A DNA stretch of 64,000 bases, from positions 5,194 to 69,193 of the forward strand of contig CAZNNT010000001.1 in NCBI GenBank assembly GCA_964574495.1, given 5' to 3'. Shown here one piece after another: positions 1-64,000 of this stretch. A model generated the notes under the pieces. It did not search any database. It saw nothing but the letters and a program-made list of their open reading frames with translations, and had not been told where the DNA came from. Within the stretch, counting starts at the first letter, position 1; each line of letters starts with the position of its first letter. The stretch is from an uncultured Candidatus Saccharibacteria bacterium. GTDB lineage: Bacteria > Patescibacteriota > Minisyncoccia > HO2-45-28. Position numbers and translations under genes: made by a program.

Positions 1-855
1 ATCACATTTTCGAGTTCAGCCAGCCCTGGCGCAAGTTTTGGTTCCCATTCAAAAACATCAATGGCCGCGCCGCGTATGGTTTTATTTTTCAACGCTTCCG
101 CCAAAGCGGCTTCATCTATGATCGGCCCGCGGGAAGTGTTTATCAAATACGCAGTCGGCTTCATCTGGCTCAATCTTTCGGCGTTAATCAGATGCTGAGT
201 GGATTCCAAAAGAGGCACATGAATAGAAACATAATCGGCCTCTCGCAATAAATCATCTAATTTTTCTTTGTAAACGGCTCCGTATTCTTTTTCAAAATCG
301 GCGTTGCGATTGGGGTCATAATAAATAACTTTAGCGTCAAAACCTTTAACCGCGTGATGCGCGACGCGAGAGCCAATTCTGCCAAGGCCGACAATACCGA
401 TTGTTTTGCCCGATAAATCGTTTCCCAAAAGCATCATCGGCGCCCAGCCGTCGTATTTTCCCGCTCTTGTGAATTTATCCGCTTCAACCACACGGTGAGA
501 AATCGCAAGCATAAGCGCGAAAGTATGCTCGGCTACGGTATTAGTTAAAACGCCGGGGGTATTGGTAATCATCACTCCGCGCGACTCCGCCGCTTTCAAA
601 TCAATATTATCAAAACCGACGGCATAATTGGCAAAAATTTTTGCGCTTTTGCCTGCCGCGTCCAATACATCTCCGTCAATTTTATCGGTTAAAAGACATA
701 AAACCGCGTCGTATTTATCGGCTTTAAGCGCTTGAATAAGCTCGTCTTTAGCCAAAACCCCGTCTTTAGGGCTTACGACCACCTCATATCCTTTTTCTTT
801 TAATTTGTTTATTCCCGCCTCCGGAATCAAGCGGGTAATAAATATTTTCGGCATA
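1..855 (-). CDS. D-isomer-specific 2-hydroxyacid dehydrogenase (glycerate dehydrogenase/hydroxypyruvate reductase-like), C-terminally truncated by the window edge
   Basis: Minus-strand translation starts MPKIFITRLIPEAGINKL at 855. It carries the NAD Rossmann motif GIVGLGRIGSRVA and the catalytic region of the 2-Hacid_dh family. No stop before position 1, so the ORF is absent from the track because it runs off the edge. Confidence 0.85.
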
Positions 856-877
856 TATTATGGATTATAGACCCGTC

Positions 878-2332
878 CTATCGTTTTGACCATCTGTGCT
901 TGGCCTTACTCACTCTGAAACGCGCATCGCCGAAAGGCGCCAAAATTATATTCGGAAGGGCCTTCACGCCTATGGAGCGATGGAGTTTTCTGTATTCCAT
1001 ATTCATACTGACAAGACCTTCAAAAACGCTTTGGCGTATTTTAAAAATAATAACGGGCGAGGGTTTTAGGCCTCTAGCAAGTTCAACTTCCACAAAAAGT
1101 TTCTGGTCGCGCCCGTTTCTGAAAAGACGAGTGTAGGCGATAAATTTCCCGGAAACGAATTTATAAACATCTTTTTTCTCAAGGCCGGATTTTATGTTTT
1201 CAGGAAAAATGTTTAAAGCGTAGAAAGTGGTGGCGACATCTGAACGCGAACCAAGAAAAATAAAAGGCCGTTTCCATTTGTCAAAGCCGAGTTGTTTAAC
1301 CCTGTCCGACACTCCGGCTTTCTTTAAAATCGCTCGCATCTCTTTATGGCTGACAATGCGTCCCGTGTCGTGAATATTATAACGCAAAAGCGGAATGCCC
1401 GCGCGAGCGCTGAACAGCAATTCCCCGCCGACCATTTCAAAAAAAACCTGTCCGGGATCATATTGCACTATGGTGGGAATAAATTCTTCAAAACCGAGTT
1501 TTTTGGCAAAGGTCTTGTTTTCGGAGGCCAATTTTCTTATAAAAATGCTCGCCGGCGTCTCGTGGCCGATTGCGGCCGCGTCCGCCGTGCCATAGATGCT
1601 CACCGAACCGCTAAAACCGTTGGAGTTGTTGGAGCCGTTTTTAATTCCCGCGATTTTATGCATTATTGAACGGTATTTTTCAGAAAAATTTTCTCCGGCA
1701 AAAAGCAGATTTAACCGCAGATTTTTTATGTTTATTTTTTGAACGAGCGCTTCCTCCAGAACATCCCTTAAAAGCGGCGGATAACCGGCGAGAATCGTGC
1801 GTTTAAAAGACGGCGCGAGGTCTCGCAGAATCATAACCGCGTCCTCTTTTTCGATTGAAGGAGTTATAACTGAAATGTTGTAGCCGCGCCTAGAGAGCCA
1901 CCTTACGGAAGCCATGGTGAAGGTTCCGGCAATCCAGGTGCCCATTGAAAAACAAATCACCACCAAAGTTCTTTCGTTCTTTTTAACGCCGAAAATATCC
2001 CTGAAAATTCTTTCGTGCTGACGGCCCCCGGCTTCCTCCTGCCAATCGCCTCTTGGCCAATAAAACGGCTTGCCGGAAGAACCTGAACTGGCCGAAATCA
2101 TAGGCGGTATTTGTCGCTTTGGGAACAAATCAAAAAAATCAAAAGCCCTTAAATAATTGACCTTGTCCATTGAGGGCACTTTGATAAAATCGGCGTATGA
2201 TTTTATATTCTTTGGGTTTATGCCGCGCTTTCGCAAAAAAAACCTATAAGCCGGCACGACGCGCGCCGACTCCTGAAAAAGTTTTAAGGCCTCTTTAAAG
2301 CCCTCCGGGTTATGCGGACTATTTGAATGCAT
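878..2332 (-). CDS. PaaK/CapK-like adenylate-forming enzyme (phenylacetate-CoA ligase family)
   Basis: 484-aa ORF with an SASSGSSGKPF AMP-binding-like P-loop and the typical PaaK/CapK/F390-synthetase length. CapK-type enzymes are common in capsule/glycan loci. Confidence 0.6.
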   Translation of the reverse strand: MHSNSPHNPEGFKEALKLFQESARVVPAYRFFLRKRGINPKNIKSYADFIKVPSMDKVNYLRAFDFFDLFPKRQIPPMISASSGSSGKPFYWPRGDWQEEAGGRQHERIFRDIFGVKKNERTLVVICFSMGTWIAGTFTMASVRWLSRRGYNISVITPSIEKEDAVMILRDLAPSFKRTILAGYPPLLRDVLEEALVQKINIKNLRLNLLFAGENFSEKYRSIMHKIAGIKNGSNNSNGFSGSVSIYGTADAAAIGHETPASIFIRKLASENKTFAKKLGFEEFIPTIVQYDPGQVFFEMVGGELLFSARAGIPLLRYNIHDTGRIVSHKEMRAILKKAGVSDRVKQLGFDKWKRPFIFLGSRSDVATTFYALNIFPENIKSGLEKKDVYKFVSGKFIAYTRLFRNGRDQKLFVEVELARGLKPSPVIIFKIRQSVFEGLVSMNMEYRKLHRSIGVKALPNIILAPFGDARFRVSKAKHRWSKR

Positions 2333-2364
2333 TGCCCTCTATATTACCATATTATGCGAAAAAT

Positions 2365-3090
2365 TCAAGGCGATAGAATGGTTTTGGCAAAATCCCAAAA
2401 TTCGGGATGGTTTTGCTTAGTTTTTAACCAAAACCACCATTCCGCGCCCCATAAATAATATTCGTCAAAACCGCTGGCTTTGGCGTAATCAATCGTGTTT
2501 TTGAAAAAATCCAAATCAAAATGTTTCAATTGCTCGTCAAGCGCTGTTTCGTAAAGTTGTTCGGGAAGCCACGGCTCGGCCGCGAGCTCTGAGACAATAA
2601 ATTTTTTCTCATGCTCTCCGGTAAGCCGTCTTATTATTTTTTCTTTAAGTCCGAAAAACTCCGGCGGCAGATGATATTCAATAAAGCCGAGCGTATCATT
2701 ATAAATCCTGCGATACATTGTCGTTCCGAAAATATCTCCGCGTTTAACCGCCCCAAACCACAATCCCAATTCGCCGCTATCCGTAATTAAGACCGGGTGA
2801 TTGGAATCCAGGGATTTGACCAGCGTTATTTCTTCATCCAGAAATTCTTTATCCAGCGGCGGACATTCGCCGAATTTTAAAAACGGCTCGTTTTCTACCT
2901 GCCAATATAAAAGCGCCGGATGATTTTTATAGCGATTTACGACGGCTTCGAGCCCATTAGGGCTCATGACATTCGGGCCAGCGCGGCAGTTTCCGGCCAA
3001 CAGCCAAAATAACCCGCGCGCCGGAGAACGCGGCTTCATCCATTTGATAATCCAAATTTTGAAAATCAAACTTGTCTTCCTCCCGTTCAA
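2365..3090 (-). CDS. Glycoside hydrolase catalytic TIM-barrel portion (GH42/GH5-like NEP acid/base motif), 3' portion of the frameshifted gene
   Basis: Contains NRYKNHPALLYWQVENEPF, a catalytic acid/base context. It overlaps the upstream ORF by 134 nt in another frame. The Met start is probably artefactual, and the true gene likely reads through with a frameshift near 2975-3000. Confidence 0.5.
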   Translation of the reverse strand: MNGRKTSLIFKIWIIKWMKPRSPARGLFWLLAGNCRAGPNVMSPNGLEAVVNRYKNHPALLYWQVENEPFLKFGECPPLDKEFLDEEITLVKSLDSNHPVLITDSGELGLWFGAVKRGDIFGTTMYRRIYNDTLGFIEYHLPPEFFGLKEKIIRRLTGEHEKKFIVSELAAEPWLPEQLYETALDEQLKHFDLDFFKNTIDYAKASGFDEYYLWGAEWWFWLKTKQNHPEFWDFAKTILSP

Positions 3091-4213
3091 TCATGTCCCA
3101 ATAAGCGATGAGACGGATGCGCTTCGGCTTTAATTCTTTTATAATCGCGTCATAATTTTCGCGCCAATAAGCCCCCTCACCTACTTTGCCATCTTTTGAA
3201 TTTGCGCTTTGCGCCACGGCAAAGTAGGTGTGGGGGTCAGACCCGAGCTTTTCGGAAAATTTTTGCGAGAATGTAACGCCCCAGACAATCGAGCGGTTTT
3301 CATCCGACGCCCAGTTTACTCGCGTCCATGCGTCTGACTTGTAATATTCGCCGACGGCAAGCCATAAAACGCCGAAAGAAATAATCGCGAAAGCCGTTAT
3401 TTTTCCGGCCAGAATCCAGCCGGAAAACCGCTCGCGAAGTATCAGCCATCCGCCCAAAAAAACAAAAAGGTATTGGAGATTGCGTGTTGATTCAACCAGA
3501 GGCGGCAAACCGGTTGAAATTGCCGCGTAAATTAAAATGGACCCCAAACCGGCGTAAGCGCGGTTAAACAAATAAAGCCGCTTGTTTTTGAACTCGTCTC
3601 TGCCTTCCGGATGAAAAATCTTTTTTCTGAAAGCCGGCACGGCAAGAAAAATAAGCACCGTCAAAAACGAGGTGAACTTTATCCAAATAAGCCCGGAAAA
3701 AAAACCGGAAAAATCGAAAACCATTTTGGTAAGATTGCTCGCGAGCCCAAAACAAAAAGCGGCTATAACCGCAAGCATAATCACTTTTAACCGAACTCCT
3801 TTTTGTTCAATGAAAAATAATATCAGGCCGCCTAAGATTAAAATTATAAAACCGGCTAACTGGTAAAAGGTTAAATTGATGTCCAAAAGCGCGGAACTGA
3901 AAATCAAGGTGAATATCGGCGCCAAAGCCCAGATTAAAATTATTGAACTGGAGGCCTCGCCGTAAAAGAGGGCGGCAAAATAAAAAAATAGCGCGAGTAT
4001 TGAGACCGCACCGGTTAAAAAGGTAAAACCGAATTCGGAAAAATTAAACAATCTGAATCCGAAAGGCGCGAGAAAAACCGTAAAAACGCTCAAAATTCCT
4101 ATCCAAAAAGTATAGCCGATGGGATTGGGATAGGATTTTTTTAAAAGCAGTTTATCTATTACAGCCGAACTTCCGCTCACGAATTGCGAAGCCACCGCGA
4201 ATAAAAACCACAT
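2957..4213 (-). CDS. EamA/DMT-like 10-TM membrane domain fused to the N-terminal part of a glycoside hydrolase (5' portion of a frameshifted gene)
   Basis: Residues 1-290 are polytopic helices with an SSAVIDKLLL motif typical of EamA. The C-terminal 120 aa (YWDMIEREEDKFDFQNLDYQMDEAAFSGARVILAVG) resemble the N-terminus of a TIM-barrel GH. The ORF stops at 2957 inside what should be a continuous GH domain. Confidence 0.55.
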   Translation of the reverse strand: MWFLFAVASQFVSGSSAVIDKLLLKKSYPNPIGYTFWIGILSVFTVFLAPFGFRLFNFSEFGFTFLTGAVSILALFFYFAALFYGEASSSIILIWALAPIFTLIFSSALLDINLTFYQLAGFIILILGGLILFFIEQKGVRLKVIMLAVIAAFCFGLASNLTKMVFDFSGFFSGLIWIKFTSFLTVLIFLAVPAFRKKIFHPEGRDEFKNKRLYLFNRAYAGLGSILIYAAISTGLPPLVESTRNLQYLFVFLGGWLILRERFSGWILAGKITAFAIISFGVLWLAVGEYYKSDAWTRVNWASDENRSIVWGVTFSQKFSEKLGSDPHTYFAVAQSANSKDGKVGEGAYWRENYDAIIKELKPKRIRLIAYWDMIEREEDKFDFQNLDYQMDEAAFSGARVILAVGRKLPRWPECHEP

Positions 4214-4270
4214 AGATTAATTATAAAGCAAACTAACGCAAAGGCATTAAATGAACCATTGCCCGATTAA

Positions 4271-4299
4271 CTTGACTTTTTATTTATAAGGTGCTATAA
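4271..4299 (+). promoter_or_regulatory. Consensus sigma70-type promoter (TTGACT-17 bp-TATAAT)
   Basis: TTGACT at 4271-4276, a 17-bp spacer and TATAAT at 4294-4299, about 95 nt upstream of the 4396 start codon. Confidence 0.6.
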
Positions 4300-4395
4300 T
4301 TAAAAAGTAGTATTAAGTACCTTTCTAAAAAAGTGCCCTTGGAGCTTCGCTGTTCTTGGGGCAGATGTAAAATCCACAAAAAAAGGAGGTGTGTC

Positions 4396-4575
4396 ATGTT
4401 CAGGAATATAGAGAGGGAAGTTTGGGGTTACTGCGTGGCCGTTATCGGGGCTTTCGTGGCCGACTTCTTCTTCTGGTACCAGATATATGCCTACATCGGG
4501 TTCGTCGTGTTCATTTTGGGCTTGACGATGATGTTCGGCCCACCCGAGATCTTCAAGGTCTTCAGGAGAAAATGA
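4396..4575 (+). CDS. Small two-TM membrane protein (59 aa), unknown function
   Basis: ATG at 4396 is preceded by AAAGGAGGTGTGTC, a strong SD with a 7-nt spacer. The product is hydrophobic (VWGYCVAVIGAFVADFFFWYQIYAYIGFVVFILGLTMMFG). The ORF appears more GC-rich than its AT-rich surroundings and is followed by a strong terminator. The track's 80-aa version starts upstream without an SD. Confidence 0.6.
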   Translation: MFRNIEREVWGYCVAVIGAFVADFFFWYQIYAYIGFVVFILGLTMMFGPPEIFKVFRRK

Positions 4576-4617
4576 CAACTGTCCGTATGGCCACAAGCCG
4601 GCCGGACGGAAACAAGC

Positions 4618-4667
4618 GGGGGAATCCGTCCAATCCGGATTCCCTCTTTTTTATTTTTTTTTATTTT
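4618..4667 (+). terminator. Rho-independent terminator
   Basis: Stem GGGGGAATCCG/CGGATTCCCTC with a 7-nt loop, followed by CTTTTTTATTTTTTTTTATTTT. Confidence 0.75.
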
Positions 4668-4779
4668 CTTCACGCAAAGGATTCGCCTTTGCAAGTACTA
4701 TCCTCCCCAAATCCCACGATCGTGGAAATTAGAAAGGATGAAAAACTTTGCAAAATTACAAAATGGTTATTAATTTCAA

Positions 4780-5343
4780 TCAAAAAATAATAATGCTAAC
4801 CACCGTAAAATAAACAAGCAGACTTATTAAATCCTGAATAATGGTCGCCACGGGCCCCGAGCCCAAAGCCGGATCAGAATGTCTTTTGTATAAGAAGCTT
4901 GGAATAATCACGGCTAAAATCGGAGCCAGCGAAAGATTGATCAAAAAGGTCAGTCCTATGACAAATCCAATCGCGGAGGACTTAAGCCAATACGCGGCAA
5001 AAACCGCTAAAATCAAGCCGAAAATAACGCCGAGTCCGACGCCGACTACGCTTTCTTTAAAAATGTAAGTCCAGAAACGGGTTTTTTTGAACGTAAGCGC
5101 CCGCACATAAATAGTTTCGGTCTGCGTGCCCACGGCATCGCTTAGATACACGATAATCGGAATAAAAAAAGCGAGCCTTACATCGGCCGAAAGAATAGCT
5201 TCGTATTTAGAAATAATCAGTGTGGCAAGAATTCCGCCCAAAAGCCCGACAAAAAGCCACGGAACACGGCGTTCAATCAAATGCTCTACGGATTCTTTGG
5301 CGTCGTCTTCGGCCACATACTCTTTTTTTGGCTGTATCTCCAT
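4780..5343 (-). CDS. MgtE-like divalent cation transporter membrane domain protein (stand-alone TM domain)
   Basis: Five TM helices; C-terminal DPALGSGPVATIIQDLISLLVYF matches the MgtE/SLC41 signature (D-P-A-x-x-x-P-x-x-T-x-x-x-D). No N-terminal CBS or MgtE_N domain is present. Confidence 0.55.
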   Translation of the reverse strand: MEIQPKKEYVAEDDAKESVEHLIERRVPWLFVGLLGGILATLIISKYEAILSADVRLAFFIPIIVYLSDAVGTQTETIYVRALTFKKTRFWTYIFKESVVGVGLGVIFGLILAVFAAYWLKSSAIGFVIGLTFLINLSLAPILAVIIPSFLYKRHSDPALGSGPVATIIQDLISLLVYFTVVSIIIF

Positions 5344-5416
5344 ACGTTAAATATACCATATTCAATTTATTTTTATTTTAATACTTTGATGCCCCTCGGG
5401 CTGCGAATTTATATTT

Positions 5417-5959
5417 CTATAATACATACTCCCAGCCTGGTTTCCAGGATTTTGTTTTTCGCCAATCTTCGGCGAACGCCTCATCCCATGTTTTATTTTT
5501 AAGCAAAACTTCAAGGGCGAGCTGCGGGGCTTTATGCGAAACTAAGGCGACGCTTTTGCCGTCGTAATTTTGTTTTAAAAATTCAAGAAAATCGGCAACA
5601 CGCGTTTTTACATCCTCGTAGCTTTCGCCGTCGGGAAATTTTTCGGTTATCATTTTTTCTTGCATCGGCTCGACAATTTCAGACGAGTGGCCGTTAAACT
5701 TGCCGTAATTGCACTCGCGCAATCTTTGGTCGGGGATAATTGGTGCCACTCCTTCAAAAACTAGTTTTGCGGAGTCAACTGCCCGTCTCAAGTCGGAGCA
5801 AAAGACAACATCAAATTTTTTGTCTTTGATTTGGTCTTTTAGTTCAATAGATTGTTTTACACCAAGCTCCGAAAGCCCGACGTCAGACCACCCGGACGAG
5901 ATTCCTTTCTCGTTATCCTTAGTCGTTCCATGTACGAAATAAGTTATTTTGATTGGCAT
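5417..5959 (-). CDS. Histidine phosphatase family protein (phosphoglycerate mutase-like)
   Basis: The N-terminus (ITYFVHGTTKDN) carries the HG catalytic histidine motif variant of PGAM-like phosphatases. Length is 180 aa. Confidence 0.55.
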   Translation of the reverse strand: MPIKITYFVHGTTKDNEKGISSGWSDVGLSELGVKQSIELKDQIKDKKFDVVFCSDLRRAVDSAKLVFEGVAPIIPDQRLRECNYGKFNGHSSEIVEPMQEKMITEKFPDGESYEDVKTRVADFLEFLKQNYDGKSVALVSHKAPQLALEVLLKNKTWDEAFAEDWRKTKSWKPGWEYVL

Positions 5960-6396
5960 TATTTATTAAACTCAATATATTCTTTAACCCCCCTCAGCCA
6001 GCCTCCTTTGAAAAATTTTTCGGGTTTAAAATTGTTTGGGTCAACCCAAAGCAATTCCGAGTGTCTTTCCGAAGTTTTGACTTCGCCACTTTTCAATTCA
6101 CTCTCATAACCGATGGCAAATATTCTAACGGTGGGATTGCCCGGCGCATGTTCGACTCTTTCATGCCTCATAAAAATGATCGGCTCGCCGATGGTGTATT
6201 TGATGTCTTTACCCAGCTCCTCCGTCATTTTGCGTTCGATAATTTCATCCAAAGGTGTTTCGAACTCGTCTTTTTTGATTCGTCCTCCGGGCAAATCCCA
6301 GTCGCCAAAGCTATCTTTAAGTATTAAAAGTTTGCCGTCTTTTTTCAAAAAAACTTTTACCGCCACAAAATATTTTTCTTTTTCTTCTGTATCCAT
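5959..6396 (-). CDS. NUDIX hydrolase
   Basis: LPGGRIKKDEFETPLDEIIERKMTEELG is a Nudix-box-like segment (LPGG...E...ER..TEELG). Confidence 0.75.
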   Translation of the reverse strand: MDTEEKEKYFVAVKVFLKKDGKLLILKDSFGDWDLPGGRIKKDEFETPLDEIIERKMTEELGKDIKYTIGEPIIFMRHERVEHAPGNPTVRIFAIGYESELKSGEVKTSERHSELLWVDPNNFKPEKFFKGGWLRGVKEYIEFNK

Positions 6397-6407
6397 GTTC
6401 CGAAAAA

Positions 6408-6977
6408 TTACTTTGATAAATCCTCAATGGTTTGGATCACCTCGGGAAGTTCTAGACAGGGTTTTTCGCCTTCAATCGCGCCGGAAAAATGGCCCATTTT
6501 GTGTTTGATTATGACTTCCGCGCCGAGTTTTTCCTTAAAAATACCAGCATATTTCAGGTCAACATGCGGGTCGTTGTCGGAATGGATCGCCACAAAGCCG
6601 TTTTTTGATTTTGATTTGATATTTACAAAATCAATCGGCGTCTCAAAAAAGTTTTTGATTTCGTCATAACCCAAATCCTCGGTAAATCCGGCGACAAAGA
6701 CCACGCCGCCCACTCTTTGATTTTTCTGCAAAGTTTCCAAATAGCGCATTATTGTAACGCACCCGACGCTATGACCTATGAGAAATAGGTTTTCGTCAGG
6801 TTGCCCTATTTTTTCGGAAAGGAATGGAACCCACGCGTTTTGCTTAGGATGTTCGGTGTCGGGGAACGCCGGAATTTTCACTTCAAATCCTTTGGATTCA
6901 AGTTCTTTTTTCACTGACGGATACCAGCAATAGTCTGGCGCCCCCTCCCAACAATGGACTATGATTGCTCTTTTCAT
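6408..6977 (-). CDS. Alpha/beta-hydrolase fold serine hydrolase (RBBP9/YdeN-like esterase)
   Basis: GHSVG nucleophile elbow; 189 aa with a compact alpha/beta hydrolase layout and downstream Asp/His candidates (HSDNDPHV, HKMGHF). Confidence 0.6.
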   Translation of the reverse strand: MKRAIIVHCWEGAPDYCWYPSVKKELESKGFEVKIPAFPDTEHPKQNAWVPFLSEKIGQPDENLFLIGHSVGCVTIMRYLETLQKNQRVGGVVFVAGFTEDLGYDEIKNFFETPIDFVNIKSKSKNGFVAIHSDNDPHVDLKYAGIFKEKLGAEVIIKHKMGHFSGAIEGEKPCLELPEVIQTIEDLSK

Positions 6978-7098
6978 ATCCCTATTATGCTACGCAGCAT
7001 ATTACGCAGCAAGGTTTTACCGGGCGGTTTTGTTTAAATCGTTGGTGTAAAATAAATTATTTTTTCTTCACGCAAAGGTTTCGCCTTTACCTACGCCT

Positions 7099-7824
7099 TT
7101 ACTTAAAAAGCAAGACGGCGCCTAGAGCGGCGGCGTAGTTGCCGAGGCGAGATTTTAGAACCGGCGCCGGGATGCCGTTTTTGAAAAACTCCTTTTTTAA
7201 TTTTGAGACGAAATTTTTCCTTTTCATTATTACTCCCCCGCCGATGATTATTGCCCGCGGTTTATATGGCTTGATGAGTTTTGCCAAATTCTTGCCTAAA
7301 AATTCGGCGAGTTTCGTATCGTCTTTTTTATCTCTAATTTTTTGATACTCACCCTCCCAACGCTCCGGATATTCAAATTTTTTGATTTTTAAAATTTTTC
7401 CCTTTCTGCCGGAGGCCCGGCCGATTCCCGTGCCAATAGTCAAAAAAAACGCGTTTTTAAAACCTTTTCCGGCTCCAAGCAAATATTCCCCTCTGGCAAA
7501 ACAGCGCGCGTCGTTATCAAGTTTTAATTGAACTCCCGTCGGGATTATTTTTTGAAAATTAAAATTTTTAACCGCGGGAATATTGGGACTAAAACGCAAA
7601 ACCGCGCCACTAACCACTCCGGCTGTCCCGATGCCGATGCCCGATATTTTTTTGACGCGAAAAAAACCGCCAATAAGTCCTTTAAGTTTATTTTCAAAAC
7701 CGGCGCGGGTTTGAGGGGTCTTTATTTCGCGATTTTGCAAAATTTTTTTCTTATTCCACAAAATCCCCCGAATATTCGTCCCGCCTATATCTATGCCGAT
7801 GATATTTTTCAATTTATTGGTCAT
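7099..7824 (-). CDS. ROK-family sugar kinase (glucokinase/N-acetylglucosamine kinase-like)
   Basis: IGIDIGGTNIRG ATP-binding motif and LDNDARCFARGE. The chosen start is the Met of MTNKLKNIIGIDIGG. The 35 codons upstream in the track ORF translate the tRNA-like element and are probably not coding. Confidence 0.7.
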   Translation of the reverse strand: MTNKLKNIIGIDIGGTNIRGILWNKKKILQNREIKTPQTRAGFENKLKGLIGGFFRVKKISGIGIGTAGVVSGAVLRFSPNIPAVKNFNFQKIIPTGVQLKLDNDARCFARGEYLLGAGKGFKNAFFLTIGTGIGRASGRKGKILKIKKFEYPERWEGEYQKIRDKKDDTKLAEFLGKNLAKLIKPYKPRAIIIGGGVIMKRKNFVSKLKKEFFKNGIPAPVLKSRLGNYAAALGAVLLFK

Positions 7825-7825
7825 T

Positions 7826-7935
7826 TGGCTGCCGGGCTTGGATTCGAACCCCCGCCATAGCGGGACAAGCAAGATGCTCGCCTCTTCATCCCGCCAGAGG
7901 CGGGACAAGAAGGGCGATGTCCTATTCACCCCGCC
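7826..7935 (-). other. Degenerate tRNA-like element / tandem 39-40-nt CCCGCCA-initiated repeats derived from tRNA-Gln
   Basis: Shares GGATTCGAACC (T-loop) and AGGGCGATGTCCTA (anticodon stem region) with the adjacent tRNA-Gln and ends with CCA on the minus strand. It lacks a D-arm and a pairing T-stem. Three direct CCCGCCA repeats begin at 7851, 7890 and 7930. Confidence 0.4.
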
Positions 7936-8281
7936 AAATTTTACTTGATAATTCTCTCCCAGCCGAAGCTGCGGGACTAGGATTCGAACCTAGATACTCG
8001 CCTCCAAAGGGCGATGTCCTACCATTAGACGATCCCGCAGCTTCGGCTATGAGTTTTTTAAAAGCATTACCGCCATGCCAACTTTTTATTTGTTCCTCTC
8101 TCTTTCGCGCGTCTTCATAATTTAAATGCTTTTCTGAATAAACAATATCCCAGGGTTTGCTAAATTTTGTTGCACACACATACCCCTTGTTGTGGCGCTT
8201 TAGCCTTTCAATCGGATTCAAGGCGGTAATGCCAATATAGTACTTATTATTTCTATTTTTCAATATATAAAGATTGACCAT
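7922..8281 (-). CDS. GIY-YIG nuclease domain protein (small stand-alone, YhbQ-like); the 3' end runs through tRNA-Gln
   Basis: Start MVNLYILKNRNNKYYIGITALNPIERLKRHNKG carries GIY-YIG-type YIG and RLKRHN motifs. The domain is complete by about residue 81. The remaining 38 codons to the stop at 7922 overlap the same-strand tRNA-Gln, so the true C-terminus is uncertain. Confidence 0.6.
   Translation of the reverse strand: MVNLYILKNRNNKYYIGITALNPIERLKRHNKGYVCATKFSKPWDIVYSEKHLNYEDARKREEQIKSWHGGNAFKKLIAEAAGSSNGRTSPFGGEYLGSNPSPAASAGRELSSKIWRGE
7969..8039 (-). tRNA. tRNA-Gln (anticodon UUG), 71 nt, CCA not encoded
   Basis: Minus-strand read: TGCGGGA (acceptor), U8, D-arm GTCT/AATGGTA/GGAC, anticodon stem TCGCC/GGCGA with loop CUUUGGA, variable GTAT, T-arm CTAGG/TTCGAAT/CCTAG, acceptor TCCCGCA, discriminator G. 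U1-A72 as in E. coli tRNA-Gln. 8-bp leader/trailer complementarity (GCCGAAGC/GCTTCGGC) extends the acceptor stem. Confidence 0.85.
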
Positions 8282-8382
8282 AAATTCTTGTACCGCCACA
8301 GACGGGATGAAGCGGGGCAAGTTAGACGACCCGGCAATTTATAAATTATACGCTATTTTTTCTGTCTTGACAAAGATAAATC

Positions 8383-9447
8383 TTATGTTTCTCTAATTAT
8401 TCTGGACACCGCGAGCTCCAGAGGCAGTTCGCGATGCGAAGAGTAAAAACGGGCGCTTGCGGTATCAAGCAGAACTAAAAGAACGCGCTCAAGGCGATCG
8501 GCCGTAAAATTCGGGATTTCGGGGCCTCCGCCCAAAACACCAAGAAATTTATTCCTGAAATCGTGTATTAAAATTTTCATAAAGACATTGGGTTCAACCC
8601 CGCTTTTTAAAGACCCGCGCACACATTCAAAAGCCGATTTAAAATCCTTCGCGCCGACTGCTAAAACCAGTTCATTTACAGCGTTTTCAGCGGGAGCTCC
8701 AAAAAAGTCGCGCACATCCTCGGCTTTTATCAACTTGGACTTCGCGCCCGCCAAAACCGAAACCTGCTCCAAAAGATTAAGAGCATCACGCAAAGAACCG
8801 TCGGAAAAAAGCGCGAGTATGCGGGCGGCTTCCGGCTCAATTTCAAAACTCTCGGACCTGCCCACTTTAGAAATGACCGCGCCCGCAACTTCCTCAGGCA
8901 GGCGCCTGAATCTCAAATGCTGGCATCTTGAGATTATGGTTTCCGGCACTTTTTCGGGCTCGGTCGTCGCCAGCATAAAAATAAGATGTTCGGGCGGCTC
9001 CTCAAGCGTTTTTAAAAGGGCGTTTGAGGCCTCTTTAGTCAGCATGTGAACTTCATCAATGATATAAACTTTACGTCTGGCCGAAACCGGCAGGAACGAG
9101 GCGGCGTCTCGAATCGCTCGGATTTCATCAATTCCTCGGTTTGAAGCGGCGTCAATTTCAATCAAATCCAGAGTGCGGCCGGAAATAAATTCTGAACAAA
9201 CATGGCAATTATTGCATGGGGCAGACAATCCATCAGAAATTTTGGCTAAATTGGCGCAATTGATGGCGCGGGCAAGAATGCGGGCAACACTAGTTTTTCC
9301 GGTGCCCCTGGGCCCCGAAAAAAGATAAGCGTGGGCTACGCGATTCAGTGTCAGAGCGTTTTTTAAAATCTTAACCACATGAGGTTGCCCCGCGACTTCA
9401 TCTAAGTTTTTCGGCCGATATTTTCTGTATAAAACCGCGTCGGTCAT
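8383..9447 (-). CDS. dnaX: DNA polymerase III subunit gamma/tau (short form)
   Basis: Walker A GPRGTGKTS; zinc-module cysteines CANLAKISDGLSAPCNNCHVC; box II IIDEVHML; sensor SRC motif; 354 aa. Confidence 0.9.
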   Translation of the reverse strand: MTDAVLYRKYRPKNLDEVAGQPHVVKILKNALTLNRVAHAYLFSGPRGTGKTSVARILARAINCANLAKISDGLSAPCNNCHVCSEFISGRTLDLIEIDAASNRGIDEIRAIRDAASFLPVSARRKVYIIDEVHMLTKEASNALLKTLEEPPEHLIFMLATTEPEKVPETIISRCQHLRFRRLPEEVAGAVISKVGRSESFEIEPEAARILALFSDGSLRDALNLLEQVSVLAGAKSKLIKAEDVRDFFGAPAENAVNELVLAVGAKDFKSAFECVRGSLKSGVEPNVFMKILIHDFRNKFLGVLGGGPEIPNFTADRLERVLLVLLDTASARFYSSHRELPLELAVSRIIRET

Positions 9448-9486
9448 TTGGATATGATAGCAGAAATAATTGGTTTTATAAATTTA

Positions 9487-9515
9487 TTGACATAAACACT
9501 TTTTTAATTTAAAAT
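9487..9515 (+). promoter_or_regulatory. Putative sigma70 promoter (TTGACA-17-TAAAAT) for the 9570 gene
   Basis: TTGACA at 9487-9492, a 17-bp spacer and TAAAAT at 9510-9515. The downstream SD TTAAGGAGG sits 8 nt before the ATG. Confidence 0.5.
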
Positions 9516-9569
9516 ACCTTGGGAATTGATTTTTGAAATAACCCTCAACCCTTAAGGAGGCATTAACAG

Positions 9570-10628
9570 ATGCATGTAACGCTTGCCGGCAATATGATGG
9601 CTCCGTCAGTCGCGTTTACTATGCTTAGCCAGCATTTGGCCGCCCTCGGCATTCAAACTATTTCGTTGCTTGGATGCGGAAAAGAAATAGATTTATCCTC
9701 TAACGCTCTCCGCGACTTAGTTTATCTGGCAGATGTGATTCTTGTTGGCATGTCCGGGCCGGAAAAACTTGCTCAAACGGAGCTGGAAATTGCTAAAAAG
9801 GCGCTGGGACAAGACGTCCCTTTCGGCTTCTACTCCGACACTTATGATGTCTTTCGCAGGCCGTGGATTCCAGAATTTTTGAGAAAAGAAGCATCGTTTT
9901 TGTTCGTATCCCAAGAAGAAGAAAAAGAAGAAGCCCAAAAACTCTTCCCAAAAGCCAAAATCGTGGCCTCGGGCAATCCGACCTGGGAAGATTTTTTCTC
10001 GCCGCGATTTTCCAGAGATGAAATTCGTTCGCGCTTCTACATCCCAACCCAAAAAAAAGTTATTCTATGCTCTCTCGGCACTGCGCTTGAACCAAATTTA
10101 ACAATGCTGAAAAATCTGAATAATGCTTTGTTCAAAGAACATTTCTCGTGGACGATTCTCATCGGCATTCATCCTGGAGATCAAAATTATAGAAACGACC
10201 CGAGGATTTACGCAAAAAGTCTTGAACCAAATATTCAACTTGAACCAAACATTCAAATGGAGTTCGTCCCCAGAAACGAAATGCCGACAATGGACATTAT
10301 CCCGGGCGCGGATTATGTGGTGGATACGCCGGGCAGTTCCATCGGTATCAACGCGGCCTGCCTGCGAGTGCCCGTCATATGTTACTGTTCAAAAGAAGCG
10401 TTAGACAACTTGGAAGAATCAATCGGCAAAAGGTCGTGGAGACCATGTGAGAACGGCGTTGTTCTTCCTGTTTACAACCCCGACGATCTCTACTTGGCCT
10501 TTAGACAAGATTTTACGGATATTATTGATAGACAGAAATATATTTTTCCCAAACCCTTCGAAAAAGGCCAAGCAATAAGAATCATAACTGAAATCTTGCA
10601 AAAATACGGCTCTGATAAAAAGAGCTGA
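9570..10628 (+). CDS. GT-B fold glycosyltransferase-like protein (MurG/GT28-like C-terminal domain), function uncertain
   Basis: Strong SD (AAGGAGG). The N-terminus (MHVTLAG, beta-strand/helix) and the C-terminal half (KVILCSLGTALEP ... DYVVDTPGSSIGINAACLRVPVICY) resemble the two Rossmann halves of GT-B enzymes. No diagnostic family motif found. Confidence 0.35.
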   Translation: MHVTLAGNMMAPSVAFTMLSQHLAALGIQTISLLGCGKEIDLSSNALRDLVYLADVILVGMSGPEKLAQTELEIAKKALGQDVPFGFYSDTYDVFRRPWIPEFLRKEASFLFVSQEEEKEEAQKLFPKAKIVASGNPTWEDFFSPRFSRDEIRSRFYIPTQKKVILCSLGTALEPNLTMLKNLNNALFKEHFSWTILIGIHPGDQNYRNDPRIYAKSLEPNIQLEPNIQMEFVPRNEMPTMDIIPGADYVVDTPGSSIGINAACLRVPVICYCSKEALDNLEESIGKRSWRPCENGVVLPVYNPDDLYLAFRQDFTDIIDRQKYIFPKPFEKGQAIRIITEILQKYGSDKKS

Positions 10629-10636
10629 AAACCAAA

Positions 10637-10666
10637 CCGCCCCGACAGTTGTCGGGGCGGTTTTTT
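10637..10666 (+). terminator. Rho-independent terminator (bidirectional, between convergent genes)
   Basis: CCGCCCCGAC-AGTT-GTCGGGGCGG followed by TTTTTT. The reverse strand is also T-rich after the stem. Confidence 0.8.
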
Positions 10667-10686
10667 CGTCAGAGTATCAAAATCGT

Positions 10687-12072
10687 CTAGGGAGCCGGAA
10701 CCATCCCCTGAAGCCAAAATGGAGCATTTTGGTCAATTGGCGCAGGAGTTGGCGGAGGTGTATAGACATTAGCCGAACCCGGGGTAGCCGGAGTCAGTTG
10801 CAACCAGAATGGAACCGGCGCAGGAGCGGCTGGAGCCGGGGTTGGAGCGGGAGTTACGGCGGGCGCTGGCGTTACTTCCGGTGTTACGGCCGGAGTTACT
10901 GGAGCGGCTGGAACCGCCGCGGCTCCAAACACTTCAGCCAGTTTCGCTCTTGTTTTCGGCCCGACAAATCCGTATCCGGCATCGCCTGCTTTGGCTACGC
11001 CATATTTAACCTGGAATTTTTCAACGGCGCGGGTTGTAAGAGAGCCGAAAAATTCTGTTTCATTTCCTGCTGAACCCACACCAGATGAAGCAATCGCCGT
11101 ATCGGCATCGGAGTTAAGCAATTGCTGGATACGCTTAACATCTTCTCCTTTTGAACCAATCGTGAGAGCGCGGTTAAAGACAGGGCTGACCGCGGCAGCG
11201 ACCGGCGAGGGTGCGGCCGGCACTACCGGCAACTCTGGAGCCGCCGGAGCCGCGGCCTCTGCAAACACTTCAGCCAGTTTCGCTCTGGTTTTCGGCCCGA
11301 CAAGTCCGTATCCGGCATCGCCTGCTTGAGCTACGCCATATTTAACCTGGAATTTTTGGACGGCTTTTTCAGAAAGCGAACCGAAGAATTCGGTTTCATT
11401 TCCTGGAGAACCAACGCCTGACGCCGCAATTACGGTGTCAGAATCAGAGTTTAACAACTGTTGAAGGCGCTTAACGTCTTCACCTTTAGAACCGATGGTT
11501 AAAGCCCTATTAAAAGCTGGGCTTACAGCCAATGCCTGGGCTGATGGCTGGGCCGCTGACGACGGAACCGCGGGTGTAGCCGGCGTTACGGTCGGTACTG
11601 CGGGTACAGCCGCAACTGCTGCGGTCTGCGAGGGAATGCTCGGCGCGCTACTTCCTCCGCCACCCCCTCCTCCGCCACCGCCTCCTCCGCCACCGCCTCC
11701 GGCAGCGCAGGTATCAGCTGAAACACTTATAGTGGAAGTTCCGAAAGGCGCGTTAGTCGGGTTGGTAACAGTTATTTTTGAACTACTGGTGGTGCAGGAA
11801 AACCCGGCCGTAATTGACCCGACTACCGTGGCGGTCAGTTTTCTGCGATTAGTTGAAGTAACTTCATAGCTTGCCCCCGGCGACATACCGACATCAAAAG
11901 AAGTGGAATTCACATCAATGTAATCGGCGTTAAAACCCGTGCCCGTAACATTTAAAGTTACGCTATTAACATCTAGATCAACATTAGTGTCAAAAGTAAA
12001 GTCGCCCAAAGCGGCCAACGCGAACATCGGTATAAAGCTGGCAGTTAAAATCGTTAGATAGATTTTTTTCAT
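10687..12072 (-). CDS. Secreted low-complexity protein with two peptidoglycan-binding-like (PG_binding_1-type) repeats and a 16-residue poly-Gly tract
   Basis: N-terminal signal/anchor (MKKIYLTILTASFIPMFALAA). Two ~115-aa repeats contain FNRALTIGSKGEDVKR(L/I)QQLLNSD ... KFQVKYGVA(Q/K)AGDAGYG(L/F)VGPKTRAKLAEVF. Pro/Ala-rich linkers and a G16 stretch are present. Confidence 0.6.
   Translation of the reverse strand: MKKIYLTILTASFIPMFALAALGDFTFDTNVDLDVNSVTLNVTGTGFNADYIDVNSTSFDVGMSPGASYEVTSTNRRKLTATVVGSITAGFSCTTSSSKITVTNPTNAPFGTSTISVSADTCAAGGGGGGGGGGGGGGGGSSAPSIPSQTAAVAAVPAVPTVTPATPAVPSSAAQPSAQALAVSPAFNRALTIGSKGEDVKRLQQLLNSDSDTVIAASGVGSPGNETEFFGSLSEKAVQKFQVKYGVAQAGDAGYGLVGPKTRAKLAEVFAEAAAPAAPELPVVPAAPSPVAAAVSPVFNRALTIGSKGEDVKRIQQLLNSDADTAIASSGVGSAGNETEFFGSLTTRAVEKFQVKYGVAKAGDAGYGFVGPKTRAKLAEVFGAAAVPAAPVTPAVTPEVTPAPAVTPAPTPAPAAPAPVPFWLQLTPATPGSANVYTPPPTPAPIDQNAPFWLQGMVPAP
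10920..11600. repeat. Two tandem ~345-bp intragenic repeats encoding the PG-binding-like modules
   Basis: A near-identical DNA segment (cttcagccagtttcgctct.gttttcggcccgacaa.tccgtatccggcatcgcctgct...) occurs at about 10935-11040 and 11270-11375, with flanking similarity. Confidence 0.6.
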
Positions 12073-12106
12073 GGGCGATAATTTAGTTTTTAATTAAACC
12101 GCTAAA

Positions 12107-12922
12107 TTATCGCGTTGCCCAAAAGTTAAGAGTGCCCCGTGGAGTAAAGGCGGCGCCGGCAAGATTGGTCAATTCAACTCCAATGGTTGCCGAACCCGTG
12201 GATGAAGCGCTGGCAATTACCATACCTACGTTATTAGGAGTGGCAGCTACAATCAGCGAGCTTGTCGCCTGAACAAAAACTCGGGTAAAGCTTGTAGTTA
12301 TTCCCGTGGCGCCAGAGCAAATAATGCCTGTTGTTGTGGTTGCAGGTATAGAAATCTGCGCGAGGTTGCAAGTTCCGAAAACCATACTTGTCAAAGCGGT
12401 TCCATCGCCAACCGTTAAAGTACCTTTCGTCGCAAAGTCGCCGTTTGAGCCGGTTGTGGTCGCAAAGCCGTTAACATATAAATTTTTGCCGACCTCAAAC
12501 TCATTCGTTGTGGAAGCGTTGCCGGTGATGATAATGTTGTCAACCGCGGCATTGCCCAAAGTGACATTGCCGTTAAGATTTGAGGCTCCGGTCACAGTCA
12601 AAGTGCCCGCAGTCTCAAAATTTCCGTTCGCGCCTGTTGTAGTGGCAAAACCGTTAACATAAAAGTTGCTGCCGACCTCAAATTCATTCGTTGTTGAAGC
12701 GTTGCCGGTGATGATAATGTTATCAGCCGCGGCATCGCCCAAAGTTACATTGCCATTTAAAGTCGTGGCTCCGGAAGCCGTAAGCGTCCCGCCCGTGTTA
12801 ACGTTTGAACCAATAGTGGTTACGCCGTAAGTGGTGAGAGCAACCAGTAAAAACGACAAAATTGTCGCCGCAATTATGCCGCTGACCTGACGAGTATCTA
12901 AAAAACTTGAAACCTTTTGCAT
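12107..12922 (-). CDS. Cell-surface tandem-repeat protein (Thr/Gly/Asn-rich, beta-helix/adhesin-like) with an N-terminal membrane anchor
   Basis: N-terminal hydrophobic anchor IIAATILSFLLVALTTYG, then two ~61-aa tandem repeats (TLT..GA..LNGNVTLG.AA.DNIIITGNASTTNEFEVG.N.YVNGFATTTG.NG.F.T.G). Confidence 0.55.
   Translation of the reverse strand: MQKVSSFLDTRQVSGIIAATILSFLLVALTTYGVTTIGSNVNTGGTLTASGATTLNGNVTLGDAAADNIIITGNASTTNEFEVGSNFYVNGFATTTGANGNFETAGTLTVTGASNLNGNVTLGNAAVDNIIITGNASTTNEFEVGKNLYVNGFATTTGSNGDFATKGTLTVGDGTALTSMVFGTCNLAQISIPATTTTGIICSGATGITTSFTRVFVQATSSLIVAATPNNVGMVIASASSTGSATIGVELTNLAGAAFTPRGTLNFWATR
12440..12805. repeat. Two tandem ~183-bp intragenic repeats
   Basis: Near-identical DNA copies (ccgttaacata.aa.tt..tgccgacctcaaa.tcattcgttgt.gaagcgttgccggtgatgataatgtt...) encode the repeated protein module. 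Confidence 0.6.
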
Positions 12923-13084
12923 ATTTTTATGCTTTTATTAACTAATAATTAATAATAAAAATTAACAATTTATTATTTAAACTAGACCGTTTCAGGACAT
13001 AAAAAATGCCCTTTAATTTATTATCCCTTTAAACAAAAATAGCCGCAAATACGGCCTGTGGATAAGTGCCTTATGAAATTTTCC

Positions 13085-15322
13085 CTACTTGGAAACCGGA
13101 TTTCTTCCGGCCATTATTTCATTAATAAAATATTCTCCAGATGCCTTAAAACCGGTGTCAAGTTCAATGGCGCGCTTAAGCTCCGCGATTGCCTTATTCG
13201 GCTCCCCAAGCTCCATATAAGTCGCGCCTAAATTAATATGATATTGGGCCTTGTTTGGCTCATTTTTAATGAATTCCAGCCAAAGATCGCGTACCCTGCC
13301 GTACTTTCCGACGCGGGCGTAAGCGTTAATCAATTGCTGGTCAGCCACAATAATAGTGCCAAAACGGTTCGTCAAAGCCCTTTCTCCCTCTTCTTGGCGG
13401 CCGCTGAAAATGGCTATTGTCGCAAAATTTTTAACGGCCTGGTCGTATTCGGGAGCAAGCTCATAGGCCTCTTTTACCGCCTCGTAGGCCTTTTGCTGAT
13501 TACCGAGATTAATATAACTATCTGCCAGCAAAAAAAGAATCTGCTGTTTTTTGGGCGAAAGCTCAAGCGCTTTTTCAACCGAATGTAAAGCGTCTTCATT
13601 ACGGCCCGCGTTGGCATACATAGCCGACAAAAAAAGATACCCCCTTGCGTCATGCGGAAACGCCTCAACTTGACGCTCAAGCTCACTTACGGAAAATTGA
13701 TTAAGTTTGTCCTTTAAATGTTGGGCGATATTTGCCTTAACAACCGAGTTAGCATAAGCGCTTAACTGTTCTCGTGCTTCTCCTGTCCCAAATGTCCGAT
13801 AACCAAATACCTTTTCGAAATCGGACAAAATTAAATCAACATTTTGTCTTTGAATATTAATGTCCTTTAAGGCCTGTAAAAGCCCCGTATTGGCCGATAT
13901 GGGTTTGATATTTAAAAAATATAAAGAGAATATCAGCGCGAAAATCACAAACGCGGACGCAAACGAACGCGCCGGCGTTATCTCAAGCATGCCAAGAGCT
14001 AAGCTCTCCCCATTTTTGCCAAGAGCTAAGCTCTTGGCGCTTTTGGTATCATTAGTAGAAAGATGGTGAATAAAGGCCAAAACCGAAAAAAATAAAATGT
14101 AGGATATGAGATTATCAAAAACAAATAAATTATGGAAAAAATAAGCCGCCAAAAGAGAGGTGAAGATGCCGGCAAACATTAAGTTTTCAGAGTTTTTTTC
14201 AAGGGCGTATTTCTTCCAAAGAAAGTAAATCGCAAAGGCAAATAAAGACAAGTAGGACAATAGCCCCAAAATGCCGCCGCTAGTCAGCCAGTCAAAAATT
14301 ATATTATGCGACCTGTCAAACCACGGCTCTTGCGGCCAAAGTTCGGGCTCATAATACTTGTTAAATACCTGACCGTAATTATCAAGCCCCCATCCCAATA
14401 ACGGCCTTTCCAAAAAACCCTTAAAAGACATCTCCCAAATAGTAAAGCGCGACTGAACCGTCCTGTCCTGCAAAGACAAATTACTGAACCGCGAAATAAC
14501 CGGATTCTCAAGAATAAAATTCTTGTTTTGGACCAATAAAAATAAGCCCGCTAAAATAATTATTCCGGCAATCGCGCTAAAAGAAACTATTTTTATCCGT
14601 TTGTCTTTGGAAAACAGCGACAAAAGCAAAGCAAGCAGAATAATCCCAGACATAAGTCCCAAAATAGCCCCCCTTGTTGCCGTCAAAAAAATGACCGGTA
14701 TTTCCAAGAGCGCCGCGACTCCAAAAACATTTTTTAACCATTTTTTGGGTTCAAAAAAATAAAGAAACGCCGCGATAAAAATATTGAAAAGCATGAAAAC
14801 GGCCATATAGCTCGCGTTGCCGAATGTCCCGTCGGCGCGCGGGCCGCTTTGAACCGATATGGCCAGAACGCCCAGCGCCTGGAGATAGCCGTATAGCCCC
14901 ATCCCCGCGCCGGAGGCGGCAATGGCGTAGAAAAATCTGCGCCAATCCCGTCCGGATTTCAAAACGCTTATCAAAACCAAAAAATAGGCGAAAAGATGCA
15001 GATGGGTTATGAGCCCTTCCATTCGCTCGAAATTAGACCAAAAACTCCGGTAAGGATCGGTGCTGAAAATAGTTGAGAGAGTTAAAACCGCGACAACCGC
15101 CGTAAGAGCCCAGAGAACCGGCGAGGACTTTGGCCGATAATTTTTGTCAACCATTGCCAAAATCAGCCACAAAGCAAAAATTATCTCAACAAAGATGCGG
15201 AAAAAAAATCCCTTTCCCGCAATAAACGGGAAAAACATAACCTTGGAAACAAAAAAAGGCGCTATAAGCACGATTGCCAAAAGGCCGGCCCAAATCGCCC
15301 ATTTCAGATATTTAGACAACAT
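13085..15322 (-). CDS. O-antigen ligase/polymerase-like (Wzy_C) polytopic membrane protein with C-terminal TPR repeats
   Basis: Roughly 12 TM helices with a large periplasmic loop of the Wzy_C/WaaL type (ATRGAILGLMSGIILLALL). The C-terminal ~300 aa contain several TPR-like 34-aa repeats (ALELSPKKQQ..., YELAPEYDQA..., AIELDTGFKA...). Confidence 0.6.
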   Translation of the reverse strand: MLSKYLKWAIWAGLLAIVLIAPFFVSKVMFFPFIAGKGFFFRIFVEIIFALWLILAMVDKNYRPKSSPVLWALTAVVAVLTLSTIFSTDPYRSFWSNFERMEGLITHLHLFAYFLVLISVLKSGRDWRRFFYAIAASGAGMGLYGYLQALGVLAISVQSGPRADGTFGNASYMAVFMLFNIFIAAFLYFFEPKKWLKNVFGVAALLEIPVIFLTATRGAILGLMSGIILLALLLSLFSKDKRIKIVSFSAIAGIIILAGLFLLVQNKNFILENPVISRFSNLSLQDRTVQSRFTIWEMSFKGFLERPLLGWGLDNYGQVFNKYYEPELWPQEPWFDRSHNIIFDWLTSGGILGLLSYLSLFAFAIYFLWKKYALEKNSENLMFAGIFTSLLAAYFFHNLFVFDNLISYILFFSVLAFIHHLSTNDTKSAKSLALGKNGESLALGMLEITPARSFASAFVIFALIFSLYFLNIKPISANTGLLQALKDINIQRQNVDLILSDFEKVFGYRTFGTGEAREQLSAYANSVVKANIAQHLKDKLNQFSVSELERQVEAFPHDARGYLFLSAMYANAGRNEDALHSVEKALELSPKKQQILFLLADSYINLGNQQKAYEAVKEAYELAPEYDQAVKNFATIAIFSGRQEEGERALTNRFGTIIVADQQLINAYARVGKYGRVRDLWLEFIKNEPNKAQYHINLGATYMELGEPNKAIAELKRAIELDTGFKASGEYFINEIMAGRNPVSK

Positions 15323-15393
15323 CTATGTATAATACGCCTCTATCAAAAATAAACAAACCCGCCACATCTGTGGCGGGTTAACGCTGAAATTTA

Positions 15394-16542
15394 TTACAAA
15401 AAATTCACATGCAGCGGCTTCGGTCCTGTCGCGGGCTGAATCCGCTTAATACCTCTCACATGCTCATCAAGCGCCACGCTCACATAGTGCTGAATGGGCA
15501 GTGTGCCCATCATTGTCTGGGCGTTAAAAGCGGGAGACGCCAGATAAGCCATGGCTCTCCAGTAGCGCTCCGACCGAAAGATGTCAATGAATCTCTCTTC
15601 GGTAAAGTTGCCGATATGCAGTTTTGAATATCGGGCGTTGAAAAACATCCCCGAAGGCGCCACAAGGCCGCTGCCGCTGATTTGCAGGAGAAACGCCGGC
15701 CCGTAGAAACGCCTGTACGGCATATTTCCTCCGTCGCGTATTTTATCCCATTTAACGATGACCTTCGTCTGTTCCGTGCTCATTCTTTCCGCTTGAGTCA
15801 GAAGGCCGTATAATTCCTGATATTTACTGTAATCAATGCCCAGCGAGCCCACTTCATCGTCCGAGCAATGTTTAATCACGGCATAGTCAGCGCCGAGATC
15901 CAAACCCAATTGCGCGAACGGTATGATTTCCTCTCCGAATCGGGGCATAAGCACCATCTGAATCCCAAGAGTCACTTTCAAGCCCAGTTTCCTTTTTAAT
16001 TCAACGGCGTATCTGATGTTATTCATCGCGCGGTCAAATACATATGTGTGATCTTTCGCCGGCTTTTTATGGTACATAATGGAGGTGTAACTTTCGGGCC
16101 GGCCTGCGGCAACGGTGAATCGCACCCATGTAAGATACGGGAGGACTTGCTCAATTTTATCCGGTTCCCACTCCCAGCCATTTGTCGCGTTAGCCACATC
16201 AATGCCGAGATCGGCCAGATACCGGATAAAAGGCGCGTATGCCTTTGACAAAGTGCTTTCGCCGTCCGAAACCAAAGATACGCTACGCACGCCGATTTCT
16301 TTAAAATCGTCCGCCAGACGCAGCGCAAGGTCGGGCGTGATACGTTCACGCGTCTGTGATTCCTGCATCATCGCGTAACAAAATTCGCACGAAGACCCGC
16401 AAGCGCGGGTTAACGCCATATCAACGCCCACGGGCGCTATGCGCTCGCCGGCTTCCCAGGCCTCCACGCGGTCAAAGTGATAAGCCAACTTATGCGAATC
16501 AAGAATTAAAGCGCCTTCGCGCGTCTGAACGGCTAAACTCAT
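15394..16542 (-). CDS. Radical SAM enzyme, unknown substrate
   Basis: CGSSCEFCY (CxxxCxxC) at residues 47-54, followed by the glycine-rich SAM-binding segment VSLVSDGES. No SPASM-type C-terminal cysteine cluster. The gene looks GC-rich relative to its neighbours. Confidence 0.7.
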   Translation of the reverse strand: MSLAVQTREGALILDSHKLAYHFDRVEAWEAGERIAPVGVDMALTRACGSSCEFCYAMMQESQTRERITPDLALRLADDFKEIGVRSVSLVSDGESTLSKAYAPFIRYLADLGIDVANATNGWEWEPDKIEQVLPYLTWVRFTVAAGRPESYTSIMYHKKPAKDHTYVFDRAMNNIRYAVELKRKLGLKVTLGIQMVLMPRFGEEIIPFAQLGLDLGADYAVIKHCSDDEVGSLGIDYSKYQELYGLLTQAERMSTEQTKVIVKWDKIRDGGNMPYRRFYGPAFLLQISGSGLVAPSGMFFNARYSKLHIGNFTEERFIDIFRSERYWRAMAYLASPAFNAQTMMGTLPIQHYVSVALDEHVRGIKRIQPATGPKPLHVNFL

Positions 16543-16877
16543 GACTTCACCTCCACTCCGCGCAGATTGCGCAAGGAATTGCGATCCCCCAGCGGATTCA
16601 GCCAGACAACAAGGCCCGGGTCAATATTTTCTTTCAGAAACGCTTCCAGATCCAAGAGCAAAGTGCCGCGCTTGCCGGCTGGCAGCGCCTCTCTAAGTTC
16701 CACGATAATCTCGCCGTTTTTCTTTGCCCTGATTACATTGACACTGCCTTTAAAATCTGCCGACCCGTCAATCAAAGCATCAGAAATTTTGCAGAGCCGC
16801 TCTTCATCCGTCAACCCCTGCCACTCGAAACTCGCAGATGGCGTCTCGACGTCTGCGTACTTTAGTATTTCATTCAA
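16539..16877 (-). CDS. Small hypothetical protein (112 aa), translationally coupled to the radical SAM gene
   Basis: Its stop overlaps the radical SAM start as ATGA (16539-16542). Same apparently GC-rich composition. No recognisable motif. Confidence 0.45.
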   Translation of the reverse strand: MNEILKYADVETPSASFEWQGLTDEERLCKISDALIDGSADFKGSVNVIRAKKNGEIIVELREALPAGKRGTLLLDLEAFLKENIDPGLVVWLNPLGDRNSLRNLRGVEVKS

Positions 16878-16993
16878 CGCTCATTTACCCCTTTTGAAAA
16901 AAAACTCCTCTATTAATTTAACAGCAAAAAAGAGCCGAGTGATATCTTGACAAAATATAAAAAAATATTTTAGTTTTTTTCAAGACTTTATTT

Positions 16994-17500
16994 CTAAAAT
17001 TTCAAGGTGGTTCCATTAATAGCGGCTCTTAATATTTCGGATGCGTGTGTAAAGCAACGGACAAATTTTAGCTTTCCACCTAAAGATTCGATAATTCGCT
17101 TATCTTTATTTAAACCGCTCTTTGGATTTTTTAGCCGCGGCTTTGCATCATCGCCTTTTACATAAACATCCGGTTGAATCGCTTTCATAACCTTCCACGG
17201 ACCAATATCTCCACAGATTGTAACAAAATCTACGACCTCTAATTCCGCCAGCCATTTTAACCTAATAATTTCTGGAAAAATCAATGGTCGCCTTTTAACA
17301 TCTATTTTTTTAATATATCTATCGTCCACAACCGAAACCACTAACACTTCGCCATATTTCTTGGCGTCTTGAAAATATTGAATATGGCCCCAGTGAATTA
17401 AATCAAAAACCCCATGGCAAAGAACTATGCGTTTTTTCTCACTATGAAGTTTAATAGCTATCTTTTTAAGCTGGGAAATATTCTTAATTTTGGATTTCAT
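16994..17500 (-). CDS. HIGH-motif nucleotidyltransferase (cytidylyltransferase-like; RfaE/HldE domain II-type sugar-phosphate adenylyltransferase)
   Basis: IVLCHGVFDLIHWGH is the (T/H)xGH nucleotidyltransferase signature. 168 aa. Paralogous to 25690..26178 and to the N-terminus of 18337..19863. Confidence 0.7.
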   Translation of the reverse strand: MKSKIKNISQLKKIAIKLHSEKKRIVLCHGVFDLIHWGHIQYFQDAKKYGEVLVVSVVDDRYIKKIDVKRRPLIFPEIIRLKWLAELEVVDFVTICGDIGPWKVMKAIQPDVYVKGDDAKPRLKNPKSGLNKDKRIIESLGGKLKFVRCFTHASEILRAAINGTTLKF

Positions 17501-17628
17501 AAATTATCGTTCACAAAAGGGAATAATTTCTAAATACCATATTAAACTCTAACAAAAATAAACTCCCGATACAATATCGGGAGAAATTTTGAATAAAACA
17601 CACTTATTAGAACTGCTTTAATAAACCA

Positions 17629-18279
17629 TTAATAAGATATTTTTAAAATCCCCACCTCCTTTGCCACCTCATCAAGCATCCTGGAAGAAATTAGGTCAAA
17701 TTTTTTTCTACCATCATCCCTATCTTTTAAAATGTCCGTCAAATCAAAAATGCAATTTATAGAATATTCACACAAACCCCACTCTCCTCTTATACCATCT
17801 TCAGGAATATCTTCTGAATTGATCTGTACAATGCCACCAAAAAAAGTATTGTTCAGTAAAGAGTTTAAAATCCATTCAACAAGAACGATTTTAATTTTTG
17901 AGGGATGAACTACCAAACCAATTTCTTCCTCCATCTCCCTTGCCATTGCGTTTTTTGCTAGATCTTTTGAAAAACAAATGAGCGGATCTTCAGAAATCCT
18001 TCCACCCGCCGGCTCAATTGTCTCACTTTCAACTGCAACCCTAAACTGTTTAACCATTACTATCTTCCACCTATTATCAAAAGGATCGTGAAAATAAGGA
18101 ACAACCACGCAACCATCAGCCCCATAAGCAACGCCGCGACTAGAAATGAATGTTCTTTTTAAAGTGCCGGAATTTACTTCAACCGTCATTTGGGGCCATC
18201 TATAAGTTATAAATTTATCTTGAAACCCAGGCTTATTGGAACACAAAGTTGTTTCTCCAACCTTCCTAAAACTACCCAT
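17629..18279 (-). CDS. NUDIX hydrolase (ADP-sugar/nucleotide-sugar pyrophosphatase-like)
   Basis: Nudix box PAGGRISEDPLICFSKDLAKNAMAREMEEEIG. Confidence 0.7.
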   Translation of the reverse strand: MGSFRKVGETTLCSNKPGFQDKFITYRWPQMTVEVNSGTLKRTFISSRGVAYGADGCVVVPYFHDPFDNRWKIVMVKQFRVAVESETIEPAGGRISEDPLICFSKDLAKNAMAREMEEEIGLVVHPSKIKIVLVEWILNSLLNNTFFGGIVQINSEDIPEDGIRGEWGLCEYSINCIFDLTDILKDRDDGRKKFDLISSRMLDEVAKEVGILKISY

Positions 18280-18336
18280 TCCACATCCTCCCCTTATTTA
18301 GGCAGCAAAGAGCTCCTATAAGCATAGCACTTTTTT

Positions 18337-19863
18337 CTATTCAAGCAAGTAGCCGATTCTGCCGAATAGTTCTTCGCGCTCAACCGAGTTTTTGTTGCCG
18401 ACAATATCCACCGCGATTGACGCGGCAACGCTTCCCACAAACGAGGTTAAATCAATATCAAATCCCGCCGCGACGCACGGCGCGGAAATGCACAAAAAGG
18501 CATCACCAGCTCCAACGGCGTCAGTAATTCTGCCCGCAAGCGAGGGAATTCTTTTTATTTTTCCGTTTTTATCGCGAGCTATAAGGCCGAGGTGGCCCAA
18601 AGTTACAACCATCTGCTTTGGAGATATCTTTTCAAAAAGTTTCTCGGCAACTCTTTCAACGGGTGAATAATCGTCGTGCGCCGCGAGCCGCGCCTCCAAT
18701 TCATCCATAGAGACATAATCGGCTTTTGAATATTTCGTAATATAGTTAAAACCGGCATTTCCGCTGTTTGTCTGCGCGGTTGCCGCAAGAAATTTGGACT
18801 TAGACAAAATAAGTTTTATTAAATCGGGCGAGAATAAGCCGTGTCCGTAGTCCACCGCCACAACCAAATCAAAGTCGGCTATTTTATTTGAGAGATAACT
18901 TTTTATTTTATCTTTTACCGAGGCCGGGATGAACCCCTTGTCAAACTCGTATTCTTCAAAAAATTTCACAAAAGAACCCTCGTCAAGAAAACGCCTCTTG
19001 ACGATTGAGCGTTGGTTGGGATAAGAAAAAATTTTTGTTTTTATGTTCGGCTTCAACCTTTTAAGCGCGTTCTTTTCGGAACTGCCGTCTCCAAACATTG
19101 TTACCAGCTCAACATTTCCGCAAACAGAAGCAAGGTGGTTGGCGCACGCCAAAATGCCGCCGGCGAATTCTTCTTTTTTCTTGAAGTGAGTGCTTACAAC
19201 ATGCGATTTTGCCGGTTTGCCCAAAGGGGAAACATACCTGTATTCGTCTATTATGGACTCTCCGATTACCAGCGCTTTTATTTTCTTTAATTTTTCCAAA
19301 TTCATTAAAATATCCGCGACATTGTATTTTTTCTTAAAATTGGAAAGGAAGGCGGTTGCCTCGTCCGGCACCGCTCCAAAATGCTTGTTCAAAATGTTTT
19401 CTGAAGGAATTTGCAGGGTTTTGGTAAAAACCATTTTCCCGCCAAAACCCTCAACTATTCTCTTATCCAAACCAACGCCGCTTTCGGGAGTAGTAAGCTG
19501 TGATTTGGAATCGGCGCCTTTAACATAAATATCGGGCCGCAGTTTTTTAATAATTTCCCACGGGCCGAAGTCATTGCAAAAAACGGCGTAATCAACGCAG
19601 TCCAATAAGGCGATTGAATTGGCTCGCACAATTTCGTTAAAAACCGGGCGCTTCAATCCTTTGCGGACAAAGTCATCCGAAATAATTGAGACAATTAAAA
19701 TATCTCCCAGTTTTTTGGCATTAGCCAGATAATGAAGATGGCCGTGATGGAACAAATCAAAAGCGCCGTGAGCCAAAACAATTTTTTTGCCCGCGTCTTT
19801 ATATTTGCGAATAAGCGGCTTTAGATTTTCTATGTTTTTAATCTTTGAATTAAATTCGGGCAT
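18337..19863 (-). CDS. Bifunctional sugar-phosphate nucleotidyltransferase (N-terminal) / PfkB-family sugar kinase (C-terminal); HldE-like with inverted domain order
   Basis: The N-terminus has IVLAHGAFDLFHHGH (HxGH). The C-terminal ~330 aa are a ribokinase/PfkB fold with the DAVGAGDAF anion-hole motif. Confidence 0.7.
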   Translation of the reverse strand: MPEFNSKIKNIENLKPLIRKYKDAGKKIVLAHGAFDLFHHGHLHYLANAKKLGDILIVSIISDDFVRKGLKRPVFNEIVRANSIALLDCVDYAVFCNDFGPWEIIKKLRPDIYVKGADSKSQLTTPESGVGLDKRIVEGFGGKMVFTKTLQIPSENILNKHFGAVPDEATAFLSNFKKKYNVADILMNLEKLKKIKALVIGESIIDEYRYVSPLGKPAKSHVVSTHFKKKEEFAGGILACANHLASVCGNVELVTMFGDGSSEKNALKRLKPNIKTKIFSYPNQRSIVKRRFLDEGSFVKFFEEYEFDKGFIPASVKDKIKSYLSNKIADFDLVVAVDYGHGLFSPDLIKLILSKSKFLAATAQTNSGNAGFNYITKYSKADYVSMDELEARLAAHDDYSPVERVAEKLFEKISPKQMVVTLGHLGLIARDKNGKIKRIPSLAGRITDAVGAGDAFLCISAPCVAAGFDIDLTSFVGSVAASIAVDIVGNKNSVEREELFGRIGYLLE

Positions 19864-19975
19864 AAATTAAATAAATACGGTTAAAATAAAAATACCGCAT
19901 ATTTAATCTATCATGAAATCTTTTCACAAATCAATATTAACAAAATGTCAATTTTATGACCTTATATAAAAGAGA

Positions 19976-20007
19976 AAGCCGTCCCTTTGGGACGGCTTTA
20001 TTTTCTT
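19976..20007 (-). terminator. Rho-independent terminator downstream of the E1-beta gene
   Basis: AGCCGTCCC-TTT-GGGACGGCT stem-loop flanked by T-rich runs on both strands. Confidence 0.65.
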
Positions 20008-20013
20008 AATTCC

Positions 20014-20994
20014 TTAGCGGTTGGCGGCAAGCCGGAACGCCCGCGTCGCGATATCCGAAGAGCTCGGATGGTAATTTCCAACAAGATATTTGCTCGCGGG
20101 GCAAGGCCAGCCCGGAAGGCCGATGCGCGCCGGCGGAGCTTTCAACTTATCAAGAGCGCCTCTTTCCAAAACCGCGCAAATGACCTCGCTTGAAACCCCG
20201 AATTCCTTCCAGCCGATATCAACTACGAGCAGTCGCCCCGTTTTATGCGCTGATTCCGCAATCGTATCAATATCCAGAGGCCTGACCCAGCGCAAATCTA
20301 TCACTTCGGCCGAGACGCCTTTTTCTTTAAGAATTTCGGCCGCCTTAAGCGCGTCTTTAACAGCAACGGACAAGGCGACGATCGTCACATCGTCTCCCTC
20401 CGCAACAACGCTGGCGCCGAACGGAGCCCGATAATACGCTTCCGGCACAAATCCCTCTTCATCAAGAAGCAGACAGTGCTCCAAAATGATTACCGGCTCA
20501 TCGTCGCTAATAGCCGTTATAATCATCCCTTTGGCATCGGCCGGGGTTGCCGGCATTCCGACTTTAACTCCCGGAAAATGGGCAAAGATTGCCTGCAAAC
20601 TCTGCGAATGCTGAACTCCTTCCCCGGTTTTTCGGGCGATGAAGCTCAAAATGGCAATCGGAATTTTATGCTTTCCGCCGGAAGCAAAGCCGAGTTTGGC
20701 CGCCTGGTTAAACATCTGATCCATAGCCAGAAGCATAAAATCGTTACGCTGGTGAATTAAAACCGGCCGAAGGCCGTTTAAAGCCGCGCCAATCGCAATG
20801 CCGGTCAAACCGTTTTCGGAAAGAGGCGTATCAACCACCCTATGCTCTCCGAACCTTTTGAAAGCCGGCAGCACTTGTCCGTAAACGCCCCGAATTCCAT
20901 CAACTCCCTCGCCCATCAAAAAGACGTTTTCATCTCTTTCCATAGACATAAGGAGCCCCGAAGAGGCCGCTTCTTTATAGGTCATTTTAGCCAT
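20014..20994 (-). CDS. Thiamine-diphosphate-dependent E1 component beta subunit (pyruvate/acetoin dehydrogenase E1-beta, transketolase-like)
   Basis: Start MAKMTYKEAASSGL chosen; it overlaps the E1-alpha stop by 8 nt. Typical E1-beta/transketolase pyrimidine-binding and C-terminal domains (GEGVDGIRGVYG, PIAILSFIARKTGEGVQHSQS, EVIDLRWVRPLD). Confidence 0.8.
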   Translation of the reverse strand: MAKMTYKEAASSGLLMSMERDENVFLMGEGVDGIRGVYGQVLPAFKRFGEHRVVDTPLSENGLTGIAIGAALNGLRPVLIHQRNDFMLLAMDQMFNQAAKLGFASGGKHKIPIAILSFIARKTGEGVQHSQSLQAIFAHFPGVKVGMPATPADAKGMIITAISDDEPVIILEHCLLLDEEGFVPEAYYRAPFGASVVAEGDDVTIVALSVAVKDALKAAEILKEKGVSAEVIDLRWVRPLDIDTIAESAHKTGRLLVVDIGWKEFGVSSEVICAVLERGALDKLKAPPARIGLPGWPCPASKYLVGNYHPSSSDIATRAFRLAANR

Positions 20995-21958
20995 GGCGCT
21001 TGCCACAAACATCCGGCGGCGACGGTTCTGGGCTTCCCAAAGCAAATTTCTCCGCACGATTGATCTCGTCATTGATTTCGGCCTCCATGTCCCGCGTCTC
21101 TTTTTCTGAAAAAGCGCCGCTATGCATTTTTAAAGGATCTCGAGCCAGCCATTTTTCGCCTTCCTCACGGCTTCTATACCCCAAGTCCCAGTCCTCGCCA
21201 ACGCCCCAATGCTCTTTCGAACGGTAAGTACAAATTTCCAAAAAAGCCGGAGCGCGTCCTCTGGCGCGCGCCGCCAGTTCTTGTGCCGCTTTGTAAACGG
21301 CCAAGACATTATTTCCGTCTTCTTCTCCGACTCTCAAAGCCATGATGCCGTGCGGCCGCACCCGCTCAATGATTGAGGCGTACGGCTGACGTTTTAATAT
21401 CGGCGAGTGGGTCGCGTAAAGATTGTTTTCGCAAACAAACAATACCGGCAGGCGATGAACGGAAGCAAAATTCAAACTTTCCCAAAAAATCCCTTCTTCC
21501 ACCGCGCCGTCGCCAAAAAAGGCCGCCGCGATTTTATCTTCTTTTTTGATTTTAAAAGCAAGGGCAATGCCCACGGCAATCGCGATACTCGCGCCGACTA
21601 TGGGGGCCGCGACCGTAAAACCCGCTTCGTCATCGGTCAGATGCATCGTTCCGCCGTATCCTCCGGCGCAGCCGGTAGCGCGTCCGCAAAGTTCGGCTAG
21701 CATGTTGGCCAAATCGCCGCCTTTGGCGAGGTAATGCCCGTGGCAGCGATGAGTTGAGACAACTTTATCCTGTTTATCCAGTACGCTCATCACGCCCACG
21801 GCGGCCGCTTCCTGACCGATGGAAAGGTGCACCGGAGCTATAATATGTCCGGATTTAAAAAGTTCGGTTATTTTCTCTTCAGCTCTTCGTATGCGAAGCA
21901 TCCGGTAAAAAAGGACTTTTAGAATTTCTTTCGGCATTACATGACTCTCCTTTTTCAA
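20987..21958 (-). CDS. Thiamine-diphosphate-dependent E1 component alpha subunit (pyruvate/acetoin dehydrogenase E1-alpha)
   Basis: TPP-binding motif GDGAVEEGIFWESLNFASVHRLPVLFVCENNLYA; upstream HRCHGHYLAKGG and GGYGGTMH. SD AAAGGAGAG precedes the ATG. Confidence 0.85.
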   Translation of the reverse strand: MKKESHVMPKEILKVLFYRMLRIRRAEEKITELFKSGHIIAPVHLSIGQEAAAVGVMSVLDKQDKVVSTHRCHGHYLAKGGDLANMLAELCGRATGCAGGYGGTMHLTDDEAGFTVAAPIVGASIAIAVGIALAFKIKKEDKIAAAFFGDGAVEEGIFWESLNFASVHRLPVLFVCENNLYATHSPILKRQPYASIIERVRPHGIMALRVGEEDGNNVLAVYKAAQELAARARGRAPAFLEICTYRSKEHWGVGEDWDLGYRSREEGEKWLARDPLKMHSGAFSEKETRDMEAEINDEINRAEKFALGSPEPSPPDVCGKRHG

Positions 21959-21974
21959 GCTAATCTTGCCTTAA

Positions 21975-22010
21975 AATAATAAAAAAGGGCAGCCAAGTCA
22001 ATGGCTGCCG
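21975..22010 (-). terminator. Rho-independent terminator downstream of the DegT gene
   Basis: Minus-strand read GGCAGCC-ATTGACTT-GGCTGCC followed by CTTTTTTATTATTTT. Confidence 0.7.
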
Positions 22011-22020
22011 CGCGCAAAAT

Positions 22021-23154
22021 TTATTTCTGCATATTTACAAAATCGGCGATGCATTCGGCAACATAGACAATCTGAGCTTTAGTCAAATACTGATGCACCG
22101 GCAGGGTAAGGATTTCAAACGACTGGCGCTCGCAATTCGGAAAATCCCCGAGCTTATAACCAAGATGGCCTGCCGCTTCCTGCAGGTGAATAGGTATCGG
22201 GTAATGCACCTTAGTATCAATACCGCGCTCTTCTAAAAGAAACTTTTGCAGCTCATCGCGTTTGCCGTCAAGAACCCTGATTACATAAGTGTGATAAACT
22301 TGCTTTTTGTTCGCGGGCCTCGGGGGCAAAACAACATGTGGATGAAACGGCTTGAGCAGCTCATCATAAAGCGCGGCGTTGGCAATTCTTTTTTCGGTAA
22401 TATCCTCGGCATGTCCCACGAGACAATTTAAAACGGCGGCCGCGGTTGAATGCATTCGCTCGTTTACGGAAAAAAATTCAACCTCATCACGGTTTTTCAT
22501 GCCGTGATTGCGCCATTTGGCGACCTTATCCGCGAGCCATTTGTGGTCGGTTACAACCGCTCCGGCATCGCCCCATCCGTTAAGATTTTTCAGCGGGTGG
22601 AAACTGAACTCTCCGGCGATACCGAGATGGCCGACTCTTTTTCCGTCAACTTCGGCGCAAACCGCCTGAGCCGCGTCCTCAACGACATAAAGATTCCGCC
22701 TTTCGGCAATATTGTTGATCGCGGTCATGTCGGCCGGACAACCGGTCAAATGCACGGGAAGAATTGCTTTTGTGCGCCCGGTTATCGCTTTCTCAATCTT
22801 GCTGACGTCAATTTGATACTGCTCGTCAACATCCACAAAAACAACTCTTGCTTTGACCAAATCAATGGCCGCCGCGGTTGCGATAAAACTATTGGGAACG
22901 GTAATCACCTCATCTCCCGGGCCGATTTCAAGCGCCTCTAAAATAGCGATAAGAGCGGCCGTGCCTGAGTTTAAGCCAATGGCGTATTTCGCGCGGCATA
23001 GCGCGGCAAATTTTTCTTCAAACTCGCCAACCGAACGGCCTAAAGTGAAATCGCCTCTTTTGGCTACTTTATCAATGGCCGCAAGAATTTCTGCTCTTTT
23101 CTCCTTACAAAACTGAGTCGTCAGATACGAATACGGGACTTTTATTTTACTCAT
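22021..23154 (-). CDS. DegT/DnrJ/EryC1/StrS-family PLP-dependent sugar aminotransferase
   Basis: N-terminal LGRSVGEFEEKFAALC, a glycine-rich SGTAALIAILEAL segment and a DAAQA-type site; 377 aa. Confidence 0.85.
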   Translation of the reverse strand: MSKIKVPYSYLTTQFCKEKRAEILAAIDKVAKRGDFTLGRSVGEFEEKFAALCRAKYAIGLNSGTAALIAILEALEIGPGDEVITVPNSFIATAAAIDLVKARVVFVDVDEQYQIDVSKIEKAITGRTKAILPVHLTGCPADMTAINNIAERRNLYVVEDAAQAVCAEVDGKRVGHLGIAGEFSFHPLKNLNGWGDAGAVVTDHKWLADKVAKWRNHGMKNRDEVEFFSVNERMHSTAAAVLNCLVGHAEDITEKRIANAALYDELLKPFHPHVVLPPRPANKKQVYHTYVIRVLDGKRDELQKFLLEERGIDTKVHYPIPIHLQEAAGHLGYKLGDFPNCERQSFEILTLPVHQYLTKAQIVYVAECIADFVNMQK

Positions 23155-24185
23155 ACTTTTCCCTCCAGGATTAGATTTTTCATCACCGCGATATTGCGGT
23201 ATTTCGGGTTTTCCGGATCGGGAATGCGCCCGTCAAAAAACGCCCGGCATAAATTGTGAATGGCTGATTTGATTCCGAATTCCGGCAGCCAGCCAAGCTC
23301 CCGCTTGATTTTTTCAGAGGAAATGTGATAAGAACGCAAATCGTTTGTCGAAACAACTTCAATCTCAACAGTTCCTCTGCCGGTATATCTTTGCACGATT
23401 TCTTTGACCGTTTCGGCTATTTGCATGACGGTAAAATTATCAAAGCCGGCGTTATAAACCTTTCCGCCGATTATTTCACGCGGCTCGCTGACCAATCGCG
23501 CGTAAAGGTTGGCCATATCCTCAATATGGATATTCGGCCTTTTCTGCTCCCCGCCAGAAACCTTAATTTTATTTTCGGTCAAAGCCGAAATCGTCAGATC
23601 GTTAACCACGACATCCAGACGCAGGCGCGGCGACCAGCCGCAAACGGTTGCCGGACGCAAAATCACCCATTCTATTCTATCCTGCGGAATCATTTGCAAT
23701 TCCATCTCGCAAAACGCTTTGAATTTGGAATAATCGGTTATCGGCTCAAGCGCCAAATCCTCCGTAACTTCAACATCTCCCTTAACCCCGTAAACGCTGG
23801 AAGACGAGGCGTAAATAAAACGCCTGACTTTTGCCGCAAGCGCGGCGTCCAAAACCCGCCGGAAAGCGTCATAGTTTATGGAACGCCCAAGTCGGCGATC
23901 AAGCTCAAAGCTCGGATCATTTGAAAGGCAGGCCAGATGAATAACCGCGTCGCAATCGAACATCAAATTTTGCAAGTCGCAATTTCGGATATCTCCTTTA
24001 AAAAGCTGGAGAGAACTATCGGTGTCATACGGACCTATCGGCCTTGTCAAACCGTTAAAAACGTTTTCACCGAACCAAAAAGTGTCAATTACGCTTACAG
24101 GATAATGAAGAGCCAAAAGTTTTGGCACAAGAGCGCTGCCGACATAGCCGGCTCCGCCGGTAATTAAGACCCTTTTTCTTTCCAC
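23151..24185 (-). CDS. NAD-dependent epimerase/dehydratase (extended SDR)
   Basis: TGGAGYVGS Rossmann motif, a catalytic SSS...YxxxK region (YSKFKAF), 344 aa. A 4-nt overlap with the downstream DegT gene suggests an operon. Confidence 0.8.
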   Translation of the reverse strand: MERKRVLITGGAGYVGSALVPKLLALHYPVSVIDTFWFGENVFNGLTRPIGPYDTDSSLQLFKGDIRNCDLQNLMFDCDAVIHLACLSNDPSFELDRRLGRSINYDAFRRVLDAALAAKVRRFIYASSSSVYGVKGDVEVTEDLALEPITDYSKFKAFCEMELQMIPQDRIEWVILRPATVCGWSPRLRLDVVVNDLTISALTENKIKVSGGEQKRPNIHIEDMANLYARLVSEPREIIGGKVYNAGFDNFTVMQIAETVKEIVQRYTGRGTVEIEVVSTNDLRSYHISSEKIKRELGWLPEFGIKSAIHNLCRAFFDGRIPDPENPKYRNIAVMKNLILEGKV

Positions 24186-24325
24186 TGCCGTGTCCTCCTT
24201 TATTTTTAGTGAACGAACCCGAAATCAGGTTAGCAAAAAACCGCCCCCATATCAAGAGGCGGCAATTCAAAATATTATTAATCGTTTTTCACCAAATATC
24301 AGAATATCTAAAAAATCAGCTTGAT

Positions 24326-24913
24326 TTATTCGCCTCTAAATTTGTCAACAAAATCCAAAATCCAATTGCATATGAAAAGATGCGCGCTTTCCACGTGGCG
24401 GTATGAATCGGACGGAATGTAAAAATTAATATCGCCCAGTTTCCGCAAAGGATTGTCCTGGCCGAATCCCGACATGGTTACGACGCCCGCGCCCTTGCCC
24501 CGCATTGCGCCAACGGCGTTGATAATGTTTTGCGACTTGCCGGAGCTGGATATGGCAATTAAAAGGTCTTTTTTTGTTCCCAGAATTTTAAGGGGCTGGG
24601 AAAAAATATTTTCATACCCGACATCATTTCCCATACAGGTAAGCAAAGAATGTTCCGTTGGCGAAAAAGCCGCGATGCCGTGCGTCCGCATAAAATCTGT
24701 CGCTTGATGGCTCGCAATGGCGGCGCTTCCGCCGTTGCCAACGAACACAATCCGCCCCCCTTCTTTATTTGCCTGCAAAATTGACTTAATAGAGCCCTTG
24801 ACCGCATCAGCCAGATCCATATCAAAGCCACTCTTGTCCGTTGTTTTAACGCTTCGTAAACACTCTGCGAATCCATCCAGGTATGAGTGCAAATCCTTTT
24901 TACTAAAATCCAT
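24326..24913 (-). CDS. gmhA: SIS-domain sedoheptulose-7-phosphate isomerase (phosphoheptose isomerase)
   Basis: GGRIVFVGNGGSAAIASH SIS motif about 40 aa from the chosen start (MDFSKKDL). About 195 aa. A second SIS-typical ISSSGKSQNIINA segment is present. The longer track ORF would overlap the GT2 gene. Confidence 0.7.
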   Translation of the reverse strand: MDFSKKDLHSYLDGFAECLRSVKTTDKSGFDMDLADAVKGSIKSILQANKEGGRIVFVGNGGSAAIASHQATDFMRTHGIAAFSPTEHSLLTCMGNDVGYENIFSQPLKILGTKKDLLIAISSSGKSQNIINAVGAMRGKGAGVVTMSGFGQDNPLRKLGDINFYIPSDSYRHVESAHLFICNWILDFVDKFRGE

Positions 24914-24924
24914 AATATAAATAA

Positions 24925-25683
24925 TTAAACCGTCGTCCCCGGCTTTTTGTTTCCTGATTTCGAGGGAAAATATACGCGAAAAAATAGTTTTCTCGCAGTG
25001 CCGGCAATTTCCAAAACATTTTTCCATTTTAAAAGTCGTGATTTTCTCAAACCCATTTTTCCATAACCTTGTTCTCTTATATACATCGGCACCTCAATAT
25101 AAGAAGCATTCTTAATTTTAAGCAACTGCACCAATATCTCCATCATAAAAGACGGGCCGTTGCTTGACATCGCGACATTTTCCAAAAGAGGCCTTCTAAA
25201 AAAACATGTTCCGTTAAAATATTTAAGATTGGCGCCGAACATTATATTAAATATCGCGGTGTATGCTAAAGAAAGAATCCTTCGCGAGAACGGCCTAACC
25301 TGCGGGTTTGCGGTATAAGGAATAATAATATCTTTTTGACCGATTTGGCTAAAAATATTATCCATAGTTTCCGAAAGAGTCTCATTGTCCCCCGGAAAAT
25401 ACCCAACATAATTTTTTGAGGATTCTAAAACTCCGCGCCGAAAACAATATCCGATTCCTTGATTTGGATTATTGCGGATTTTCAAAATTCGGCTGTCTTT
25501 GGCGCATAGGCCATCCATAATTTCGCCGGTTCTGTCTTTACTGCCGTCATCAATTAAAATAATTTCAAAGTCGTCAAAACCGTTTTTTTTAAGATGTTCC
25601 GTAACCATGTTCACGGTATCCGGCACATTTTTTTCTTCATTGAGCGCGGGAATAATAACCGATATTGAGGGCTTCAGAGCCAT
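24925..25683 (-). CDS. Family 2 glycosyltransferase (polyprenyl-phosphate sugar transferase/DPM1-like)
   Basis: VIIPALNEE and IILIDDGSKD (DxD context) are typical of GT2_2 enzymes; 252 aa. Confidence 0.75.
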   Translation of the reverse strand: MALKPSISVIIPALNEEKNVPDTVNMVTEHLKKNGFDDFEIILIDDGSKDRTGEIMDGLCAKDSRILKIRNNPNQGIGYCFRRGVLESSKNYVGYFPGDNETLSETMDNIFSQIGQKDIIIPYTANPQVRPFSRRILSLAYTAIFNIMFGANLKYFNGTCFFRRPLLENVAMSSNGPSFMMEILVQLLKIKNASYIEVPMYIREQGYGKMGLRKSRLLKWKNVLEIAGTARKLFFRVYFPSKSGNKKPGTTV

Positions 25684-25689
25684 AAATAA

Positions 25690-26178
25690 TTATTTATTCT
25701 CCAAAATCCGGTTAATAATATCCGTTGTGGATAATTTTTCATCTTTGGTGTATAAAATTTCTCCGCCTATAGAACGCATCGCTTCTCTTTCTACCGCTAT
25801 GCCCGGCGTATCTTTATTTATATAATCCGGCCCCTTAATGTAATAATCGGGCTTAAAAATTTTTATTAACTCAACGGCCGTTTTGTAAGGGCTTACCATC
25901 GTAAAATCCACTGCTTTGATATTTGATACCATATAAGCTCTTTGCTCTTCATTAAAAATGGGTCTATAAGGGCCTTTTCTTTTATTTACAAATTTATCGC
26001 AGGTAACGGCCGCCACCAAAACATCGCAAAGTTTTTTTGCCGAATTAAAGTGCATTATATGCCCCGCGTGCAGCAGGTCATAGCCGCCGCAGCATAAACC
26101 CACGGTTTTGCCCTCTTTTTTTAAATTTCCGATAACTTTTTTTAATTCCTGGAGCTTGAGTGAGCCCAAAAATTTCAT
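25690..26178 (-). CDS. HIGH-motif nucleotidyltransferase (RfaE domain II/cytidylyltransferase-like), third paralog
   Basis: VGLCCGGYDLLHAGH signature; 162 aa. Confidence 0.7.
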   Translation of the reverse strand: MKFLGSLKLQELKKVIGNLKKEGKTVGLCCGGYDLLHAGHIMHFNSAKKLCDVLVAAVTCDKFVNKRKGPYRPIFNEEQRAYMVSNIKAVDFTMVSPYKTAVELIKIFKPDYYIKGPDYINKDTPGIAVEREAMRSIGGEILYTKDEKLSTTDIINRILENK

Positions 26179-26231
26179 ATAGATATAATACGGTTTTTCT
26201 TAAAAAACGCAAGAAACAGCTTAATAAAAAA

Positions 26232-26269
26232 ACACCCGTGATAAAAACGGGTGTTCCTTTTTTTATTTT
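26232..26269 (-). terminator. Rho-independent terminator (bidirectional)
   Basis: ACACCCGT-GATAAAA-ACGGGTGT flanked by A6 upstream and TCCTTTTTTTATTTT downstream. Confidence 0.75.
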
Positions 26270-27270
26270 CCCAGATGTTGGAACCACGCTTTGGTGGCTT
26301 TCTCAATTCCTTTGGGTGTCCAGACCGGAGCGCCGCGCCAATAATCAATGTTTTTCAGAAGTTCTTTAACGCCTTCCTCAAACGAAACCTCCGGCGACCA
26401 GCCAAGCTTTGATTTAATCTTTGCGATATCGGCGCAAGTTACATCCGGCTCACCGGGCCTTTTCGGCAAATTCACGGTTTCTTTCGCCCCCAAAAGCCGG
26501 ACTATTTCATTTACGCTCCGAGGCGCGCCCGAGCCGACATTGAAAATTTCTCCCGAAATATCCGATTCAGCCGCGGCCAGAAACGCGCGAGCGACATCTG
26601 AAACGAAAACAAAATCCCTTTTTTGCTCCCCGTCGCCGACCACTGTCAGCGGCTTATTATAAATCAATTGCGCCAGAAATATTCCGAAGACCGCGCCGTA
26701 AGCTCCGGAAGTGCGCGATCGCGGACCGTAAACATTGAACATACGCAAAGAAATTGCCGGCAAGCCGTAAACCTTGTTCCACTGCATCACCAATTCTTCG
26801 CCAAGACGCTTGGTCAAAGCATAGGGATATTGCGGTGAAATTTCAGCGCTTTCCGGAGTCGGATAAATATCGGGAATGCCGTAGCAGGAAGAGGAGGCCG
26901 CGTAGATAAATCTTTTAACACCGTACTGGATAGAGGCCTCTAAAACGTTCAGCGTTCCCTCAACATTGTTTTCAAAGTAATGTCTCGGAAACTCAATGGA
27001 CGGTACTATATCGGCTAGGCCGGCCAGATGAAAAACCCAATCGGCTCCGGCAAATGCCGACGCCACTGTCATATCGCGAATACTCATTCTAATAAAGCTC
27101 ATATTCTTGGCTTCAGGCAAAAGTTCCATCTGCCGAATATTTTCAAAACGGCCCGTAGTCAGACTATCCACCACAATAACTTTATGGCCTTTTTTAAGAA
27201 GCAGTTCAACCAAGTGGCTGCCGATAAAACCGGCCCCGCCCGTCACAACAGCTGTTTTCCGCTCTTCCAT
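26263..27270 (-). CDS. NAD-dependent epimerase/dehydratase (extended SDR; possible nucleotide-sugar 4,6-dehydratase or 4/6-epimerase)
   Basis: Start MEERKTAVVTGGAGFIGSHLV is preceded by AGGAAAGGAGAAGAA. SSSCYG...YALTKRLGEE (SxnYxxxK). The 32 upstream codons in the track ORF lack an SD. Confidence 0.8.
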   Translation of the reverse strand: MEERKTAVVTGGAGFIGSHLVELLLKKGHKVIVVDSLTTGRFENIRQMELLPEAKNMSFIRMSIRDMTVASAFAGADWVFHLAGLADIVPSIEFPRHYFENNVEGTLNVLEASIQYGVKRFIYAASSSCYGIPDIYPTPESAEISPQYPYALTKRLGEELVMQWNKVYGLPAISLRMFNVYGPRSRTSGAYGAVFGIFLAQLIYNKPLTVVGDGEQKRDFVFVSDVARAFLAAAESDISGEIFNVGSGAPRSVNEIVRLLGAKETVNLPKRPGEPDVTCADIAKIKSKLGWSPEVSFEEGVKELLKNIDYWRGAPVWTPKGIEKATKAWFQHLGK

Positions 27271-27423
27271 TTCTTCTCCTTTCCTGATGAAAAGAACTTT
27301 GAAAACTAGCGGCCTCGGTGGCCGCGAATCCCCAACAAACCTATCACAAAAGGCGGATTTTATCAATCAAAATCTTTAATATTTACGGATTACTGCTTAT
27401 TTGTTCATCCAGTTCCAAAATAA

Positions 27424-27458
27424 GAGCAGTGGAGAAATTCCTCCACTGCTTTTGTTTT
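27424..27458 (-). terminator. Rho-independent terminator (bidirectional)
   Basis: AGCAGTGGAG-AAATTC-CTCCACTGCT followed by TTTTGTTTTA. The minus strand is T-rich too. Confidence 0.7.
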
Positions 27459-27477
27459 ATTAGCGAACTTTCGGCGC

Positions 27478-28575
27478 TTAAACGCGCTCAAGCACCTGAA
27501 AAAACCACTGTGACCTGTTTGGAACGGCTAGCTCTTCGGGTGTTACCGAAGCCAACAGTCGCGAACGAACTTCCCGGCCCAGCTTCATCTTTTCTTCAAA
27601 CGGAATATCCACCGACCCCATCATCATTGGGAAGCCCGCGAATATTGAATCCAAATAGTTTACGCAGACATTTTCCAAATGATGGAATCTCTCGAGCTTA
27701 AACCCGTTTTCCGCAAAAATACTCTTGAGCGTGCTTCTTGGAAACAAATTGCTTCTTTTCGGCACGTCATTCTCTATGCCATATCTCTTCTTCAGGAGTC
27801 CTGCGAAAATAGAGTGGAACTTCAGAAAAACTGGGTGTTCAACTGCCACGTTTCCGCAGAAATCCTGTTCTTCTTCAGGCGCGTCGTCAAACGTAATGAA
27901 ATCCTCGCCCTCCATCAGCACCATAATTCCGCCCGGCTTCATAACTTTGGCCAACGGCCTAAGCGCCACGGAACAAGCGGACTTCAGGAGGATTTCAGTC
28001 GGAATTTCAGGCGACTTTTTTTTCATTTCGGCAAGCGATTGGATTACCGGCCAGTGCAGGTAATTGCTCCCGACAATAAGGTCTATCGGGTCCAACCCCA
28101 AAGAATCCACCCGAAGGCCGTCGGCCTTGATGGCTTCCAGTTTTCCTCCGCGCCTCAAAAAAATACCTCCGCGAAAAGCATTTCTCATAGCTAAAAGGTG
28201 GCGCAGAGTCGGCTCAAAATACTCGCCTAGGACTTCGCGCGCTCCTTCTTTGCCGGACATCCAATCTGACAAATTTTTGTTCCCGACCAACGCCTCTTTC
28301 AAAAGCTCAATCATTCCTCCTGAATTATCAACGGCATAAATCTTTTCTGGCGCGTAAGCGGCTGCCGCGAGGGCGACCGTTCCGAAACCGCACCCTATGT
28401 CCAGCACTGTTCTATCTCTGATGCCGAGGTGAGCGTCAGCAAGGGCCGCAATTATCGCGGCAACTCCTTCATAACCTCCGCTTGTGGGACTTATAGACGC
28501 GTAAAGCAGAGGGTAAATACTTGAAAAAACCTTATCCGCTTTCTCTCCTTGCCTGCTTCCCGCGCTATCAGCCAT
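27478..28575 (-). CDS. Class I SAM-dependent methyltransferase
   Basis: VLDIGCGFGTVALAAAAYAP (motif I GxGxG) and a post-I acidic residue (AVDNSG). Start MADSAG chosen, overlapping the upstream gene's stop by 8 nt. Confidence 0.7.
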   Translation of the reverse strand: MADSAGSRQGEKADKVFSSIYPLLYASISPTSGGYEGVAAIIAALADAHLGIRDRTVLDIGCGFGTVALAAAAYAPEKIYAVDNSGGMIELLKEALVGNKNLSDWMSGKEGAREVLGEYFEPTLRHLLAMRNAFRGGIFLRRGGKLEAIKADGLRVDSLGLDPIDLIVGSNYLHWPVIQSLAEMKKKSPEIPTEILLKSACSVALRPLAKVMKPGGIMVLMEGEDFITFDDAPEEEQDFCGNVAVEHPVFLKFHSIFAGLLKKRYGIENDVPKRSNLFPRSTLKSIFAENGFKLERFHHLENVCVNYLDSIFAGFPMMMGSVDIPFEEKMKLGREVRSRLLASVTPEELAVPNRSQWFFQVLERV

Positions 28576-29266
28576 CGCCGTTCTCCTTCCTTGGGGTGAG
28601 ATTTCGGTTCTTCCTGTACGCGAACCAAAGAAGAACAATTGAGCCGTAAAGTAAAAACGCGATTGAATTCACGATCCCCAATATCAGTCCCACCTCGGCG
28701 GAATGCGCTTCAGACGAGCGGCCGACAAAAAAGCCGTAACTCGCCCAAAAAAACACACCGAGGGTAAAAACAATCATTGAACGAATATCCACGTCGCCCG
28801 CGTTCTTGTTGCGCCATATTTCCAACGGCTGAGCGACCAGAGCCGTCAATCCTGCCAACATAAAAACAAAGAACATTTCCCCCTTCCACGGCAAAAAAAA
28901 CATTGCCGGAATCATCAGCGAGAAGAGCGCGCAACAGATTTTTTCCCCCTTCCTCAGGCGCTTGAACTTGAACATACCGTGAAAAATTGGAATAATGCTG
29001 TACCCGAGAATCAGCCCGTTGAAAAGAATCGCCATACTGCCGACAAAAACAGCGTAGATCGCGTACGAGTAGCAAAGAAAAGCTTCGTAGAAAAAAGTGA
29101 TTGCCGACACGGACTCCGCGGATCTGTTTTTCCAGATTGTCTCGCCTTGCTTTTTGTAACCCCATCCGTCAATGAGGGTAAATAAAATAGTGAGCAAGAA
29201 GGTCAACGTGACCGGATTCCACCCCCACGACCGCCACTCAATGGTCTGCTTTAATATGTCAAACAT
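28568..29266 (-). CDS. Polytopic membrane protein, unknown function
   Basis: About 6 predicted TM helices, aromatic-rich. No diagnostic motif. Confidence 0.45.
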   Translation of the reverse strand: MFDILKQTIEWRSWGWNPVTLTFLLTILFTLIDGWGYKKQGETIWKNRSAESVSAITFFYEAFLCYSYAIYAVFVGSMAILFNGLILGYSIIPIFHGMFKFKRLRKGEKICCALFSLMIPAMFFLPWKGEMFFVFMLAGLTALVAQPLEIWRNKNAGDVDIRSMIVFTLGVFFWASYGFFVGRSSEAHSAEVGLILGIVNSIAFLLYGSIVLLWFAYRKNRNLTPRKENGDG

Positions 29267-29375
29267 CTGTCCTTGCCTCCAAATTCAGCCCAAATATCTC
29301 TTTTGCTTTAATCGGGCATCCACTAGAAATAAATCACAACAAAGCCGTGTTGTCAATACATTTGGTATACGAGAT

Positions 29376-30182
29376 TTATATCGCGGTCCAGCCGCCGTCA
29401 ACTATGAGATTATGGCCGGTGACATATCGGGATTCGTCCGATAAAAGAAAAATCAGCGGCCCGCAAATTTCTTCGGGACGGGCAAAACGCCCCAGGGGCA
29501 CTCTTTTGGAAAAATTGCTCACGAACGCTTTATTTCGCATTCTTTGGTCTTCGTCAAAAAAAATCCCGCCGGGGCTCAAGGCGTTCACGCGGATATTGTG
29601 CCTGCCGAGAAGCGCGGCAAGATATCTCGTAAAATTGATAAGACCGCCTTTGTGAAAAGCGTAATATTCGGCGTTGGCTTCTTTCGCGCCGGGATAAATT
29701 GAGGGGTCGTGCGCCACCACGCCGTAAATGGAGCCGATCTTGACTATGACTCCGGATTTTTGTTTTTTCATTATTTTAGCCGCTTCGCGCGTCATTAAAA
29801 AATTTCCGTTGACATTGACGTCCGTCGCCTTTCTGAAATTGGCCAAACTTCGCGAGGTAAAACTTTCAGCCGTCGGACGATGCACCGCGTTATTCACCAG
29901 GCCGTCAAGGCGCTTAAATTTTTTGATGGCGGCGTCCAGACATTCTTTAACCGATTTTTCATCGGTTATATCAAGCTCGCGGGCAAATAAACGCCGGCTG
30001 TCCTTCGCGATTTTATTTTTCAGTTTTAGGCATCCGGCATAATCAAGGTCGGCCAGAATCACATTGGCTCCGGCATTATATAAAGCTCCGGCAAAATGGC
30101 TGCCGAGCATGCCCGACGCTCCGGTCAGCAGGATTGTTTTGCCGCCCAAACGATAATCAGACGAGATGCGTTTCATTTTCAA
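29376..30182 (-). CDS. Classical short-chain dehydrogenase/reductase (SDR)
   Basis: TGASGMLGSHFA cofactor motif, NNAV, and the catalytic YAFHKGG (YxxxK). Confidence 0.8.
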   Translation of the reverse strand: MKMKRISSDYRLGGKTILLTGASGMLGSHFAGALYNAGANVILADLDYAGCLKLKNKIAKDSRRLFARELDITDEKSVKECLDAAIKKFKRLDGLVNNAVHRPTAESFTSRSLANFRKATDVNVNGNFLMTREAAKIMKKQKSGVIVKIGSIYGVVAHDPSIYPGAKEANAEYYAFHKGGLINFTRYLAALLGRHNIRVNALSPGGIFFDEDQRMRNKAFVSNFSKRVPLGRFARPEEICGPLIFLLSDESRYVTGHNLIVDGGWTAI

Positions 30183-31209
30183 TTTCTTTTAATAGTTTTA
30201 AAATTTCTTTTTCCTTTAATTTTCTGGCGTGCTCCGAAGAAAAAACGCGGCTTGCGGTTTTAAGCGCCGAGCCGTAACCGCTCGGATGGCTATAGCCCCA
30301 AACCTCTTTTCGCGGAGTCAAAATATACATATCTTTGGTTTCCAAGACGCCGCGAACCTCGTGGTCGGCCAGCAATTGCTCGTGCTTTTTTTCTCCCGCG
30401 CGCAGTCCCATAATTTTGGTTTTAATTTCCGAGCGTTTTTTTCCCAAAACTCCGGAGTAATATTGAATTGCCGCGCTCACGAGATTTTTCAATTTAACCG
30501 CCGGCATTTTAAAAACGAAAATCTCCTGGCCCTTGGTTAAAACGGCCGCGCGCAAAACCAAACCGACCGCCTGCGGAATGGTCATTATAAATCTGGTCAT
30601 TTCCGGATTGGTTACGGTTACTGACGAACCCTGGATAATTTGATTTTTAATCAACGGGAGTATGCTTCCGGAAGAGCCCAAAACATTTCCGAAGCGCACG
30701 CAGGTATACTTTGTTTTTTTGTCGCCGCGGTAATAATAAGAATTTAAAATCAGTTTTTCGGCCATCAGTTTAGACGCGCCTAAAACACCTTCGGGATTTA
30801 CGGCTTTATCGGTGGAAATGGAAACAACTTTATCCACGTTAAATTCCCTCGCGACATCAATAACATTCTGGGTTCCTAAAATATTCGTGGCTACGGCCTC
30901 AAAAGGGTCGTTGTCGCATATGTCCACATGCTTCATGGCTGCCGCGTGAAAAACAATGTCTATGCCCTCCATGGCTAGACGCAAACGGTTTTTATCCCGA
31001 ATGTCGCCGACAATAAAACGGACGGGATGTTCTTGTTCAAATCCTATTTCCTGCCTGAATTTATGGTGTCCATACTCGCCCCTCGCAAAAACCCGTACGC
31101 TTCTGGGACCGAAAGGAATGAGTTGCCTGACGATCTCCGAGCCGATAGAGCCGGTGCCGCCGGTCACCAAAATTCTTTTATCCTTGAACTCTTTAATAAA
31201 ATCGTTCAT
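30157..31209 (-). CDS. UDP-N-acetylglucosamine 4,6-dehydratase-like (PseB/FlaA1/CapD/LegB family)
   Basis: ILVTGGTGSIGSEIV Rossmann motif and the STDKAVNP signature typical of the CapD/PseB polysaccharide-biosynthesis dehydratase family. 350 aa. Confidence 0.75.
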   Translation of the reverse strand: MNDFIKEFKDKRILVTGGTGSIGSEIVRQLIPFGPRSVRVFARGEYGHHKFRQEIGFEQEHPVRFIVGDIRDKNRLRLAMEGIDIVFHAAAMKHVDICDNDPFEAVATNILGTQNVIDVAREFNVDKVVSISTDKAVNPEGVLGASKLMAEKLILNSYYYRGDKKTKYTCVRFGNVLGSSGSILPLIKNQIIQGSSVTVTNPEMTRFIMTIPQAVGLVLRAAVLTKGQEIFVFKMPAVKLKNLVSAAIQYYSGVLGKKRSEIKTKIMGLRAGEKKHEQLLADHEVRGVLETKDMYILTPRKEVWGYSHPSGYGSALKTASRVFSSEHARKLKEKEILKLLKEIENETHLV

Positions 31210-31331
31210 ATCTATACTTTATTTTCTACCACACCGACGGGTCTTTGCAAATACTTGCATTATTTTTTATGTATGGTAATATGTGAACGAAACAACGGCA
31301 GATGAACTAACGCCGCACAAGGAGGCAAAAT

Positions 31332-31733
31332 ATGAAAATAGACATGAAGGCAGCAGTTGAACTCATCCGAAAATTAAGTTCTTCGCATAAACCAAAAAGC
31401 AAACAAAGAAAAACCAAAATTACCGGAGCCGCAAAAGAAATGTTGCCGCATATTAAAACTCTGCCGCAAAAAACAATAGAAAAATTTGTCAGAAAAATCG
31501 CCCTAACCGAACCATGGATAGAAATCCACAGCACTAGTATTGCGGTCGCGTACGGTAGTGAAGGACCGATGTTTTTTAGGTGCATCTTCTGTGGCCTTGC
31601 AACCGAGGCACATTTAAACGGTCATTCTATACCTGAATCCAAAATCCGGCATAAAAAAGATTGCCCGCAACGCATGGCCCTGGAAATCATCGGCTTAGTC
31701 CGACGTACACGAAACACGCATACACGAGTCTGA
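31332..31733 (+). CDS. Hypothetical small protein (133 aa) with a CxxC pair
   Basis: Strong SD ACAAGGAGGCAAAAT before the ATG. FRCIFCGL ... KKDCPQ cysteines. Its stop codon lies inside the solo REP-like palindrome. Alternative antisense ORFs lack an SD. Confidence 0.4.
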   Translation: MKIDMKAAVELIRKLSSSHKPKSKQRKTKITGAAKEMLPHIKTLPQKTIEKFVRKIALTEPWIEIHSTSIAVAYGSEGPMFFRCIFCGLATEAHLNGHSIPESKIRHKKDCPQRMALEIIGLVRRTRNTHTRV

Positions 31734-31739
31734 CTTGTG
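31723..31739. repeat. Solo REP-like 17-bp palindrome (CACGAGTCTGACTTGTG), one mismatch from the RAYT-flanking copies
   Basis: Matches CACAAGTC-T-GACTTGTG at 48531 and 49305 except A to G at position 4. Confidence 0.6.
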
Positions 31740-31772
31740 TATCACGCCTCGGCGATTTGTTGCCGGGGTTTT

Positions 31773-32891
31773 TTATGTGCTATTTTTTACCATTTCGGCC
31801 AATCTCTGGCAAATATATTCAATATCCGATTTTTCAAGGCCGATATAAAAAGGCAGGGCGATTGATGAAGAACTGATTGATTCCGAAACCGGAAAATCGC
31901 CCTCGCGAAACCCGAAGGCCTTACGATAAAAATCAAAAAGATGGATTGAGGGCAAATAGGGCTTGGTTGAAATGCCGAGACCGGCTAATTTTTTAATGAC
32001 TCCGTCGCGGTCCGCTCCCGTCTTAATTCTCGCGACATAAACGAACCAGGAATGGGTATTATCGGGATGAATTTCGGGAGCCGAAATCGTTTCGCCGTAT
32101 TTTCCCAATTCTTCCGAATACCATGAAGCGATTTTTCGCCGCTCCTCTATAATTTTGGGGAGTTTTTTAAGCTGAACGATTCCCAAAGCCGCGCTTAACT
32201 CATTCATCCGGTAGTTATAGCCGAGCCGTTCGTGGTCAAGCCATTGCATATTTTCGGAACGACCTTGATTACGCAAAGACCGACAAAGGGCGTCAATCTT
32301 TTGGTCATTGGTCGTAATGACGCCGCCTTCGGTGGTGGTCATTTGCTTATTGGGATAAAAAGAAAACACCGCGGCGTCGCCGAAAGTTCCGACTTTTTTA
32401 TTTTTATGTTCGGCCATAATGCTTTCACAAGCGTCTTCCACGACTACCAGAGCGTGTTTTTTGGCAAATGCCGTTATCGGGTCCATATCGCAGGATTGGC
32501 CGAAAATATGCACCGGCAAAATCGCTTTTGTTTTGGATGTTATTTTTTTCTCAACTTCTTTGGGGTCAATATTAAAAGTGAGCGGATTGATATCGGCAAA
32601 AACCGGCTTCGCGCCAACATATAAAATCGCGTTGGCTGACGCAATAAAAGAAAAAGGCGAGGTTATAACTTCGTCTCCCGCTTTTATGCCGGAGGCGATT
32701 AAAGCCAGGTGCAGCCCGGCCGTTCCGCTTGAAACCGCGCAGGCGTAATCGGAACCGATGAGTTTAGCGAATTTATTCTCAAACTCCTCTATTTTCGGGC
32801 CGATGCTTAAAACGCCGGAACGCAAAACTTCCAGAATAATTTTTTCTTCTTCTTCGTCAAAATGCGGTTTTGCCATTGGATATTTCGGCAT
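31773..32891 (-). CDS. DegT/DnrJ-family PLP-dependent aminotransferase (PseC/LegC/PglE-like nonulosonate-pathway transaminase)
   Basis: DegT-type N-terminus (KIILEVLRSGVLSIGPKIEEFENKFAKLIGSDYACAVSSGTAGLHLAL); 372 aa; operon position next to the PseB-like gene. Confidence 0.8.
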   Translation of the reverse strand: MPKYPMAKPHFDEEEEKIILEVLRSGVLSIGPKIEEFENKFAKLIGSDYACAVSSGTAGLHLALIASGIKAGDEVITSPFSFIASANAILYVGAKPVFADINPLTFNIDPKEVEKKITSKTKAILPVHIFGQSCDMDPITAFAKKHALVVVEDACESIMAEHKNKKVGTFGDAAVFSFYPNKQMTTTEGGVITTNDQKIDALCRSLRNQGRSENMQWLDHERLGYNYRMNELSAALGIVQLKKLPKIIEERRKIASWYSEELGKYGETISAPEIHPDNTHSWFVYVARIKTGADRDGVIKKLAGLGISTKPYLPSIHLFDFYRKAFGFREGDFPVSESISSSSIALPFYIGLEKSDIEYICQRLAEMVKNST

Positions 32892-32897
32892 ATGAAT

Positions 32898-34574
32898 TTA
32901 AAAAATATTTATATCGGATTCCGAGCGTTCTTTTCTTTGGCCGGCAGCAGCCGTTTTCTCCACCTCTTTTGACGGTATGAAAACCTCGTTCCAATAGCGG
33001 AAAAGATGCGCCGGCCGAAAGACCAACGGCCTAAAAGGACGATTAAAAAATAATTTTTGCAAAATCGCGTTGACGGGGTTAAACCCCAGAAAGCTCGCGG
33101 CCCCCGTCGTTCCTGAAAAACGGCAGTTTATTTCAAAAATTTTCGCGAGCCCGCCGGATTTTCTCAATTGAAAATTGCACGGCCCTTCAACCTTCAAGGC
33201 CTTGCCGACATTCGTCACAAGTTCCTCTATTTCTTTATCGCGAACCGCCACCGCTTTATAAGTATCGCCGTCCCGCAGCCACCGGTTCATCACAATTACT
33301 CCGTAGCAGACGCCGTTATCAAAAAACGACCCGCAGGTGTATTCCTGGTCTTTTTCGGAAAGATATTCCTGAACTATAAGGTCCGGATTTTTTGATAAAG
33401 CCCCGAGCAAAGCCGGTTCATCCGAGACCAGTTGAAAACCGATTGATCGCGCGCCGATTCTCGGCTTTAAAACCAAAGGGAAGCCGGCCTCCTTCAAAAA
33501 TTCTCCAGCCCTATCCGCCAAAGCCGAGCGGACATAAGGGAAATTATGCGATTTTAAAAACTCCGCTGTTTTCCATTTATCGTCTGATATGGCCACGGCT
33601 TCGAGATTGCCAACCACCACCTTGGCGCCCGATCGCATTTCAAAATCATCTCTATTTTGGGAGAGTATCTTTAACTCCGTGTCGGTGCCGATAAAAACGG
33701 CTTCCACTCCTTCGCCCTTGCAAATTTTTTCCAAAACGCCCAAATAAGTCGGGTCGTCCGGACCGGGAACTATGTAGGCGGCATCCGCCCGGTATAGCCC
33801 CGCGGCCAGATGATTCATATCGGTCGCGATAATTCTTGTTTTTACTTTAGAAAGTTTGAGCGATTTAATAATGCTCTGACCCACGCCGGCTCCCGCGCCC
33901 GTAACCAAGACCGTGATTAAACGGGTCAAATCAAAAGCCGAATCGCCTATTTCCCGCAAGTCATTATGGACATCGCTGCCAAAAGAAAAATTATCTATAT
34001 TGCCTTTGGCGATTTCTTCCGAGACCAGATTTTTGAGCGGTTCGGCCGCGTGCTTGGCGTTGAATTCAAATTTAACGCCGTTAGCCGCGCATAATTTATA
34101 AACCTCTTCTACATATTCCCGAGGGGGAGAGTAGTTATAAAAGCGTTTGCTCATGCTGAAAGGGTGACCCAAAATATCAATTTTCGGATGGCGCGCGAGC
34201 GCCTTGGTCAATTCGTATTCTTTTTCCAAAAGTTCTTCCCGACTCATTGATTTGATGCCTTCAAAATGATGAACGCTGCCGACAATGACTTCCGCGGCGT
34301 CCAAAATGTCGTCTCGTGTGTTTAAAGAGCCGTCGTCAAGTATTTTTACTTCGCACCCCGCTCTAACGCTAAAGCCGGGGTAATTTAGACGGAGTTTTTT
34401 GATTTCGGCGACATAGTCGGAAAACCAATCCGTATTTTTATCCACGTGGTCGGCAAAAATAAGATTCAGTTGATCGCGCAAATGATTATGCTCTAATAAT
34501 TCGGCGATGGAATGCCGGCCGTCGCTGTAAGAAGAATGCATATGATTTTCCTCAAAACGGGTCTTTATGGACAT
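32898..34574 (-). CDS. Fusion protein: N-terminal PHP-domain phosphoesterase + C-terminal ATP-grasp ligase
   Basis: The N-terminal HMHSSYSDG ... H/D-rich ladder (HVDK, HHFEG, GHPF, GSDVHND) is a PHP fold. Residues 230-558 have a pre-ATP-grasp Rossmann (VLVTGAGAGVGQS) and an ATP-grasp core (DKWKTAEFL, GFPLVLKPRIGARSIG, IVQEYL, EINCRFSGTTG). Confidence 0.7.
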   Translation of the reverse strand: MSIKTRFEENHMHSSYSDGRHSIAELLEHNHLRDQLNLIFADHVDKNTDWFSDYVAEIKKLRLNYPGFSVRAGCEVKILDDGSLNTRDDILDAAEVIVGSVHHFEGIKSMSREELLEKEYELTKALARHPKIDILGHPFSMSKRFYNYSPPREYVEEVYKLCAANGVKFEFNAKHAAEPLKNLVSEEIAKGNIDNFSFGSDVHNDLREIGDSAFDLTRLITVLVTGAGAGVGQSIIKSLKLSKVKTRIIATDMNHLAAGLYRADAAYIVPGPDDPTYLGVLEKICKGEGVEAVFIGTDTELKILSQNRDDFEMRSGAKVVVGNLEAVAISDDKWKTAEFLKSHNFPYVRSALADRAGEFLKEAGFPLVLKPRIGARSIGFQLVSDEPALLGALSKNPDLIVQEYLSEKDQEYTCGSFFDNGVCYGVIVMNRWLRDGDTYKAVAVRDKEIEELVTNVGKALKVEGPCNFQLRKSGGLAKIFEINCRFSGTTGAASFLGFNPVNAILQKLFFNRPFRPLVFRPAHLFRYWNEVFIPSKEVEKTAAAGQRKERSESDINIF

Positions 34575-34583
34575 GCCGGCATT

Positions 34584-35699
34584 CTATAGGTTTTTTAAAA
34601 ATTTTTCAATCGCTTTAGCGATGCCGTCGGCGACTCGTCCGCCGCGATAGACCGACGGCTTACGCCTTAAATTCAAACGAAAACGCGGCGATATCGCCTT
34701 ACGGACCCCTTTTAAAATGTCGTCCGGGTCATAATCGCTGAAAATCACGTTTGATCCGGCTTCGCGGTTTTGCTGGCGACGGCCGACATTCACAAAAGGC
34801 GTTTTTAAATAATCCCCCTCCATAAGCCCCGAACTGCTGTTGCCGATTAAAGCCGCGCTTTCTTTCATCAATCCCAGATAATCCGCGCGTTCAATATGCC
34901 GATAAACGCGGAAATGGGGATTTTTGCGAAGCGCCTCTATTTTTTTTATGAAATATCCGCTGCCTTCGTCGGAATTGGGATACAAAACTATTTTTTCGTC
35001 TTGAAAATCAAGGCGCCGAAGCGCGGATACGACCGAATTAATCTGTTTGAAGATCGGCGCGCCGTCAAGAATCGTCGGATGATGAACGACAAGAAACCAC
35101 CGTTTCGCGATATCAAGATGAAAACGCGAGGACAATTCTTTTCTTTTGGGCAAGGAATTCCGGTTAAGCCGGTCTAATCCGGCGGAACCGACTACTTTTA
35201 CTAAAGCGGGGTTGGCGCCAAGAGCAATTATATTTTTTTTGCTTTTGGCCGTCTGCACCAAATGGAGTTTAGAAAAAAGAGTGATGGCGTTACGCAAATA
35301 CTGATCCACCGTCGGCCCGGAAACATCTCCGCCGGAGACATGAATAACCGGAATTCCGAGATGCAGTCCCGCGACGGCCGCGGCAAAACCCTCGTCGCGA
35401 TCGGCAATAACCAAAAGCGCGTCAACTTTGCGGCGCTTAAGATAGCGCCCTATGCCGGCAATCTCCTTGCTTAGCGCTTCAAGTTGATTGTCAAATTCTC
35501 CGACCCGAACCACGGCGTCAACGCGCGCGTCTTTTTTCACCTCGTTTAAAGTCAACCCGAACCGACGCTGGGTATGCATGCCGGTCGCGAGTATTTTTAA
35601 ATTTATTTTTGGACTTTTAAGCAGGCGAAAAATAGTTGACCTGAAAAGCCCCCATTCCGCGCGCGTTCCGGTAACGAATAAAATTGTTTTTTTATTCAT
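34584..35699 (-). CDS. UDP-N-acetylglucosamine 2-epimerase family, hydrolysing type (NeuC/LegG-like)
   Basis: ILFVTGTRAEWGL, HVSGGDVSG and a GNSSSGL-type C-terminal motif are characteristic of Epimerase_2 (WecB/NeuC). 371 aa. Confidence 0.8.
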   Translation of the reverse strand: MNKKTILFVTGTRAEWGLFRSTIFRLLKSPKINLKILATGMHTQRRFGLTLNEVKKDARVDAVVRVGEFDNQLEALSKEIAGIGRYLKRRKVDALLVIADRDEGFAAAVAGLHLGIPVIHVSGGDVSGPTVDQYLRNAITLFSKLHLVQTAKSKKNIIALGANPALVKVVGSAGLDRLNRNSLPKRKELSSRFHLDIAKRWFLVVHHPTILDGAPIFKQINSVVSALRRLDFQDEKIVLYPNSDEGSGYFIKKIEALRKNPHFRVYRHIERADYLGLMKESAALIGNSSSGLMEGDYLKTPFVNVGRRQQNREAGSNVIFSDYDPDDILKGVRKAISPRFRLNLRRKPSVYRGGRVADGIAKAIEKFLKNL

Positions 35700-36747
35700 A
35701 GTGGCCTTTTTTTATAAGCGTCTCTGCAGGAATGTCAATTTTTGCCGCCTTGCCGATTATTTTTCGCAGGTATTTGGGTTCCAGACCCGTGCCCGGGCGT
35801 TTAATGGCCAGATTACTGCGGCTGAATATTTCGCCTTTTTTAATGTCGCGTAAAACAACAACGCTTTTTCTCGCAAGCGCTTTATAGGCCGATTCGCTTT
35901 TAGAAGGCCTTTTTTCGGCCGAACCCTTAAGTAAGGGAATCATTCTTATCTGCCTGACCATTTCTTTAAATTCTTCCGGCTCCAAAGACGCTTTATGGTC
36001 GGGTCCCGGCAGATTTTTGTTTAAAGTCAGATGCTTTTCAATAATTTCCGCGCCCATGGCCGCGGCCAAAACCGAAGCGAACGCGCCGAGCGTGTGGTCG
36101 GAATAACCGGCCAAAACCCCAAACTTTTTACGAAATGTCTCCAAAACCCGCAGATTGGCTTCCTCCGGCTTTGAGGGATAATCGGTGGTGCACTGCAAAA
36201 GAATAATTTTATTGTTTCCGGATTTTCTGATAGTTTTTACGGCTTCTTTAACTTCGGACATTGTTGCCATTCCGGTTGAAATTATCATCGGTTTTTTGAA
36301 GCGCGCGGCGTATTCCAAAACCGGCAGATTGGTCAGTTCCCCCGAGCCGAATTTAAAAGCCGTAGCGCCCAAAGCGCGGACTCTGTCTACGCTCGCGAAT
36401 CCGCCGTGGGGCGAGGAAAGAAAAATAATTTTTTCCCCGCGGCAATACTCCGCGACTTTTTTAAAATCCTCATCGCTTAATTCCAACCTTTTAATCATTT
36501 CCAGCTGATTCTCGCTTCTGCCGATATTCTTTTTTTGGTAAGAGGCCATTTTTCCCGCCGAAGTTACCACCTCTTCGGCTTTAAAATCCTGAAATTTTAC
36601 GGCATCCGCGCCGGCTTTTTTTGCCGCTTTAACGAGTTTCAGCGCCAGCGATAATTTACCGTTATGGTTTACTCCGGCTTCGGCTATCACGAAAACCGGC
36701 TGTCCCTGGCCGATGAACTTTCCGCCTATTTTGAGATTAGAAACCAT
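35692..36747 (-). CDS. N-acylneuraminate (nonulosonate) synthase, NeuB/LegI/PseI family with a C-terminal SAF domain
   Basis: VFVIAEAGVNHNGKLSLALKLVKAAKKAGADAVKFQ is the NeuB TIM-barrel N-terminus. The C-terminal ~60 aa are SAF/antifreeze-like (KKGEIFSRSNLAIKRPGTG). Confidence 0.85.
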   Translation of the reverse strand: MVSNLKIGGKFIGQGQPVFVIAEAGVNHNGKLSLALKLVKAAKKAGADAVKFQDFKAEEVVTSAGKMASYQKKNIGRSENQLEMIKRLELSDEDFKKVAEYCRGEKIIFLSSPHGGFASVDRVRALGATAFKFGSGELTNLPVLEYAARFKKPMIISTGMATMSEVKEAVKTIRKSGNNKIILLQCTTDYPSKPEEANLRVLETFRKKFGVLAGYSDHTLGAFASVLAAAMGAEIIEKHLTLNKNLPGPDHKASLEPEEFKEMVRQIRMIPLLKGSAEKRPSKSESAYKALARKSVVVLRDIKKGEIFSRSNLAIKRPGTGLEPKYLRKIIGKAAKIDIPAETLIKKGHYE

Positions 36748-37714
36748 GAAAATATGCCCTCTTTAAAGCTAAAGCGTTTTTTAAGTCCGAAGCGGATTCT
36801 TCCAAATTACTGTACCCCTTTTTCTCGCGCGTTTTTTTTATAAAAAACGCGAGTTCTTTGCGGTACATATCATTGCCTCCGGCTTTGATTTTAAAAATCT
36901 TTGTTCTCTTGTCGGTATGAAGTTTTATTTCATTATCTTCACTGCCTCGCCGCAGAATCTTCTCCCAGATTAGCGTCCCGCGGCTCCCCAAAATCTCGCA
37001 GTATCTTTTTCCCGGAACCTGAAAATAATCCTGATGAACCGAAATTATTTTGCCCTTTTCGGAAACAAAAAGACCTTCAGCCATGTCTTCGGATTTAATT
37101 TTCAGGTCTGAAATATTTCCGGAAAATCCTTTAACGAACCGCAATTTTTCTCCGAGAAGCCAGGCGGGATAATTTATCTCGTGAATTAAATCCAAAGTTA
37201 CGCCTCCGCCTTTTTTGGAGTCGCCGGAATAGCTTTTTCGGTAATCCCCCTTTCTCCAAGTTCTCAAATCCTTTCCGGCCGAAACGCGCATGGAAAGTAT
37301 GACGCTGATTTTTTTTTGCTTGATCATTTTTTTCAAAAATACGAGCGGCTTAAAAAATTGGAGGCAGTAAGCCACGAAAAACACCGGCTTTCGCTTTTTA
37401 ATTTCTTTTCGTATTTTGGCGATGTCTTTTAAAGAATGGGATATCGGTTTTTCCACGAAAATGCCCGCGGGATTATGACGGAGGCAGCGCAAAATCGTCG
37501 CGGCGTGCTTGTGAGTTTCGTTGGTTATGAAAAAAATATCCGGGCCGGCGGCGTAAAATTTTTTTTCCGAAGAAAAAAACCGGATATTCTTATCCGAACT
37601 TTTCACATCCTTTCTTTTGGTCAGCACGTTAAGGATTGAGCGCGGGAAAAGTTCGCGGATGTTGGCCGCGTGCCTCTGGCCGATTGAACCGTAACCGATA
37701 AGCCCCATGTTCAT
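36737..37714 (-). CDS. Gfo/Idh/MocA-family NAD(P)-dependent oxidoreductase
   Basis: MNMGLIGYGSIGQRHAANI Rossmann N-terminus and an EKP motif (FVEKPIS). Confidence 0.7.
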   Translation of the reverse strand: MNMGLIGYGSIGQRHAANIRELFPRSILNVLTKRKDVKSSDKNIRFFSSEKKFYAAGPDIFFITNETHKHAATILRCLRHNPAGIFVEKPISHSLKDIAKIRKEIKKRKPVFFVAYCLQFFKPLVFLKKMIKQKKISVILSMRVSAGKDLRTWRKGDYRKSYSGDSKKGGGVTLDLIHEINYPAWLLGEKLRFVKGFSGNISDLKIKSEDMAEGLFVSEKGKIISVHQDYFQVPGKRYCEILGSRGTLIWEKILRRGSEDNEIKLHTDKRTKIFKIKAGGNDMYRKELAFFIKKTREKKGYSNLEESASDLKNALALKRAYFHGF

Positions 37715-37718
37715 AAAA

Positions 37719-38453
37719 TTATTTTAAGTTCTTAATTCTATTTTTTATAACCCCTTTCTTTTTGTATAAAATTTCGGCCAGCGCCCAGTCCTCCGGCGCG
37801 TCCAAATCCACCGACCTCCATTTATCGCAAACCACGGCTTTGGTTTTTTTGGTCAAAACCGTTTTTTCTTTCAGAAGCGCGGATGTTTTAACAATGTAGA
37901 CAAAACAGCCGTTGAGGAGATAAGCGACATTCCAATCCTGAATGTTGGACGACTTGAATTTAACCTTATTTGCTAAAATGATATTTTTATTTTTATCCAG
38001 CCAATAAAGCCGGGGGTGGGTTGGAGCTACAGTTAAAACCGTCGTGGCGTCGGTTCGTTTCATCAAATCCCACGAGGCCTCAATGTCTCTATTTTCGCGA
38101 AGGGGCGAGGTGGTCTGCAAAATTACAATATGAGTCGGCTCATATTTTTCATCTTTTTTTAGACGTTTTAACAGAAACACTATGGCGTCAATCACCTGCG
38201 CCTTATCGCCCGCTAAACTTTTCGGCCTTAAATACGGAACTTCGGCGCCGTATTTTTTGGAAATGGAGGCGATTTTGGGCGAGTCGGTATCAACCACCAC
38301 GCGGTCAATCCATGGAATTTTTTTGGCCTGCAAAATCGTGTAAGCAATCAGCGGTTTGCCCAGAAAATTTCTTATGTTTTTATTGCGGATTCTTTTTGAA
38401 CCGGCTCTGGCGGGAATTACGGCTAAAACCGTTTTATTTTTCTTAATTTTCAT
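37719..38453 (-). CDS. Acylneuraminate cytidylyltransferase (CMP-nonulosonate synthetase, NeuA/LegF/PseF family)
   Basis: AVIPARAGSKRIRNKNIRNFLGKPLIAYTI is the canonical CTP_transf_3 N-terminus. 244 aa. Confidence 0.85.
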   Translation of the reverse strand: MKIKKNKTVLAVIPARAGSKRIRNKNIRNFLGKPLIAYTILQAKKIPWIDRVVVDTDSPKIASISKKYGAEVPYLRPKSLAGDKAQVIDAIVFLLKRLKKDEKYEPTHIVILQTTSPLRENRDIEASWDLMKRTDATTVLTVAPTHPRLYWLDKNKNIILANKVKFKSSNIQDWNVAYLLNGCFVYIVKTSALLKEKTVLTKKTKAVVCDKWRSVDLDAPEDWALAEILYKKKGVIKNRIKNLK

Positions 38454-38458
38454 GGCTA

Positions 38459-39763
38459 TTAAACCAGGCCTTTGAGCGGCGTTTGATTTTCGCCGGGATC
38501 TTCGCCTGCCGGACCGCCGTTAGACACTACTTTTTTCAACCGCCATAAATCGTCTTCTCCCTTTTTCCAAACATGGGGCATTCTGTATTTATCCATAATT
38601 TTCCAGAAATGCTCTTCGCTGATTCCCAGATAATCCAAAAAATTCTGAAAATATTTTTTAGGAAATTCGTGGTCGTATCTATGCACCAGCGAAACCGCCT
38701 CTTCCCTTGTGATGTGGCCGCATCTGATTTCACTGCAGGCCTCGCGGGTAGCCCGCCCGTAGCCGAATTTAATATAGGCCAAGAGCCAATGGAACGGGTC
38801 CAATTGGTCGTCAATGCTGCAGTGCTTGGTATAAGTGCCTTCGGTACGTTCGGTGTTGGCTTCAAATCCGGTGTGTTTTGAAGCGTAGTAAAAATTTTCC
38901 TGCGGCACCCAGAGTTTATAGTAAGACCACCAGTGCATCTGCAAATCAAGTTTTTTAATTTCATCAAGCGCCGGCGGACGGTAAAAATCAAACTGATTAT
39001 CTTTAAGCTCGGAAGCCGAAAAAATTCCCATTTTAAAACCTTCCGCGAGCAAAACATCCACTCCGGCTCCTTTAAAATAAAGCTCGTCCCAATCCTCGGG
39101 CGATTCATAGGGTTTGTTTTCGTTTTTAAACGACCCGCCGTATTCAATCTCGCCGTTTTCGCCGTAAAAAATCAGGGGGATTTTAAAGCGATGGGCCATC
39201 TGAAAAGCCAGCGCTTTTTGCCCGAAAGTGAACGGCTCCCACGGATCGCCCTTCAATTCAAAAGCCACGCGGGCAAGTTTGCGATGCAAAATTCCGTTCG
39301 GCCAAACGAGCACTCCGTCAAGCCCGCTCTGAATAAAATTAAAATAATTCTGCCAGCCGATATCGGTATAAATAAACGGCGCCCAGGTTACGGCTAAAGG
39401 ATGCATTCCGCGGGCTTTCAATTGATGCGTTACCAAAGCGCTGTCTTTTCCCGCGCTGCCCGGAACAATGACGTCAAAACCGCCGTTTTTAGACCGGTGT
39501 TTGTCCAGAAGCGCTTCCAATTCTTTTTCCCGTTTAGCCCAATCAATTACTCCGCCGAATTTTTTTTCGGCGTATTTGCAGGCGTTGCAGATGCCGTCGG
39601 CGTCAAACTCGGTTCTGGGACGCTGATTGGATATGACGCATTTTTTGCAAAATAAAATTTTTTGAGGCAGTAACTTCAGCTGCCGGTCCTTGGTCTTAAA
39701 TTCATACTGCCGATATTTTGTTTCATCTATGTTTAATTTAGGAAATTTATATTTCATGACCAA
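38459..39763 (-). CDS. N-acetyl sugar amidotransferase (PP-loop ATPase; PseA/WbpG/LfnA family)
   Basis: PP-loop-like VPGSAGKDS, an N-terminal Cys cluster (CKKC ... CNAC) and ~430 aa are typical of the LPS/flagellin-glycan amidotransferase family that makes acetamidino groups. Confidence 0.7.
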   Translation of the reverse strand: MVMKYKFPKLNIDETKYRQYEFKTKDRQLKLLPQKILFCKKCVISNQRPRTEFDADGICNACKYAEKKFGGVIDWAKREKELEALLDKHRSKNGGFDVIVPGSAGKDSALVTHQLKARGMHPLAVTWAPFIYTDIGWQNYFNFIQSGLDGVLVWPNGILHRKLARVAFELKGDPWEPFTFGQKALAFQMAHRFKIPLIFYGENGEIEYGGSFKNENKPYESPEDWDELYFKGAGVDVLLAEGFKMGIFSASELKDNQFDFYRPPALDEIKKLDLQMHWWSYYKLWVPQENFYYASKHTGFEANTERTEGTYTKHCSIDDQLDPFHWLLAYIKFGYGRATREACSEIRCGHITREEAVSLVHRYDHEFPKKYFQNFLDYLGISEEHFWKIMDKYRMPHVWKKGEDDLWRLKKVVSNGGPAGEDPGENQTPLKGLV

Positions 39764-39774
39764 TCCAAACTATA

Positions 39775-41307
39775 TCATAAATTACGCTCTTTGCAAAACG
39801 CTTCCAGAATTTTTAATCCGGCTTGTCCGCTTCGCTCCGGATGAAACTGGGTCGCAAAAATATTGTCTTTTTTTACCGCGGAGCAGAATCTTTGGCCTCC
39901 GTATTCCGAAACGGCGGCCACCACGCTTTGGTCTTCCGGTTCCGGATAATAAGAGTGCACGAAATAGACCATTTCATCGCCGCCGGCGTTTTGGCGCTTC
40001 GGATTTTTCAAATAATTCCATCCTATATGAGGCAGTTTATATCTGTTTAAATTAACTTCGGACGGTTTTTTAAAAGATACGACCCGGCCGCCAATCAAAT
40101 CAAGGCCTTTGTGCAAGCCGAACTCTTCGCTTTCCGAAAAAAGAAGCTGCATACCCAGACATATCCCTAAAAACGGTTTGCCGGATTTAACTTCTTCCAC
40201 AAGCGGCTCAATAAGACCCATATTTTTCAGGGCGTTCATTCCGTGCTCATACGCTCCGACTCCGGGCAAAACCAGACATTTGACATTTTTAAATTCCGAA
40301 GGACTTTCAATTACTTTTACGCTTTTTCCCAGACGCTCAAACGCTTTCAAAACGCTTTTTACATTATTAAGTTTGTAATTAATCACGCCGATGTCGCGCT
40401 TTTGGCCGATTTTTAACAAGTCCTCGCGGCTTTCCTTGCCTATGTCAATTCCCAAATTTTCGTCTCCCAGCTGCCTTAAAGTGAATCGATTATAGTCAAA
40501 GATGCCGGCCGCGGACGCCGACCCCGACTTTTTTTTCGCGTCCGAAACATTCCTCACCTTAATTCCGGCTTTCAAAAGCGCGGTTTTGACATCATCAATA
40601 TCCGCTTCTTTATAGTGAAAAATGGAGGCCGCGGCCACCGCGTCGGCGTCAGTCGTCTTGAAACAATCAACAAAATCCTCCGGTTTAGCCGCGCCGCCCG
40701 AAGCAATGACCGGAATTGAAACGGCTCCAGACACTTCTTTTACAAGCTCCAGATCAAGCCCGTTTTTAGCGCCTTCCATATCAACCGAGGTCAATAAAAT
40801 CTCGCCCGCGCCCAATTCTTCGCCTCTTTTGGCCCACGAAACGGCATTCAGGCCGGTTGTTTGCCGGCCGTTATCGGTGTAGGCCTCCCATTTGCCCGGC
40901 GATATTTTTTTGGCTTCAATTGAAAGCACGACGCACTGCGACCCGAAACGCTCCGAGGCCTCCTTAATCAATCGCGGATTTTTGGTGGCGGCCGTGTTTA
41001 CGGCCACCTTGTCGGCTCCGGCTCGCAATAAATTTTCTATGTCTTCAATCGTACGAACTCCGCCGCCGGCGGTAAAAGGAATAAATATTTTTTCGGTCGC
41101 GCGCTCCACAATATTTAAAAGATTCTTACGGCCGTATAAACTGGCGACGGTATCTAAATAAATCAATTCATCAGCGCCCTGCAAATAATATTCCTCGGCT
41201 ATGTCTTCCGGCCTGCCCATCACGCGCAAACATTCAAACTGGACGCCCTTAACCACATTGGGGCCCTTAATATCCAGTCGGGCAATGACGCGTATGTTTT
41301 TGTCCAT
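39775..41307 (-). CDS. Fused imidazole-glycerol-phosphate-synthase-like protein: HisF-like cyclase (N-terminal) + HisH-like glutamine amidotransferase (C-terminal); WbuZ/WbuY-type partner of the amidotransferase
   Basis: N-half: ARLDIKGPNVVKGVQFE ... FTAGGGVRTIEDIENLLRAGADKVAVNTAA (HisF barrel). C-half: class I GATase with GICLGMQLL (catalytic Cys) and FHPERS (His). Confidence 0.8.
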   Translation of the reverse strand: MDKNIRVIARLDIKGPNVVKGVQFECLRVMGRPEDIAEEYYLQGADELIYLDTVASLYGRKNLLNIVERATEKIFIPFTAGGGVRTIEDIENLLRAGADKVAVNTAATKNPRLIKEASERFGSQCVVLSIEAKKISPGKWEAYTDNGRQTTGLNAVSWAKRGEELGAGEILLTSVDMEGAKNGLDLELVKEVSGAVSIPVIASGGAAKPEDFVDCFKTTDADAVAAASIFHYKEADIDDVKTALLKAGIKVRNVSDAKKKSGSASAAGIFDYNRFTLRQLGDENLGIDIGKESREDLLKIGQKRDIGVINYKLNNVKSVLKAFERLGKSVKVIESPSEFKNVKCLVLPGVGAYEHGMNALKNMGLIEPLVEEVKSGKPFLGICLGMQLLFSESEEFGLHKGLDLIGGRVVSFKKPSEVNLNRYKLPHIGWNYLKNPKRQNAGGDEMVYFVHSYYPEPEDQSVVAAVSEYGGQRFCSAVKKDNIFATQFHPERSGQAGLKILEAFCKERNL

Positions 41308-41322
41308 TGGCTTGCCTTACGT

Positions 41323-43101
41323 TTATTTTTTGATAATAAGAGTTCTATTAAGCAGTAAGGCATCCAAGTCGGATTCAATAAAAGTGTGCCAGGCGTCTTC
41401 GGCGTTCCTGACAATCGGCTCGCCGTGCAGATTAAACGAGGTGTTTAAGAGCGCTCCCACACCGGTCTGTTTTTCAAATTCCTGAATCAAGGCGTAATAT
41501 TCGGGGTTGGACTCTTCTTCCAAAATCTGGGGACGCGCCGTAAAATCAGCCGGATGAATCGCGGCTTTCAGGTGTTCTTGCCCTAAAAGCGTAGTATCAA
41601 AAGCCATTGTCATAAAGGGCGACTTTAAATTTTTGGGATTAACCAGGTAATCATTCGCGCGATAATCAAGAATTGAAGGCGTAAAAGGCATCCAGAAATC
41701 ACGGTATTTTATTTTGTCGTTGATTAAACGGATGTTGTCAAAATTGGATGGATGGCAAAGAATGGAACGATTGCCCAGAGCTCTCGCCCCAAACTCGCCC
41801 CTCCCCGCGCATCTTGCCACAATTTTGTTTTTAGCGAGCAGGTCCGCGATTTGCTTATTTGACGCTTCGTAAACTATCTCGTAACCGGCAATATCATATT
41901 TCGCGATAAGTTTTTTTATTTCGTCATCGGTTATAGCGTAGCCCAGATAAACATTGGTTGGCGTTTTTGGAGCAATCCCCTTTTCCGCAAAAAGCGCGAA
42001 TGCCGCCCCTATCGCCGTTGATTCATCCCCGCCCGATGCCGGCACAAAAAAATAATTCAATCCGTCAATTTCGGCAAGCGTCTTATTGGCCTTAACATTC
42101 ATAGCGAGCCCTCCGCTAAAAACAAGCGAGTCAACCCGCAGATGGTTTAAAACATTTTTCGCCCAGACGGCTAAAACCTCTTCCACCCATTTCTGGAGGC
42201 CGCCGGCAATGCCGTCAAAACGGACGCCTTCCAGCTTGTCTTTGAAATAAAAATACATGTCCGACGGCTTTTTATTCCATTTAAAATCCAGGCCGTCGGC
42301 GACCAGGGTTTCCTTAAAGACATCGTAGGCCGGCTTTAAAACATAGTCCTTGGCGTAGGGCGCTAAACCCATAACTTTATATTCGTGCTCAAAAGGCCTC
42401 ATTCCGAGAAGTAAAGTAATATAGCGATAGATTCTTGCCAGATTGCACATGGCGCTTCCATGAATTTTTTCAAGTTTCCCGTTTTCGGCGACATAAATAG
42501 AGGCGTTTTCGCCGTCGCCCCAGCCGTCGGCCGTAATTACGCCGATTCTTTTTGAGCGCTCCAAGGGCGAGGCGTAATAAGCGTAACCGGCGTGAGCCAA
42601 ATGATGATTGACGAATATAACCTTTCCTGGATCAATGCCCAATTGCTTGACGGCAACTTTGATTCTTTCCTTATTAAATGCCTCGCTCCATTTTTCTTTC
42701 GGCTCGGTTTTCATAAAGCCGAAATCGTAATATTCTTTTTCGGGAAAATTAAAACGCTTTTCCTGCATCACGTTTTCCCAAAAAGACGATTCTTTATTTT
42801 CAAGTAAAACCGGCTTCCAGTATTCATTCATTTCGCGAAGGTAATCTGAAACGCGAAATCTGGTGATTCTTTTTATTTTTAACTGCGCGGGGTCCGTAAT
42901 CTGGCAGGTATAGGCGACAAAATCCACCTCTTCCGGCTTTACGCCCGTAAGACGAAAGGCCTCTTCCACGCTTTTGAAGGGATAGCCAACTTCGTTTTTG
43001 GACCTCTCAATCCGCTCTTCGGAAGAGGCGTATAAAACTTCGCCGTCTTTTATCAGCGCGGCTGTCGCGTTATGGTCCTCATTTATTCCCAGGATAATCA
43101 T
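41323..43101 (-). CDS. Carbamoyltransferase (NodU/CmcH/TobZ family)
   Basis: MIILGINEDHNATAALIKDGEVLYASSEERIERSKN is the Kae1/YgjD-like N-terminus of Carbam_trans_N. The C-terminal domain is Carbam_trans_C-like. 592 aa. Confidence 0.8.
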   Translation of the reverse strand: MIILGINEDHNATAALIKDGEVLYASSEERIERSKNEVGYPFKSVEEAFRLTGVKPEEVDFVAYTCQITDPAQLKIKRITRFRVSDYLREMNEYWKPVLLENKESSFWENVMQEKRFNFPEKEYYDFGFMKTEPKEKWSEAFNKERIKVAVKQLGIDPGKVIFVNHHLAHAGYAYYASPLERSKRIGVITADGWGDGENASIYVAENGKLEKIHGSAMCNLARIYRYITLLLGMRPFEHEYKVMGLAPYAKDYVLKPAYDVFKETLVADGLDFKWNKKPSDMYFYFKDKLEGVRFDGIAGGLQKWVEEVLAVWAKNVLNHLRVDSLVFSGGLAMNVKANKTLAEIDGLNYFFVPASGGDESTAIGAAFALFAEKGIAPKTPTNVYLGYAITDDEIKKLIAKYDIAGYEIVYEASNKQIADLLAKNKIVARCAGRGEFGARALGNRSILCHPSNFDNIRLINDKIKYRDFWMPFTPSILDYRANDYLVNPKNLKSPFMTMAFDTTLLGQEHLKAAIHPADFTARPQILEEESNPEYYALIQEFEKQTGVGALLNTSFNLHGEPIVRNAEDAWHTFIESDLDALLLNRTLIIKK

Positions 43102-43124
43102 AAAATATTTTTTATAATACGATA

Positions 43125-45701
43125 TTGATGGACGGCGGTCAATATGATATTATTTTGGGCATGGTAAAAATTGAAGAACTAAAACGTTGGCAGTACGGGT
43201 TATTCGCGGCTCTGGTCATGCTTGCGGGATTTGTGATTTTATTTTGGCCGGAAATTACCGGAAAAAACTTGCCGCCGATAGGAAACATAGGCCTATACCA
43301 CTACATATATTTCACGGCTACGAGTTTTTTCATAAATATCCTTAATATGCTGCCGAACTGGTGGCCGGCCTATAATTCGGGGTACCCCATAAACCTTACT
43401 TTGGACGGCTTTCTTAATCCCTTTTTTCTTTTGGCGCTAAAATTCATTCCTCCGTTTTTAGCCAACAATTTGGCGATTATTTTTCTTTTCGTCATAAACG
43501 GCTTGAGTTTTTACGCGCTGGCGAGAGCGCTGAAATTAAGCAGGACGGCAGGCCTTATCAGCGCGATTTCATACGCTTTTAGCGGCGTTATTGTTCACTT
43601 CTCGGTGGTAACCACGATTGCCGCCTTAATGCCTTTTCTGCCGCTTTCTTTTTTATGCTGTCTTAAAATTTTTGAAGGCCGGACAAAATGGTTCTGGGCG
43701 TGGCTGGCTCTGATGACTTATTCCTGGTTCGGGGGATGGTCTGAAATGATTGTTTACGCCTTAACTGCCGTGGGATTTTTTGCGGTATATTTAATATTCA
43801 AAAACAGGAAGTCGGAAAATTTCAGTTTTTATTATCCCCTGCTTTTTTTCGGCGCCATTCCCTTGAGTATGCTGATTTTATCTCCGTGGTTTTTATCAAT
43901 TTTGCATTTTGTTTCTTACTCCGAAAGAGCCGGGGGAACGGGAGAGGCGGGCAAATACATGCCGACGACTCTCTCTCATCTTCTTCATATGCTAAATCCC
44001 CGCATTTCCGTTCTTTACGGCGACCTCTTGCCGTTTTTCTCTTTAGGCAATCATCCCTATTTTTTGTTTTTTGGCACTTTGCCGTTTCTGTTGGCGCTCT
44101 CGGCCTTTTTTATAAAAAATCTCAAGGAAAATAAAAACCTGTTATTTTTTATGGGATTGTCCGCCGGCGCCATTTTTATGACCGTGAACAACTCGCCTCT
44201 GTTCTGGCTGTTTCATCAGATTCCGGTGCTGAAGTGGTTTGGAGGATACTGGAAATGGTCGTTTGTCATTGTTTTTTCGCTGGCAATGCTGGCCGGCTAC
44301 GGTTTTGACAACATTGGAGATTTTTTCCGGCGTAAATTTTCTAAACGCGCGATTGCGGTTTTGTGGATATTTTTTGCCGTAGCTTTAATCGGCGCCGGAA
44401 CTATCGCCATTTTTGACCGCAAAATCCAATCAACGATTACCTCTTACGGCGTGGCTCACTACCAGAACGCAAGCGGTCGGGTTTTTGTCCGGCCGGCGGC
44501 CTATTACGAAAGGACGGTAAAAGAAATAGCCGAAAGTTTAACCTACAATTTCTCTTTAAAAAACAAGTGGATTATTCTTATGACCGTTTTGTGGTTTATG
44601 ACTCTGCTTTATTTCACCCTCGGCAGGAAGTATGGCGAAATAAACCTCCAAAGGTGGAAGGCCTTTGCGATTCTGGTGGCTTTTGCCGGAAGCGTTCTTC
44701 CTTGGTACGGATTTCTAAAGGGGCCCCCCATATCTTATCTTAGAAATGAACCCGAAACGGCAAAATTTCTGCACTCAATCGAGGCCTACGCTTCAAACAA
44801 ATTGCCGCTTAGCGGCCCGTCAAAAGATCTGGTGCCATATAGAATTTTTCTTTATGTGCCGGAACAATATGTCGCTGAAATTTCCGAAAAATACGGCAGT
44901 AAATTCGCTTTTGGAGAAGCCAATTACGATTTATTTAAAGAAATGATGGATGATAACGCCCATGTATTTTTCAATTTTGACACTTTTCAAAACCATCAAA
45001 CGCTCTCGCTCCAGCGCCTTATGGATGTTTATTTTTTAGTCAGGCGCCAGGACTTAAACTACCAAAACCGCTTTACGGCTACTACGCCTTTTGAAAAATT
45101 CGTGGAGGATTTTTCAAAAGAAAAAAATATGCGGCTTTTGGGGGCGTTAAACGTAAAATACATTCTGTCGTTTTTTGAATTAAAAACGGGGATGAAGCCG
45201 ATTTTTACGAATTACATCAGGGGTATAGTTCCGATTTATATTTATAAAAACCCTTATTTTATGCCGAGATGGCATTTTGCCGATAAAATTTTGTGGGCGG
45301 ATGGCGGCAAGGAGGACCCTCTAAAGACGCTTGACGGCGTAGAAAATCTTTCATCTATAACCCTCCTTGAAACGCAGACCTCGGGCGATCCGGCGCTCCT
45401 GACTAAATCAAATCCGAACGACAAAATAGAATTGGAACTTTATACCGCGGGCGCCTTACGTTTAAAAACAAAAACGGAAAATTACCGCTTTTTGGTATTT
45501 TCTGAAAGCCGTTTTCCCGACTTTTGGCAAGCGACGATTAACGGGCAAAAGACCCCGATTTATACCGCCAATTATCTTTATCAGGCGATTTTGGTCCCTC
45601 CCGGAGAAAACATCGTTGAATTTCGCTATCCTAAACTAATGGAGCAAAGCGCCATTGCGCTAAATAAACGCATTGAAAGCTTGCTTAAAATAAATAATTA
45701 A
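43125..45701 (+). CDS. YfhO-family polytopic membrane protein (putative GT-C-type glycosyltransferase)
   Basis: 858 aa, about 13 N-terminal TM helices followed by a large C-terminal extracytoplasmic domain. This matches YfhO size and architecture. The start is 24 nt after the divergent carbamoyltransferase gene. Confidence 0.5.
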   Translation: MMDGGQYDIILGMVKIEELKRWQYGLFAALVMLAGFVILFWPEITGKNLPPIGNIGLYHYIYFTATSFFINILNMLPNWWPAYNSGYPINLTLDGFLNPFFLLALKFIPPFLANNLAIIFLFVINGLSFYALARALKLSRTAGLISAISYAFSGVIVHFSVVTTIAALMPFLPLSFLCCLKIFEGRTKWFWAWLALMTYSWFGGWSEMIVYALTAVGFFAVYLIFKNRKSENFSFYYPLLFFGAIPLSMLILSPWFLSILHFVSYSERAGGTGEAGKYMPTTLSHLLHMLNPRISVLYGDLLPFFSLGNHPYFLFFGTLPFLLALSAFFIKNLKENKNLLFFMGLSAGAIFMTVNNSPLFWLFHQIPVLKWFGGYWKWSFVIVFSLAMLAGYGFDNIGDFFRRKFSKRAIAVLWIFFAVALIGAGTIAIFDRKIQSTITSYGVAHYQNASGRVFVRPAAYYERTVKEIAESLTYNFSLKNKWIILMTVLWFMTLLYFTLGRKYGEINLQRWKAFAILVAFAGSVLPWYGFLKGPPISYLRNEPETAKFLHSIEAYASNKLPLSGPSKDLVPYRIFLYVPEQYVAEISEKYGSKFAFGEANYDLFKEMMDDNAHVFFNFDTFQNHQTLSLQRLMDVYFLVRRQDLNYQNRFTATTPFEKFVEDFSKEKNMRLLGALNVKYILSFFELKTGMKPIFTNYIRGIVPIYIYKNPYFMPRWHFADKILWADGGKEDPLKTLDGVENLSSITLLETQTSGDPALLTKSNPNDKIELELYTAGALRLKTKTENYRFLVFSESRFPDFWQATINGQKTPIYTANYLYQAILVPPGENIVEFRYPKLMEQSAIALNKRIESLLKINN

Positions 45702-47228
45702 ATGGCAAAGGCCTGTATTTTATTACAACGTAGGTTTGCTTATGTCGGCCACGCTATCGCCGTTATGCTTCAAGAAAAATACGGCGTTCGGGATTTTTGC
45801 GGCTATGTATATTTAAGAGACAGTTTGAATTTTTTAAAAACGCAAAAAGACATAAACTACTCTGAATTGATTTTAGACGAGGATATACATAACCAATATA
45901 AAAGCGAGCCGCTTGACCCCGATTATTTGCGTTTGCTTGAAAAAAAATACGGCATACCGAATCTTTGGCCCTATATAGAAATAGACCGGGTGGCGCGTCA
46001 CGGACAACTGGTAAGAGAATACCCGTATGATTCCCCCAAATATTCCCACGAAGAAATGATGAAAATAGTGCAGGTAAAAGCCAGGTCTATGATTGATTTT
46101 TTAGAAAGGCAAAAACCTGATTTTATAATTTTTTCGGTGGTCGGCGACATCGCGACTATGCTTATGTACCATGTGGCCAAAAAAATGGGCATAAAAACCC
46201 TACTTATACAAACCGCGCGCGTGGGAAACAGATATTCGCTCACCCAAAACTACGAAGATTTAAATTACATCAATGACGCTTTTTTAACCCTTCAAAAAAA
46301 TGCCGTAAGCACTTCGGAAGAAATAAAAATGGCGGAGAAATTTTTAGAGGACTTCAGATCCAAACCCCGCCCCCACTCTCCGACCGATTTGCCCAAATAT
46401 CGGCCGATCGGCAGAAGGAAGCAATTTAAATTCTTGCGGCCGGAAAATATTGTTCAATCCATCAAATGGAATTTTAAAATAGTTTACGACTACCTCAAAA
46501 ATCCGCATAAAGACGATTTCAACGCGATAAAACCGTGGCATCATTTCATTGACAGAATTAAAAGAAAATTCAGGGTGCTCGTCGGTTTTAACGATTTATA
46601 CGACGCCCCCGATTTAAACGAGGAGTTCGCCTTCTTTCCTCTGCACCTTGAGCCGGAAATGTCTATTTCGCTTTTTGCCCCCTTCTACACCGACCAGCTC
46701 TGGCTGACAAAACAAATCGCGCGCTCGCTACCGATAACCCATAAACTATATATCAAAGAACATCCGGCAATGTTCGGCTATAGGACGCGAAATTTCTATA
46801 AAGAATTAAAAAAGATACCGAATGTCAAACTTATAGACCCGTCTTTAGAAAGCTTTCCGTTAACCAAAAACGCGAAACTTATAATCACCATCAACGGCAC
46901 TGCCGGCTGGGAGGGTATTTTATTGAAAAAACCAGTAATAACTTTCGGCAATGTGTTTTACAACGCCCTGCCAATGGTGAAAAAATGCGTTTCCATCAGC
47001 GATTTACCTTATATAGTCAAGGAACAGCTTGAAAATTTTCATCATGACGACCCGGCGCTTATAAATCTTATCGCCGCGATTTTCAGAGAAAGCTTTGATT
47101 TGGATTTAGTTCAAATTTGGGACATTGAAGGAGGAGCCAACCAGCAAAAAAAACAAGAAGAGGTGGCGCCTCTCGTTGATTATCTGGCAAAGAAACTAAA
47201 TTTAACTCCCGAATCGGCGCGTTTATAA
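45702..47228 (+). CDS. Capsule_synth-family protein (KpsS/KpsC-like retaining ulosonic-acid transferase fold)
   Basis: FFPLHLEPE matches the conserved F-P-L-Q-V-E-x-D motif of KpsS/KpsC (PF05159). LYIKEHPAM resembles the family's K-x-HP motif. The start abuts the YfhO stop. Confidence 0.5.
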   Translation: MAKACILLQRRFAYVGHAIAVMLQEKYGVRDFCGYVYLRDSLNFLKTQKDINYSELILDEDIHNQYKSEPLDPDYLRLLEKKYGIPNLWPYIEIDRVARHGQLVREYPYDSPKYSHEEMMKIVQVKARSMIDFLERQKPDFIIFSVVGDIATMLMYHVAKKMGIKTLLIQTARVGNRYSLTQNYEDLNYINDAFLTLQKNAVSTSEEIKMAEKFLEDFRSKPRPHSPTDLPKYRPIGRRKQFKFLRPENIVQSIKWNFKIVYDYLKNPHKDDFNAIKPWHHFIDRIKRKFRVLVGFNDLYDAPDLNEEFAFFPLHLEPEMSISLFAPFYTDQLWLTKQIARSLPITHKLYIKEHPAMFGYRTRNFYKELKKIPNVKLIDPSLESFPLTKNAKLIITINGTAGWEGILLKKPVITFGNVFYNALPMVKKCVSISDLPYIVKEQLENFHHDDPALINLIAAIFRESFDLDLVQIWDIEGGANQQKKQEEVAPLVDYLAKKLNLTPESARL

Positions 47229-47232
47229 CTAT

Positions 47233-47991
47233 ATGGAACGGGAATATCCGGATTTAACGCAAAAAATATCAGGCATACAAGGATGCGTCTCAACAAAAGA
47301 AGCCGTATTTCTTTATGAAGCGGCAAGAAATTGCGGAAATGGCGTAATAGTGGAACTCGGCTCGTGGAAGGGCAAATCAACAATCTGCCTCGGGCTTGGT
47401 TCAAAAAACGGACGGGGCGTCAAGGTCTACGCCGTTGACCCGCATAGCGGGAGTCCGGACCAAAAGGGATTTGAAAAAGAAAACACATTTGAAGAATTCA
47501 AGAAAAATATTAAAAACGCGGGGCTTGAGAATATAGTTGAACCGATTGTTTCCACCTCTTTTGAAGCCGCAAAAACATGGGACAAGCTGGCGGGCCTTAT
47601 ATTCGTGGACGCGAATTATCACGACTATGAAAACACAAAAAAAGATTTTTTCCAGTGGTCAAAATATTTAATTGACGGCGGCATCTACGCGCTCCATAAC
47701 ACCGTGCCGTCGGTTTCCGGAATCTTGGAAGGAATTCCGCTTCACGGATGCGAAGCGCCCCGCAAATTTATGAATGATTTTATTTTTGGCTCTAAAAATT
47801 TCAAAGTGTTGAAAATCCAAGGCACGATAACCGCGATACAAAAATTAGAAAAATTGTCGCTTTTAGACAAAATAAAAAATAGGGCCGCCGAAATCAAAAG
47901 CGCCCTATCTTACTCAAACCATAAAATCTATTTAGCCCTAGCTTCCCTGCCGCCATCAATAAAAAAACCAATAAAGACCCTCTTCAACTAG
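47233..47991 (+). CDS. Class I SAM-dependent methyltransferase (Methyltransf_24-like, sugar/macrolide O-methyltransferase type)
   Basis: VIVELGSWKGKST (motif I) and VDANYHDYENT (acidic motif) resemble TylF/MycF-like glycan O-MTases. 252 aa. Confidence 0.6.
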   Translation: MEREYPDLTQKISGIQGCVSTKEAVFLYEAARNCGNGVIVELGSWKGKSTICLGLGSKNGRGVKVYAVDPHSGSPDQKGFEKENTFEEFKKNIKNAGLENIVEPIVSTSFEAAKTWDKLAGLIFVDANYHDYENTKKDFFQWSKYLIDGGIYALHNTVPSVSGILEGIPLHGCEAPRKFMNDFIFGSKNFKVLKIQGTITAIQKLEKLSLLDKIKNRAAEIKSALSYSNHKIYLALASLPPSIKKPIKTLFN

Positions 47992-48415
47992 GAATCGGTG
48001 GGAGCGAAATTTTTTCATGTGGGTCACTCGAAGGATACGCGTCAATGGCCCCCGGAGCCGATTTTACTATTGGACGATCGCCGAAATCCCTATCCCAATC
48101 CGCACACGCTCTTGCGTGAGCCATTAATGCCCGGGGAAGTGTCTGCTGGTAGCGACGTTTTATACCTCTAAATGCCGATAAGGCTTTCTGTCTCGTTTCA
48201 TAAAACCGAATCTGTTCGGTTCTTGTCCGATAAACAACAGCATCTTTAACCCCCCTTGGCGTCGCAACACAATCATCCGGATACATCCTTGAAAACGGCC
48301 ACTCCAATTTCAATAATTTTGTTGTTTTATTATAAGATAAAACCCTGGCAACTATAGCGTACTCCTTGTGTTCGTGCTGCATCAAAACGAAGCGCTTTCT
48401 TTCTCTACTCGTCAT
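47984..48415 (-). CDS. Hypothetical protein (143 aa); appears GC-rich; next to the RAYT element
   Basis: Strong SD GGGGGAAGGAGGTTTCAGC before the ATG at 48415. Basic, no recognised motif. Composition looks distinct from its neighbours. Confidence 0.45.
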   Translation of the reverse strand: MTSRERKRFVLMQHEHKEYAIVARVLSYNKTTKLLKLEWPFSRMYPDDCVATPRGVKDAVVYRTRTEQIRFYETRQKALSAFRGIKRRYQQTLPRALMAHARACADWDRDFGDRPIVKSAPGAIDAYPSSDPHEKISLPPIPS

Positions 48416-48530
48416 GCTGAAACCTCCTTCCCCCTCGGGTTAACTACCTCCTCACTGATTTCAAGGAGCCTAAATCGCAACCTAGCACATTTTAATAATT
48501 ATGTAAAGTAAAGCCCATCAACCCATCATA

Positions 48531-49321
48531 CACAAGTCTGACTTGTGGTTTACCAATCTTCTAAAAGAAACTGCGCTACGTCTTCTCTCTTTTCCGCGTG
48601 CGATATCAACATGTCGCGCGCGGCTTGTTTGAAATCGGCGTCTGGCAAACCAAGATCTGCGAATACTTTTGCGTCAATAATTGGCGACAATTTACCAAAT
48701 GCCGCTGTTTGAAAACTGGAAAATGAGTAAGTTTTCGCCCATTCCCATGCTTTGTTAAATTCTTTGACAGCTTTTGCGAAACCGCCGGGATAAAGCTCAA
48801 ATACGTTTTTCACAACAATATAAGCCAGAATATAGTTTAGATCTGCGTCATCATGTATAGTACGACTTTTATAGGAACCCTGAAAAATGCTTCCTTTTTC
48901 ATTGTATTTTTCATTAAAAGACAGGGTCATGCTCCCGCATAAACGTTGTAAAAACTTAGAAATTCCTCCCTCATGAATTTCGTAAAGCAACAAATGAAAA
49001 TGATTTGGCATTAGTGTCCACGCCAATACCGCCGCCAGAGGATCACGCTCTGGCCAATGTTCCGACCGCGAAAAAAGTGGCAAATCTTGTTCATCTTTTG
49101 TCCAATTGCGATTTTGAAAATCATCATTAAGAAGATAAAGCGTTTTGACATAACGCCAATGATCGGCTTTATCGCGTACAATTTCCATTCCGCGCGCACC
49201 GCGTTTTACAACATGCACAACCGAACCAACCGAAAATGGTTCTACTCTCATATTTACATATGTAACATTATTCTATACATACACAAGTCAGACTTGTGGT
49301 GGTCCACAAGTCTGACTTGTG
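48531..49321 (-). mobile_element. REP/RAYT-type unit: HUH Y1 transposase gene flanked by 17-bp palindromic REP-like sequences (one downstream, an inverted pair upstream)
   Basis: CACAAGTCTGACTTGTG at 48531-48547, CACAAGTCAGACTTGTG at 49282-49298 and CACAAGTCTGACTTGTG at 49305-49321 bracket ORF 48550..49251. A fourth, diverged copy lies at 31723. Confidence 0.65.
48550..49251 (-). CDS. HUH-motif Y1 transposase-like protein (REP-associated tyrosine transposase/IS200-TnpA-like)
   Basis: LMPNHFHLLL is an HUH motif (H-hydrophobic-H in a hydrophobic strand). The downstream tyrosine-rich segment DADLNYILAYIVVKN resembles the Y1 catalytic-Tyr helix. 233 aa. The gene appears AT-rich and is flanked by palindromes. 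Confidence 0.55.
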   Translation of the reverse strand: MRVEPFSVGSVVHVVKRGARGMEIVRDKADHWRYVKTLYLLNDDFQNRNWTKDEQDLPLFSRSEHWPERDPLAAVLAWTLMPNHFHLLLYEIHEGGISKFLQRLCGSMTLSFNEKYNEKGSIFQGSYKSRTIHDDADLNYILAYIVVKNVFELYPGGFAKAVKEFNKAWEWAKTYSFSSFQTAAFGKLSPIIDAKVFADLGLPDADFKQAARDMLISHAEKREDVAQFLLEDW

Positions 49322-50502
49322 GGAAGATTTAAAAGCTTTTCGTTAATTCTTAAAATCTGCTTGCGGTAATTATGGTCGTCATCCGCAAGGCGCAAATAGC
49401 AATTACGCGACAACTCGCTCCTTAATTCGTGATTTGAGCCGAGTTCTTCAATACGGCGGGCGAAACTTTCGTCATCATTGTCTTTGAAATATACCGCGCT
49501 TTTTTGCGACACCCATTCAAGTCCTCCTCCCCCCGGAAGAATTGACGGCAGGCCGAAAGTCATTGCTTCAAGTAAAGAAATGGAAGTCATATCTCCTCGC
49601 CATTTCGGCTGAATAAAAATATCGGCATTTTTATAAAAATCGTAGACCTTTTCTTTTTCCACCCATCCGGGCATAAAAACATATTTCTCTAAATCCAAAT
49701 CGCGAACCATCTTTTTTAATTTTTCTTCCTCGGGTCCGGTTCCACCCAGAATCAGTTTAAAATCACTTTTATTCTTCACTTTGGAAAACGCCGACAAAAG
49801 CAGTTCAAACCCTTTTCCGGGAACCATCCGGCCCGAGTAAAATAAATTTATAACGCCGCCTTTTTTATTTCTCTCTTGATATGAATTTTCAGCGATATTT
49901 AAATCGCGCATCATTTTTTTATAATCGAAACAATCGCCCACAATCAAACTTTTGTCTTTTGTTTTCAAACCAAAATCGGAATAGGCCTTTTTTAAAAACG
50001 GGTTGGTAAAAGTCATTAAATCCAGACCATCCGCAAACGGCATGCCGATATATTTTTCGATAATCCACCGGAGTTTCTTTTTTAAAACGCGCAAATACGC
50101 ACCCTTTTCCATTTTAAATTCCGAAAAAGCGGATGTATTTTGAGGCCATGAGAGCAGTTCGCGGTTAAAGCAGGCCACAACCGGAACTCTGCCTCCGAAT
50201 TTACGATAAACGGAGCCCGCGTAAAAATACTGGCCGTCTATGTAAAAAATATCGGCTTCGCCCGAATAAGCCCTTAAAACCTTAAAAACGCCCTTCTGAA
50301 TGCCAAAAAGCCGCCTTGACTTTATGTCTTTTTCAATCGTATTATAAGGTAAGTTGGAATAATGATTCGCGCCTGAAAAAACAGTGATGACATTAACGTC
50401 GGAGCCCAAATCCAGAAAAGCCCGCGCCCTTAAATCAAGATCGGCCACCGAGCCGCCGGCGCGCTCAAAATTGAGCTTTGAGGTAACAAAATAAATTTTC
50501 AT
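49288..50502 (-). CDS. Family 1 (GT4-type) glycosyltransferase
   Basis: C-terminal GT-B domain with the ExFGxxxxEAM-like motif (SISLLEAMTFGLPSI). 404 aa. The last ~11 codons are encoded by the REP pair. Confidence 0.8.
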   Translation of the reverse strand: MKIYFVTSKLNFERAGGSVADLDLRARAFLDLGSDVNVITVFSGANHYSNLPYNTIEKDIKSRRLFGIQKGVFKVLRAYSGEADIFYIDGQYFYAGSVYRKFGGRVPVVACFNRELLSWPQNTSAFSEFKMEKGAYLRVLKKKLRWIIEKYIGMPFADGLDLMTFTNPFLKKAYSDFGLKTKDKSLIVGDCFDYKKMMRDLNIAENSYQERNKKGGVINLFYSGRMVPGKGFELLLSAFSKVKNKSDFKLILGGTGPEEEKLKKMVRDLDLEKYVFMPGWVEKEKVYDFYKNADIFIQPKWRGDMTSISLLEAMTFGLPSILPGGGGLEWVSQKSAVYFKDNDDESFARRIEELGSNHELRSELSRNCYLRLADDDHNYRKQILRINEKLLNLPTSQTCGPPQV

Positions 50503-50541
50503 AGTTTAATTATTTATAATATTTAATGTTTAATAAATCAA

Positions 50542-51807
50542 ATGGGAGGTTTTAAAAATAAAAAACCGAATATCGGCCCGATCACGGAATGCCAGATCTG
50601 CTCCGCGAGAAACCTGAAAACAATCCTTTCATTGGGGCACCAGGCGCGCGTCCACGGCCACCTTACGCCAAAAACGAATAATGAACCGGAAACAAAATAT
50701 CCGCTGGACTTGAATTACTGCCCTAAATGCCATCTTATCCAGCTCGGTTACGCCATTGACCCGAAAGTGGTTTTCTTTCCCGACTACCCCTACCATAGCG
50801 GAACAACAAATATGCTTGTGAAAAATTTCCGGTCCCTGGCGGAAATGACCGTAAAAAAATACGATCTAAATTCAAAGGATTTGGTGATTGACATCGGTTC
50901 AAATGACGGAACCCTGCTTCAGGGGTTTAAAGAAAAAGGCGTCAGGGTCTTGGGAATTGAACCGACCAATGTCGCGAAATTCGCGAGGCGAGCCGGCATA
51001 CCGACCATTCAGGAATTTTTTAGTGAAAAAGTCGCCAAAAAAATAGCGCGTCGGTACGGTAGGGCGAAAATAATTGCGGCAGCGAATGTTTTCGCGCACA
51101 TAAACCACCTCCGTGATTTTATGAGGGGCGTTTCAGCGCTCTTGGAAAAAGACGGGGTTTTTATCACGGAGTCGCAATACATCACGGACATAATCAAAAA
51201 ACTTGAAGTGGACACCATTTATGACGAACATTTAAGATACTACACGCTAAAGCCCATGCAAAAACTTTTTTCTCTTTCAGGATTTAGTTTGGTGGATGCC
51301 GAAAGAATATCCGCCGCCGGAGGATCCATCAGGGTATACGCCATGAAAGGAGAAAAACAGGCAAGTTCTCGGGTAAATAAAATCATAGCCCAGGAAAAAA
51401 GAGCGGGCGTTTATAATTTTAAAACCCTTCAAAAATTCGGGCAAAAAACAGTACAGGCAAAATACGGCCTTTTGGAATTGCTGATTAAGTGTAAAAAAGA
51501 AGGCGCGCGTATAGCGGGATTGGGGGCGCCGGGACGATCCAATACCCTGCTCGGCTTTAATAAAATAGACCATCACATTCTGGATTATCTTTGCGAAAAA
51601 AATACTTCTCCGAAAATCGGGCTTTTTGCTCCCGGCACTCACCTGCCGATAGTTGATGAAAAAAAACTCATAGAAGAGCAGCCCGAATACGCCCTTGTCC
51701 TTTCATGGCATATCGGAAAAGAACTTATGAAAAAAACCCGACTGGCCGGCTATAAAGGAAAATTTATAATGCCCCTGCCCAAGCCCCGCATAGTTAAAAC
51801 CATATAG
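50542..51807 (+). CDS. NDP-hexose C-methyltransferase-like (TylCIII/EvaC-type; Zn-ribbon + class I MTase + C-MT C-terminal domain)
   Basis: N-terminal CQIC...CPKC zinc ribbon (Methyltransf_13-type), MTase motif I VIDIGSNDGTL, and a C-terminal ~150-aa domain as in C-methyltransferases. 421 aa. Confidence 0.7.
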   Translation: MGGFKNKKPNIGPITECQICSARNLKTILSLGHQARVHGHLTPKTNNEPETKYPLDLNYCPKCHLIQLGYAIDPKVVFFPDYPYHSGTTNMLVKNFRSLAEMTVKKYDLNSKDLVIDIGSNDGTLLQGFKEKGVRVLGIEPTNVAKFARRAGIPTIQEFFSEKVAKKIARRYGRAKIIAAANVFAHINHLRDFMRGVSALLEKDGVFITESQYITDIIKKLEVDTIYDEHLRYYTLKPMQKLFSLSGFSLVDAERISAAGGSIRVYAMKGEKQASSRVNKIIAQEKRAGVYNFKTLQKFGQKTVQAKYGLLELLIKCKKEGARIAGLGAPGRSNTLLGFNKIDHHILDYLCEKNTSPKIGLFAPGTHLPIVDEKKLIEEQPEYALVLSWHIGKELMKKTRLAGYKGKFIMPLPKPRIVKTI

Positions 51808-51808
51808 T

Positions 51809-52921
51809 ATGTCTGAAAATAAAAAAATTCCGTGGTGGGAACCGCAAATAGGCGAAGAAGATATACGCAGAGTTACCGAAGTTCTTAAAAGCAATTTTAT
51901 TAACGAGGGCAAAGTTACGGCTGAATTTGAAAAGGCCGTATCCGAGACACTCGGATGCAAATACGCGGTTGCCGTCCCAAGCTGCACTATGGGCCTTTTT
52001 GCCGCCTTAAAAGCGGCGGGAATCGGGCAGGGAGACGAAGTTATAATTCCCGACCTGACTTGGATAGCCACCGCTAACGCCGCCCAGCTCGCGGGCGCTA
52101 CGCCAGTTTTTGCCGATATTAACCCCGAAAATCTGACATTAGACCCGAAAGCCGCGGAGAAAGCCATTACAAAGCGCACCCGGGCCATTATGCCGGTTCA
52201 CGTTACCGGGCGCGCTTCCGATATGGAAGCGTTTATGGCTCTGGCTTCGCGTTATAATCTCGCGGTCATTGAAGACGCCGCGGAGGCCTTTTTTTCAAAA
52301 CACAAGGGAAAATACTTGGGAACATGGGGAACGGCCGGCGCTTTTTCGCTTCATCCCTATAAACTCATAACTTCGGGGCAGGGAGGATTCGTCACAACCA
52401 ATGACGACGAAATTTATTTTCGCTTAAAAATGCTCAAAAATCAGGGGAAAACCGAAGCGGGCACCGGAGGCGATGATGTTTTTGAATCCATCGGCTACAA
52501 TTTGAAATTTACGAATGTCCAAGCGGCCATCGCGTTAGCGCAGCTTGAACATTTAAATTTCCGCGCGGACCGCATCAGAAGGACCAGAAAATTATATTTG
52601 GAGAACCTGGCTCCGGGAACCGTTAATCTTTTTCCTTTTGATATTGAAGGCGGAGAACTCCCTTTATGGATTGACGGCTGGACCTTAAAGCGGGACGGCC
52701 TGCACGATTATCTGCACGCCAATAATATCGTCTGTCGGAAATTCTGGCATCCCGTACATCGCCAAAAAATTTATAAAGCCGGATCTGATTCTGATTTTCC
52801 GCAAAGCACCCGTATGGCTTACCAGTCAATTTGGCTGCCGTCCGCCTTCACAATGTCCGATGAAGATGTTATAACGGTTTGCAGGCGCATTAACGATTTT
52901 TTCGCAAAAAATCATGGATAA
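51809..52921 (+). CDS. DegT/DnrJ-family PLP-dependent sugar aminotransferase (perosamine-synthetase-like)
   Basis: EFEKAVSETLGCKYAVAVPSCTMGLFAAL is a DegT N-terminal domain. Starts 2 nt after the C-MT gene. Confidence 0.85.
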   Translation: MSENKKIPWWEPQIGEEDIRRVTEVLKSNFINEGKVTAEFEKAVSETLGCKYAVAVPSCTMGLFAALKAAGIGQGDEVIIPDLTWIATANAAQLAGATPVFADINPENLTLDPKAAEKAITKRTRAIMPVHVTGRASDMEAFMALASRYNLAVIEDAAEAFFSKHKGKYLGTWGTAGAFSLHPYKLITSGQGGFVTTNDDEIYFRLKMLKNQGKTEAGTGGDDVFESIGYNLKFTNVQAAIALAQLEHLNFRADRIRRTRKLYLENLAPGTVNLFPFDIEGGELPLWIDGWTLKRDGLHDYLHANNIVCRKFWHPVHRQKIYKAGSDSDFPQSTRMAYQSIWLPSAFTMSDEDVITVCRRINDFFAKNHG

Positions 52922-53918
52922 TAAAAAACGCGTGGCATTTATCACCGGCATTACGGGACAAGACGGCTCTTACTTGGCCGAATTTTTGCTTACTAAAGGA
53001 TACATAGTGCACGGCTTGGTCAGGCGCACTTCGCTTTTTAACCGTTCGCGCATTGAACACTTTTTTAATTACCCCCATAACACCGATGTGTTTCTCCACT
53101 ACGGGGATATGACCGATTCGGTTTCTTTAACCAACATTCTGGCCGAAGTGCGGCCAGACGAAATTTACAATCTGGCCGCCCAATCGCACGTCCGCATATC
53201 GTTTGACACGCCCCTTTACACGGCGCACACAACCGGCATCGGGGTCTTAAACCTGCTGGAAGCCGTGAGGGCCCTGGGGCTTAAGTCCAGAATCTATCAG
53301 GCCTCAACTTCGGAACTTTTTTCAGGAGACCCTTCTGAAGCGCCGCAAAACGAACTGACGCCCTTCAGGCCAAAAAGCCCCTACGGAGTCGCCAAACTTT
53401 ATGGATACGAAATAGCGCGGATTTATCGCGAATCATACGGCATGTTTGTCTCAAACGGCATTCTTTTTAACCATGAGTCGGAGCGCAGGGGCGAATCGTT
53501 TGTAACCAGAAAAATAACTTTGGGCATACGCGACATACTTTCCGGAAAAGAAAAATTCATACTTCTCGGAAATCTGGACGCTTGCCGGGACTGGGGCTAC
53601 GCGCCGGAATACATACAAAGCATGTGGCTGATGCTCCAGCAGCCGAAGCCGGACGATTTTGTGATTGCCACCGGCGAGACGCATTCAGTCCGGGAATTTT
53701 TAAACGAGTGCTGTAAACTTGCGGGGCTCGATCCGGAACGCATAGTAAAAATTGATCCGGCGTTTATGAGACCGAATGAAGTCAGCCACCTTTGCGGCGA
53801 CTACTCCAAAGCCAAACGCGTTCTCGGTTGGGAGCCGAAAACAAAGTTCAAAGACGTGGTAAAAATTATGCTAAAAGCCGAGCTGAAAAATACCGACTTC
53901 CCCGCCATTACGCGGTAA
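52914..53918 (+). CDS. gmd: GDP-mannose 4,6-dehydratase
   Basis: ITGITGQDGSYLAEFLL, ASTSE and YGVAKLY (catalytic YxxxK), plus the full-length Gmd pattern (NHESERRGESFVTRKIT). 334 aa. 8-nt overlap with the upstream gene. Confidence 0.9.
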   Translation: MDNKKRVAFITGITGQDGSYLAEFLLTKGYIVHGLVRRTSLFNRSRIEHFFNYPHNTDVFLHYGDMTDSVSLTNILAEVRPDEIYNLAAQSHVRISFDTPLYTAHTTGIGVLNLLEAVRALGLKSRIYQASTSELFSGDPSEAPQNELTPFRPKSPYGVAKLYGYEIARIYRESYGMFVSNGILFNHESERRGESFVTRKITLGIRDILSGKEKFILLGNLDACRDWGYAPEYIQSMWLMLQQPKPDDFVIATGETHSVREFLNECCKLAGLDPERIVKIDPAFMRPNEVSHLCGDYSKAKRVLGWEPKTKFKDVVKIMLKAELKNTDFPAITR

Positions 53919-53928
53919 CGCCAAATCC

Positions 53929-54807
53929 TTATCTAAATATTTTCAATTCGTTAAGCGCCGAGCGATAATTTTTCACGGCCACCCCCAACCGCTTCAAGTC
54001 GGCGGCGGTATCAAACGTTTTCAGTTTTTTAAGGCCGAGCGTATTTTCGGAAGTTATCGGAAGGCGTATTCCCAGCGCCTCCATAAACCGCAAAATAAAA
54101 TAAACAAAAGAAACGGGGAGGGGAATAAAAAATATTTTTTTATTCATCCTTTTCGCTATCTCAATATAAAGTTCTTTCATGGAAATTATTTCCGGGTTTG
54201 CCGCCATGAATTTACCGCTGATATTCTTATTTATCCCCAATTCTATAATTCGGCATAAATCATCCGCGGCGATTACCTGTATTTGCTGCTTTCCTCCCCC
54301 CACAAGCGGAATTATTCTTGCCTTTTTCAATATAGAGACAATTTTTCCGAATACGCCTCCGTCTCTGCCTAAAACAAGACCCGGTTTTAACACAAGGTCT
54401 TTTTGGAGGTCAAACAAGCTTTCCATTGCCAATTTTTGCCGCCCGTAATTTGACTCCGCTTCTGGATGGGCGGACAAGGTTGAAAGAAATATGATTTTTA
54501 TCCCGTATTTCCTGCATATAGCTATGATTTTTTTCGTGCCTTCCATATTGACATTGGATCCGCGATTTTTGCCGATTAAAATCTGATAGGCGCAGTGCAC
54601 CAAATAATCGGCGCCGCGGAATTGCTCGTCTTTTATGTCGGAAAGCTCAAAATGAAAATACGACACAAGAGGATTATTGCCGGCGCCGGCTTTTCTTTGA
54701 AATGCCCGGATATTAAAACCCAGTCCCGCAAAATAGGCGACTAAATTGGAGCCGATAAAGCCGCTGCTTCCGGTTATTATAATGGTTGGTTTTTTATCCA
54801 TGGCCAA
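53929..54807 (-). CDS. NAD(P)-dependent epimerase/dehydratase-family protein (atypical short extended SDR)
   Basis: TGSSGFIGSNLV Rossmann motif and SNYGRQKLAME (YxxxK). 292 aa. Confidence 0.65.
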   Translation of the reverse strand: MAMDKKPTIIITGSSGFIGSNLVAYFAGLGFNIRAFQRKAGAGNNPLVSYFHFELSDIKDEQFRGADYLVHCAYQILIGKNRGSNVNMEGTKKIIAICRKYGIKIIFLSTLSAHPEAESNYGRQKLAMESLFDLQKDLVLKPGLVLGRDGGVFGKIVSILKKARIIPLVGGGKQQIQVIAADDLCRIIELGINKNISGKFMAANPEIISMKELYIEIAKRMNKKIFFIPLPVSFVYFILRFMEALGIRLPITSENTLGLKKLKTFDTAADLKRLGVAVKNYRSALNELKIFR

Positions 54808-56419
54808 AAGACCTCAAAGCACTATGCGAAACAATATGGGCATTTGCCATTAACGTCAAAGTCGGGCCTTTCGCGGGCATATACCGGAAACCCGACCCGT
54901 CGGCGACATAAACATTCTGCGCGCCGTTCAATTTTCCGTCCGCGGATAAAGTGAGCGGCTTGCCGGCGTCATCAAACGGCAAAGTTCCTCCGTAATGGAT
55001 GCTTGATCCGTAGCCGGGATCTATTCGCTTAACCGGATAGCACCCCAGCCGGCGCAGGGCTCTTTTTATAACCTTTTCGCGCTCCATATTTTCCAGCATC
55101 TCGCTATCGGATAGTTCGTAATGAACAAATAATTTATCTCCCGTCGGACTGGATTCGTCTTTTATCAATTGAATATATCTGTCCGGAGAACCCTTATCGA
55201 AATGATGCAGTCCGGCTATTACCAAACTGGGGTAACCAAGTTTAAGAAGACGCAGCGTGTCGGAAAAATCAAAAGGCAATTCATTGGCCAATCGGAATAA
55301 CATCAATGAAGAATATGTGTAAAACATAACGGTGGTAATATCAAATCCATTTTTATCCTTATCGTAAAAAAGAGACAGCGGGCTATAGCTTATTTTTTTG
55401 GTCTCCGCCTCTTTCCCGAACATCCTTGGCTGAAAACAGGCATAATAATAATAACCGCCGCTAAGGATGGGGAGTTTATTTTGAATATGACCGAGAGACC
55501 GTAAAACAATGCGCGCGCTGCCCAACGCTCCGGCGGCTAATATTAATTTCTTGCAATAAAATTTTTCGTCTTTCGTCTCGTCAACTCTTCTGACCGTAAT
55601 TTCAACGCCTTCATCTTGGTCTAAAAACCGCATGGCTAAACGATCTTTGTAGTAAGAAAAATTAGGTTGCTTTCTTAAATTATCCAGCGTAATGGCCGGA
55701 CGGTACGCGGAATTTCCGTGATTGGCCCAGAAATCCATGTCGGTATATCCGGTGGATTTTCGTTCTTTCAAATCAGTCGTTAATATAGCCAGCGGAGTTC
55801 TGCCGATAAAGATTCCATCGTTGTTTAACAAAAGCCGTTTTTTTTGATAGCAGGAATAAATTCCGTTTAAAGCGGGCTCGAGGCGCGGCGCATTCTGGAT
55901 GTTTTCCAGTCCTTGAAGACAATAGGGCAGCCCATCGTCGCGCGCTCCGGAAATTCCAATCCTGTCGGCGATAACGCGGTAAGCGTCAAAAAGAAACTTT
56001 TCATTAAGACCCGTTGCTTTTATTTCCGGCTTGGAATAAACAAAACAAGCCAGACCCCAAGCTCCGCCGAGTCCCCCGTAAGCCAGCGATTCCATGGGAT
56101 GGAAATTATCCGATACGACGGGGAGCCAAGTTTCTGTTCCCCGGGAGACGAAATGCCGCGGCGGAGTAAGCTGGGGTCCGGTTTTTATTTTTCCGAAAGA
56201 TATCCCCTCAAAATTCCTGCCTAAAAAATATTCATGCTGAGTTAAATCCGATTTGCGCGCTGATACAAAATCGGTTTCGGGTATCTTACCGTCATAAGAT
56301 TTGTCGTAAAAGCCGACATCAATCATGCCGACATCAGCGCCGGCCTCCACCAAACTTTGAGCCGCCATCGCTCCGCTGGGGCCGGAACCGATAACAATAA
56401 AATCGTGATAGGTCTTCAT
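54794..56419 (-). CDS. GMC-family FAD-dependent oxidoreductase
   Basis: Start MKTYHDFIVIGSGPSGAMAAQSL is an FAD ADP-binding GxGxxG motif. The C-terminus (VYVADGSGFRYMPAKGPTLTLMANAH) resembles the GMC_oxred_C active-site region. The track ORF extends 35 codons further upstream; either start is possible. Confidence 0.65.
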   Translation of the reverse strand: MKTYHDFIVIGSGPSGAMAAQSLVEAGADVGMIDVGFYDKSYDGKIPETDFVSARKSDLTQHEYFLGRNFEGISFGKIKTGPQLTPPRHFVSRGTETWLPVVSDNFHPMESLAYGGLGGAWGLACFVYSKPEIKATGLNEKFLFDAYRVIADRIGISGARDDGLPYCLQGLENIQNAPRLEPALNGIYSCYQKKRLLLNNDGIFIGRTPLAILTTDLKERKSTGYTDMDFWANHGNSAYRPAITLDNLRKQPNFSYYKDRLAMRFLDQDEGVEITVRRVDETKDEKFYCKKLILAAGALGSARIVLRSLGHIQNKLPILSGGYYYYACFQPRMFGKEAETKKISYSPLSLFYDKDKNGFDITTVMFYTYSSLMLFRLANELPFDFSDTLRLLKLGYPSLVIAGLHHFDKGSPDRYIQLIKDESSPTGDKLFVHYELSDSEMLENMEREKVIKRALRRLGCYPVKRIDPGYGSSIHYGGTLPFDDAGKPLTLSADGKLNGAQNVYVADGSGFRYMPAKGPTLTLMANAHIVSHSALRSFGHG

Positions 56420-56826
56420 CAACTTTTTAATTGCTCCGAGCGCCGCATCAATGCCACTATGAAAAAACCCGCGATTGCCCGAAACAAAGCCCGCAGGCCA
56501 AACCAAAAAACGCTTACAATCCAAAAACCGCGCTTTTTATATATAAAAAGGTCGGAATATAAAGGGTCTGTTTCAAGAACGGCGAACATAATATATAATT
56601 TTTGCCGGATCGTATTTTTCGGCTCAATAAGAGCAAACCCCGCGTCGATATACGGCAACAAAAAAGGATGGTTCAAAACAAGGTCCCAGATTTGCCGATC
56701 GTTCCGGCCAGCCGTCACATTTAACTTTTTTAGCGCCTGATTGAAAAGATCTTTATTCATCCGGGTCGGCGCTCTGCCTATTAAATATTTGGTTATTATT
56801 TCCGCTTTTTTTTCTTGAAAATCCAT
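56419..56826 (-). CDS. Small hypothetical membrane-associated protein (135 aa)
   Basis: Hydrophilic N-terminus with 1-2 C-terminal TM helices (FWIVSVFWFGLRALFRAIAGFFIVALM). Its stop overlaps the GMC start (TGATG). Confidence 0.4.
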   Translation of the reverse strand: MDFQEKKAEIITKYLIGRAPTRMNKDLFNQALKKLNVTAGRNDRQIWDLVLNHPFLLPYIDAGFALIEPKNTIRQKLYIMFAVLETDPLYSDLFIYKKRGFWIVSVFWFGLRALFRAIAGFFIVALMRRSEQLKS

Positions 56827-56830
56827 ACAT

Positions 56831-57535
56831 TTAAAACTTCCTAAATCGATATTTCAAAAGCGTCAGTATGGCTTTAAAACCGTCTTTTAAGGATATCTTC
56901 TTTCCTTCCTCAACCCTTCTTGCTTGATACTGGATGGGAACTTCAACAATTTCAATCTTTTTCAAAGAAAGTTTCGCTGTTACTTCGGGACAAAATTCAA
57001 ATCCCCTGCACTCAAGATTTAATTTCTCCAAAACATCTTTTTTAAAGGCCTTATAGCAAGTCGCTTCATCGGTAATACGTATGTTATATAAGACATTAGC
57101 CAGTGAAGTGAGCAATTTATTGGCAAAGTAGTACGCTAATTTCATGTTTGCGGGATATTTATTTTTAAGAAAACGGGAGCCGTAGACAACTTCCGCCTTT
57201 TTTTCAATGAAAGGTTTGAGAATAGTCGGATAATCAAGCGGAGAATACTCCAGGTCCGCATCCTGAATAATGACGATATCACCCATAGCGACGGCCAAAC
57301 CGGAACGGATCGCGAAACCTTTCCCCATATTTTTTTCATGCCTGATGAGTTTTATCCGGTATTCTTTTTGAAGACCGGAAAGTATATCCCATGTGCGATC
57401 GCTTGAACCATCATCTACCGCGATAAATTCTTTTTGGATTCCTAAATTATCCAATTGCAGAGTTTCTACTTTTTTCAGCGCCTCCGAAACCGTATTCTCC
57501 TCATTAAAACACGGGATGATAATAGAAAGAATCAT
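56831..57535 (-). CDS. Family 2 glycosyltransferase (polyprenyl-phosphate glycosyltransferase, DPM1/ArnC-like)
   Basis: LSIIIPCFNEE, AVDDGSSD, VIIQDADLEY (DxD). 234 aa. Confidence 0.8.
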   Translation of the reverse strand: MILSIIIPCFNEENTVSEALKKVETLQLDNLGIQKEFIAVDDGSSDRTWDILSGLQKEYRIKLIRHEKNMGKGFAIRSGLAVAMGDIVIIQDADLEYSPLDYPTILKPFIEKKAEVVYGSRFLKNKYPANMKLAYYFANKLLTSLANVLYNIRITDEATCYKAFKKDVLEKLNLECRGFEFCPEVTAKLSLKKIEIVEVPIQYQARRVEEGKKISLKDGFKAILTLLKYRFRKF

Positions 57536-57573
57536 ATATGTTGTTTATACCCTTTATAGCAATTATATTCCGG

Positions 57574-58962
57574 TCATGTCAACAAGAATGCGGAGCGGAT
57601 ATTTTTATGAAATCTTAGATAAATTAACCGAATGCCGTCAAAAGCAAGGATTAAAATAAGCGGATAAATGGGGACACGGTACCTTTGTTGTCCCAGAGGG
57701 GAAACCATGACCGCGTATAAAAAGATAAAAAGAAGAAAAAATAAAGAAATTTTTAAGAATCCGGCGCCAAGTTTCCACCTTAAGAAAAAATTTAAAAAAG
57801 CCAGCAAACTCAGCGATAAAATCGTCAGTTTCAAAAAAATGGAAACGAGCCAAATCGGATGACTCCGAAATTCGCTCCAAGCCGAATAAAATTTTCCATT
57901 AAAAATATCTTTAATGATGTCAATATCCGTACGCGGGCCGAGCACAACGCTCCGAATGCCAAAACTTCGAGCAATACTTCCTATCGTATTGTCGTGCCAA
58001 AAAAGCCGGGGTATGCGCGTAATGTGGTAAAAAGCAAATGAAAAAGGCCTTTCTATTATGAATTTGAAACCCAAATCAGCCAATTCTTTAGCTCGATGCG
58101 GTTCAAAAAGCTGCGCGTCATAACGGACTCCGAAACGCTGTCTAGCCCGATCCCACGTATAATCATTATATTCCGGGCCATGCCCGCCCTTTAGAAACTC
58201 TTGAAAAAAGCCCACGCTTTGATAGAAAGCCGCGTATGGGTTGGACGAAAATTGAAAAACTTTCAAAGTAAAAAAATTGTAATAAAGCCATGGCGAGAGC
58301 AGCGTAAAAAAGATCAATCCGGAAGCCGCGAATTGCCGAAAGTTTCTATGCTCGCCGGCAAGAAAAACAGCCAAAAAGATAAAAAAGCCGAAAATAAAAA
58401 ATTGGGGTTTGATTAAAGCAGTCAAAGCAAGAAAAAACGAACCCCAGTAGAGATTGGGGGGCGTTTTTTCCCTTATGTAAATTCCCAGGTTGAAAAGTGA
58501 AACAATCAGGAAAAAAACAGCAAAGGCCTCGGTCATAATCGCCTTAGAAACAAAAGGAGAAGCGAGATACGGATCCAGAGCAAAAAAAACCGCGGCGAAA
58601 AATGCCGCTGTTTCAAAAAATATCTTGCGGCCTAAAATATAAATCAAAACGGCTGTAAGCGCCATGATTAAATCCTGGATAAGACCAACGTATTCCAAAG
58701 AGATGTTAAATTTGTGAAAAAACATCAGGAAAAACGGGTAAATCGGCGCTCTAAAATTGTCCGGCTCGGGGTTTTCGGCTGGCGAAGAGGACCAAATTCC
58801 TTTATCAAGAAAATTACTCGCGGTATAAAGGTAATCCTGCGCGTCCCCTGTAACGGAAATCAACGGATTGTGGTTTAAAACGAGCCCGAAACTGAATAAC
58901 AGCCGCATGATAACGGCTAAAATAAAAATAACGGCTGCTTTATGTTTCGTTTCCAGCGTCAT
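57574..58962 (-). CDS. GT-C fold glycosyltransferase (ArnT/PMT_2-like, dolichyl/undecaprenyl-phosphate-sugar dependent)
   Basis: 462 aa, about 11 TM helices, with an early extracytoplasmic loop containing an acidic motif (VTGDAQDY) as in ArnT/PMT families. The gene order GT2 then GT-C is the usual lipid-linked sugar donor and transferase pairing. Confidence 0.55.
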   Translation of the reverse strand: MTLETKHKAAVIFILAVIMRLLFSFGLVLNHNPLISVTGDAQDYLYTASNFLDKGIWSSSPAENPEPDNFRAPIYPFFLMFFHKFNISLEYVGLIQDLIMALTAVLIYILGRKIFFETAAFFAAVFFALDPYLASPFVSKAIMTEAFAVFFLIVSLFNLGIYIREKTPPNLYWGSFFLALTALIKPQFFIFGFFIFLAVFLAGEHRNFRQFAASGLIFFTLLSPWLYYNFFTLKVFQFSSNPYAAFYQSVGFFQEFLKGGHGPEYNDYTWDRARQRFGVRYDAQLFEPHRAKELADLGFKFIIERPFSFAFYHITRIPRLFWHDNTIGSIARSFGIRSVVLGPRTDIDIIKDIFNGKFYSAWSEFRSHPIWLVSIFLKLTILSLSLLAFLNFFLRWKLGAGFLKISLFFLLFIFLYAVMVSPLGQQRYRVPIYPLILILAFDGIRLIYLRFHKNIRSAFLLT

Positions 58963-60644
58963 TTATGAATTACTCTTAAAACTCCGGCGCCGTCCGGTGA
59001 AAAATCAACGGTTTCGTCTACAGAGGCGTAATCCCTCATATCCTTCATTTTCTCAAGCGTTTCTCTATACTCTCGGTCCGGCATAACCAATAGAAAATTA
59101 ACTTTCCCGGGTATGACGGAGTAAATCTTATCCATATATTCTAATAATGTTTCGGGGTCGGGAAGAAAAAGCATTATACGGTCGGCATAGAACTCGGAAA
59201 TATGGCGGTTTTCAATACTGTTGATGACAAGAATCATTGTTGAAGAATCGGATATTTTATTTAAATTTTTCAAGAAAGCAATTTTATTTCCGGCCTCGTC
59301 TCTGGAATACAGAGCATTCGGCCATTTTTTGGCGTAACTTAAACTTGTCGAAAAATTTGCCGTCCAAAAAAAGATAACGCAAAGCAGCAAAACAAAAAAC
59401 TTGAGATTGAATTGCTTTTCTTTTATTTTCTCCCACAATTTCCACGAGATAAGCGAAAGAATTAAGAGCATGGCCGGCGCCATTTGCCTGCCCTGATACC
59501 CAAAAGTTCCCGCAACCGGAAAAATTAAAGGAAAAATGAAACCGCTGACGGATAACGCGTAGAAATATTGCCATTGCTTTCTGTCCAGCAATCTTAAACG
59601 CCAGACGACATAGATTAAAACCAATAAAAGAGGCAGAGCGTAACGCGTCCGCGCGCCGCTAAAATAACCGATTGTTGAAAGGGAAGCCGCGATATTTTTT
59701 ATTATGGGGGGCAAGTGCCCCAAAACCGCCGGCGCCTCGCCGCTACGATGCAAAAAATCTCCCCAAAAATCAAGTGCCGCGCCCTTAAAACTCAGATAGC
59801 CGGAATTTTGCGTAAACTGGATAGCAAAAGCCAAAACGGGAGCCGTTGCCCAATAAAAATATTCTTTGAGATTTATTTTTCTGGTTTCTATGAAGTTCAA
59901 AATACAAAGCCATAAAAATACGAAAATTGTTGAATCAAGGGAAACGGAGGCCAGAACGAAATACAAAATCCACATCGCAATTTTTATTCTTCGCTTTGCG
60001 GTTATGCTATCGGCCGCCTTCCAATAGCAAACGCTTAAAAACAGGATTAAATTCCTGAAAAAATCGTCCAGCGGAGTATTGTTTAGAGCGTCGGCATAAC
60101 TAAGAAAATTTGATGAAATTACATAGTAAAAAACGGCGAGCAAAGCAATCCAACGGCTGCGGTTTGCCAACATATAAATGAAGCCGGCCAGAAATAAAAC
60201 CGACCCTAAGGAAAAAATAATGGATAATAATCTGAATAAAAATCTGTCTCCCAGATCCGCCAATTTTCCGAGCAGAGCGTAAGGAATAACGTAGTTTGAC
60301 GGATAGTGGTTATAGTAAAGACGGTTGCCTACCAGGCCGCCCGTAAGCGTGTCGTTGGTCAGAAACTGAAATTCCGGTTTGTCTAAAATTCTTACTTCGG
60401 GATGATAACCTTTTAATAGAAAAAACATTCTGTGGTTTAAAAATCCGTCTCTAACCCAATAACGCACTGTGAGCATCGTTTGCGCCGAACCCCAACTCCA
60501 GCCGTCCCAGCTGTCAATTTGGGTGGAACGCGAAACCAAAAAAATTATGGAGGGCAAAATAACCAAAATCGCCAGACCCGCAAAAATTAAATTATTTTTG
60601 TTTCTTAAAATTTTCATCGGAAACAGTTTATTTTTGGCATACAA
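58959..60644 (-). CDS. Large polytopic membrane protein (paralog A), probable GT-C-like glycosyltransferase of unknown family
   Basis: 561 aa, about 12 TM helices plus a C-terminal soluble domain. Clearly paralogous to 61601..63262 (WSWGSAQTMLTVRYWVRDGF / WGFGSAQTMLTARFWGRDGF; GNRLYY.HYPS.Y.IPY). Confidence 0.45.
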   Translation of the reverse strand: MYAKNKLFPMKILRNKNNLIFAGLAILVILPSIIFLVSRSTQIDSWDGWSWGSAQTMLTVRYWVRDGFLNHRMFFLLKGYHPEVRILDKPEFQFLTNDTLTGGLVGNRLYYNHYPSNYVIPYALLGKLADLGDRFLFRLLSIIFSLGSVLFLAGFIYMLANRSRWIALLAVFYYVISSNFLSYADALNNTPLDDFFRNLILFLSVCYWKAADSITAKRRIKIAMWILYFVLASVSLDSTIFVFLWLCILNFIETRKINLKEYFYWATAPVLAFAIQFTQNSGYLSFKGAALDFWGDFLHRSGEAPAVLGHLPPIIKNIAASLSTIGYFSGARTRYALPLLLVLIYVVWRLRLLDRKQWQYFYALSVSGFIFPLIFPVAGTFGYQGRQMAPAMLLILSLISWKLWEKIKEKQFNLKFFVLLLCVIFFWTANFSTSLSYAKKWPNALYSRDEAGNKIAFLKNLNKISDSSTMILVINSIENRHISEFYADRIMLFLPDPETLLEYMDKIYSVIPGKVNFLLVMPDREYRETLEKMKDMRDYASVDETVDFSPDGAGVLRVIHK

Positions 60645-61578
60645 GAAATAAATTATCGGGGGTTTCTTCTTCGTTTTCTTTCCCGATTTTATTAGCTATT
60701 ATGATATCAAAAAAACTGGCGCCCGAAAACCTCATTTGCGCCGAAATCCCGAAACGAACCAGCGCGTCAAAAATCTTCCGCGGAAGCGCGTCTCTTGCGA
60801 AGGCGTAGACCGCATTGATGACCTTTTTTGCCGCGCCGCCGTTTGGTTTAAATCTTTTTATACTGGAATTGAAAATACGGCAGAACAGGGGGTTATATAA
60901 CGCGTCTATTTTTACTTGTTGAGGCAAAAACACTTTCTCTGCGGCATTTCTTAATTCCGACAGAGTATATTCATGCTCATGCGGAGGAATGAGCCGATAT
61001 TTTTTCTCGTCTTTTGGATTTTCCGCATAAAGATTCTGGCATTTTTTCCTTTCGGGAGTGCCGATAAAAGCATACCCCTCGGGCGTTAAAATGCGTCTTA
61101 CCTCTTCCAAAAAACGCCTGCCGTCCCGCTCCTTAATATGTTCAATGACGTGAGAAGACAAAACAACATCAAAAGACGAGGAAGAAAATTGAGTGCTTGC
61201 GGCGGACTCAATATGTATAAACTGAACTCCGAATTTTCCGTAAGCGGACTTCGCGTAATCTATAACTCCTTTTGAATAATCCGCCCCGAAAATTTCCATA
61301 TCCGGGAATACCGTTTTTATGTAAGACAGCGCTCTTCCCGTGCCGCATCCAAGCTCAATTAATTTTGTTCCTCTTGGAAGACGCAGCGTCTTTAAGTAGC
61401 GTATAGCTGCCAAATATACCGGCATTACAGCGCCGTAATGCATTAACGGGGTGCGCAATTCAGAACCCGCCCCCTCTCTCGCAATGGATTGGGTAACCGG
61501 AAAAGGGGGATTCGCAATGCTCCATTGCCAATAGTCCTTTGCTTCTTCTTTTAAAGTAGAATAATGAATATCAATCAC
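60628..61578 (-). CDS. Class I SAM-dependent methyltransferase
   Basis: LIELGCGTGRALSYI (motif I), FGADYS (acidic post-I) and FDVVLSSHVIEHI (motif II/III). Confidence 0.75.
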   Translation of the reverse strand: MIDIHYSTLKEEAKDYWQWSIANPPFPVTQSIAREGAGSELRTPLMHYGAVMPVYLAAIRYLKTLRLPRGTKLIELGCGTGRALSYIKTVFPDMEIFGADYSKGVIDYAKSAYGKFGVQFIHIESAASTQFSSSSFDVVLSSHVIEHIKERDGRRFLEEVRRILTPEGYAFIGTPERKKCQNLYAENPKDEKKYRLIPPHEHEYTLSELRNAAEKVFLPQQVKIDALYNPLFCRIFNSSIKRFKPNGGAAKKVINAVYAFARDALPRKIFDALVRFGISAQMRFSGASFFDIIIANKIGKENEEETPDNLFLVCQK

Positions 61579-61600
61579 TGATTACGTAGATGATTTTTTA

Positions 61601-63262
61601 CTATTTATGAAAAACACTGAGATAAAAAATATCTTCTTGCCCATACGCGCCGTCTTTTAATGCGTAGCCGAACTGATTTTCGCGCGCATGCTCAATAATA
61701 GCATCTTTTTTATTTTTCGGCGCCACAACCAGAAATTCCCCGCCGCTGACAACGGCGCCGATTTTCGTCAAATAATCCAAAAGTTCTCCTGTGTCGTTAA
61801 AAACAAAAGCCGGCCTATCCATATAAAACTGCTCAAAAAATTCGCTCGTGCCGACTTCAAGCGATTCTTTTGTTCCCATCACGATCGTATTCGGAGCGGT
61901 AATGTTTTTGATCTCCTGCCAATAGTTTATTTTTTCTTCCGCGATGGCGCCGTTCGGCCAGTTTTTTACATAGGAAACCGTTTCTTTGGCATGGACCGCC
62001 CAGAAGACAAAAATGGCGGCGAATAAAAGAACGGCGGTTTTTGAAATATCTTTTTTGGCAAACCTTAGAATTATTTCGTAAGTGGCGTAAGAAAAAACCA
62101 AAAGAAACGCCGGAGCCATTTGCCTGCCCTGATATCCGTAAACACCAACCCCCGGAAGCAAAAAACCCAACATTAGGCCGGCCGCAAACAGAGCAACCGT
62201 CACTTTCCATTTTTTAGAATCAAAAAATTTACCGCGATAAAGCAACAACGCAAAAATGGCGACGAGCGGAAGGGCGAATCGGGCGCGCATATCGGTGAGA
62301 TACCCCACTTCGGCCAAAGACACAACGGCGTTTTTAATCACTAACGGCAACTCGTTTGCGCTGCCCATAACCTGACTTAAACGGAATATAAATGCGCCCA
62401 AAAAGTCAAGAAGCATGTTTTTAAATCCCAGATACCAGGCATTTTGCGCTATCTGCATAGCGAAAGCCAAAATTGGGGCAGAGGCCCAAAATATGTATTT
62501 TTTGAAATTTAATCTGCGTTTCGTTATATAATCCAGCGCGCAAAGCCAAAAAAATATAAAAAAGGTGGAATCATAAGAACTCAAAGCCAGAACAAAAAAC
62601 AAGAACCAAACTGTTTTATCAACCCATTTTTTCGGTTCTCCTGCCTCAATCTTAGAAACCCCGTATATGCTTAAAAACAAAATCAGCCATTTGAAAAAAT
62701 CATCCACGGGTATATTTGACAAAGAATCGGCGTAAGCCAAAAAAGTTTCCGAGGTTGAATAATAAAACGCGGCTATCGCCGGAATCCACAAATTACGGTC
62801 AAAAATCAAATATAAAAATCCCGCCAAAAATAAAACCGAAGCGAAGGAAAATAAAAGAGCTAAAAACCTGAAGAAAAATCTGTTCTCTACGCCGAATTTG
62901 GCCAAAAGGCCGTAGGGAATCAAATAACCCGAGGGGTAATGCGTATAGTAAAGCCGGTTGCCGATAAGCCCTCCCGCTTTAGTACCGTCAGCCAGAAATC
63001 TGAATTCCGGCTCATCCAAAAATTCTATTTCCGGATTATAACCTGATGGAATAAAGAAAAATTTATGCTGAATAAATCCGTCCCGTCCCCAAAAGCGGGC
63101 CGTAAGCATTGTTTGGGCCGAGCCGAATCCCCAATCGTCCCATCCCCGCTCATCGGCCGCTTTCCAAACCAAATAAATAAAGAACGGGAGTAAAATAACG
63201 CCGATTACGATTATAAATTTAGCGGTAGATGATGAAATCATCTGTTTCATAAACTTTTTCAA
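61601..63262 (-). CDS. Large polytopic membrane protein (paralog B), probable GT-C-like glycosyltransferase of unknown family
   Basis: 553 aa, with the same architecture as 58959..60644 and extended sequence similarity. Confidence 0.45.
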   Translation of the reverse strand: MKKFMKQMISSSTAKFIIVIGVILLPFFIYLVWKAADERGWDDWGFGSAQTMLTARFWGRDGFIQHKFFFIPSGYNPEIEFLDEPEFRFLADGTKAGGLIGNRLYYTHYPSGYLIPYGLLAKFGVENRFFFRFLALLFSFASVLFLAGFLYLIFDRNLWIPAIAAFYYSTSETFLAYADSLSNIPVDDFFKWLILFLSIYGVSKIEAGEPKKWVDKTVWFLFFVLALSSYDSTFFIFFWLCALDYITKRRLNFKKYIFWASAPILAFAMQIAQNAWYLGFKNMLLDFLGAFIFRLSQVMGSANELPLVIKNAVVSLAEVGYLTDMRARFALPLVAIFALLLYRGKFFDSKKWKVTVALFAAGLMLGFLLPGVGVYGYQGRQMAPAFLLVFSYATYEIILRFAKKDISKTAVLLFAAIFVFWAVHAKETVSYVKNWPNGAIAEEKINYWQEIKNITAPNTIVMGTKESLEVGTSEFFEQFYMDRPAFVFNDTGELLDYLTKIGAVVSGGEFLVVAPKNKKDAIIEHARENQFGYALKDGAYGQEDIFYLSVFHK

Positions 63263-64000
63263 ACGCGTTAACTAAATCGCTTTCTTGTCGCGTAATTTTA
63301 CCGTTTATTAAAATGTAGTCCAGACGATATTTTTTAAGTTCGGATATAATATTTTTCTTGAAGAATTCTTTATATTTATCCGGCAATTCAACAAACCTTT
63401 TCTCAAGCCCTCCGTCTTTAAAATCGGGGAAATCCTTTACATTAAAAAGCTCTTTAAAATTGGTAAATAGCCGGCTGCCGACTTCGCCCGGGTTTCGAGC
63501 GATATATTCTTCAATATTTTCCGGAGTTATTCCGTTTAAAAACAAACGCGTAAAATAGTTGTGATAAATCCGCTCTTCGGGCATAAGCGAAAACACCCAC
63601 TTGGAATCATATAAATCGCAGTGGGTAAAAGCGGGTATATAGTTATCAAAATTATCAAACTCCTTGCCCTCTCCAATCTCCAAAACAACACAACCGTTCT
63701 TTTGCGAATTCAGCCAATCAAAAAGCGAAGCATATCTCTGCAACGGAATATAACGGGAATAGGATTTATTGAGCGCGTTTAATTGCGTGTACGCGCCTAA
63801 AGACAAAGAAGAAACCGCGATAACCGACACAAAAACTTTCCAGACATACTTATTTTTCTCGCGGATAATATTGTAAAGCAGCGTCATGAAAATAACCATT
63901 GCCAAAGGTATGGTATATTGCACAAAATGATACGGCCAAATGGTTCGACCGGTCAAAATTTGCTGATTATAAGCAAGTAGGCCTCCGAAAACGAGCGCGA
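63219..64000 (-). CDS. Membrane protein with a C-terminal soluble domain, N-terminally truncated by the window edge
   Basis: The reading frame is open to the window end (…ALVFGGLLAYNQQILTGRTIWPY…). TM helix content is high near the edge. The track ORF begins at an internal Met. Confidence 0.4.
   Translation of the reverse strand, partial: ALVFGGLLAYNQQILTGRTIWPYHFVQYTIPLAMVIFMTLLYNIIREKNKYVWKVFVSVIAVSSLSLGAYTQLNALNKSYSRYIPLQRYASLFDWLNSQKNGCVVLEIGEGKEFDNFDNYIPAFTHCDLYDSKWVFSLMPEERIYHNYFTRLFLNGITPENIEEYIARNPGEVGSRLFTNFKELFNVKDFPDFKDGGLEKRFVELPDKYKEFFKKNIISELKKYRLDYILINGKITRQESDLVNAFEKVYETDDFIIYR

Follow-up and report, generated by a model that had tools for sequence, protein, structure and literature searches.

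A candidate KpsS1-type nonulosonate glycosyltransferase beside a legionaminic-type gene cluster in a Saccharibacteria genome

Gene clusters for CMP-activated nonulosonic acids (NulOs) raise the question of which enzyme transfers the sugar, and to what acceptor. In the 64,000-nucleotide stretch of Candidatus Saccharibacteria DNA analysed here (the window), such a cluster lies divergent to a gene for a 508-aa protein with a Capsule_synth domain. We provide evidence, from sequence comparison and gene context, that this protein is probably a cytoplasmic CMP-NulO-dependent glycosyltransferase of the KpsS1/Gtr59 kind (GT118-like, in the clan of GT99, GT107 and GT140).

The locus and its divergent nonulosonic acid cluster

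The first-pass annotation had placed YfhO, Capsule_synth and Methyltransf_24 genes in a contiguous row divergent from the NulO cluster, an arrangement that open reading frames and Pfam matches confirm. The three genes form a plus-strand unit with gaps of 0 and 4 nt:

43125..45701, plus strand: YfhO-family GT-C membrane glycosyltransferase (PF09586; 858 codons from TTG)
45702..47228, plus strand: candidate CMP-nonulosonate glycosyltransferase, KpsS1/Gtr59-type, GT118-like (PF05159; 508 aa, soluble, GT-B-like)
46632..46658, plus strand: FFPLHLEPE motif of the 508-aa protein (aa 311-319)
46755..46766, plus strand: KEHP motif of the 508-aa protein (K352, H354, P355), aligning with the CMP-phosphate-binding HP motif
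47233..47991, plus strand: class I SAM-dependent methyltransferase, Methyltransf_24 (PF13578; 252 aa)
49288..50502, minus strand: GT4 glycosyltransferase (PF00534)

The methyltransferase gene, starting 4 nt past the 508-aa gene, encodes a clear family member (PF13578, E 3.8e-19, 69.9 bits). The same family occurs downstream in five related loci, and an FkbM-type methyltransferase takes its place in at least ten others. The GT4 enzyme likely builds the acceptor glycan; its homologues, found in 58 of the 80 listed related loci, are the most conserved non-NulO neighbours of the 508-aa family. In the divergent intergenic region (23-59 nt), a promoter scan found sites no more often than in shuffled controls.

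The divergent cluster was assigned from Pfam and NCBIfam matches:

29376..43101, minus strand: 11-gene cluster for a CMP-activated legionaminic-type NulO
29376-30182, minus strand: SDR
30157-31209, minus strand: 4,6-dehydratase
31773-32891, minus strand: DegT aminotransferase
32898-34574, minus strand: PHP/ATP-grasp fusion
34584-35699, minus strand: NeuC-type 2-epimerase (TIGR03568, 321 bits, cutoff 236)
35692-36747, minus strand: NeuB-type synthase (TIGR03569, 427 bits, cutoff 399.65)
36737-37714, minus strand: GFO/IDH/MocA oxidoreductase
37719-38453, minus strand: CMP-cytidylyltransferase (CTP_transf_3, 88 bits)
38459-39763, minus strand: WbuX
39775-41307, minus strand: HisF-HisH fusion
41323-43101, minus strand: carbamoyltransferase

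The core of a legionaminic acid (Leg)-type pathway is present, comprising a NeuC/LegG-type hydrolysing 2-epimerase, a Neu/Leg-type synthase and a CMP-synthetase. The synthase scores 295 bits against the PseI model, under its cutoff of 340 (NCBIfam), and the cytidylyltransferase finds its best matches in PseF/NeuA-type models. Because a 4,6-dehydratase and an aminotransferase accompany the core enzymes, we favour the Leg over the Neu pathway. A LegH/PglD-type N-acetyltransferase was not found, there being no hexapeptide or GNAT acetyltransferase within 29376-43101, and a PHP and ATP-grasp fusion occupies its place. The predicted product is a CMP-activated legionaminic-type NulO with acetamidino and carbamoyl modification, and possibly an aminoacyl group too.

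Motifs and relatives of the 508-aa protein

The HMM search against PF05159 named in the first-pass annotation gave a significant match (E 7.6e-11, 42.5 bits, cutoff 20), covering aa 306-421 only. FFPLHLEPE had been read as the equivalent of the KpsC/KpsS motif, and two alignments agree: phmmer places PLHLEPEMSI on PGQVESDASI of KpsC, and hhalign places the motif on LQVYNDSQ of Escherichia coli KpsS. H315 and E319 fall on the Q and D of the QxxxD nucleophile motif of KpsC, KpsS and WbbB. Among 84 CPR homologues, P318 is invariant and E319 is kept in 83; 57 have H and 22 have Q at position 315, with no correlation between this residue and the type of neighbouring NulO synthase; [H/Q]xxxE holds throughout 278 family sequences. 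The catalytic residues of KpsC/KpsS, whose loss was to speak against the assignment, are conserved in part: the HP motif is kept (KEHP aligns with KVHP of KpsC and KHHP of KpsS; K352 in 84 and H354 in 83 of the 84), whereas the Asp of QxxxD is replaced by Glu. Searching with the family profile gave E 4e-14 for KpsC (GT107) and E 3.6e-6 for WbbB (GT99), the two proteins that are also the best matches by structure.

A closer relative is KpsS1 of Acinetobacter baumannii, a KpsS-like protein characterised biochemically as a retaining Pse5Ac7Ac transferase and the founding member of GT118 (Walklett 2024, as cited in PMC12887879). Glu132 of its YE pair is the proposed general base, and 30% local identity to E. 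coli KpsS is reported (PMC12887879). Our comparison sequence was an A. baumannii K-locus ORF (L086:11647-13089, 480 aa), flanked by wzx and wzy with PseB/C/F/G/I upstream, which we take to be kpsS1-type from its PseBCFGI-wzx-ORF-wzy context, its Y131-E132 and its 30% local identity to E. coli KpsS, not from an accession. The 508-aa protein aligns with it at 26% identity over 306 aa (BLASTP, E 2e-25) and over 424 columns in hhalign (probability 99.94%, E 1.1e-36). The two share the nucleophile-position motif (PLH315LEPE319 in the window, PIH299FHPE303 in A. baumannii) and a K-[DE]-H motif at the CMP site (KEH354P and KDH338K), and we infer a catalytic role in KpsS1 for the residues of both motifs. 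They are also similar in size, soluble, GT-B-like, alignable at full length and encoded beside a NulO module, as are the paralogues KpsS2-5; a Wzx flippase gene adjoins the KpsS1-type gene, as in related CPR loci.

There are differences as well. The proposed general base of KpsS1 has no counterpart, F144-S145 of the window protein aligning with Y131-E132 (BLASTP), and across the CPR family Glu is not conserved there. A. baumannii has KDHK where the window has KEHP, and its host is a capsulated Gram-negative, unlike the CPR-type bacterium here. Additionally, a Pse pathway stands beside KpsS1, in contrast to the Leg/Neu-type pathway (NeuC and NeuB) of the window. We had considered the Asp-to-Glu change to be a CPR-specific innovation and dropped this idea, as the A. 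baumannii kpsS1-type protein has the same HxxxE. Judged by its sequence, the 508-aa protein is a KpsS1-type homologue and not a KpsC or KpsS orthologue.

Other systems show parts of the same pattern. The proteins Gtr59, KpsS1 and KpsS2 (PF05159) adjoin Pse, Aci and 8-epi-Leg modules, and were predicted by Kenyon et al. in 2015 to add NulOs (PMC4487303). As described in print, the Gtr59 proteins of A. baumannii KL12/KL63, E. coli O108 (Orf10) and Photobacterium profundum resemble the 508-aa protein in their PF05159 domain, their adjacent NulO module and their predicted transfer of NulOs, Leg-type donors included, to a growing repeat unit (PMC4487303). The assignment of Aci, Leg-type or 8-epi-Leg sugars to Gtr59 is itself a prediction (PMC4487303). 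In Tannerella forsythia, Tanf_01245 and TFUB4_00887 of the BFO_1060 family are genetically implicated as transferases of Pse/Leg derivatives (PMC5420450). These share an adjacent NulO cluster and methyltransferase and the HP motif with the window protein, and there, too, the NulO caps a glycan, a lipid-assembled protein O-glycan; however, they are TagB-like, and NF046086 reaches only 25 bits (cutoff 200) over aa 349-415 of the 508-aa protein. The retaining beta-Kdo transferases KpsC/KpsS (GT107), WbbB (GT99) and KrkA (GT140) are more distant: they have QxxxD and not [H/Q]xxxE, use a Kdo donor to make capsule linkers or O-antigen caps in diderms, unlike the window context, and have N-terminal domains that cannot be aligned by sequence, hhalign spanning 79-178 columns.

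Gene neighbourhood, predicted reaction and alternatives

The 508-aa protein is one of a large family, so far uncharacterised, that is present in 364 species genomes. Patescibacteria-type MAGs are the source of all 80 listed loci, with further relatives in DPANN, Omnitrophota, Planctomycetota and Proteobacteria. Of the 41 loci whose flanks are complete, 37 have one or more NulO hallmark genes within 10 kb, usually in the divergent arrangement seen in the window, and the 80 listed loci include 45 with a CMP-cytidylyltransferase and 36 with NeuB. The association extends to distant members, with a NulO biosynthesis module beside the family gene in L084, L085, L087 and L088: L084 lies inside a ptm-like Leg cluster, L085, from a DPANN archaeon, keeps the NulO association, and the other two are a Mariluticola plasmid and a Klebsiella plasmid, whose members are named hypothetical in RefSeq. 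The 84 CPR homologues form a star-like neighbour-joining tree that tracks NulO type only loosely. The ORFs scanned in the window include no further gene of sialyltransferase-like, Maf or TagB-like type. Homology, fold and a strongly conserved neighbourhood support the earlier suggestion of a NulO transferase; its caveat that no such activity had been established for the fold is outdated by KpsS1, going by the published citation of that work, and by the 2015 PF05159 prediction. As KpsS1 is a characterised retaining Pse transferase and predictions date from 2015, the activity is not new for the enzyme type.

We propose the following sequence of events. The divergent operon would make a CMP-activated legionaminic-type 5,7-diamino-nonulosonate, an assignment at family level. 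Its CMP moiety may be bound by the C-terminal Rossmann domain through K352-E-H354-P355, with [H/Q]315-x-x-x-E319 serving where KpsC and WbbB use Q-x-x-x-D, and Glu319 probably acting as the covalent nucleophile of a retaining double displacement. An undecaprenyl-linked oligosaccharide from the neighbouring GT4 and GT2 enzymes is the likeliest acceptor, and the adjacent methyltransferase may then methylate the glycan. The glycan would next be flipped: Wzx or a PglK-like ABC exporter is encoded beside the transferase gene in related loci (Wzx or an ABC exporter in 36 of 79), and the window has no homologue of these flippases, nor was any flippase or initiating transferase identified in it. Membrane enzymes might finally attach or decorate the glycan outside the cell, the candidates being the co-transcribed YfhO-like GT-C protein and a Wzy_C-TPR protein (13085-15322).

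Resemblance to KpsS and KpsC could instead point to a NulO polymerase or initiator-extender that makes a poly-nonulosonate chain or linker for ABC export. The protein's best match by structure, KpsC, catalyses polymerisation (PMC10148158), and four related loci have two divergent paralogues around an ABC exporter, recalling KpsS, KpsC and KpsMT. The window, however, has one copy and no ABC exporter, and the ABC proteins of the related loci are fused ABC_membrane and ABC_tran half-transporters of PglK/MsbA and not KpsMT type. Most related loci carry Wzx, GT4 and GT2, typical of repeat-unit or oligosaccharide assembly, and the closest characterised relative, KpsS1, adds a single Pse residue per K unit (PMC4487303), so that we regard polymerisation as unlikely. 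Foldseek ranks UDP-GlcNAc 2-epimerases first, and Pfam gives a weak Epimerase_2 match (E 0.002); a GT-B-fold sugar-nucleotide epimerase, hydrolase or non-catalytic partner in NulO biosynthesis is, in our judgement, quite improbable.

We give very little credence to a true GT107 orthologue transferring beta-Kdo from CMP-Kdo. PF05159 and the top rank of KpsC, among PDB sequences as well as by fold, would fit it, but the Asp of QxxxD is Glu and the Gln mostly His, the NCBIfam KpsS model scores 19 bits (cutoff 600), and in hhalign the protein is far nearer the kpsS1-type protein than KpsS. The genes nearby encode NeuB-type synthases and NeuA/PseF-type cytidylyltransferases, not KdsA/KdsB, with no Kdo-8-P synthase among the scanned ORFs of the 64-kb window, and the hosts are monoderm-type CPR and DPANN. 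A TagB/TagF-like transferase of CDP-glycerol or CDP-ribitol phosphate is similarly remote. TagD-like cytidylyltransferases do lie in the window (25690-26178 and 16994-17500), and the C terminus is weakly similar to Bacillus 'CDP-glycerol glycerophosphotransferase family' proteins, besides the 25-bit similarity to the BFO_1060 family; the CDP-glycerol version was rejected; a PF04464 match together with a CDP-glycerol supply was not found.

A KpsS1-type NulO transferase remains our preferred reading, and that a PF05159 protein beside a NulO cluster acts in this way is a concept already known. Several points count against it: the general base proposed for KpsS1 is missing, identity to the KpsS1-type protein is only 26%, no flippase or initiating transferase was identified in the window, and the donor here seems to be of Leg/Neu type, its C5 substituent equatorial, whereas Kdo-like retaining transferases are argued not to take such donors easily (PMC12887879). 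More tentatively, and with considerable doubt, the KpsS1-like clade of CPR might transfer Leg-type NulOs by Glu-nucleophile double displacement to form beta-linked Leg surface caps, as a widespread trait of CPR and DPANN. If so, Leg transfer by this clade would contradict the prediction of PMC12887879 on Neu/Leg-type sugars, and ultrasmall episymbionts would widely share a hitherto unreported trait, sialic-acid-like surface decoration by a single dedicated family of enzymes.

Leg and Pse transferases are still few, and as of 2020 no cell-surface Leg transferase was known (PMC7439481). The assignment offers a usable annotation, of the KpsS1/GT118 kind, for thousands of 'hypothetical proteins', and suggests that NulO glycans are common on the cell surfaces of CPR and DPANN, organisms that no paper in the literature searched ties to nonulosonic acids. 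Additionally, the family's natural variants, Pse-linked and Leg-linked, would allow a test of how the enzyme clan handles different C5 stereochemistry.

The YfhO-like membrane protein

The neighbouring membrane protein was earlier suggested to be a glycosyltransferase, and PF09586 and its domain layout mark it as a genuine GT-C-fold enzyme. The Pfam match is marginal for the window protein (29.7 bits, cutoff 28.5), but 23 of 24 homologues match PF09586 (best E 2.8e-35). The N-terminal 520 aa contain about 11 TM helices and precede a beta-rich C-terminal domain of about 330 aa, the GT-C arrangement of a multi-TM N-terminal module and an extracytoplasmic C-terminal domain. ATG 43128 or ATG 43161 is a likelier start than the TTG, for a length of 846-858 aa. 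No PDB sequence was matched by the subfamily profile.

YfhO of Bacillus subtilis, Listeria and Staphylococcus aureus is a GT-C enzyme that transfers GlcNAc from C55-P-GlcNAc to LTA/WTA (PMC5836110, PMC8035078). The window protein shares PF09586, the GT-C fold and the large C-terminal extracytoplasmic domain with these proteins, but is very divergent and lacks an adjacent CsbB/GtcA pair: no GtrA/GtcA family match was seen in the window, and neither GT2 gene (24925-25683 and 56831-57535) adjoins the YfhO-like gene, the second pairing with a PMT_2 GT-C. The YfhO link is confined to a single lineage, 6 of the 80 listed related loci, and the protein is most likely a lineage-restricted accessory. 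Unlike known YfhO proteins, it falls within a small subfamily, confined to CPR, that co-localizes with the putative NulO transferase.

A candidate nonulosonate transferase and its putative donor pathway

The 508-aa product of 45702-47228 is a PF05159 protein encoded beside genes for a CMP-activated nonulosonic acid (NulO), and we regard it as a candidate KpsS1-like CMP-NulO glycosyltransferase. The first-pass annotation had described three plus-strand genes divergent from a CMP-nonulosonate cluster; all three reading frames are present, as is the divergence, with minus-strand NulO genes running from 43101 down to 29376:

43125-45701, plus strand: YfhO-family protein, 858 aa (PF09586, 29.7 bits, just above the cutoff of 28.5)
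45702-47228, plus strand: 508-aa transferase candidate (PF05159 Capsule_synth, E = 7.6e-11, 42.5 bits, cutoff 20)
47233-47991, plus strand: methyltransferase (PF13578; Pfam)
29376-43101, minus strand: NulO cluster of 11 genes (Pfam, NCBIfam)
41323-43101, minus strand: NodU/CmcH-type carbamoyltransferase, heading the NulO operon
32898-34574, minus strand: fusion of a PHP domain and an ATP-grasp domain, 557 aa (NF009402, 326 bits)

The plus-strand genes are separated by gaps of 0 and 4 nt, and thus probably form one operon. The FFPLHLEPE motif, from which a relationship to capsule synthesis enzymes had been proposed, occupies residues 311-319, and the HMM search suggested as a check was positive for PF05159, with the Pfam match spanning only residues 306-421.

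From 43101 downward, the cluster encodes the carbamoyltransferase, a HisF-HisH fusion, a WbuX amidotransferase, a CMP-cytidylyltransferase, a GFO/IDH/MocA oxidoreductase, a NeuB-type synthase, a NeuC-type hydrolysing 2-epimerase, the PHP and ATP-grasp fusion, a DegT aminotransferase, a Polysacc_synt_2 4,6-dehydratase and a PtmA-like SDR. The synthase exceeds the TIGR03569 cutoff (427 bits) and reaches only 295 bits, under the cutoff, with the PseI model; the epimerase exceeds the cutoff of TIGR03568. Judged by the Campylobacter leg/ptm genes, this set points to a legionaminic-type 5,7-diamino-nonulosonate with an acetamidino group. The NodU/CmcH-type carbamoyltransferase, homologues of which occur in 8-9 related CPR loci, suggests that the sugar is O-carbamoylated. 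As no acetyltransferase was found in the NulO cluster, the nonulosonate may be N-aminoacylated. The PHP and ATP-grasp fusion gene lies between those for the aminotransferase and the NeuC-like epimerase, which is the usual N-acetyltransferase slot of Leg and Pse clusters.

The observations comprise membership of the families, the fold, the conserved motifs and the synteny; on these we propose a scheme in which the donor would be a Leg-type CMP-NulO, the acceptor would be lipid-linked and Glu319 would act as the nucleophile. Methylation by the enzyme encoded downstream of the transferase may follow, and the YfhO-like protein and a Wzy_C-TPR protein (13085-15322) may have roles in the same glycan pathway.

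Distribution of the family and its gene neighbourhood

A search of 1.84 billion cluster representatives yielded 8502 matching clusters with a threshold of E<=1e-3, and 603 with E<=1e-30; full-length relatives (~500 aa) reach down to ~27% identity. Close relatives (50-78% identity) are all unnamed, and the labelled ones come from Patescibacteria/CPR MAGs, including Giovannoni-, Niyogi-, Falkow- and Harrisonbacteria. Scanning one genome per GTDB species yielded 364 genomes with a relative; the 80 listed loci are from CPR-type MAGs, with a few doubtful submitter labels. One family cluster contains a DPANN Micrarchaeota protein, and a more distant branch occurs in Omnitrophota, Planctomycetota and Desulfarculus MAGs. 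Judged by these relatives, the source of the window is very probably a CPR bacterium. In four loci (L023, L054, L066 and L074), two divergent transferase paralogues flank a fused ABC exporter; in the tree, these second copies branch together as a deep clade of their own.

Comparison of the window genes with the 80 related loci by tblastn and de novo ORF clustering recovered CMP-cytidylyltransferase in 45, NeuB in 36, WbuX in 27, GT4 in 58 and DegT in 46. Where at least 8 kb was available on each side of the transferase gene (41 loci), one or more NulO hallmark genes were found in 37 loci, and NeuB or the cytidylyltransferase in 34. For a 20-kb neighbourhood in a ~1 Mb genome, we infer that chance would produce such co-location in only a few percent of cases. 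The commonest layout is that of the window, with NulO genes upstream of the transferase on the opposite strand, and the transferase gene is most often flanked directly by a Wzx flippase or fused ABC exporter gene and, on its other side, by an FkbM or Methyltransf_24 methyltransferase gene. TagD-like cytidylyltransferase genes were found in only 2 of the 80 loci.

The neighbouring synthases are of the window's Neu/Leg type in 11 loci and true PseI in 6 (472 bits), with intermediate clades also present; thus, the transferase family accompanies several kinds of NulO. Two distant members keep the association. In the bacterial locus L084 a duplicated ptm-like Leg cluster surrounds the relative, and in the DPANN Micrarchaeota locus L085 it lies beside GFO, CMP-transferase, SDR, HisF/H and NeuB genes. 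The L084 cluster also holds a TagB/F-like (PF04464) gene.

Relation to Kdo transferases and KpsS1

With the 508-aa protein as the phmmer query, KpsC was the only match among PDB sequences (E = 8e-5), aligning PLHLEPEMSI with PGQVESDASI and KEHP with KVHP. A family profile built from 122 diverse members strengthened the match to KpsC (E = 4e-14) and added WbbB (GT99) at E = 3.6e-6. The top Foldseek matches were 2-epimerases with low TM scores, and were uninformative. Retaining Kdo transferases have three defining features (PMC10148158, PMC12887879): a QXXXD motif, the Asp of which forms a covalent sugar adduct, an HP motif located at the phosphate of CMP, and a Glu that serves as general base. 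The family retains the HP motif, and its counterpart of QXXXD is [H/Q]xxxE: Glu319 is conserved in 83 of 84 CPR homologues, of which 57 have His and 22 have Gln at position 315. In hhalign comparison with E. coli KpsS, the sequence of which was taken from an E. coli K5 genome, H315 and E319 align with the Q and D of LQVYND.

Kenyon et al. 2015 (PMC4487303) described the PF05159 proteins Gtr59, KpsS1 and KpsS2 as always adjoining NulO modules, with examples from Acinetobacter, E. coli O108 and O165, Photobacterium (8-epi-Leg), Bacteroides fragilis and Sphingobium, and predicted that they act as retaining NulO transferases. According to work cited in PMC12887879, KpsS1 has since been characterised and is the founder of GT118. 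In T. forsythia, TagB-like transferases for Pse and Leg have a genetic precedent (PMC5420450). Thus, the window protein is a taxonomically remote addition to a known enzyme type.

Relatives in cultured organisms were found by tblastn of the window protein against a plasmid collection. A Mariluticola halotolerans plasmid encodes a full-length relative (27% identity, 91% coverage) directly 3' of genes for an ABC transporter, pseB, pseC, pseF, pseG, a NeuB-family synthase and a methyltransferase, with GT4 directly downstream. On a Klebsiella plasmid the relative follows pseBCFGI and a wzx-like gene and precedes a gene for a DUF6418 protein. An A. baumannii chromosome carries a 480-aa matching ORF that follows PseB, PseC, PseF, PseG and PseI genes, all over NCBIfam cutoffs, and sits between genes for 410-aa and 326-aa membrane proteins, which is a K-locus layout with a kpsS gene. 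The ORF has Tyr131-Glu132 and is locally 30% identical to E. coli KpsS, two features that are reported for KpsS1 (PMC12887879). Two A. baumannii records of the plasmid collection, NZ_CP077849.1 and NZ_CP104448.1 (3.7-4.1 Mb), are evidently misfiled chromosomes, with the K locus near 1.22-1.25 Mb and no annotation for it in the PLSDB table.

The window protein matches this A. baumannii ORF at E = 2e-25 over 306 residues, and the family profile does so over 424 columns (E = 1.1e-36); the matches to KpsS (178 columns, E = 1e-8) and to KpsC (79 columns) are far weaker. PIHFHPE and KDHK are present in the A. baumannii protein; thus, the HxxxE signature also occurs in proteins of the KpsS1 type and is not a peculiarity of CPR. 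Glu132, the proposed general base of KpsS1, is not kept in the window protein, where F144-S145 takes its place. A search of the accessible literature library for a link between CPR or DPANN and NulO found none. Three aspects may be new: how widely the family occurs in CPR and DPANN, its Leg-type setting, with a bearing on a published C5-stereochemistry prediction, and the absence of the YE general base.

The YfhO-like protein and other glycan genes in the window

The N-terminal 520 residues of the YfhO-like protein contain ~11 hydrophobic helices, and the C-terminal domain is beta-rich; PF09586 is matched by 23 of 24 homologues. It belongs to a small CPR-only subfamily (48 matches). The pairing is rare when seen from the transferase (6 of 80 loci) but looks, on weak evidence, common from the YfhO side, where at least nine homologues seemingly share a contig with a transferase homologue. 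Characterised YfhO proteins act outside the cell, where they transfer a sugar from C55-P-sugar onto teichoic acids (PMC5836110, PMC8035078). Further features of the window are as follows:

13085-15322, minus strand: Wzy_C-TPR protein, 745 aa, with a Wzy_C (O-antigen ligase / PglL-like) domain, 13 predicted TM segments and C-terminal TPR repeats
15394-29266, minus strand: second sugar-modification block
48550-49251, minus strand: IS200/Y1-transposase-like ORF (PF01797, 34.5 bits)
50542-53918, plus strand: NDP-hexose C-methyltransferase (Methyltransf_13/14), DegT aminotransferase and GDP-mannose 4,6-dehydratase
56831-63262 region, minus strand: GT2 (233 aa) then PMT_2 GT-C (461 aa)
63219-63956: ORF running off the window end

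The Wzy_C-TPR protein could serve the glycan island as a ligase or O-oligosaccharyltransferase. The second block, which may make a branched or heptose-type sugar, encodes a radical SAM protein, 2-3 small cytidylyltransferase-like proteins (one fused to a PfkB kinase), a TPP-dependent E1 alpha/beta pair, DegT, epimerases, a SIS-domain protein, GT2, a methyltransferase and a SemiSWEET-like membrane protein. The IS200/Y1-like ORF, inserted between the methyltransferase and GT4 genes, has a 13-bp GC-rich hairpin near its 3' end (stem-loop 48594-48623) and is also present in a Logan contig of the same strain (L001). Homologues of the 50542-53918 genes recur in 20-33 of the 80 related loci. GT2 and PMT_2 form a classic polyprenyl-P-sugar/GT-C pair, near which two 6-TM proteins (552-560 aa) have no family match, and the ORF at the window end matches the 'unk592' family, found in 37 related loci.

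Follow-up and report, generated by a model that had tools for sequence, protein, structure and literature searches.

A probable REP/RAYT-like module in a CPR genome: one Y1 HUH transposase-like gene and its companion hairpins

The locus described here lies within a 64-kb stretch of DNA, analysed as a whole and referred to below as the window, which is largely a surface-glycan biosynthesis region. A CPR-like host had been raised as a possibility, and the named relatives of its DnaX protein (8383-9447), which belong to the Patescibacteria (Niyogibacteria, Giovannonibacteria, Ryanbacteria and Tagabacteria), point to a CPR bacterium of the Parcubacteria type. The features of interest are listed in Table 1. 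At their centre is an open reading frame of 233 codons that contains the predicted HUH motif, within PNHFHLLL, and that is the single Y1 gene found in the window by tblastn with its own product. As had been claimed, no TnpB-like gene adjoins it. Another ORF of 233 codons, at 24326-25027, was considered as a paralogue and rejected, as its sequence is unrelated and tblastn finds no second Y1 copy.

Table 1. Features of the Y1 locus and of the separate palindrome copy, in window coordinates
Feature	Position	Strand	Remarks
Solo REP copy	31720..31742	.	ATACACGAGTC-T-GACTTGTGTAT; 11-bp stem with one G-T; fold -6.5 kcal/mol
Strain-variable segment, 1,384 bp	47970..49353	.	Replaced by 38 nt in 99%-identical contigs
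orf143, hypothetical protein	47984..48415	-	Inside the variable segment
REP-like palindrome, downstream	48531..48547	.	2 nt 3' of the Y1 stop codon
Y1 HUH tyrosine transposase-like gene, 233 aa, RAYT/TnpA_REP-like, CPR-specific clade	48550..49251	-	HuH and candidate Tyr
REP-like palindrome, start-proximal	49282..49298	.	30 nt upstream of the ATG at 49251; + strand centre A
REPIN-like doublet	49282..49321	.	Arms 49282-49299 and 49304-49321; 18-bp stem, loop TGGT
REP-encoded glycosyltransferase C-terminal tail, PTSQTCGPPQV-stop	49288..49323	-	Stop codon from the REP centre
REP-like palindrome, distal doublet copy	49305..49321	.	+ strand centre T; inverted relative to 49282-49298

The exact 17-mer CACAAGTC[T/A]GACTTGTG occurs once downstream of the Y1 gene and twice upstream, and a copy with one mismatch, CACGAGTCTGACTTGTG, lies at 31723-31739. 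The original prediction had placed all four correctly; its distance of 3 nt between stop codon and downstream palindrome is actually 2 nt (stop at 48550-48552, palindrome ending at 48547). At two mismatches or fewer there are 4 copies in the window against 0.00 expected from 100 dinucleotide shuffles, and a looser scan of the whole 64 kb returned no fifth. The perfect 17-bp palindromes are thus present as described, but a repeat search gives 23 nt, CATA-palindrome-GT, as the true repeat unit, and direct repeats of this unit bracket the gene. We considered CATA as a guide tetranucleotide of the GTAG kind and rejected the idea: it is rather what is left of a longer outer stem, since it is paired both in the solo copy and in a relative with 81% identity, whose stems of 13-14 bp read ATACACAAGTC-W-GACTTGTGTAT. 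The two upstream palindromes are true inverted copies, as had been proposed, because together they form a perfect 18-bp hairpin and their centres are A and T. Folded as DNA, the doublet reaches -21.9 kcal/mol (z = -8.0), and 0 of 200 shuffles were equally stable. The solo copy, about 17 kb from the Y1 gene, occupies a 39-nt gap between the convergent ORFs 31332-31733(+) and 31773-32891(-); the former ends on the TGA of the palindrome centre, in agreement with the claim that this copy sits at the stop of a small ORF. Exact look-ups of proteins encoded around this copy matched no recorded entry. A search of Rfam found no family for the hairpins.

The encoded protein belongs with the Y1 transposases. 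Residues 74-145 match Y1_Tnp (PF01797) at 34.5 bits (cut-off 23), and the protein combines an HuH motif (N83-H84-F85-H86), a single tyrosine on the helix that follows and a TnpA fold; the candidate catalytic residue is Y144, in Y-I-V-V-K148-N149. The expectation of a RAYT profile hit fared less well, as NF047646 (REP_Tyr_transpos, NCBIfam) gives 41.4 bits (E 1e-10) against a cut-off of 80, a score by which the protein would be classed as a relative of that model and not as an equivalog. H84, H86, F123, Q124, Y144, K148 and N149 are among the residues invariant in the family, and the consensus around the tyrosine is Y-I-x-V-K-N-V. The tyrosine signature of class-2 TnpA_Y1 proteins, Y-x3-N-P (Quentin et al. 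2018, PMC6006769), is absent from the window protein and from its family consensus. In alignments with more canonical relatives, Y144 nevertheless falls on the tyrosine of their YIHLNP/YIERNP motifs, so that Y-x3-N-P has its counterpart here in Y-x3-K-N, and K148-N149 align with N-P in a related CPR clade (clade B) and in L200b. The residue four positions after the tyrosine is N in class-2 TnpA_Y1 and Q in IS200, and it is an invariant lysine in the window family. This position supplies the third metal ligand in IS608 structures, and the chemistry of the window family could therefore differ.

The IS200/IS605 group is defined by Y1 transposases whose genes have hairpins on both sides, and the locus might accordingly be read as an autonomous IS200-type element (tnpA only) that transposes as a whole and whose palindromes are its left and right subterminal hairpins. 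The 23-nt direct repeats around the gene would suit such an element. The protein itself argues against it: with 233 aa it carries extra domains beyond the catalytic core, including a helical C-terminal domain, it does not have the Y-x3-Q motif, and its fold is nearer to TnpA_REP than to the TnpA of IS608 or IS200. By sequence, a profile of 31 homologues compared with the PDB matched ISDra2 TnpA alone (E 0.1). Searches of PHROG and PADLOC returned no phage or defence matches and so give no link to either, and IMG/VR holds zero relatives of the protein and just 3 palindrome copies, so that a viral vehicle is not evident.

Homologues are widespread. More than 815 relatives (90%-identity clusters) align over their full length at 50-81% identity, and at the level of 50%-identity clusters there are 42 with E <= 1e-30. 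Named homologues come from Parcubacteria, Wolfebacteria, Kaiserbacteria and Pacebacteria, and in some annotation pipelines homologues already go under 'RayT' or 'transposase'. A protein-based metagenome scan yielded 80 independent loci, and the addition of others raised this to about 90, of which 88 were scored for flanking hairpins. An upstream hairpin is present in 72 of the 88, its foot a median of 25 nt from the ATG, and a downstream hairpin in 68, a median of 2 nt past the stop codon. Doublets are present in many related loci, and the architecture of the window's doublet recurs beside the homologues in eight. Across these loci the apex of the hairpin is conserved as (A/G)GTC-N-GAC(T/C), or in detail, after A/G and A, G-T-C/T, N and G/A-A-C. 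Beyond the fifth pair the stem varies with the lineage (CACAAGTC, GGAAGTC, TACCGAAGT, GGGAAGGTC, TAAAGAGGT and others); its length is 8-14 bp in the window and related loci, and its outer 3-7 pairs vary through compensatory substitutions. Stem positions 7-10 from the centre, which played no part in the selection of sites, are Watson-Crick paired in 83-97% of cases, with all four pair types represented, compared with 32-45% in shuffled sequence, which indicates that pairing and not sequence is selected there. At the centre, T prevails in upstream hairpins and A in downstream ones (odds ratio 3.8, p = 1e-4), so that flanking copies tend to be inverted relative to each other. No conserved tag was found outside the stem: the GT[AG]G (or CGTC) foot is absent, and conservation is found instead in the apex, AAGTC-N-GACTT. 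In more distant homologues, the upstream and downstream sites are occupied by wholly different palindromes, which implies that gene and hairpin form cognate pairs. Retention of the Y1 fold, the HuH histidines and the tyrosine is accompanied, across the CPR, by hairpins that are a position-fixed companion of the Y1 gene.

These data dispose of one alternative, in which the palindromes arise from chance or base composition and the ORF is the remnant of a decayed transposase. Apart from the low copy number in the window, nothing speaks for it, and we regard it as refuted, because the chance expectation for the palindromes in the window is 0, the ORF is intact and the hairpins are family-wide. The ORF is full-length, contains all 31 family-invariant residues and has a confident fold, and the arrangement is repeated in about 90 independent loci.

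The constancy of the hairpin positions, the -10-like TATAAT boxes that many loci have between hairpin and ATG, the small number of solo copies and the placement of the window's solo copy in a gap between converging genes, the kind of site at which one expects a terminator, are all compatible with hairpins that act only as cis signals. Under such an explanation, they would be promoter operators and 3' terminators or stabilisers that are not mobilised, and scattered copies would be unrelated terminators or relics. Several observations make this improbable. The hairpins are not followed by a T-tract, and a terminator scan called none of them. The 488 kb of the loci selected by protein homology contain 18 solo hairpins at over 300 nt from the nearest Y1 gene, where 0.03 were expected; they share the same specific apex and are 600-fold above chance. 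Doublets occur in frame inside topA, gatB and mnmA and also within the Y1 gene itself, and hairpin pairs flank toxin-antitoxin genes. In-frame copies in the Y1 gene are found in 11 of 89 loci of the window family (at residues about 55-64 and about 187) and in 5 of 5 members of the related CPR clade (after the HuH strand), where they encode the peptide HKSDL[W/C]. The flanking and internal hairpins of one locus share their outer stem, which implies copying or conversion.

Dispersal extends well beyond the neighbourhood of Y1 genes. Among the matches listed, the exact 17-mer is present in more than 115 GTDB species-representative stretches, most of them labelled as CPR (Saccharibacteria, Kaiser-, Nomura- and Campbellbacteria, Paceibacterota), and just about 18 of those listed adjoin a Y1 homologue. 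About 52% of the listed copies are intergenic and another 12% seem genic merely through a TTG or GTG start that the palindrome itself supplies, so that effectively about 65% of those listed are intergenic, compared with about 13% non-coding sequence. Solo hairpins reach a density of about 1 per 27 kb in the related loci, and the window has 1 in 64 kb; from 18 in 488 kb and 1 in 64 kb we estimate, indirectly, tens of copies at most per 1-Mb genome. Classical REPs typically have tens to hundreds of copies. The low number counts against a REPtron-like interpretation, as does the finding that many solo hairpins have an outer stem unlike that of the gene-flanking hairpins in the same locus.

The genomic context bears on how the module is inherited. 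In at least 13 loci, the Y1 gene lies between an SLT-like gene (upstream) and rpmE-prfA (downstream), and in 10 further loci between the gene of an S1 protein and pth. In the rpmE-prfA group, identities between Y1 proteins rise with those between the PrfA proteins of the loci (Spearman 0.71, the pairs not being independent), and some discordant pairs suggest allelic exchange. RAYT inheritance in general is predominantly vertical (Bertels 2017, PMC5581495). This conserved synteny among housekeeping genes, maintained over 65-100% Y1 identity, is difficult to reconcile with an IS200-type element that transposes as a unit, and so are the single copy in 64 kb, the restriction of each 90%-identity Y1 cluster to 1-2 contigs and the presence of solo hairpins and doublets away from any Y1 gene. 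Where two Y1 genes occur in one genome or locus, they are diverged paralogues. Movement of the whole unit would, on the other hand, account for the closest homologues (81%, 69% and 62% identity) lying in differing genomic contexts and for the presence or absence of the module between strains that are 99% identical.

That difference between strains can be traced to the 1.4-kb segment in Table 1, which, besides the diverged last 12 codons of a glycosyltransferase gene, carries the Y1 gene with the REPs on either side of it (doublet upstream, one copy downstream) and orf143. Two Logan contigs match the window at 51278-49354 (98.9-99.2%) and at 47969-44000 (99.6-99.7%) with the segment missing, and a third, more diverged contig (85% and 75% identity) likewise has no segment. 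By sequencing run, the module is present in SRR4343428/30 and absent from SRR12113431/33. The module is therefore strain-variable and is part of the flexible genome here. Absence from strains that are 99% identical is unlike what is expected of a gene long domesticated at this site, and counts against a REPtron-like interpretation. The limits of the segment speak against an insertion sequence, since it is not bounded by the hairpins but reaches 561 bp beyond the downstream one, through the unrelated orf143, and at its other side takes in the diverged end of the neighbouring gene; moreover, no target-site duplication, direct repeats or terminal hairpins were found at the junctions of the indel. 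These properties indicate import by recombination rather than clean Y1 transposition, and most likely the whole module arrived with the 1.4-kb segment by homologous recombination in a variable glycan-biosynthesis locus. With the protein and the context taken together, we consider an autonomous IS200-type element unlikely. orf143 has no match in Pfam, PHROG or PADLOC and only a sub-threshold one in NCBIfam, and was not found beside the closest Y1 homologues.

The import also altered a neighbouring gene product. The glycosyltransferase ORF, 49288-50502(-), runs through the distal REP and ends on a TGA at the centre of the proximal REP. It encodes 404 aa in the window, compared with 394 aa (ending in ...IINDRLKKLL) in homologues with 98% and 88% identity, which fits the gain of a REP-encoded tail and a REP-derived stop as a side effect of the segment's arrival. 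Such hairpins mark gene ends, and when CPR genomes are annotated they can artefactually extend ORFs and introduce stop codons, as in this tail.

The interpretation as a REP/RAYT-like unit is supported by the Y1_Tnp match, the bracketing hairpins, the doublet, the lack of TnpB and the solo copies above chance. We conclude that the locus is probably a REPtron-like module, consisting of one Y1 gene of the TnpA_REP/RAYT kind and its cognate REP-like hairpins. Homology with E. coli TnpA_REP and IS608 TnpA suggests that the protein, as a dimer, would bind a hairpin extruded on single-stranded DNA (the lagging-strand template) and may read the conserved apex instead of a 5' GTAG foot. Cleavage and rejoining nearby would proceed through a 5'-phosphotyrosine on Y144, with H84 and H86 holding the metal, and REP singlets and doublets could thereby be copied or moved at a low rate. 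The hairpins adjacent to the gene would probably have a cis role as well: the upstream one, over the promoter region, in autoregulation, and the downstream one, abutting the stop codon, as a stabiliser or terminator of the 3' end.

A bolder proposal, which we put forward tentatively and hold to be possible but on balance doubtful, is that the CPR-wide family constitutes a distinct and undescribed subclass of TnpA_Y1, with lysine at the metal-ligand position, recognition through the apex and an AAGTC-N-GACTT core kept across class-level CPR lineages and between two Y1 clades that are about 27% identical. In that case, an ancient, low-copy REP/RAYT symbiosis would have been kept in CPR genomes of about 1 Mb, streamlined and host-dependent as these are. 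It would imply a function at the level of the host, for instance in the processing of single-stranded DNA or the regulation of gene ends, and not mere parasitism. Whether REP/RAYT systems persist through domestication or parasitism is a matter of debate. To our knowledge, nearly all characterisation of these systems concerns Proteobacteria, Cyanobacteria and Bacteroidetes, and our literature search found no paper that links REP/RAYT to Patescibacteria or mentions the palindrome in bacteria. A low-copy version in ultra-small CPR genomes, which have little non-coding DNA and in which the hairpins sometimes lie inside essential genes, offers a minimal natural system in which to ask what an enzyme-hairpin pair does for the cell. 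It also presents two testable departures, namely apex-based recognition of the hairpin and a lysine in place of the third metal ligand.

Among known systems, the REPtron of E. coli TnpA_REP/RAYT (PDB 4ER8; Bertels group 2, Quentin subclass 2.2) with its REP/BIME repeats resembles the window module, where one Y1 HUH gene was found in 64 kb: neither has a tnpB, the gene stands between inverted cognate hairpins that include doublets, and further hairpin copies are dispersed between genes. The two proteins share only 13% identity, and the window protein, with its 233 aa and helical C-terminal domain, is longer than the 165 aa of the E. coli enzyme; it has NHFH and Y-x3-K-N where the latter has DHLH and YIHYNP. 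The hairpins differ too, those of the window being perfect palindromes with a conserved apex and without the 5' GT[AG]G tag of E. coli REPs, and the CPR family has an estimated single digits to tens of copies, in a CPR host, compared with hundreds. The module departs from canonical RAYTs in several respects: it falls below the NF047646 cut-off, has no Y-x3-N-P, shows neither the GTAG tag nor, by this estimate, a high copy number, and varies between strains. The estimated copy number is comparable with that of Bertels groups 1 and 4 (12-14) and unlike that of groups 2 and 3 (57-140).

The resemblance to IS200/IS605 TnpA (IS608, ISDra2, IS200) is confined to the catalytic fold, the HuH motif with its tyrosine and the presence of hairpins around the gene. 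The typical core-only TnpA of these elements has about 130-150 aa and Y-x3-Q, unlike the window protein. The window module is present in one copy in the 64 kb, its family has conserved synteny, solo hairpins occur elsewhere, and its own hairpins are perfectly palindromic and identical at both ends; the many near-identical copies and end-bounded insertion that are diagnostic of IS200/IS605 were not found for it.

Quentin subclass 2.4 (Bertels group 4) has REPs in frame inside tnpA_REP, with GT[AG]G or a 'double foot' (PMC6006769), and its flanking 16-mer occurs about 14 times per replicon (Bertels 2017, PMC5581495). In-frame REPs within the Y1 gene are common to both, as is, by the estimate given above, a low frequency of the flanking 16-mer, whereas the insertion sites differ and the taxa of that subclass are Cyanobacteria and Bacteroidetes. 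Subclass 2.1 (Bertels group 1) is described as having a median length of 238 aa, NH[YF]H, FQ instead of WQ and an extra C-terminal domain (PMC6006769). By the published motif table, the window family is alike in length, HuH, FQ and extra C-terminal domain, and the related CPR clade (27-31% identity) has the exact motif of this subclass, Y[IV]HLNP. It is unlike the subclass in having K-N for N-P after the tyrosine and in its nearly universal hairpins, as no REP-like sequences were reported for subclass 2.1 (Quentin 2018, PMC6006769). As a lead drawn from this comparison of published motifs alone, Quentin subclass 2.1, or Bertels group 1, appears to be the nearest described relative of the window family.

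The CACAAGTC palindrome that accompanies the first Y1 family also flanks the genes of a second Y1 clade, which is set at 27-31% identity and carries the canonical YIHLNP motif. All five members of this clade retain a perfect, in-frame internal copy of the palindrome directly after the HuH strand, where it encodes the peptide HKSDL[W/C]; one of the five returned no Pfam match at E ≤ 0.001. REPIN-like doublets, that is, two inverted REPs of the same palindrome as in the window, were also observed deep within essential genes of other CPR genomes, with the reading frame kept.

Pairs of this palindrome were additionally found to bracket toxin-antitoxin genes, in place of a Y1 gene, in two Paceibacterota-type MAGs. 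The flanked genes are a PemK/MazF-like toxin, and HicA with a HicB-like partner. Each palindrome at these loci has a common flank of about 20 nt, TAGTGCTGGACTAATTCAGC, and the enclosed genes may represent REP-bounded cargo.

Coordinates of the features described, in the window or within other loci (L-numbers)
Feature	Location	Strand	Remark
orf143	window 47984-48415	-	inside the strain-variable segment
Methyltransferase gene	window 47233-47991	+	borders the variable segment
Glycosyltransferase gene	window 49288-50502	-	borders the variable segment
Tandem direct repeat	window 10899-11529		within ORF 10687-12072
Tandem direct repeat	window 12411-12776		within an ORF
REPIN-like doublet	L084:5285-5323		in frame, topA (756 aa)
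REPIN-like doublet	L099:5322-5364		in frame, gatB (494 aa)
REPIN-like doublet	L111:7618-7660		in frame, mnmA-type tRNA methyltransferase gene (373 aa)
Palindrome-flanked toxin-antitoxin locus	L036:47-873
Palindrome-flanked toxin-antitoxin locus	L055:14-930
Second Y1 clade	L033, L046, L066, L069, L070		example L066:1724-2422
ATTCGGACGT-YSR-ACGTCCGAAT cluster	L034:2144-4340		seven copies
ATTCGGACGT-YSR-ACGTCCGAAT copy	L059:4677		eighth copy
Y1 paralogue	L200:1892-2482		196 aa

Within the window, the C-termini of both genes bordering the variable segment differ from those of the 99%-identical “empty” allele, in which 38 nt replace the segment. The methyltransferase has 252 aa and ends in ...KKPIKTLFN, compared with 255 aa and ...KKPLKAIFSGGH in the empty allele, and the glycosyltransferase has 404 aa versus 394. 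The two convergent genes share a 29-nt overlap in the empty allele; in the window, orf143 and the convergent methyltransferase gene have 8 nt in common, at the 3' end of the latter. Pfam, PHROGs and PADLOC assigned no family to orf143, and its NCBIfam match was sub-threshold only. Elsewhere in the window, ORFs contain long tandem direct repeats, with a 336-nt period (74-90% identity) and a 183-nt unit (81%), which probably correspond to repeated protein domains; the ORF holding the first carries a peptidoglycan-binding domain.

Other repeats were also detected. One non-CPR chromosome, OZ242267.1, from a Gammaproteobacteria MAG, carries AAT/CAT-CACAAGTCGGACTTGTG-ATA three times or more (L011, L024 and L049); this number exceeds chance for a 2-Mb genome, and the copies may belong to an unrelated repeat family. 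A different palindrome, ATTCGGACGT-YSR-ACGTCCGAAT, forms a cluster of seven copies, 2.2 kb across, about a distant Y1 homologue and recurs on a separate contig of the same MAG. Solo CACAAGTC copies are also present in this MAG, and therefore two REP families occur in one CPR genome. Finally, a Y1 paralogue whose flanks showed no palindrome with a stem of 8 bp or more lies 8 kb from the family member on the same contig (L200) and scores 73.9 bits against the curated RAYT model NCBIfam REP_Tyr_transpos, slightly below its cut-off of 80.
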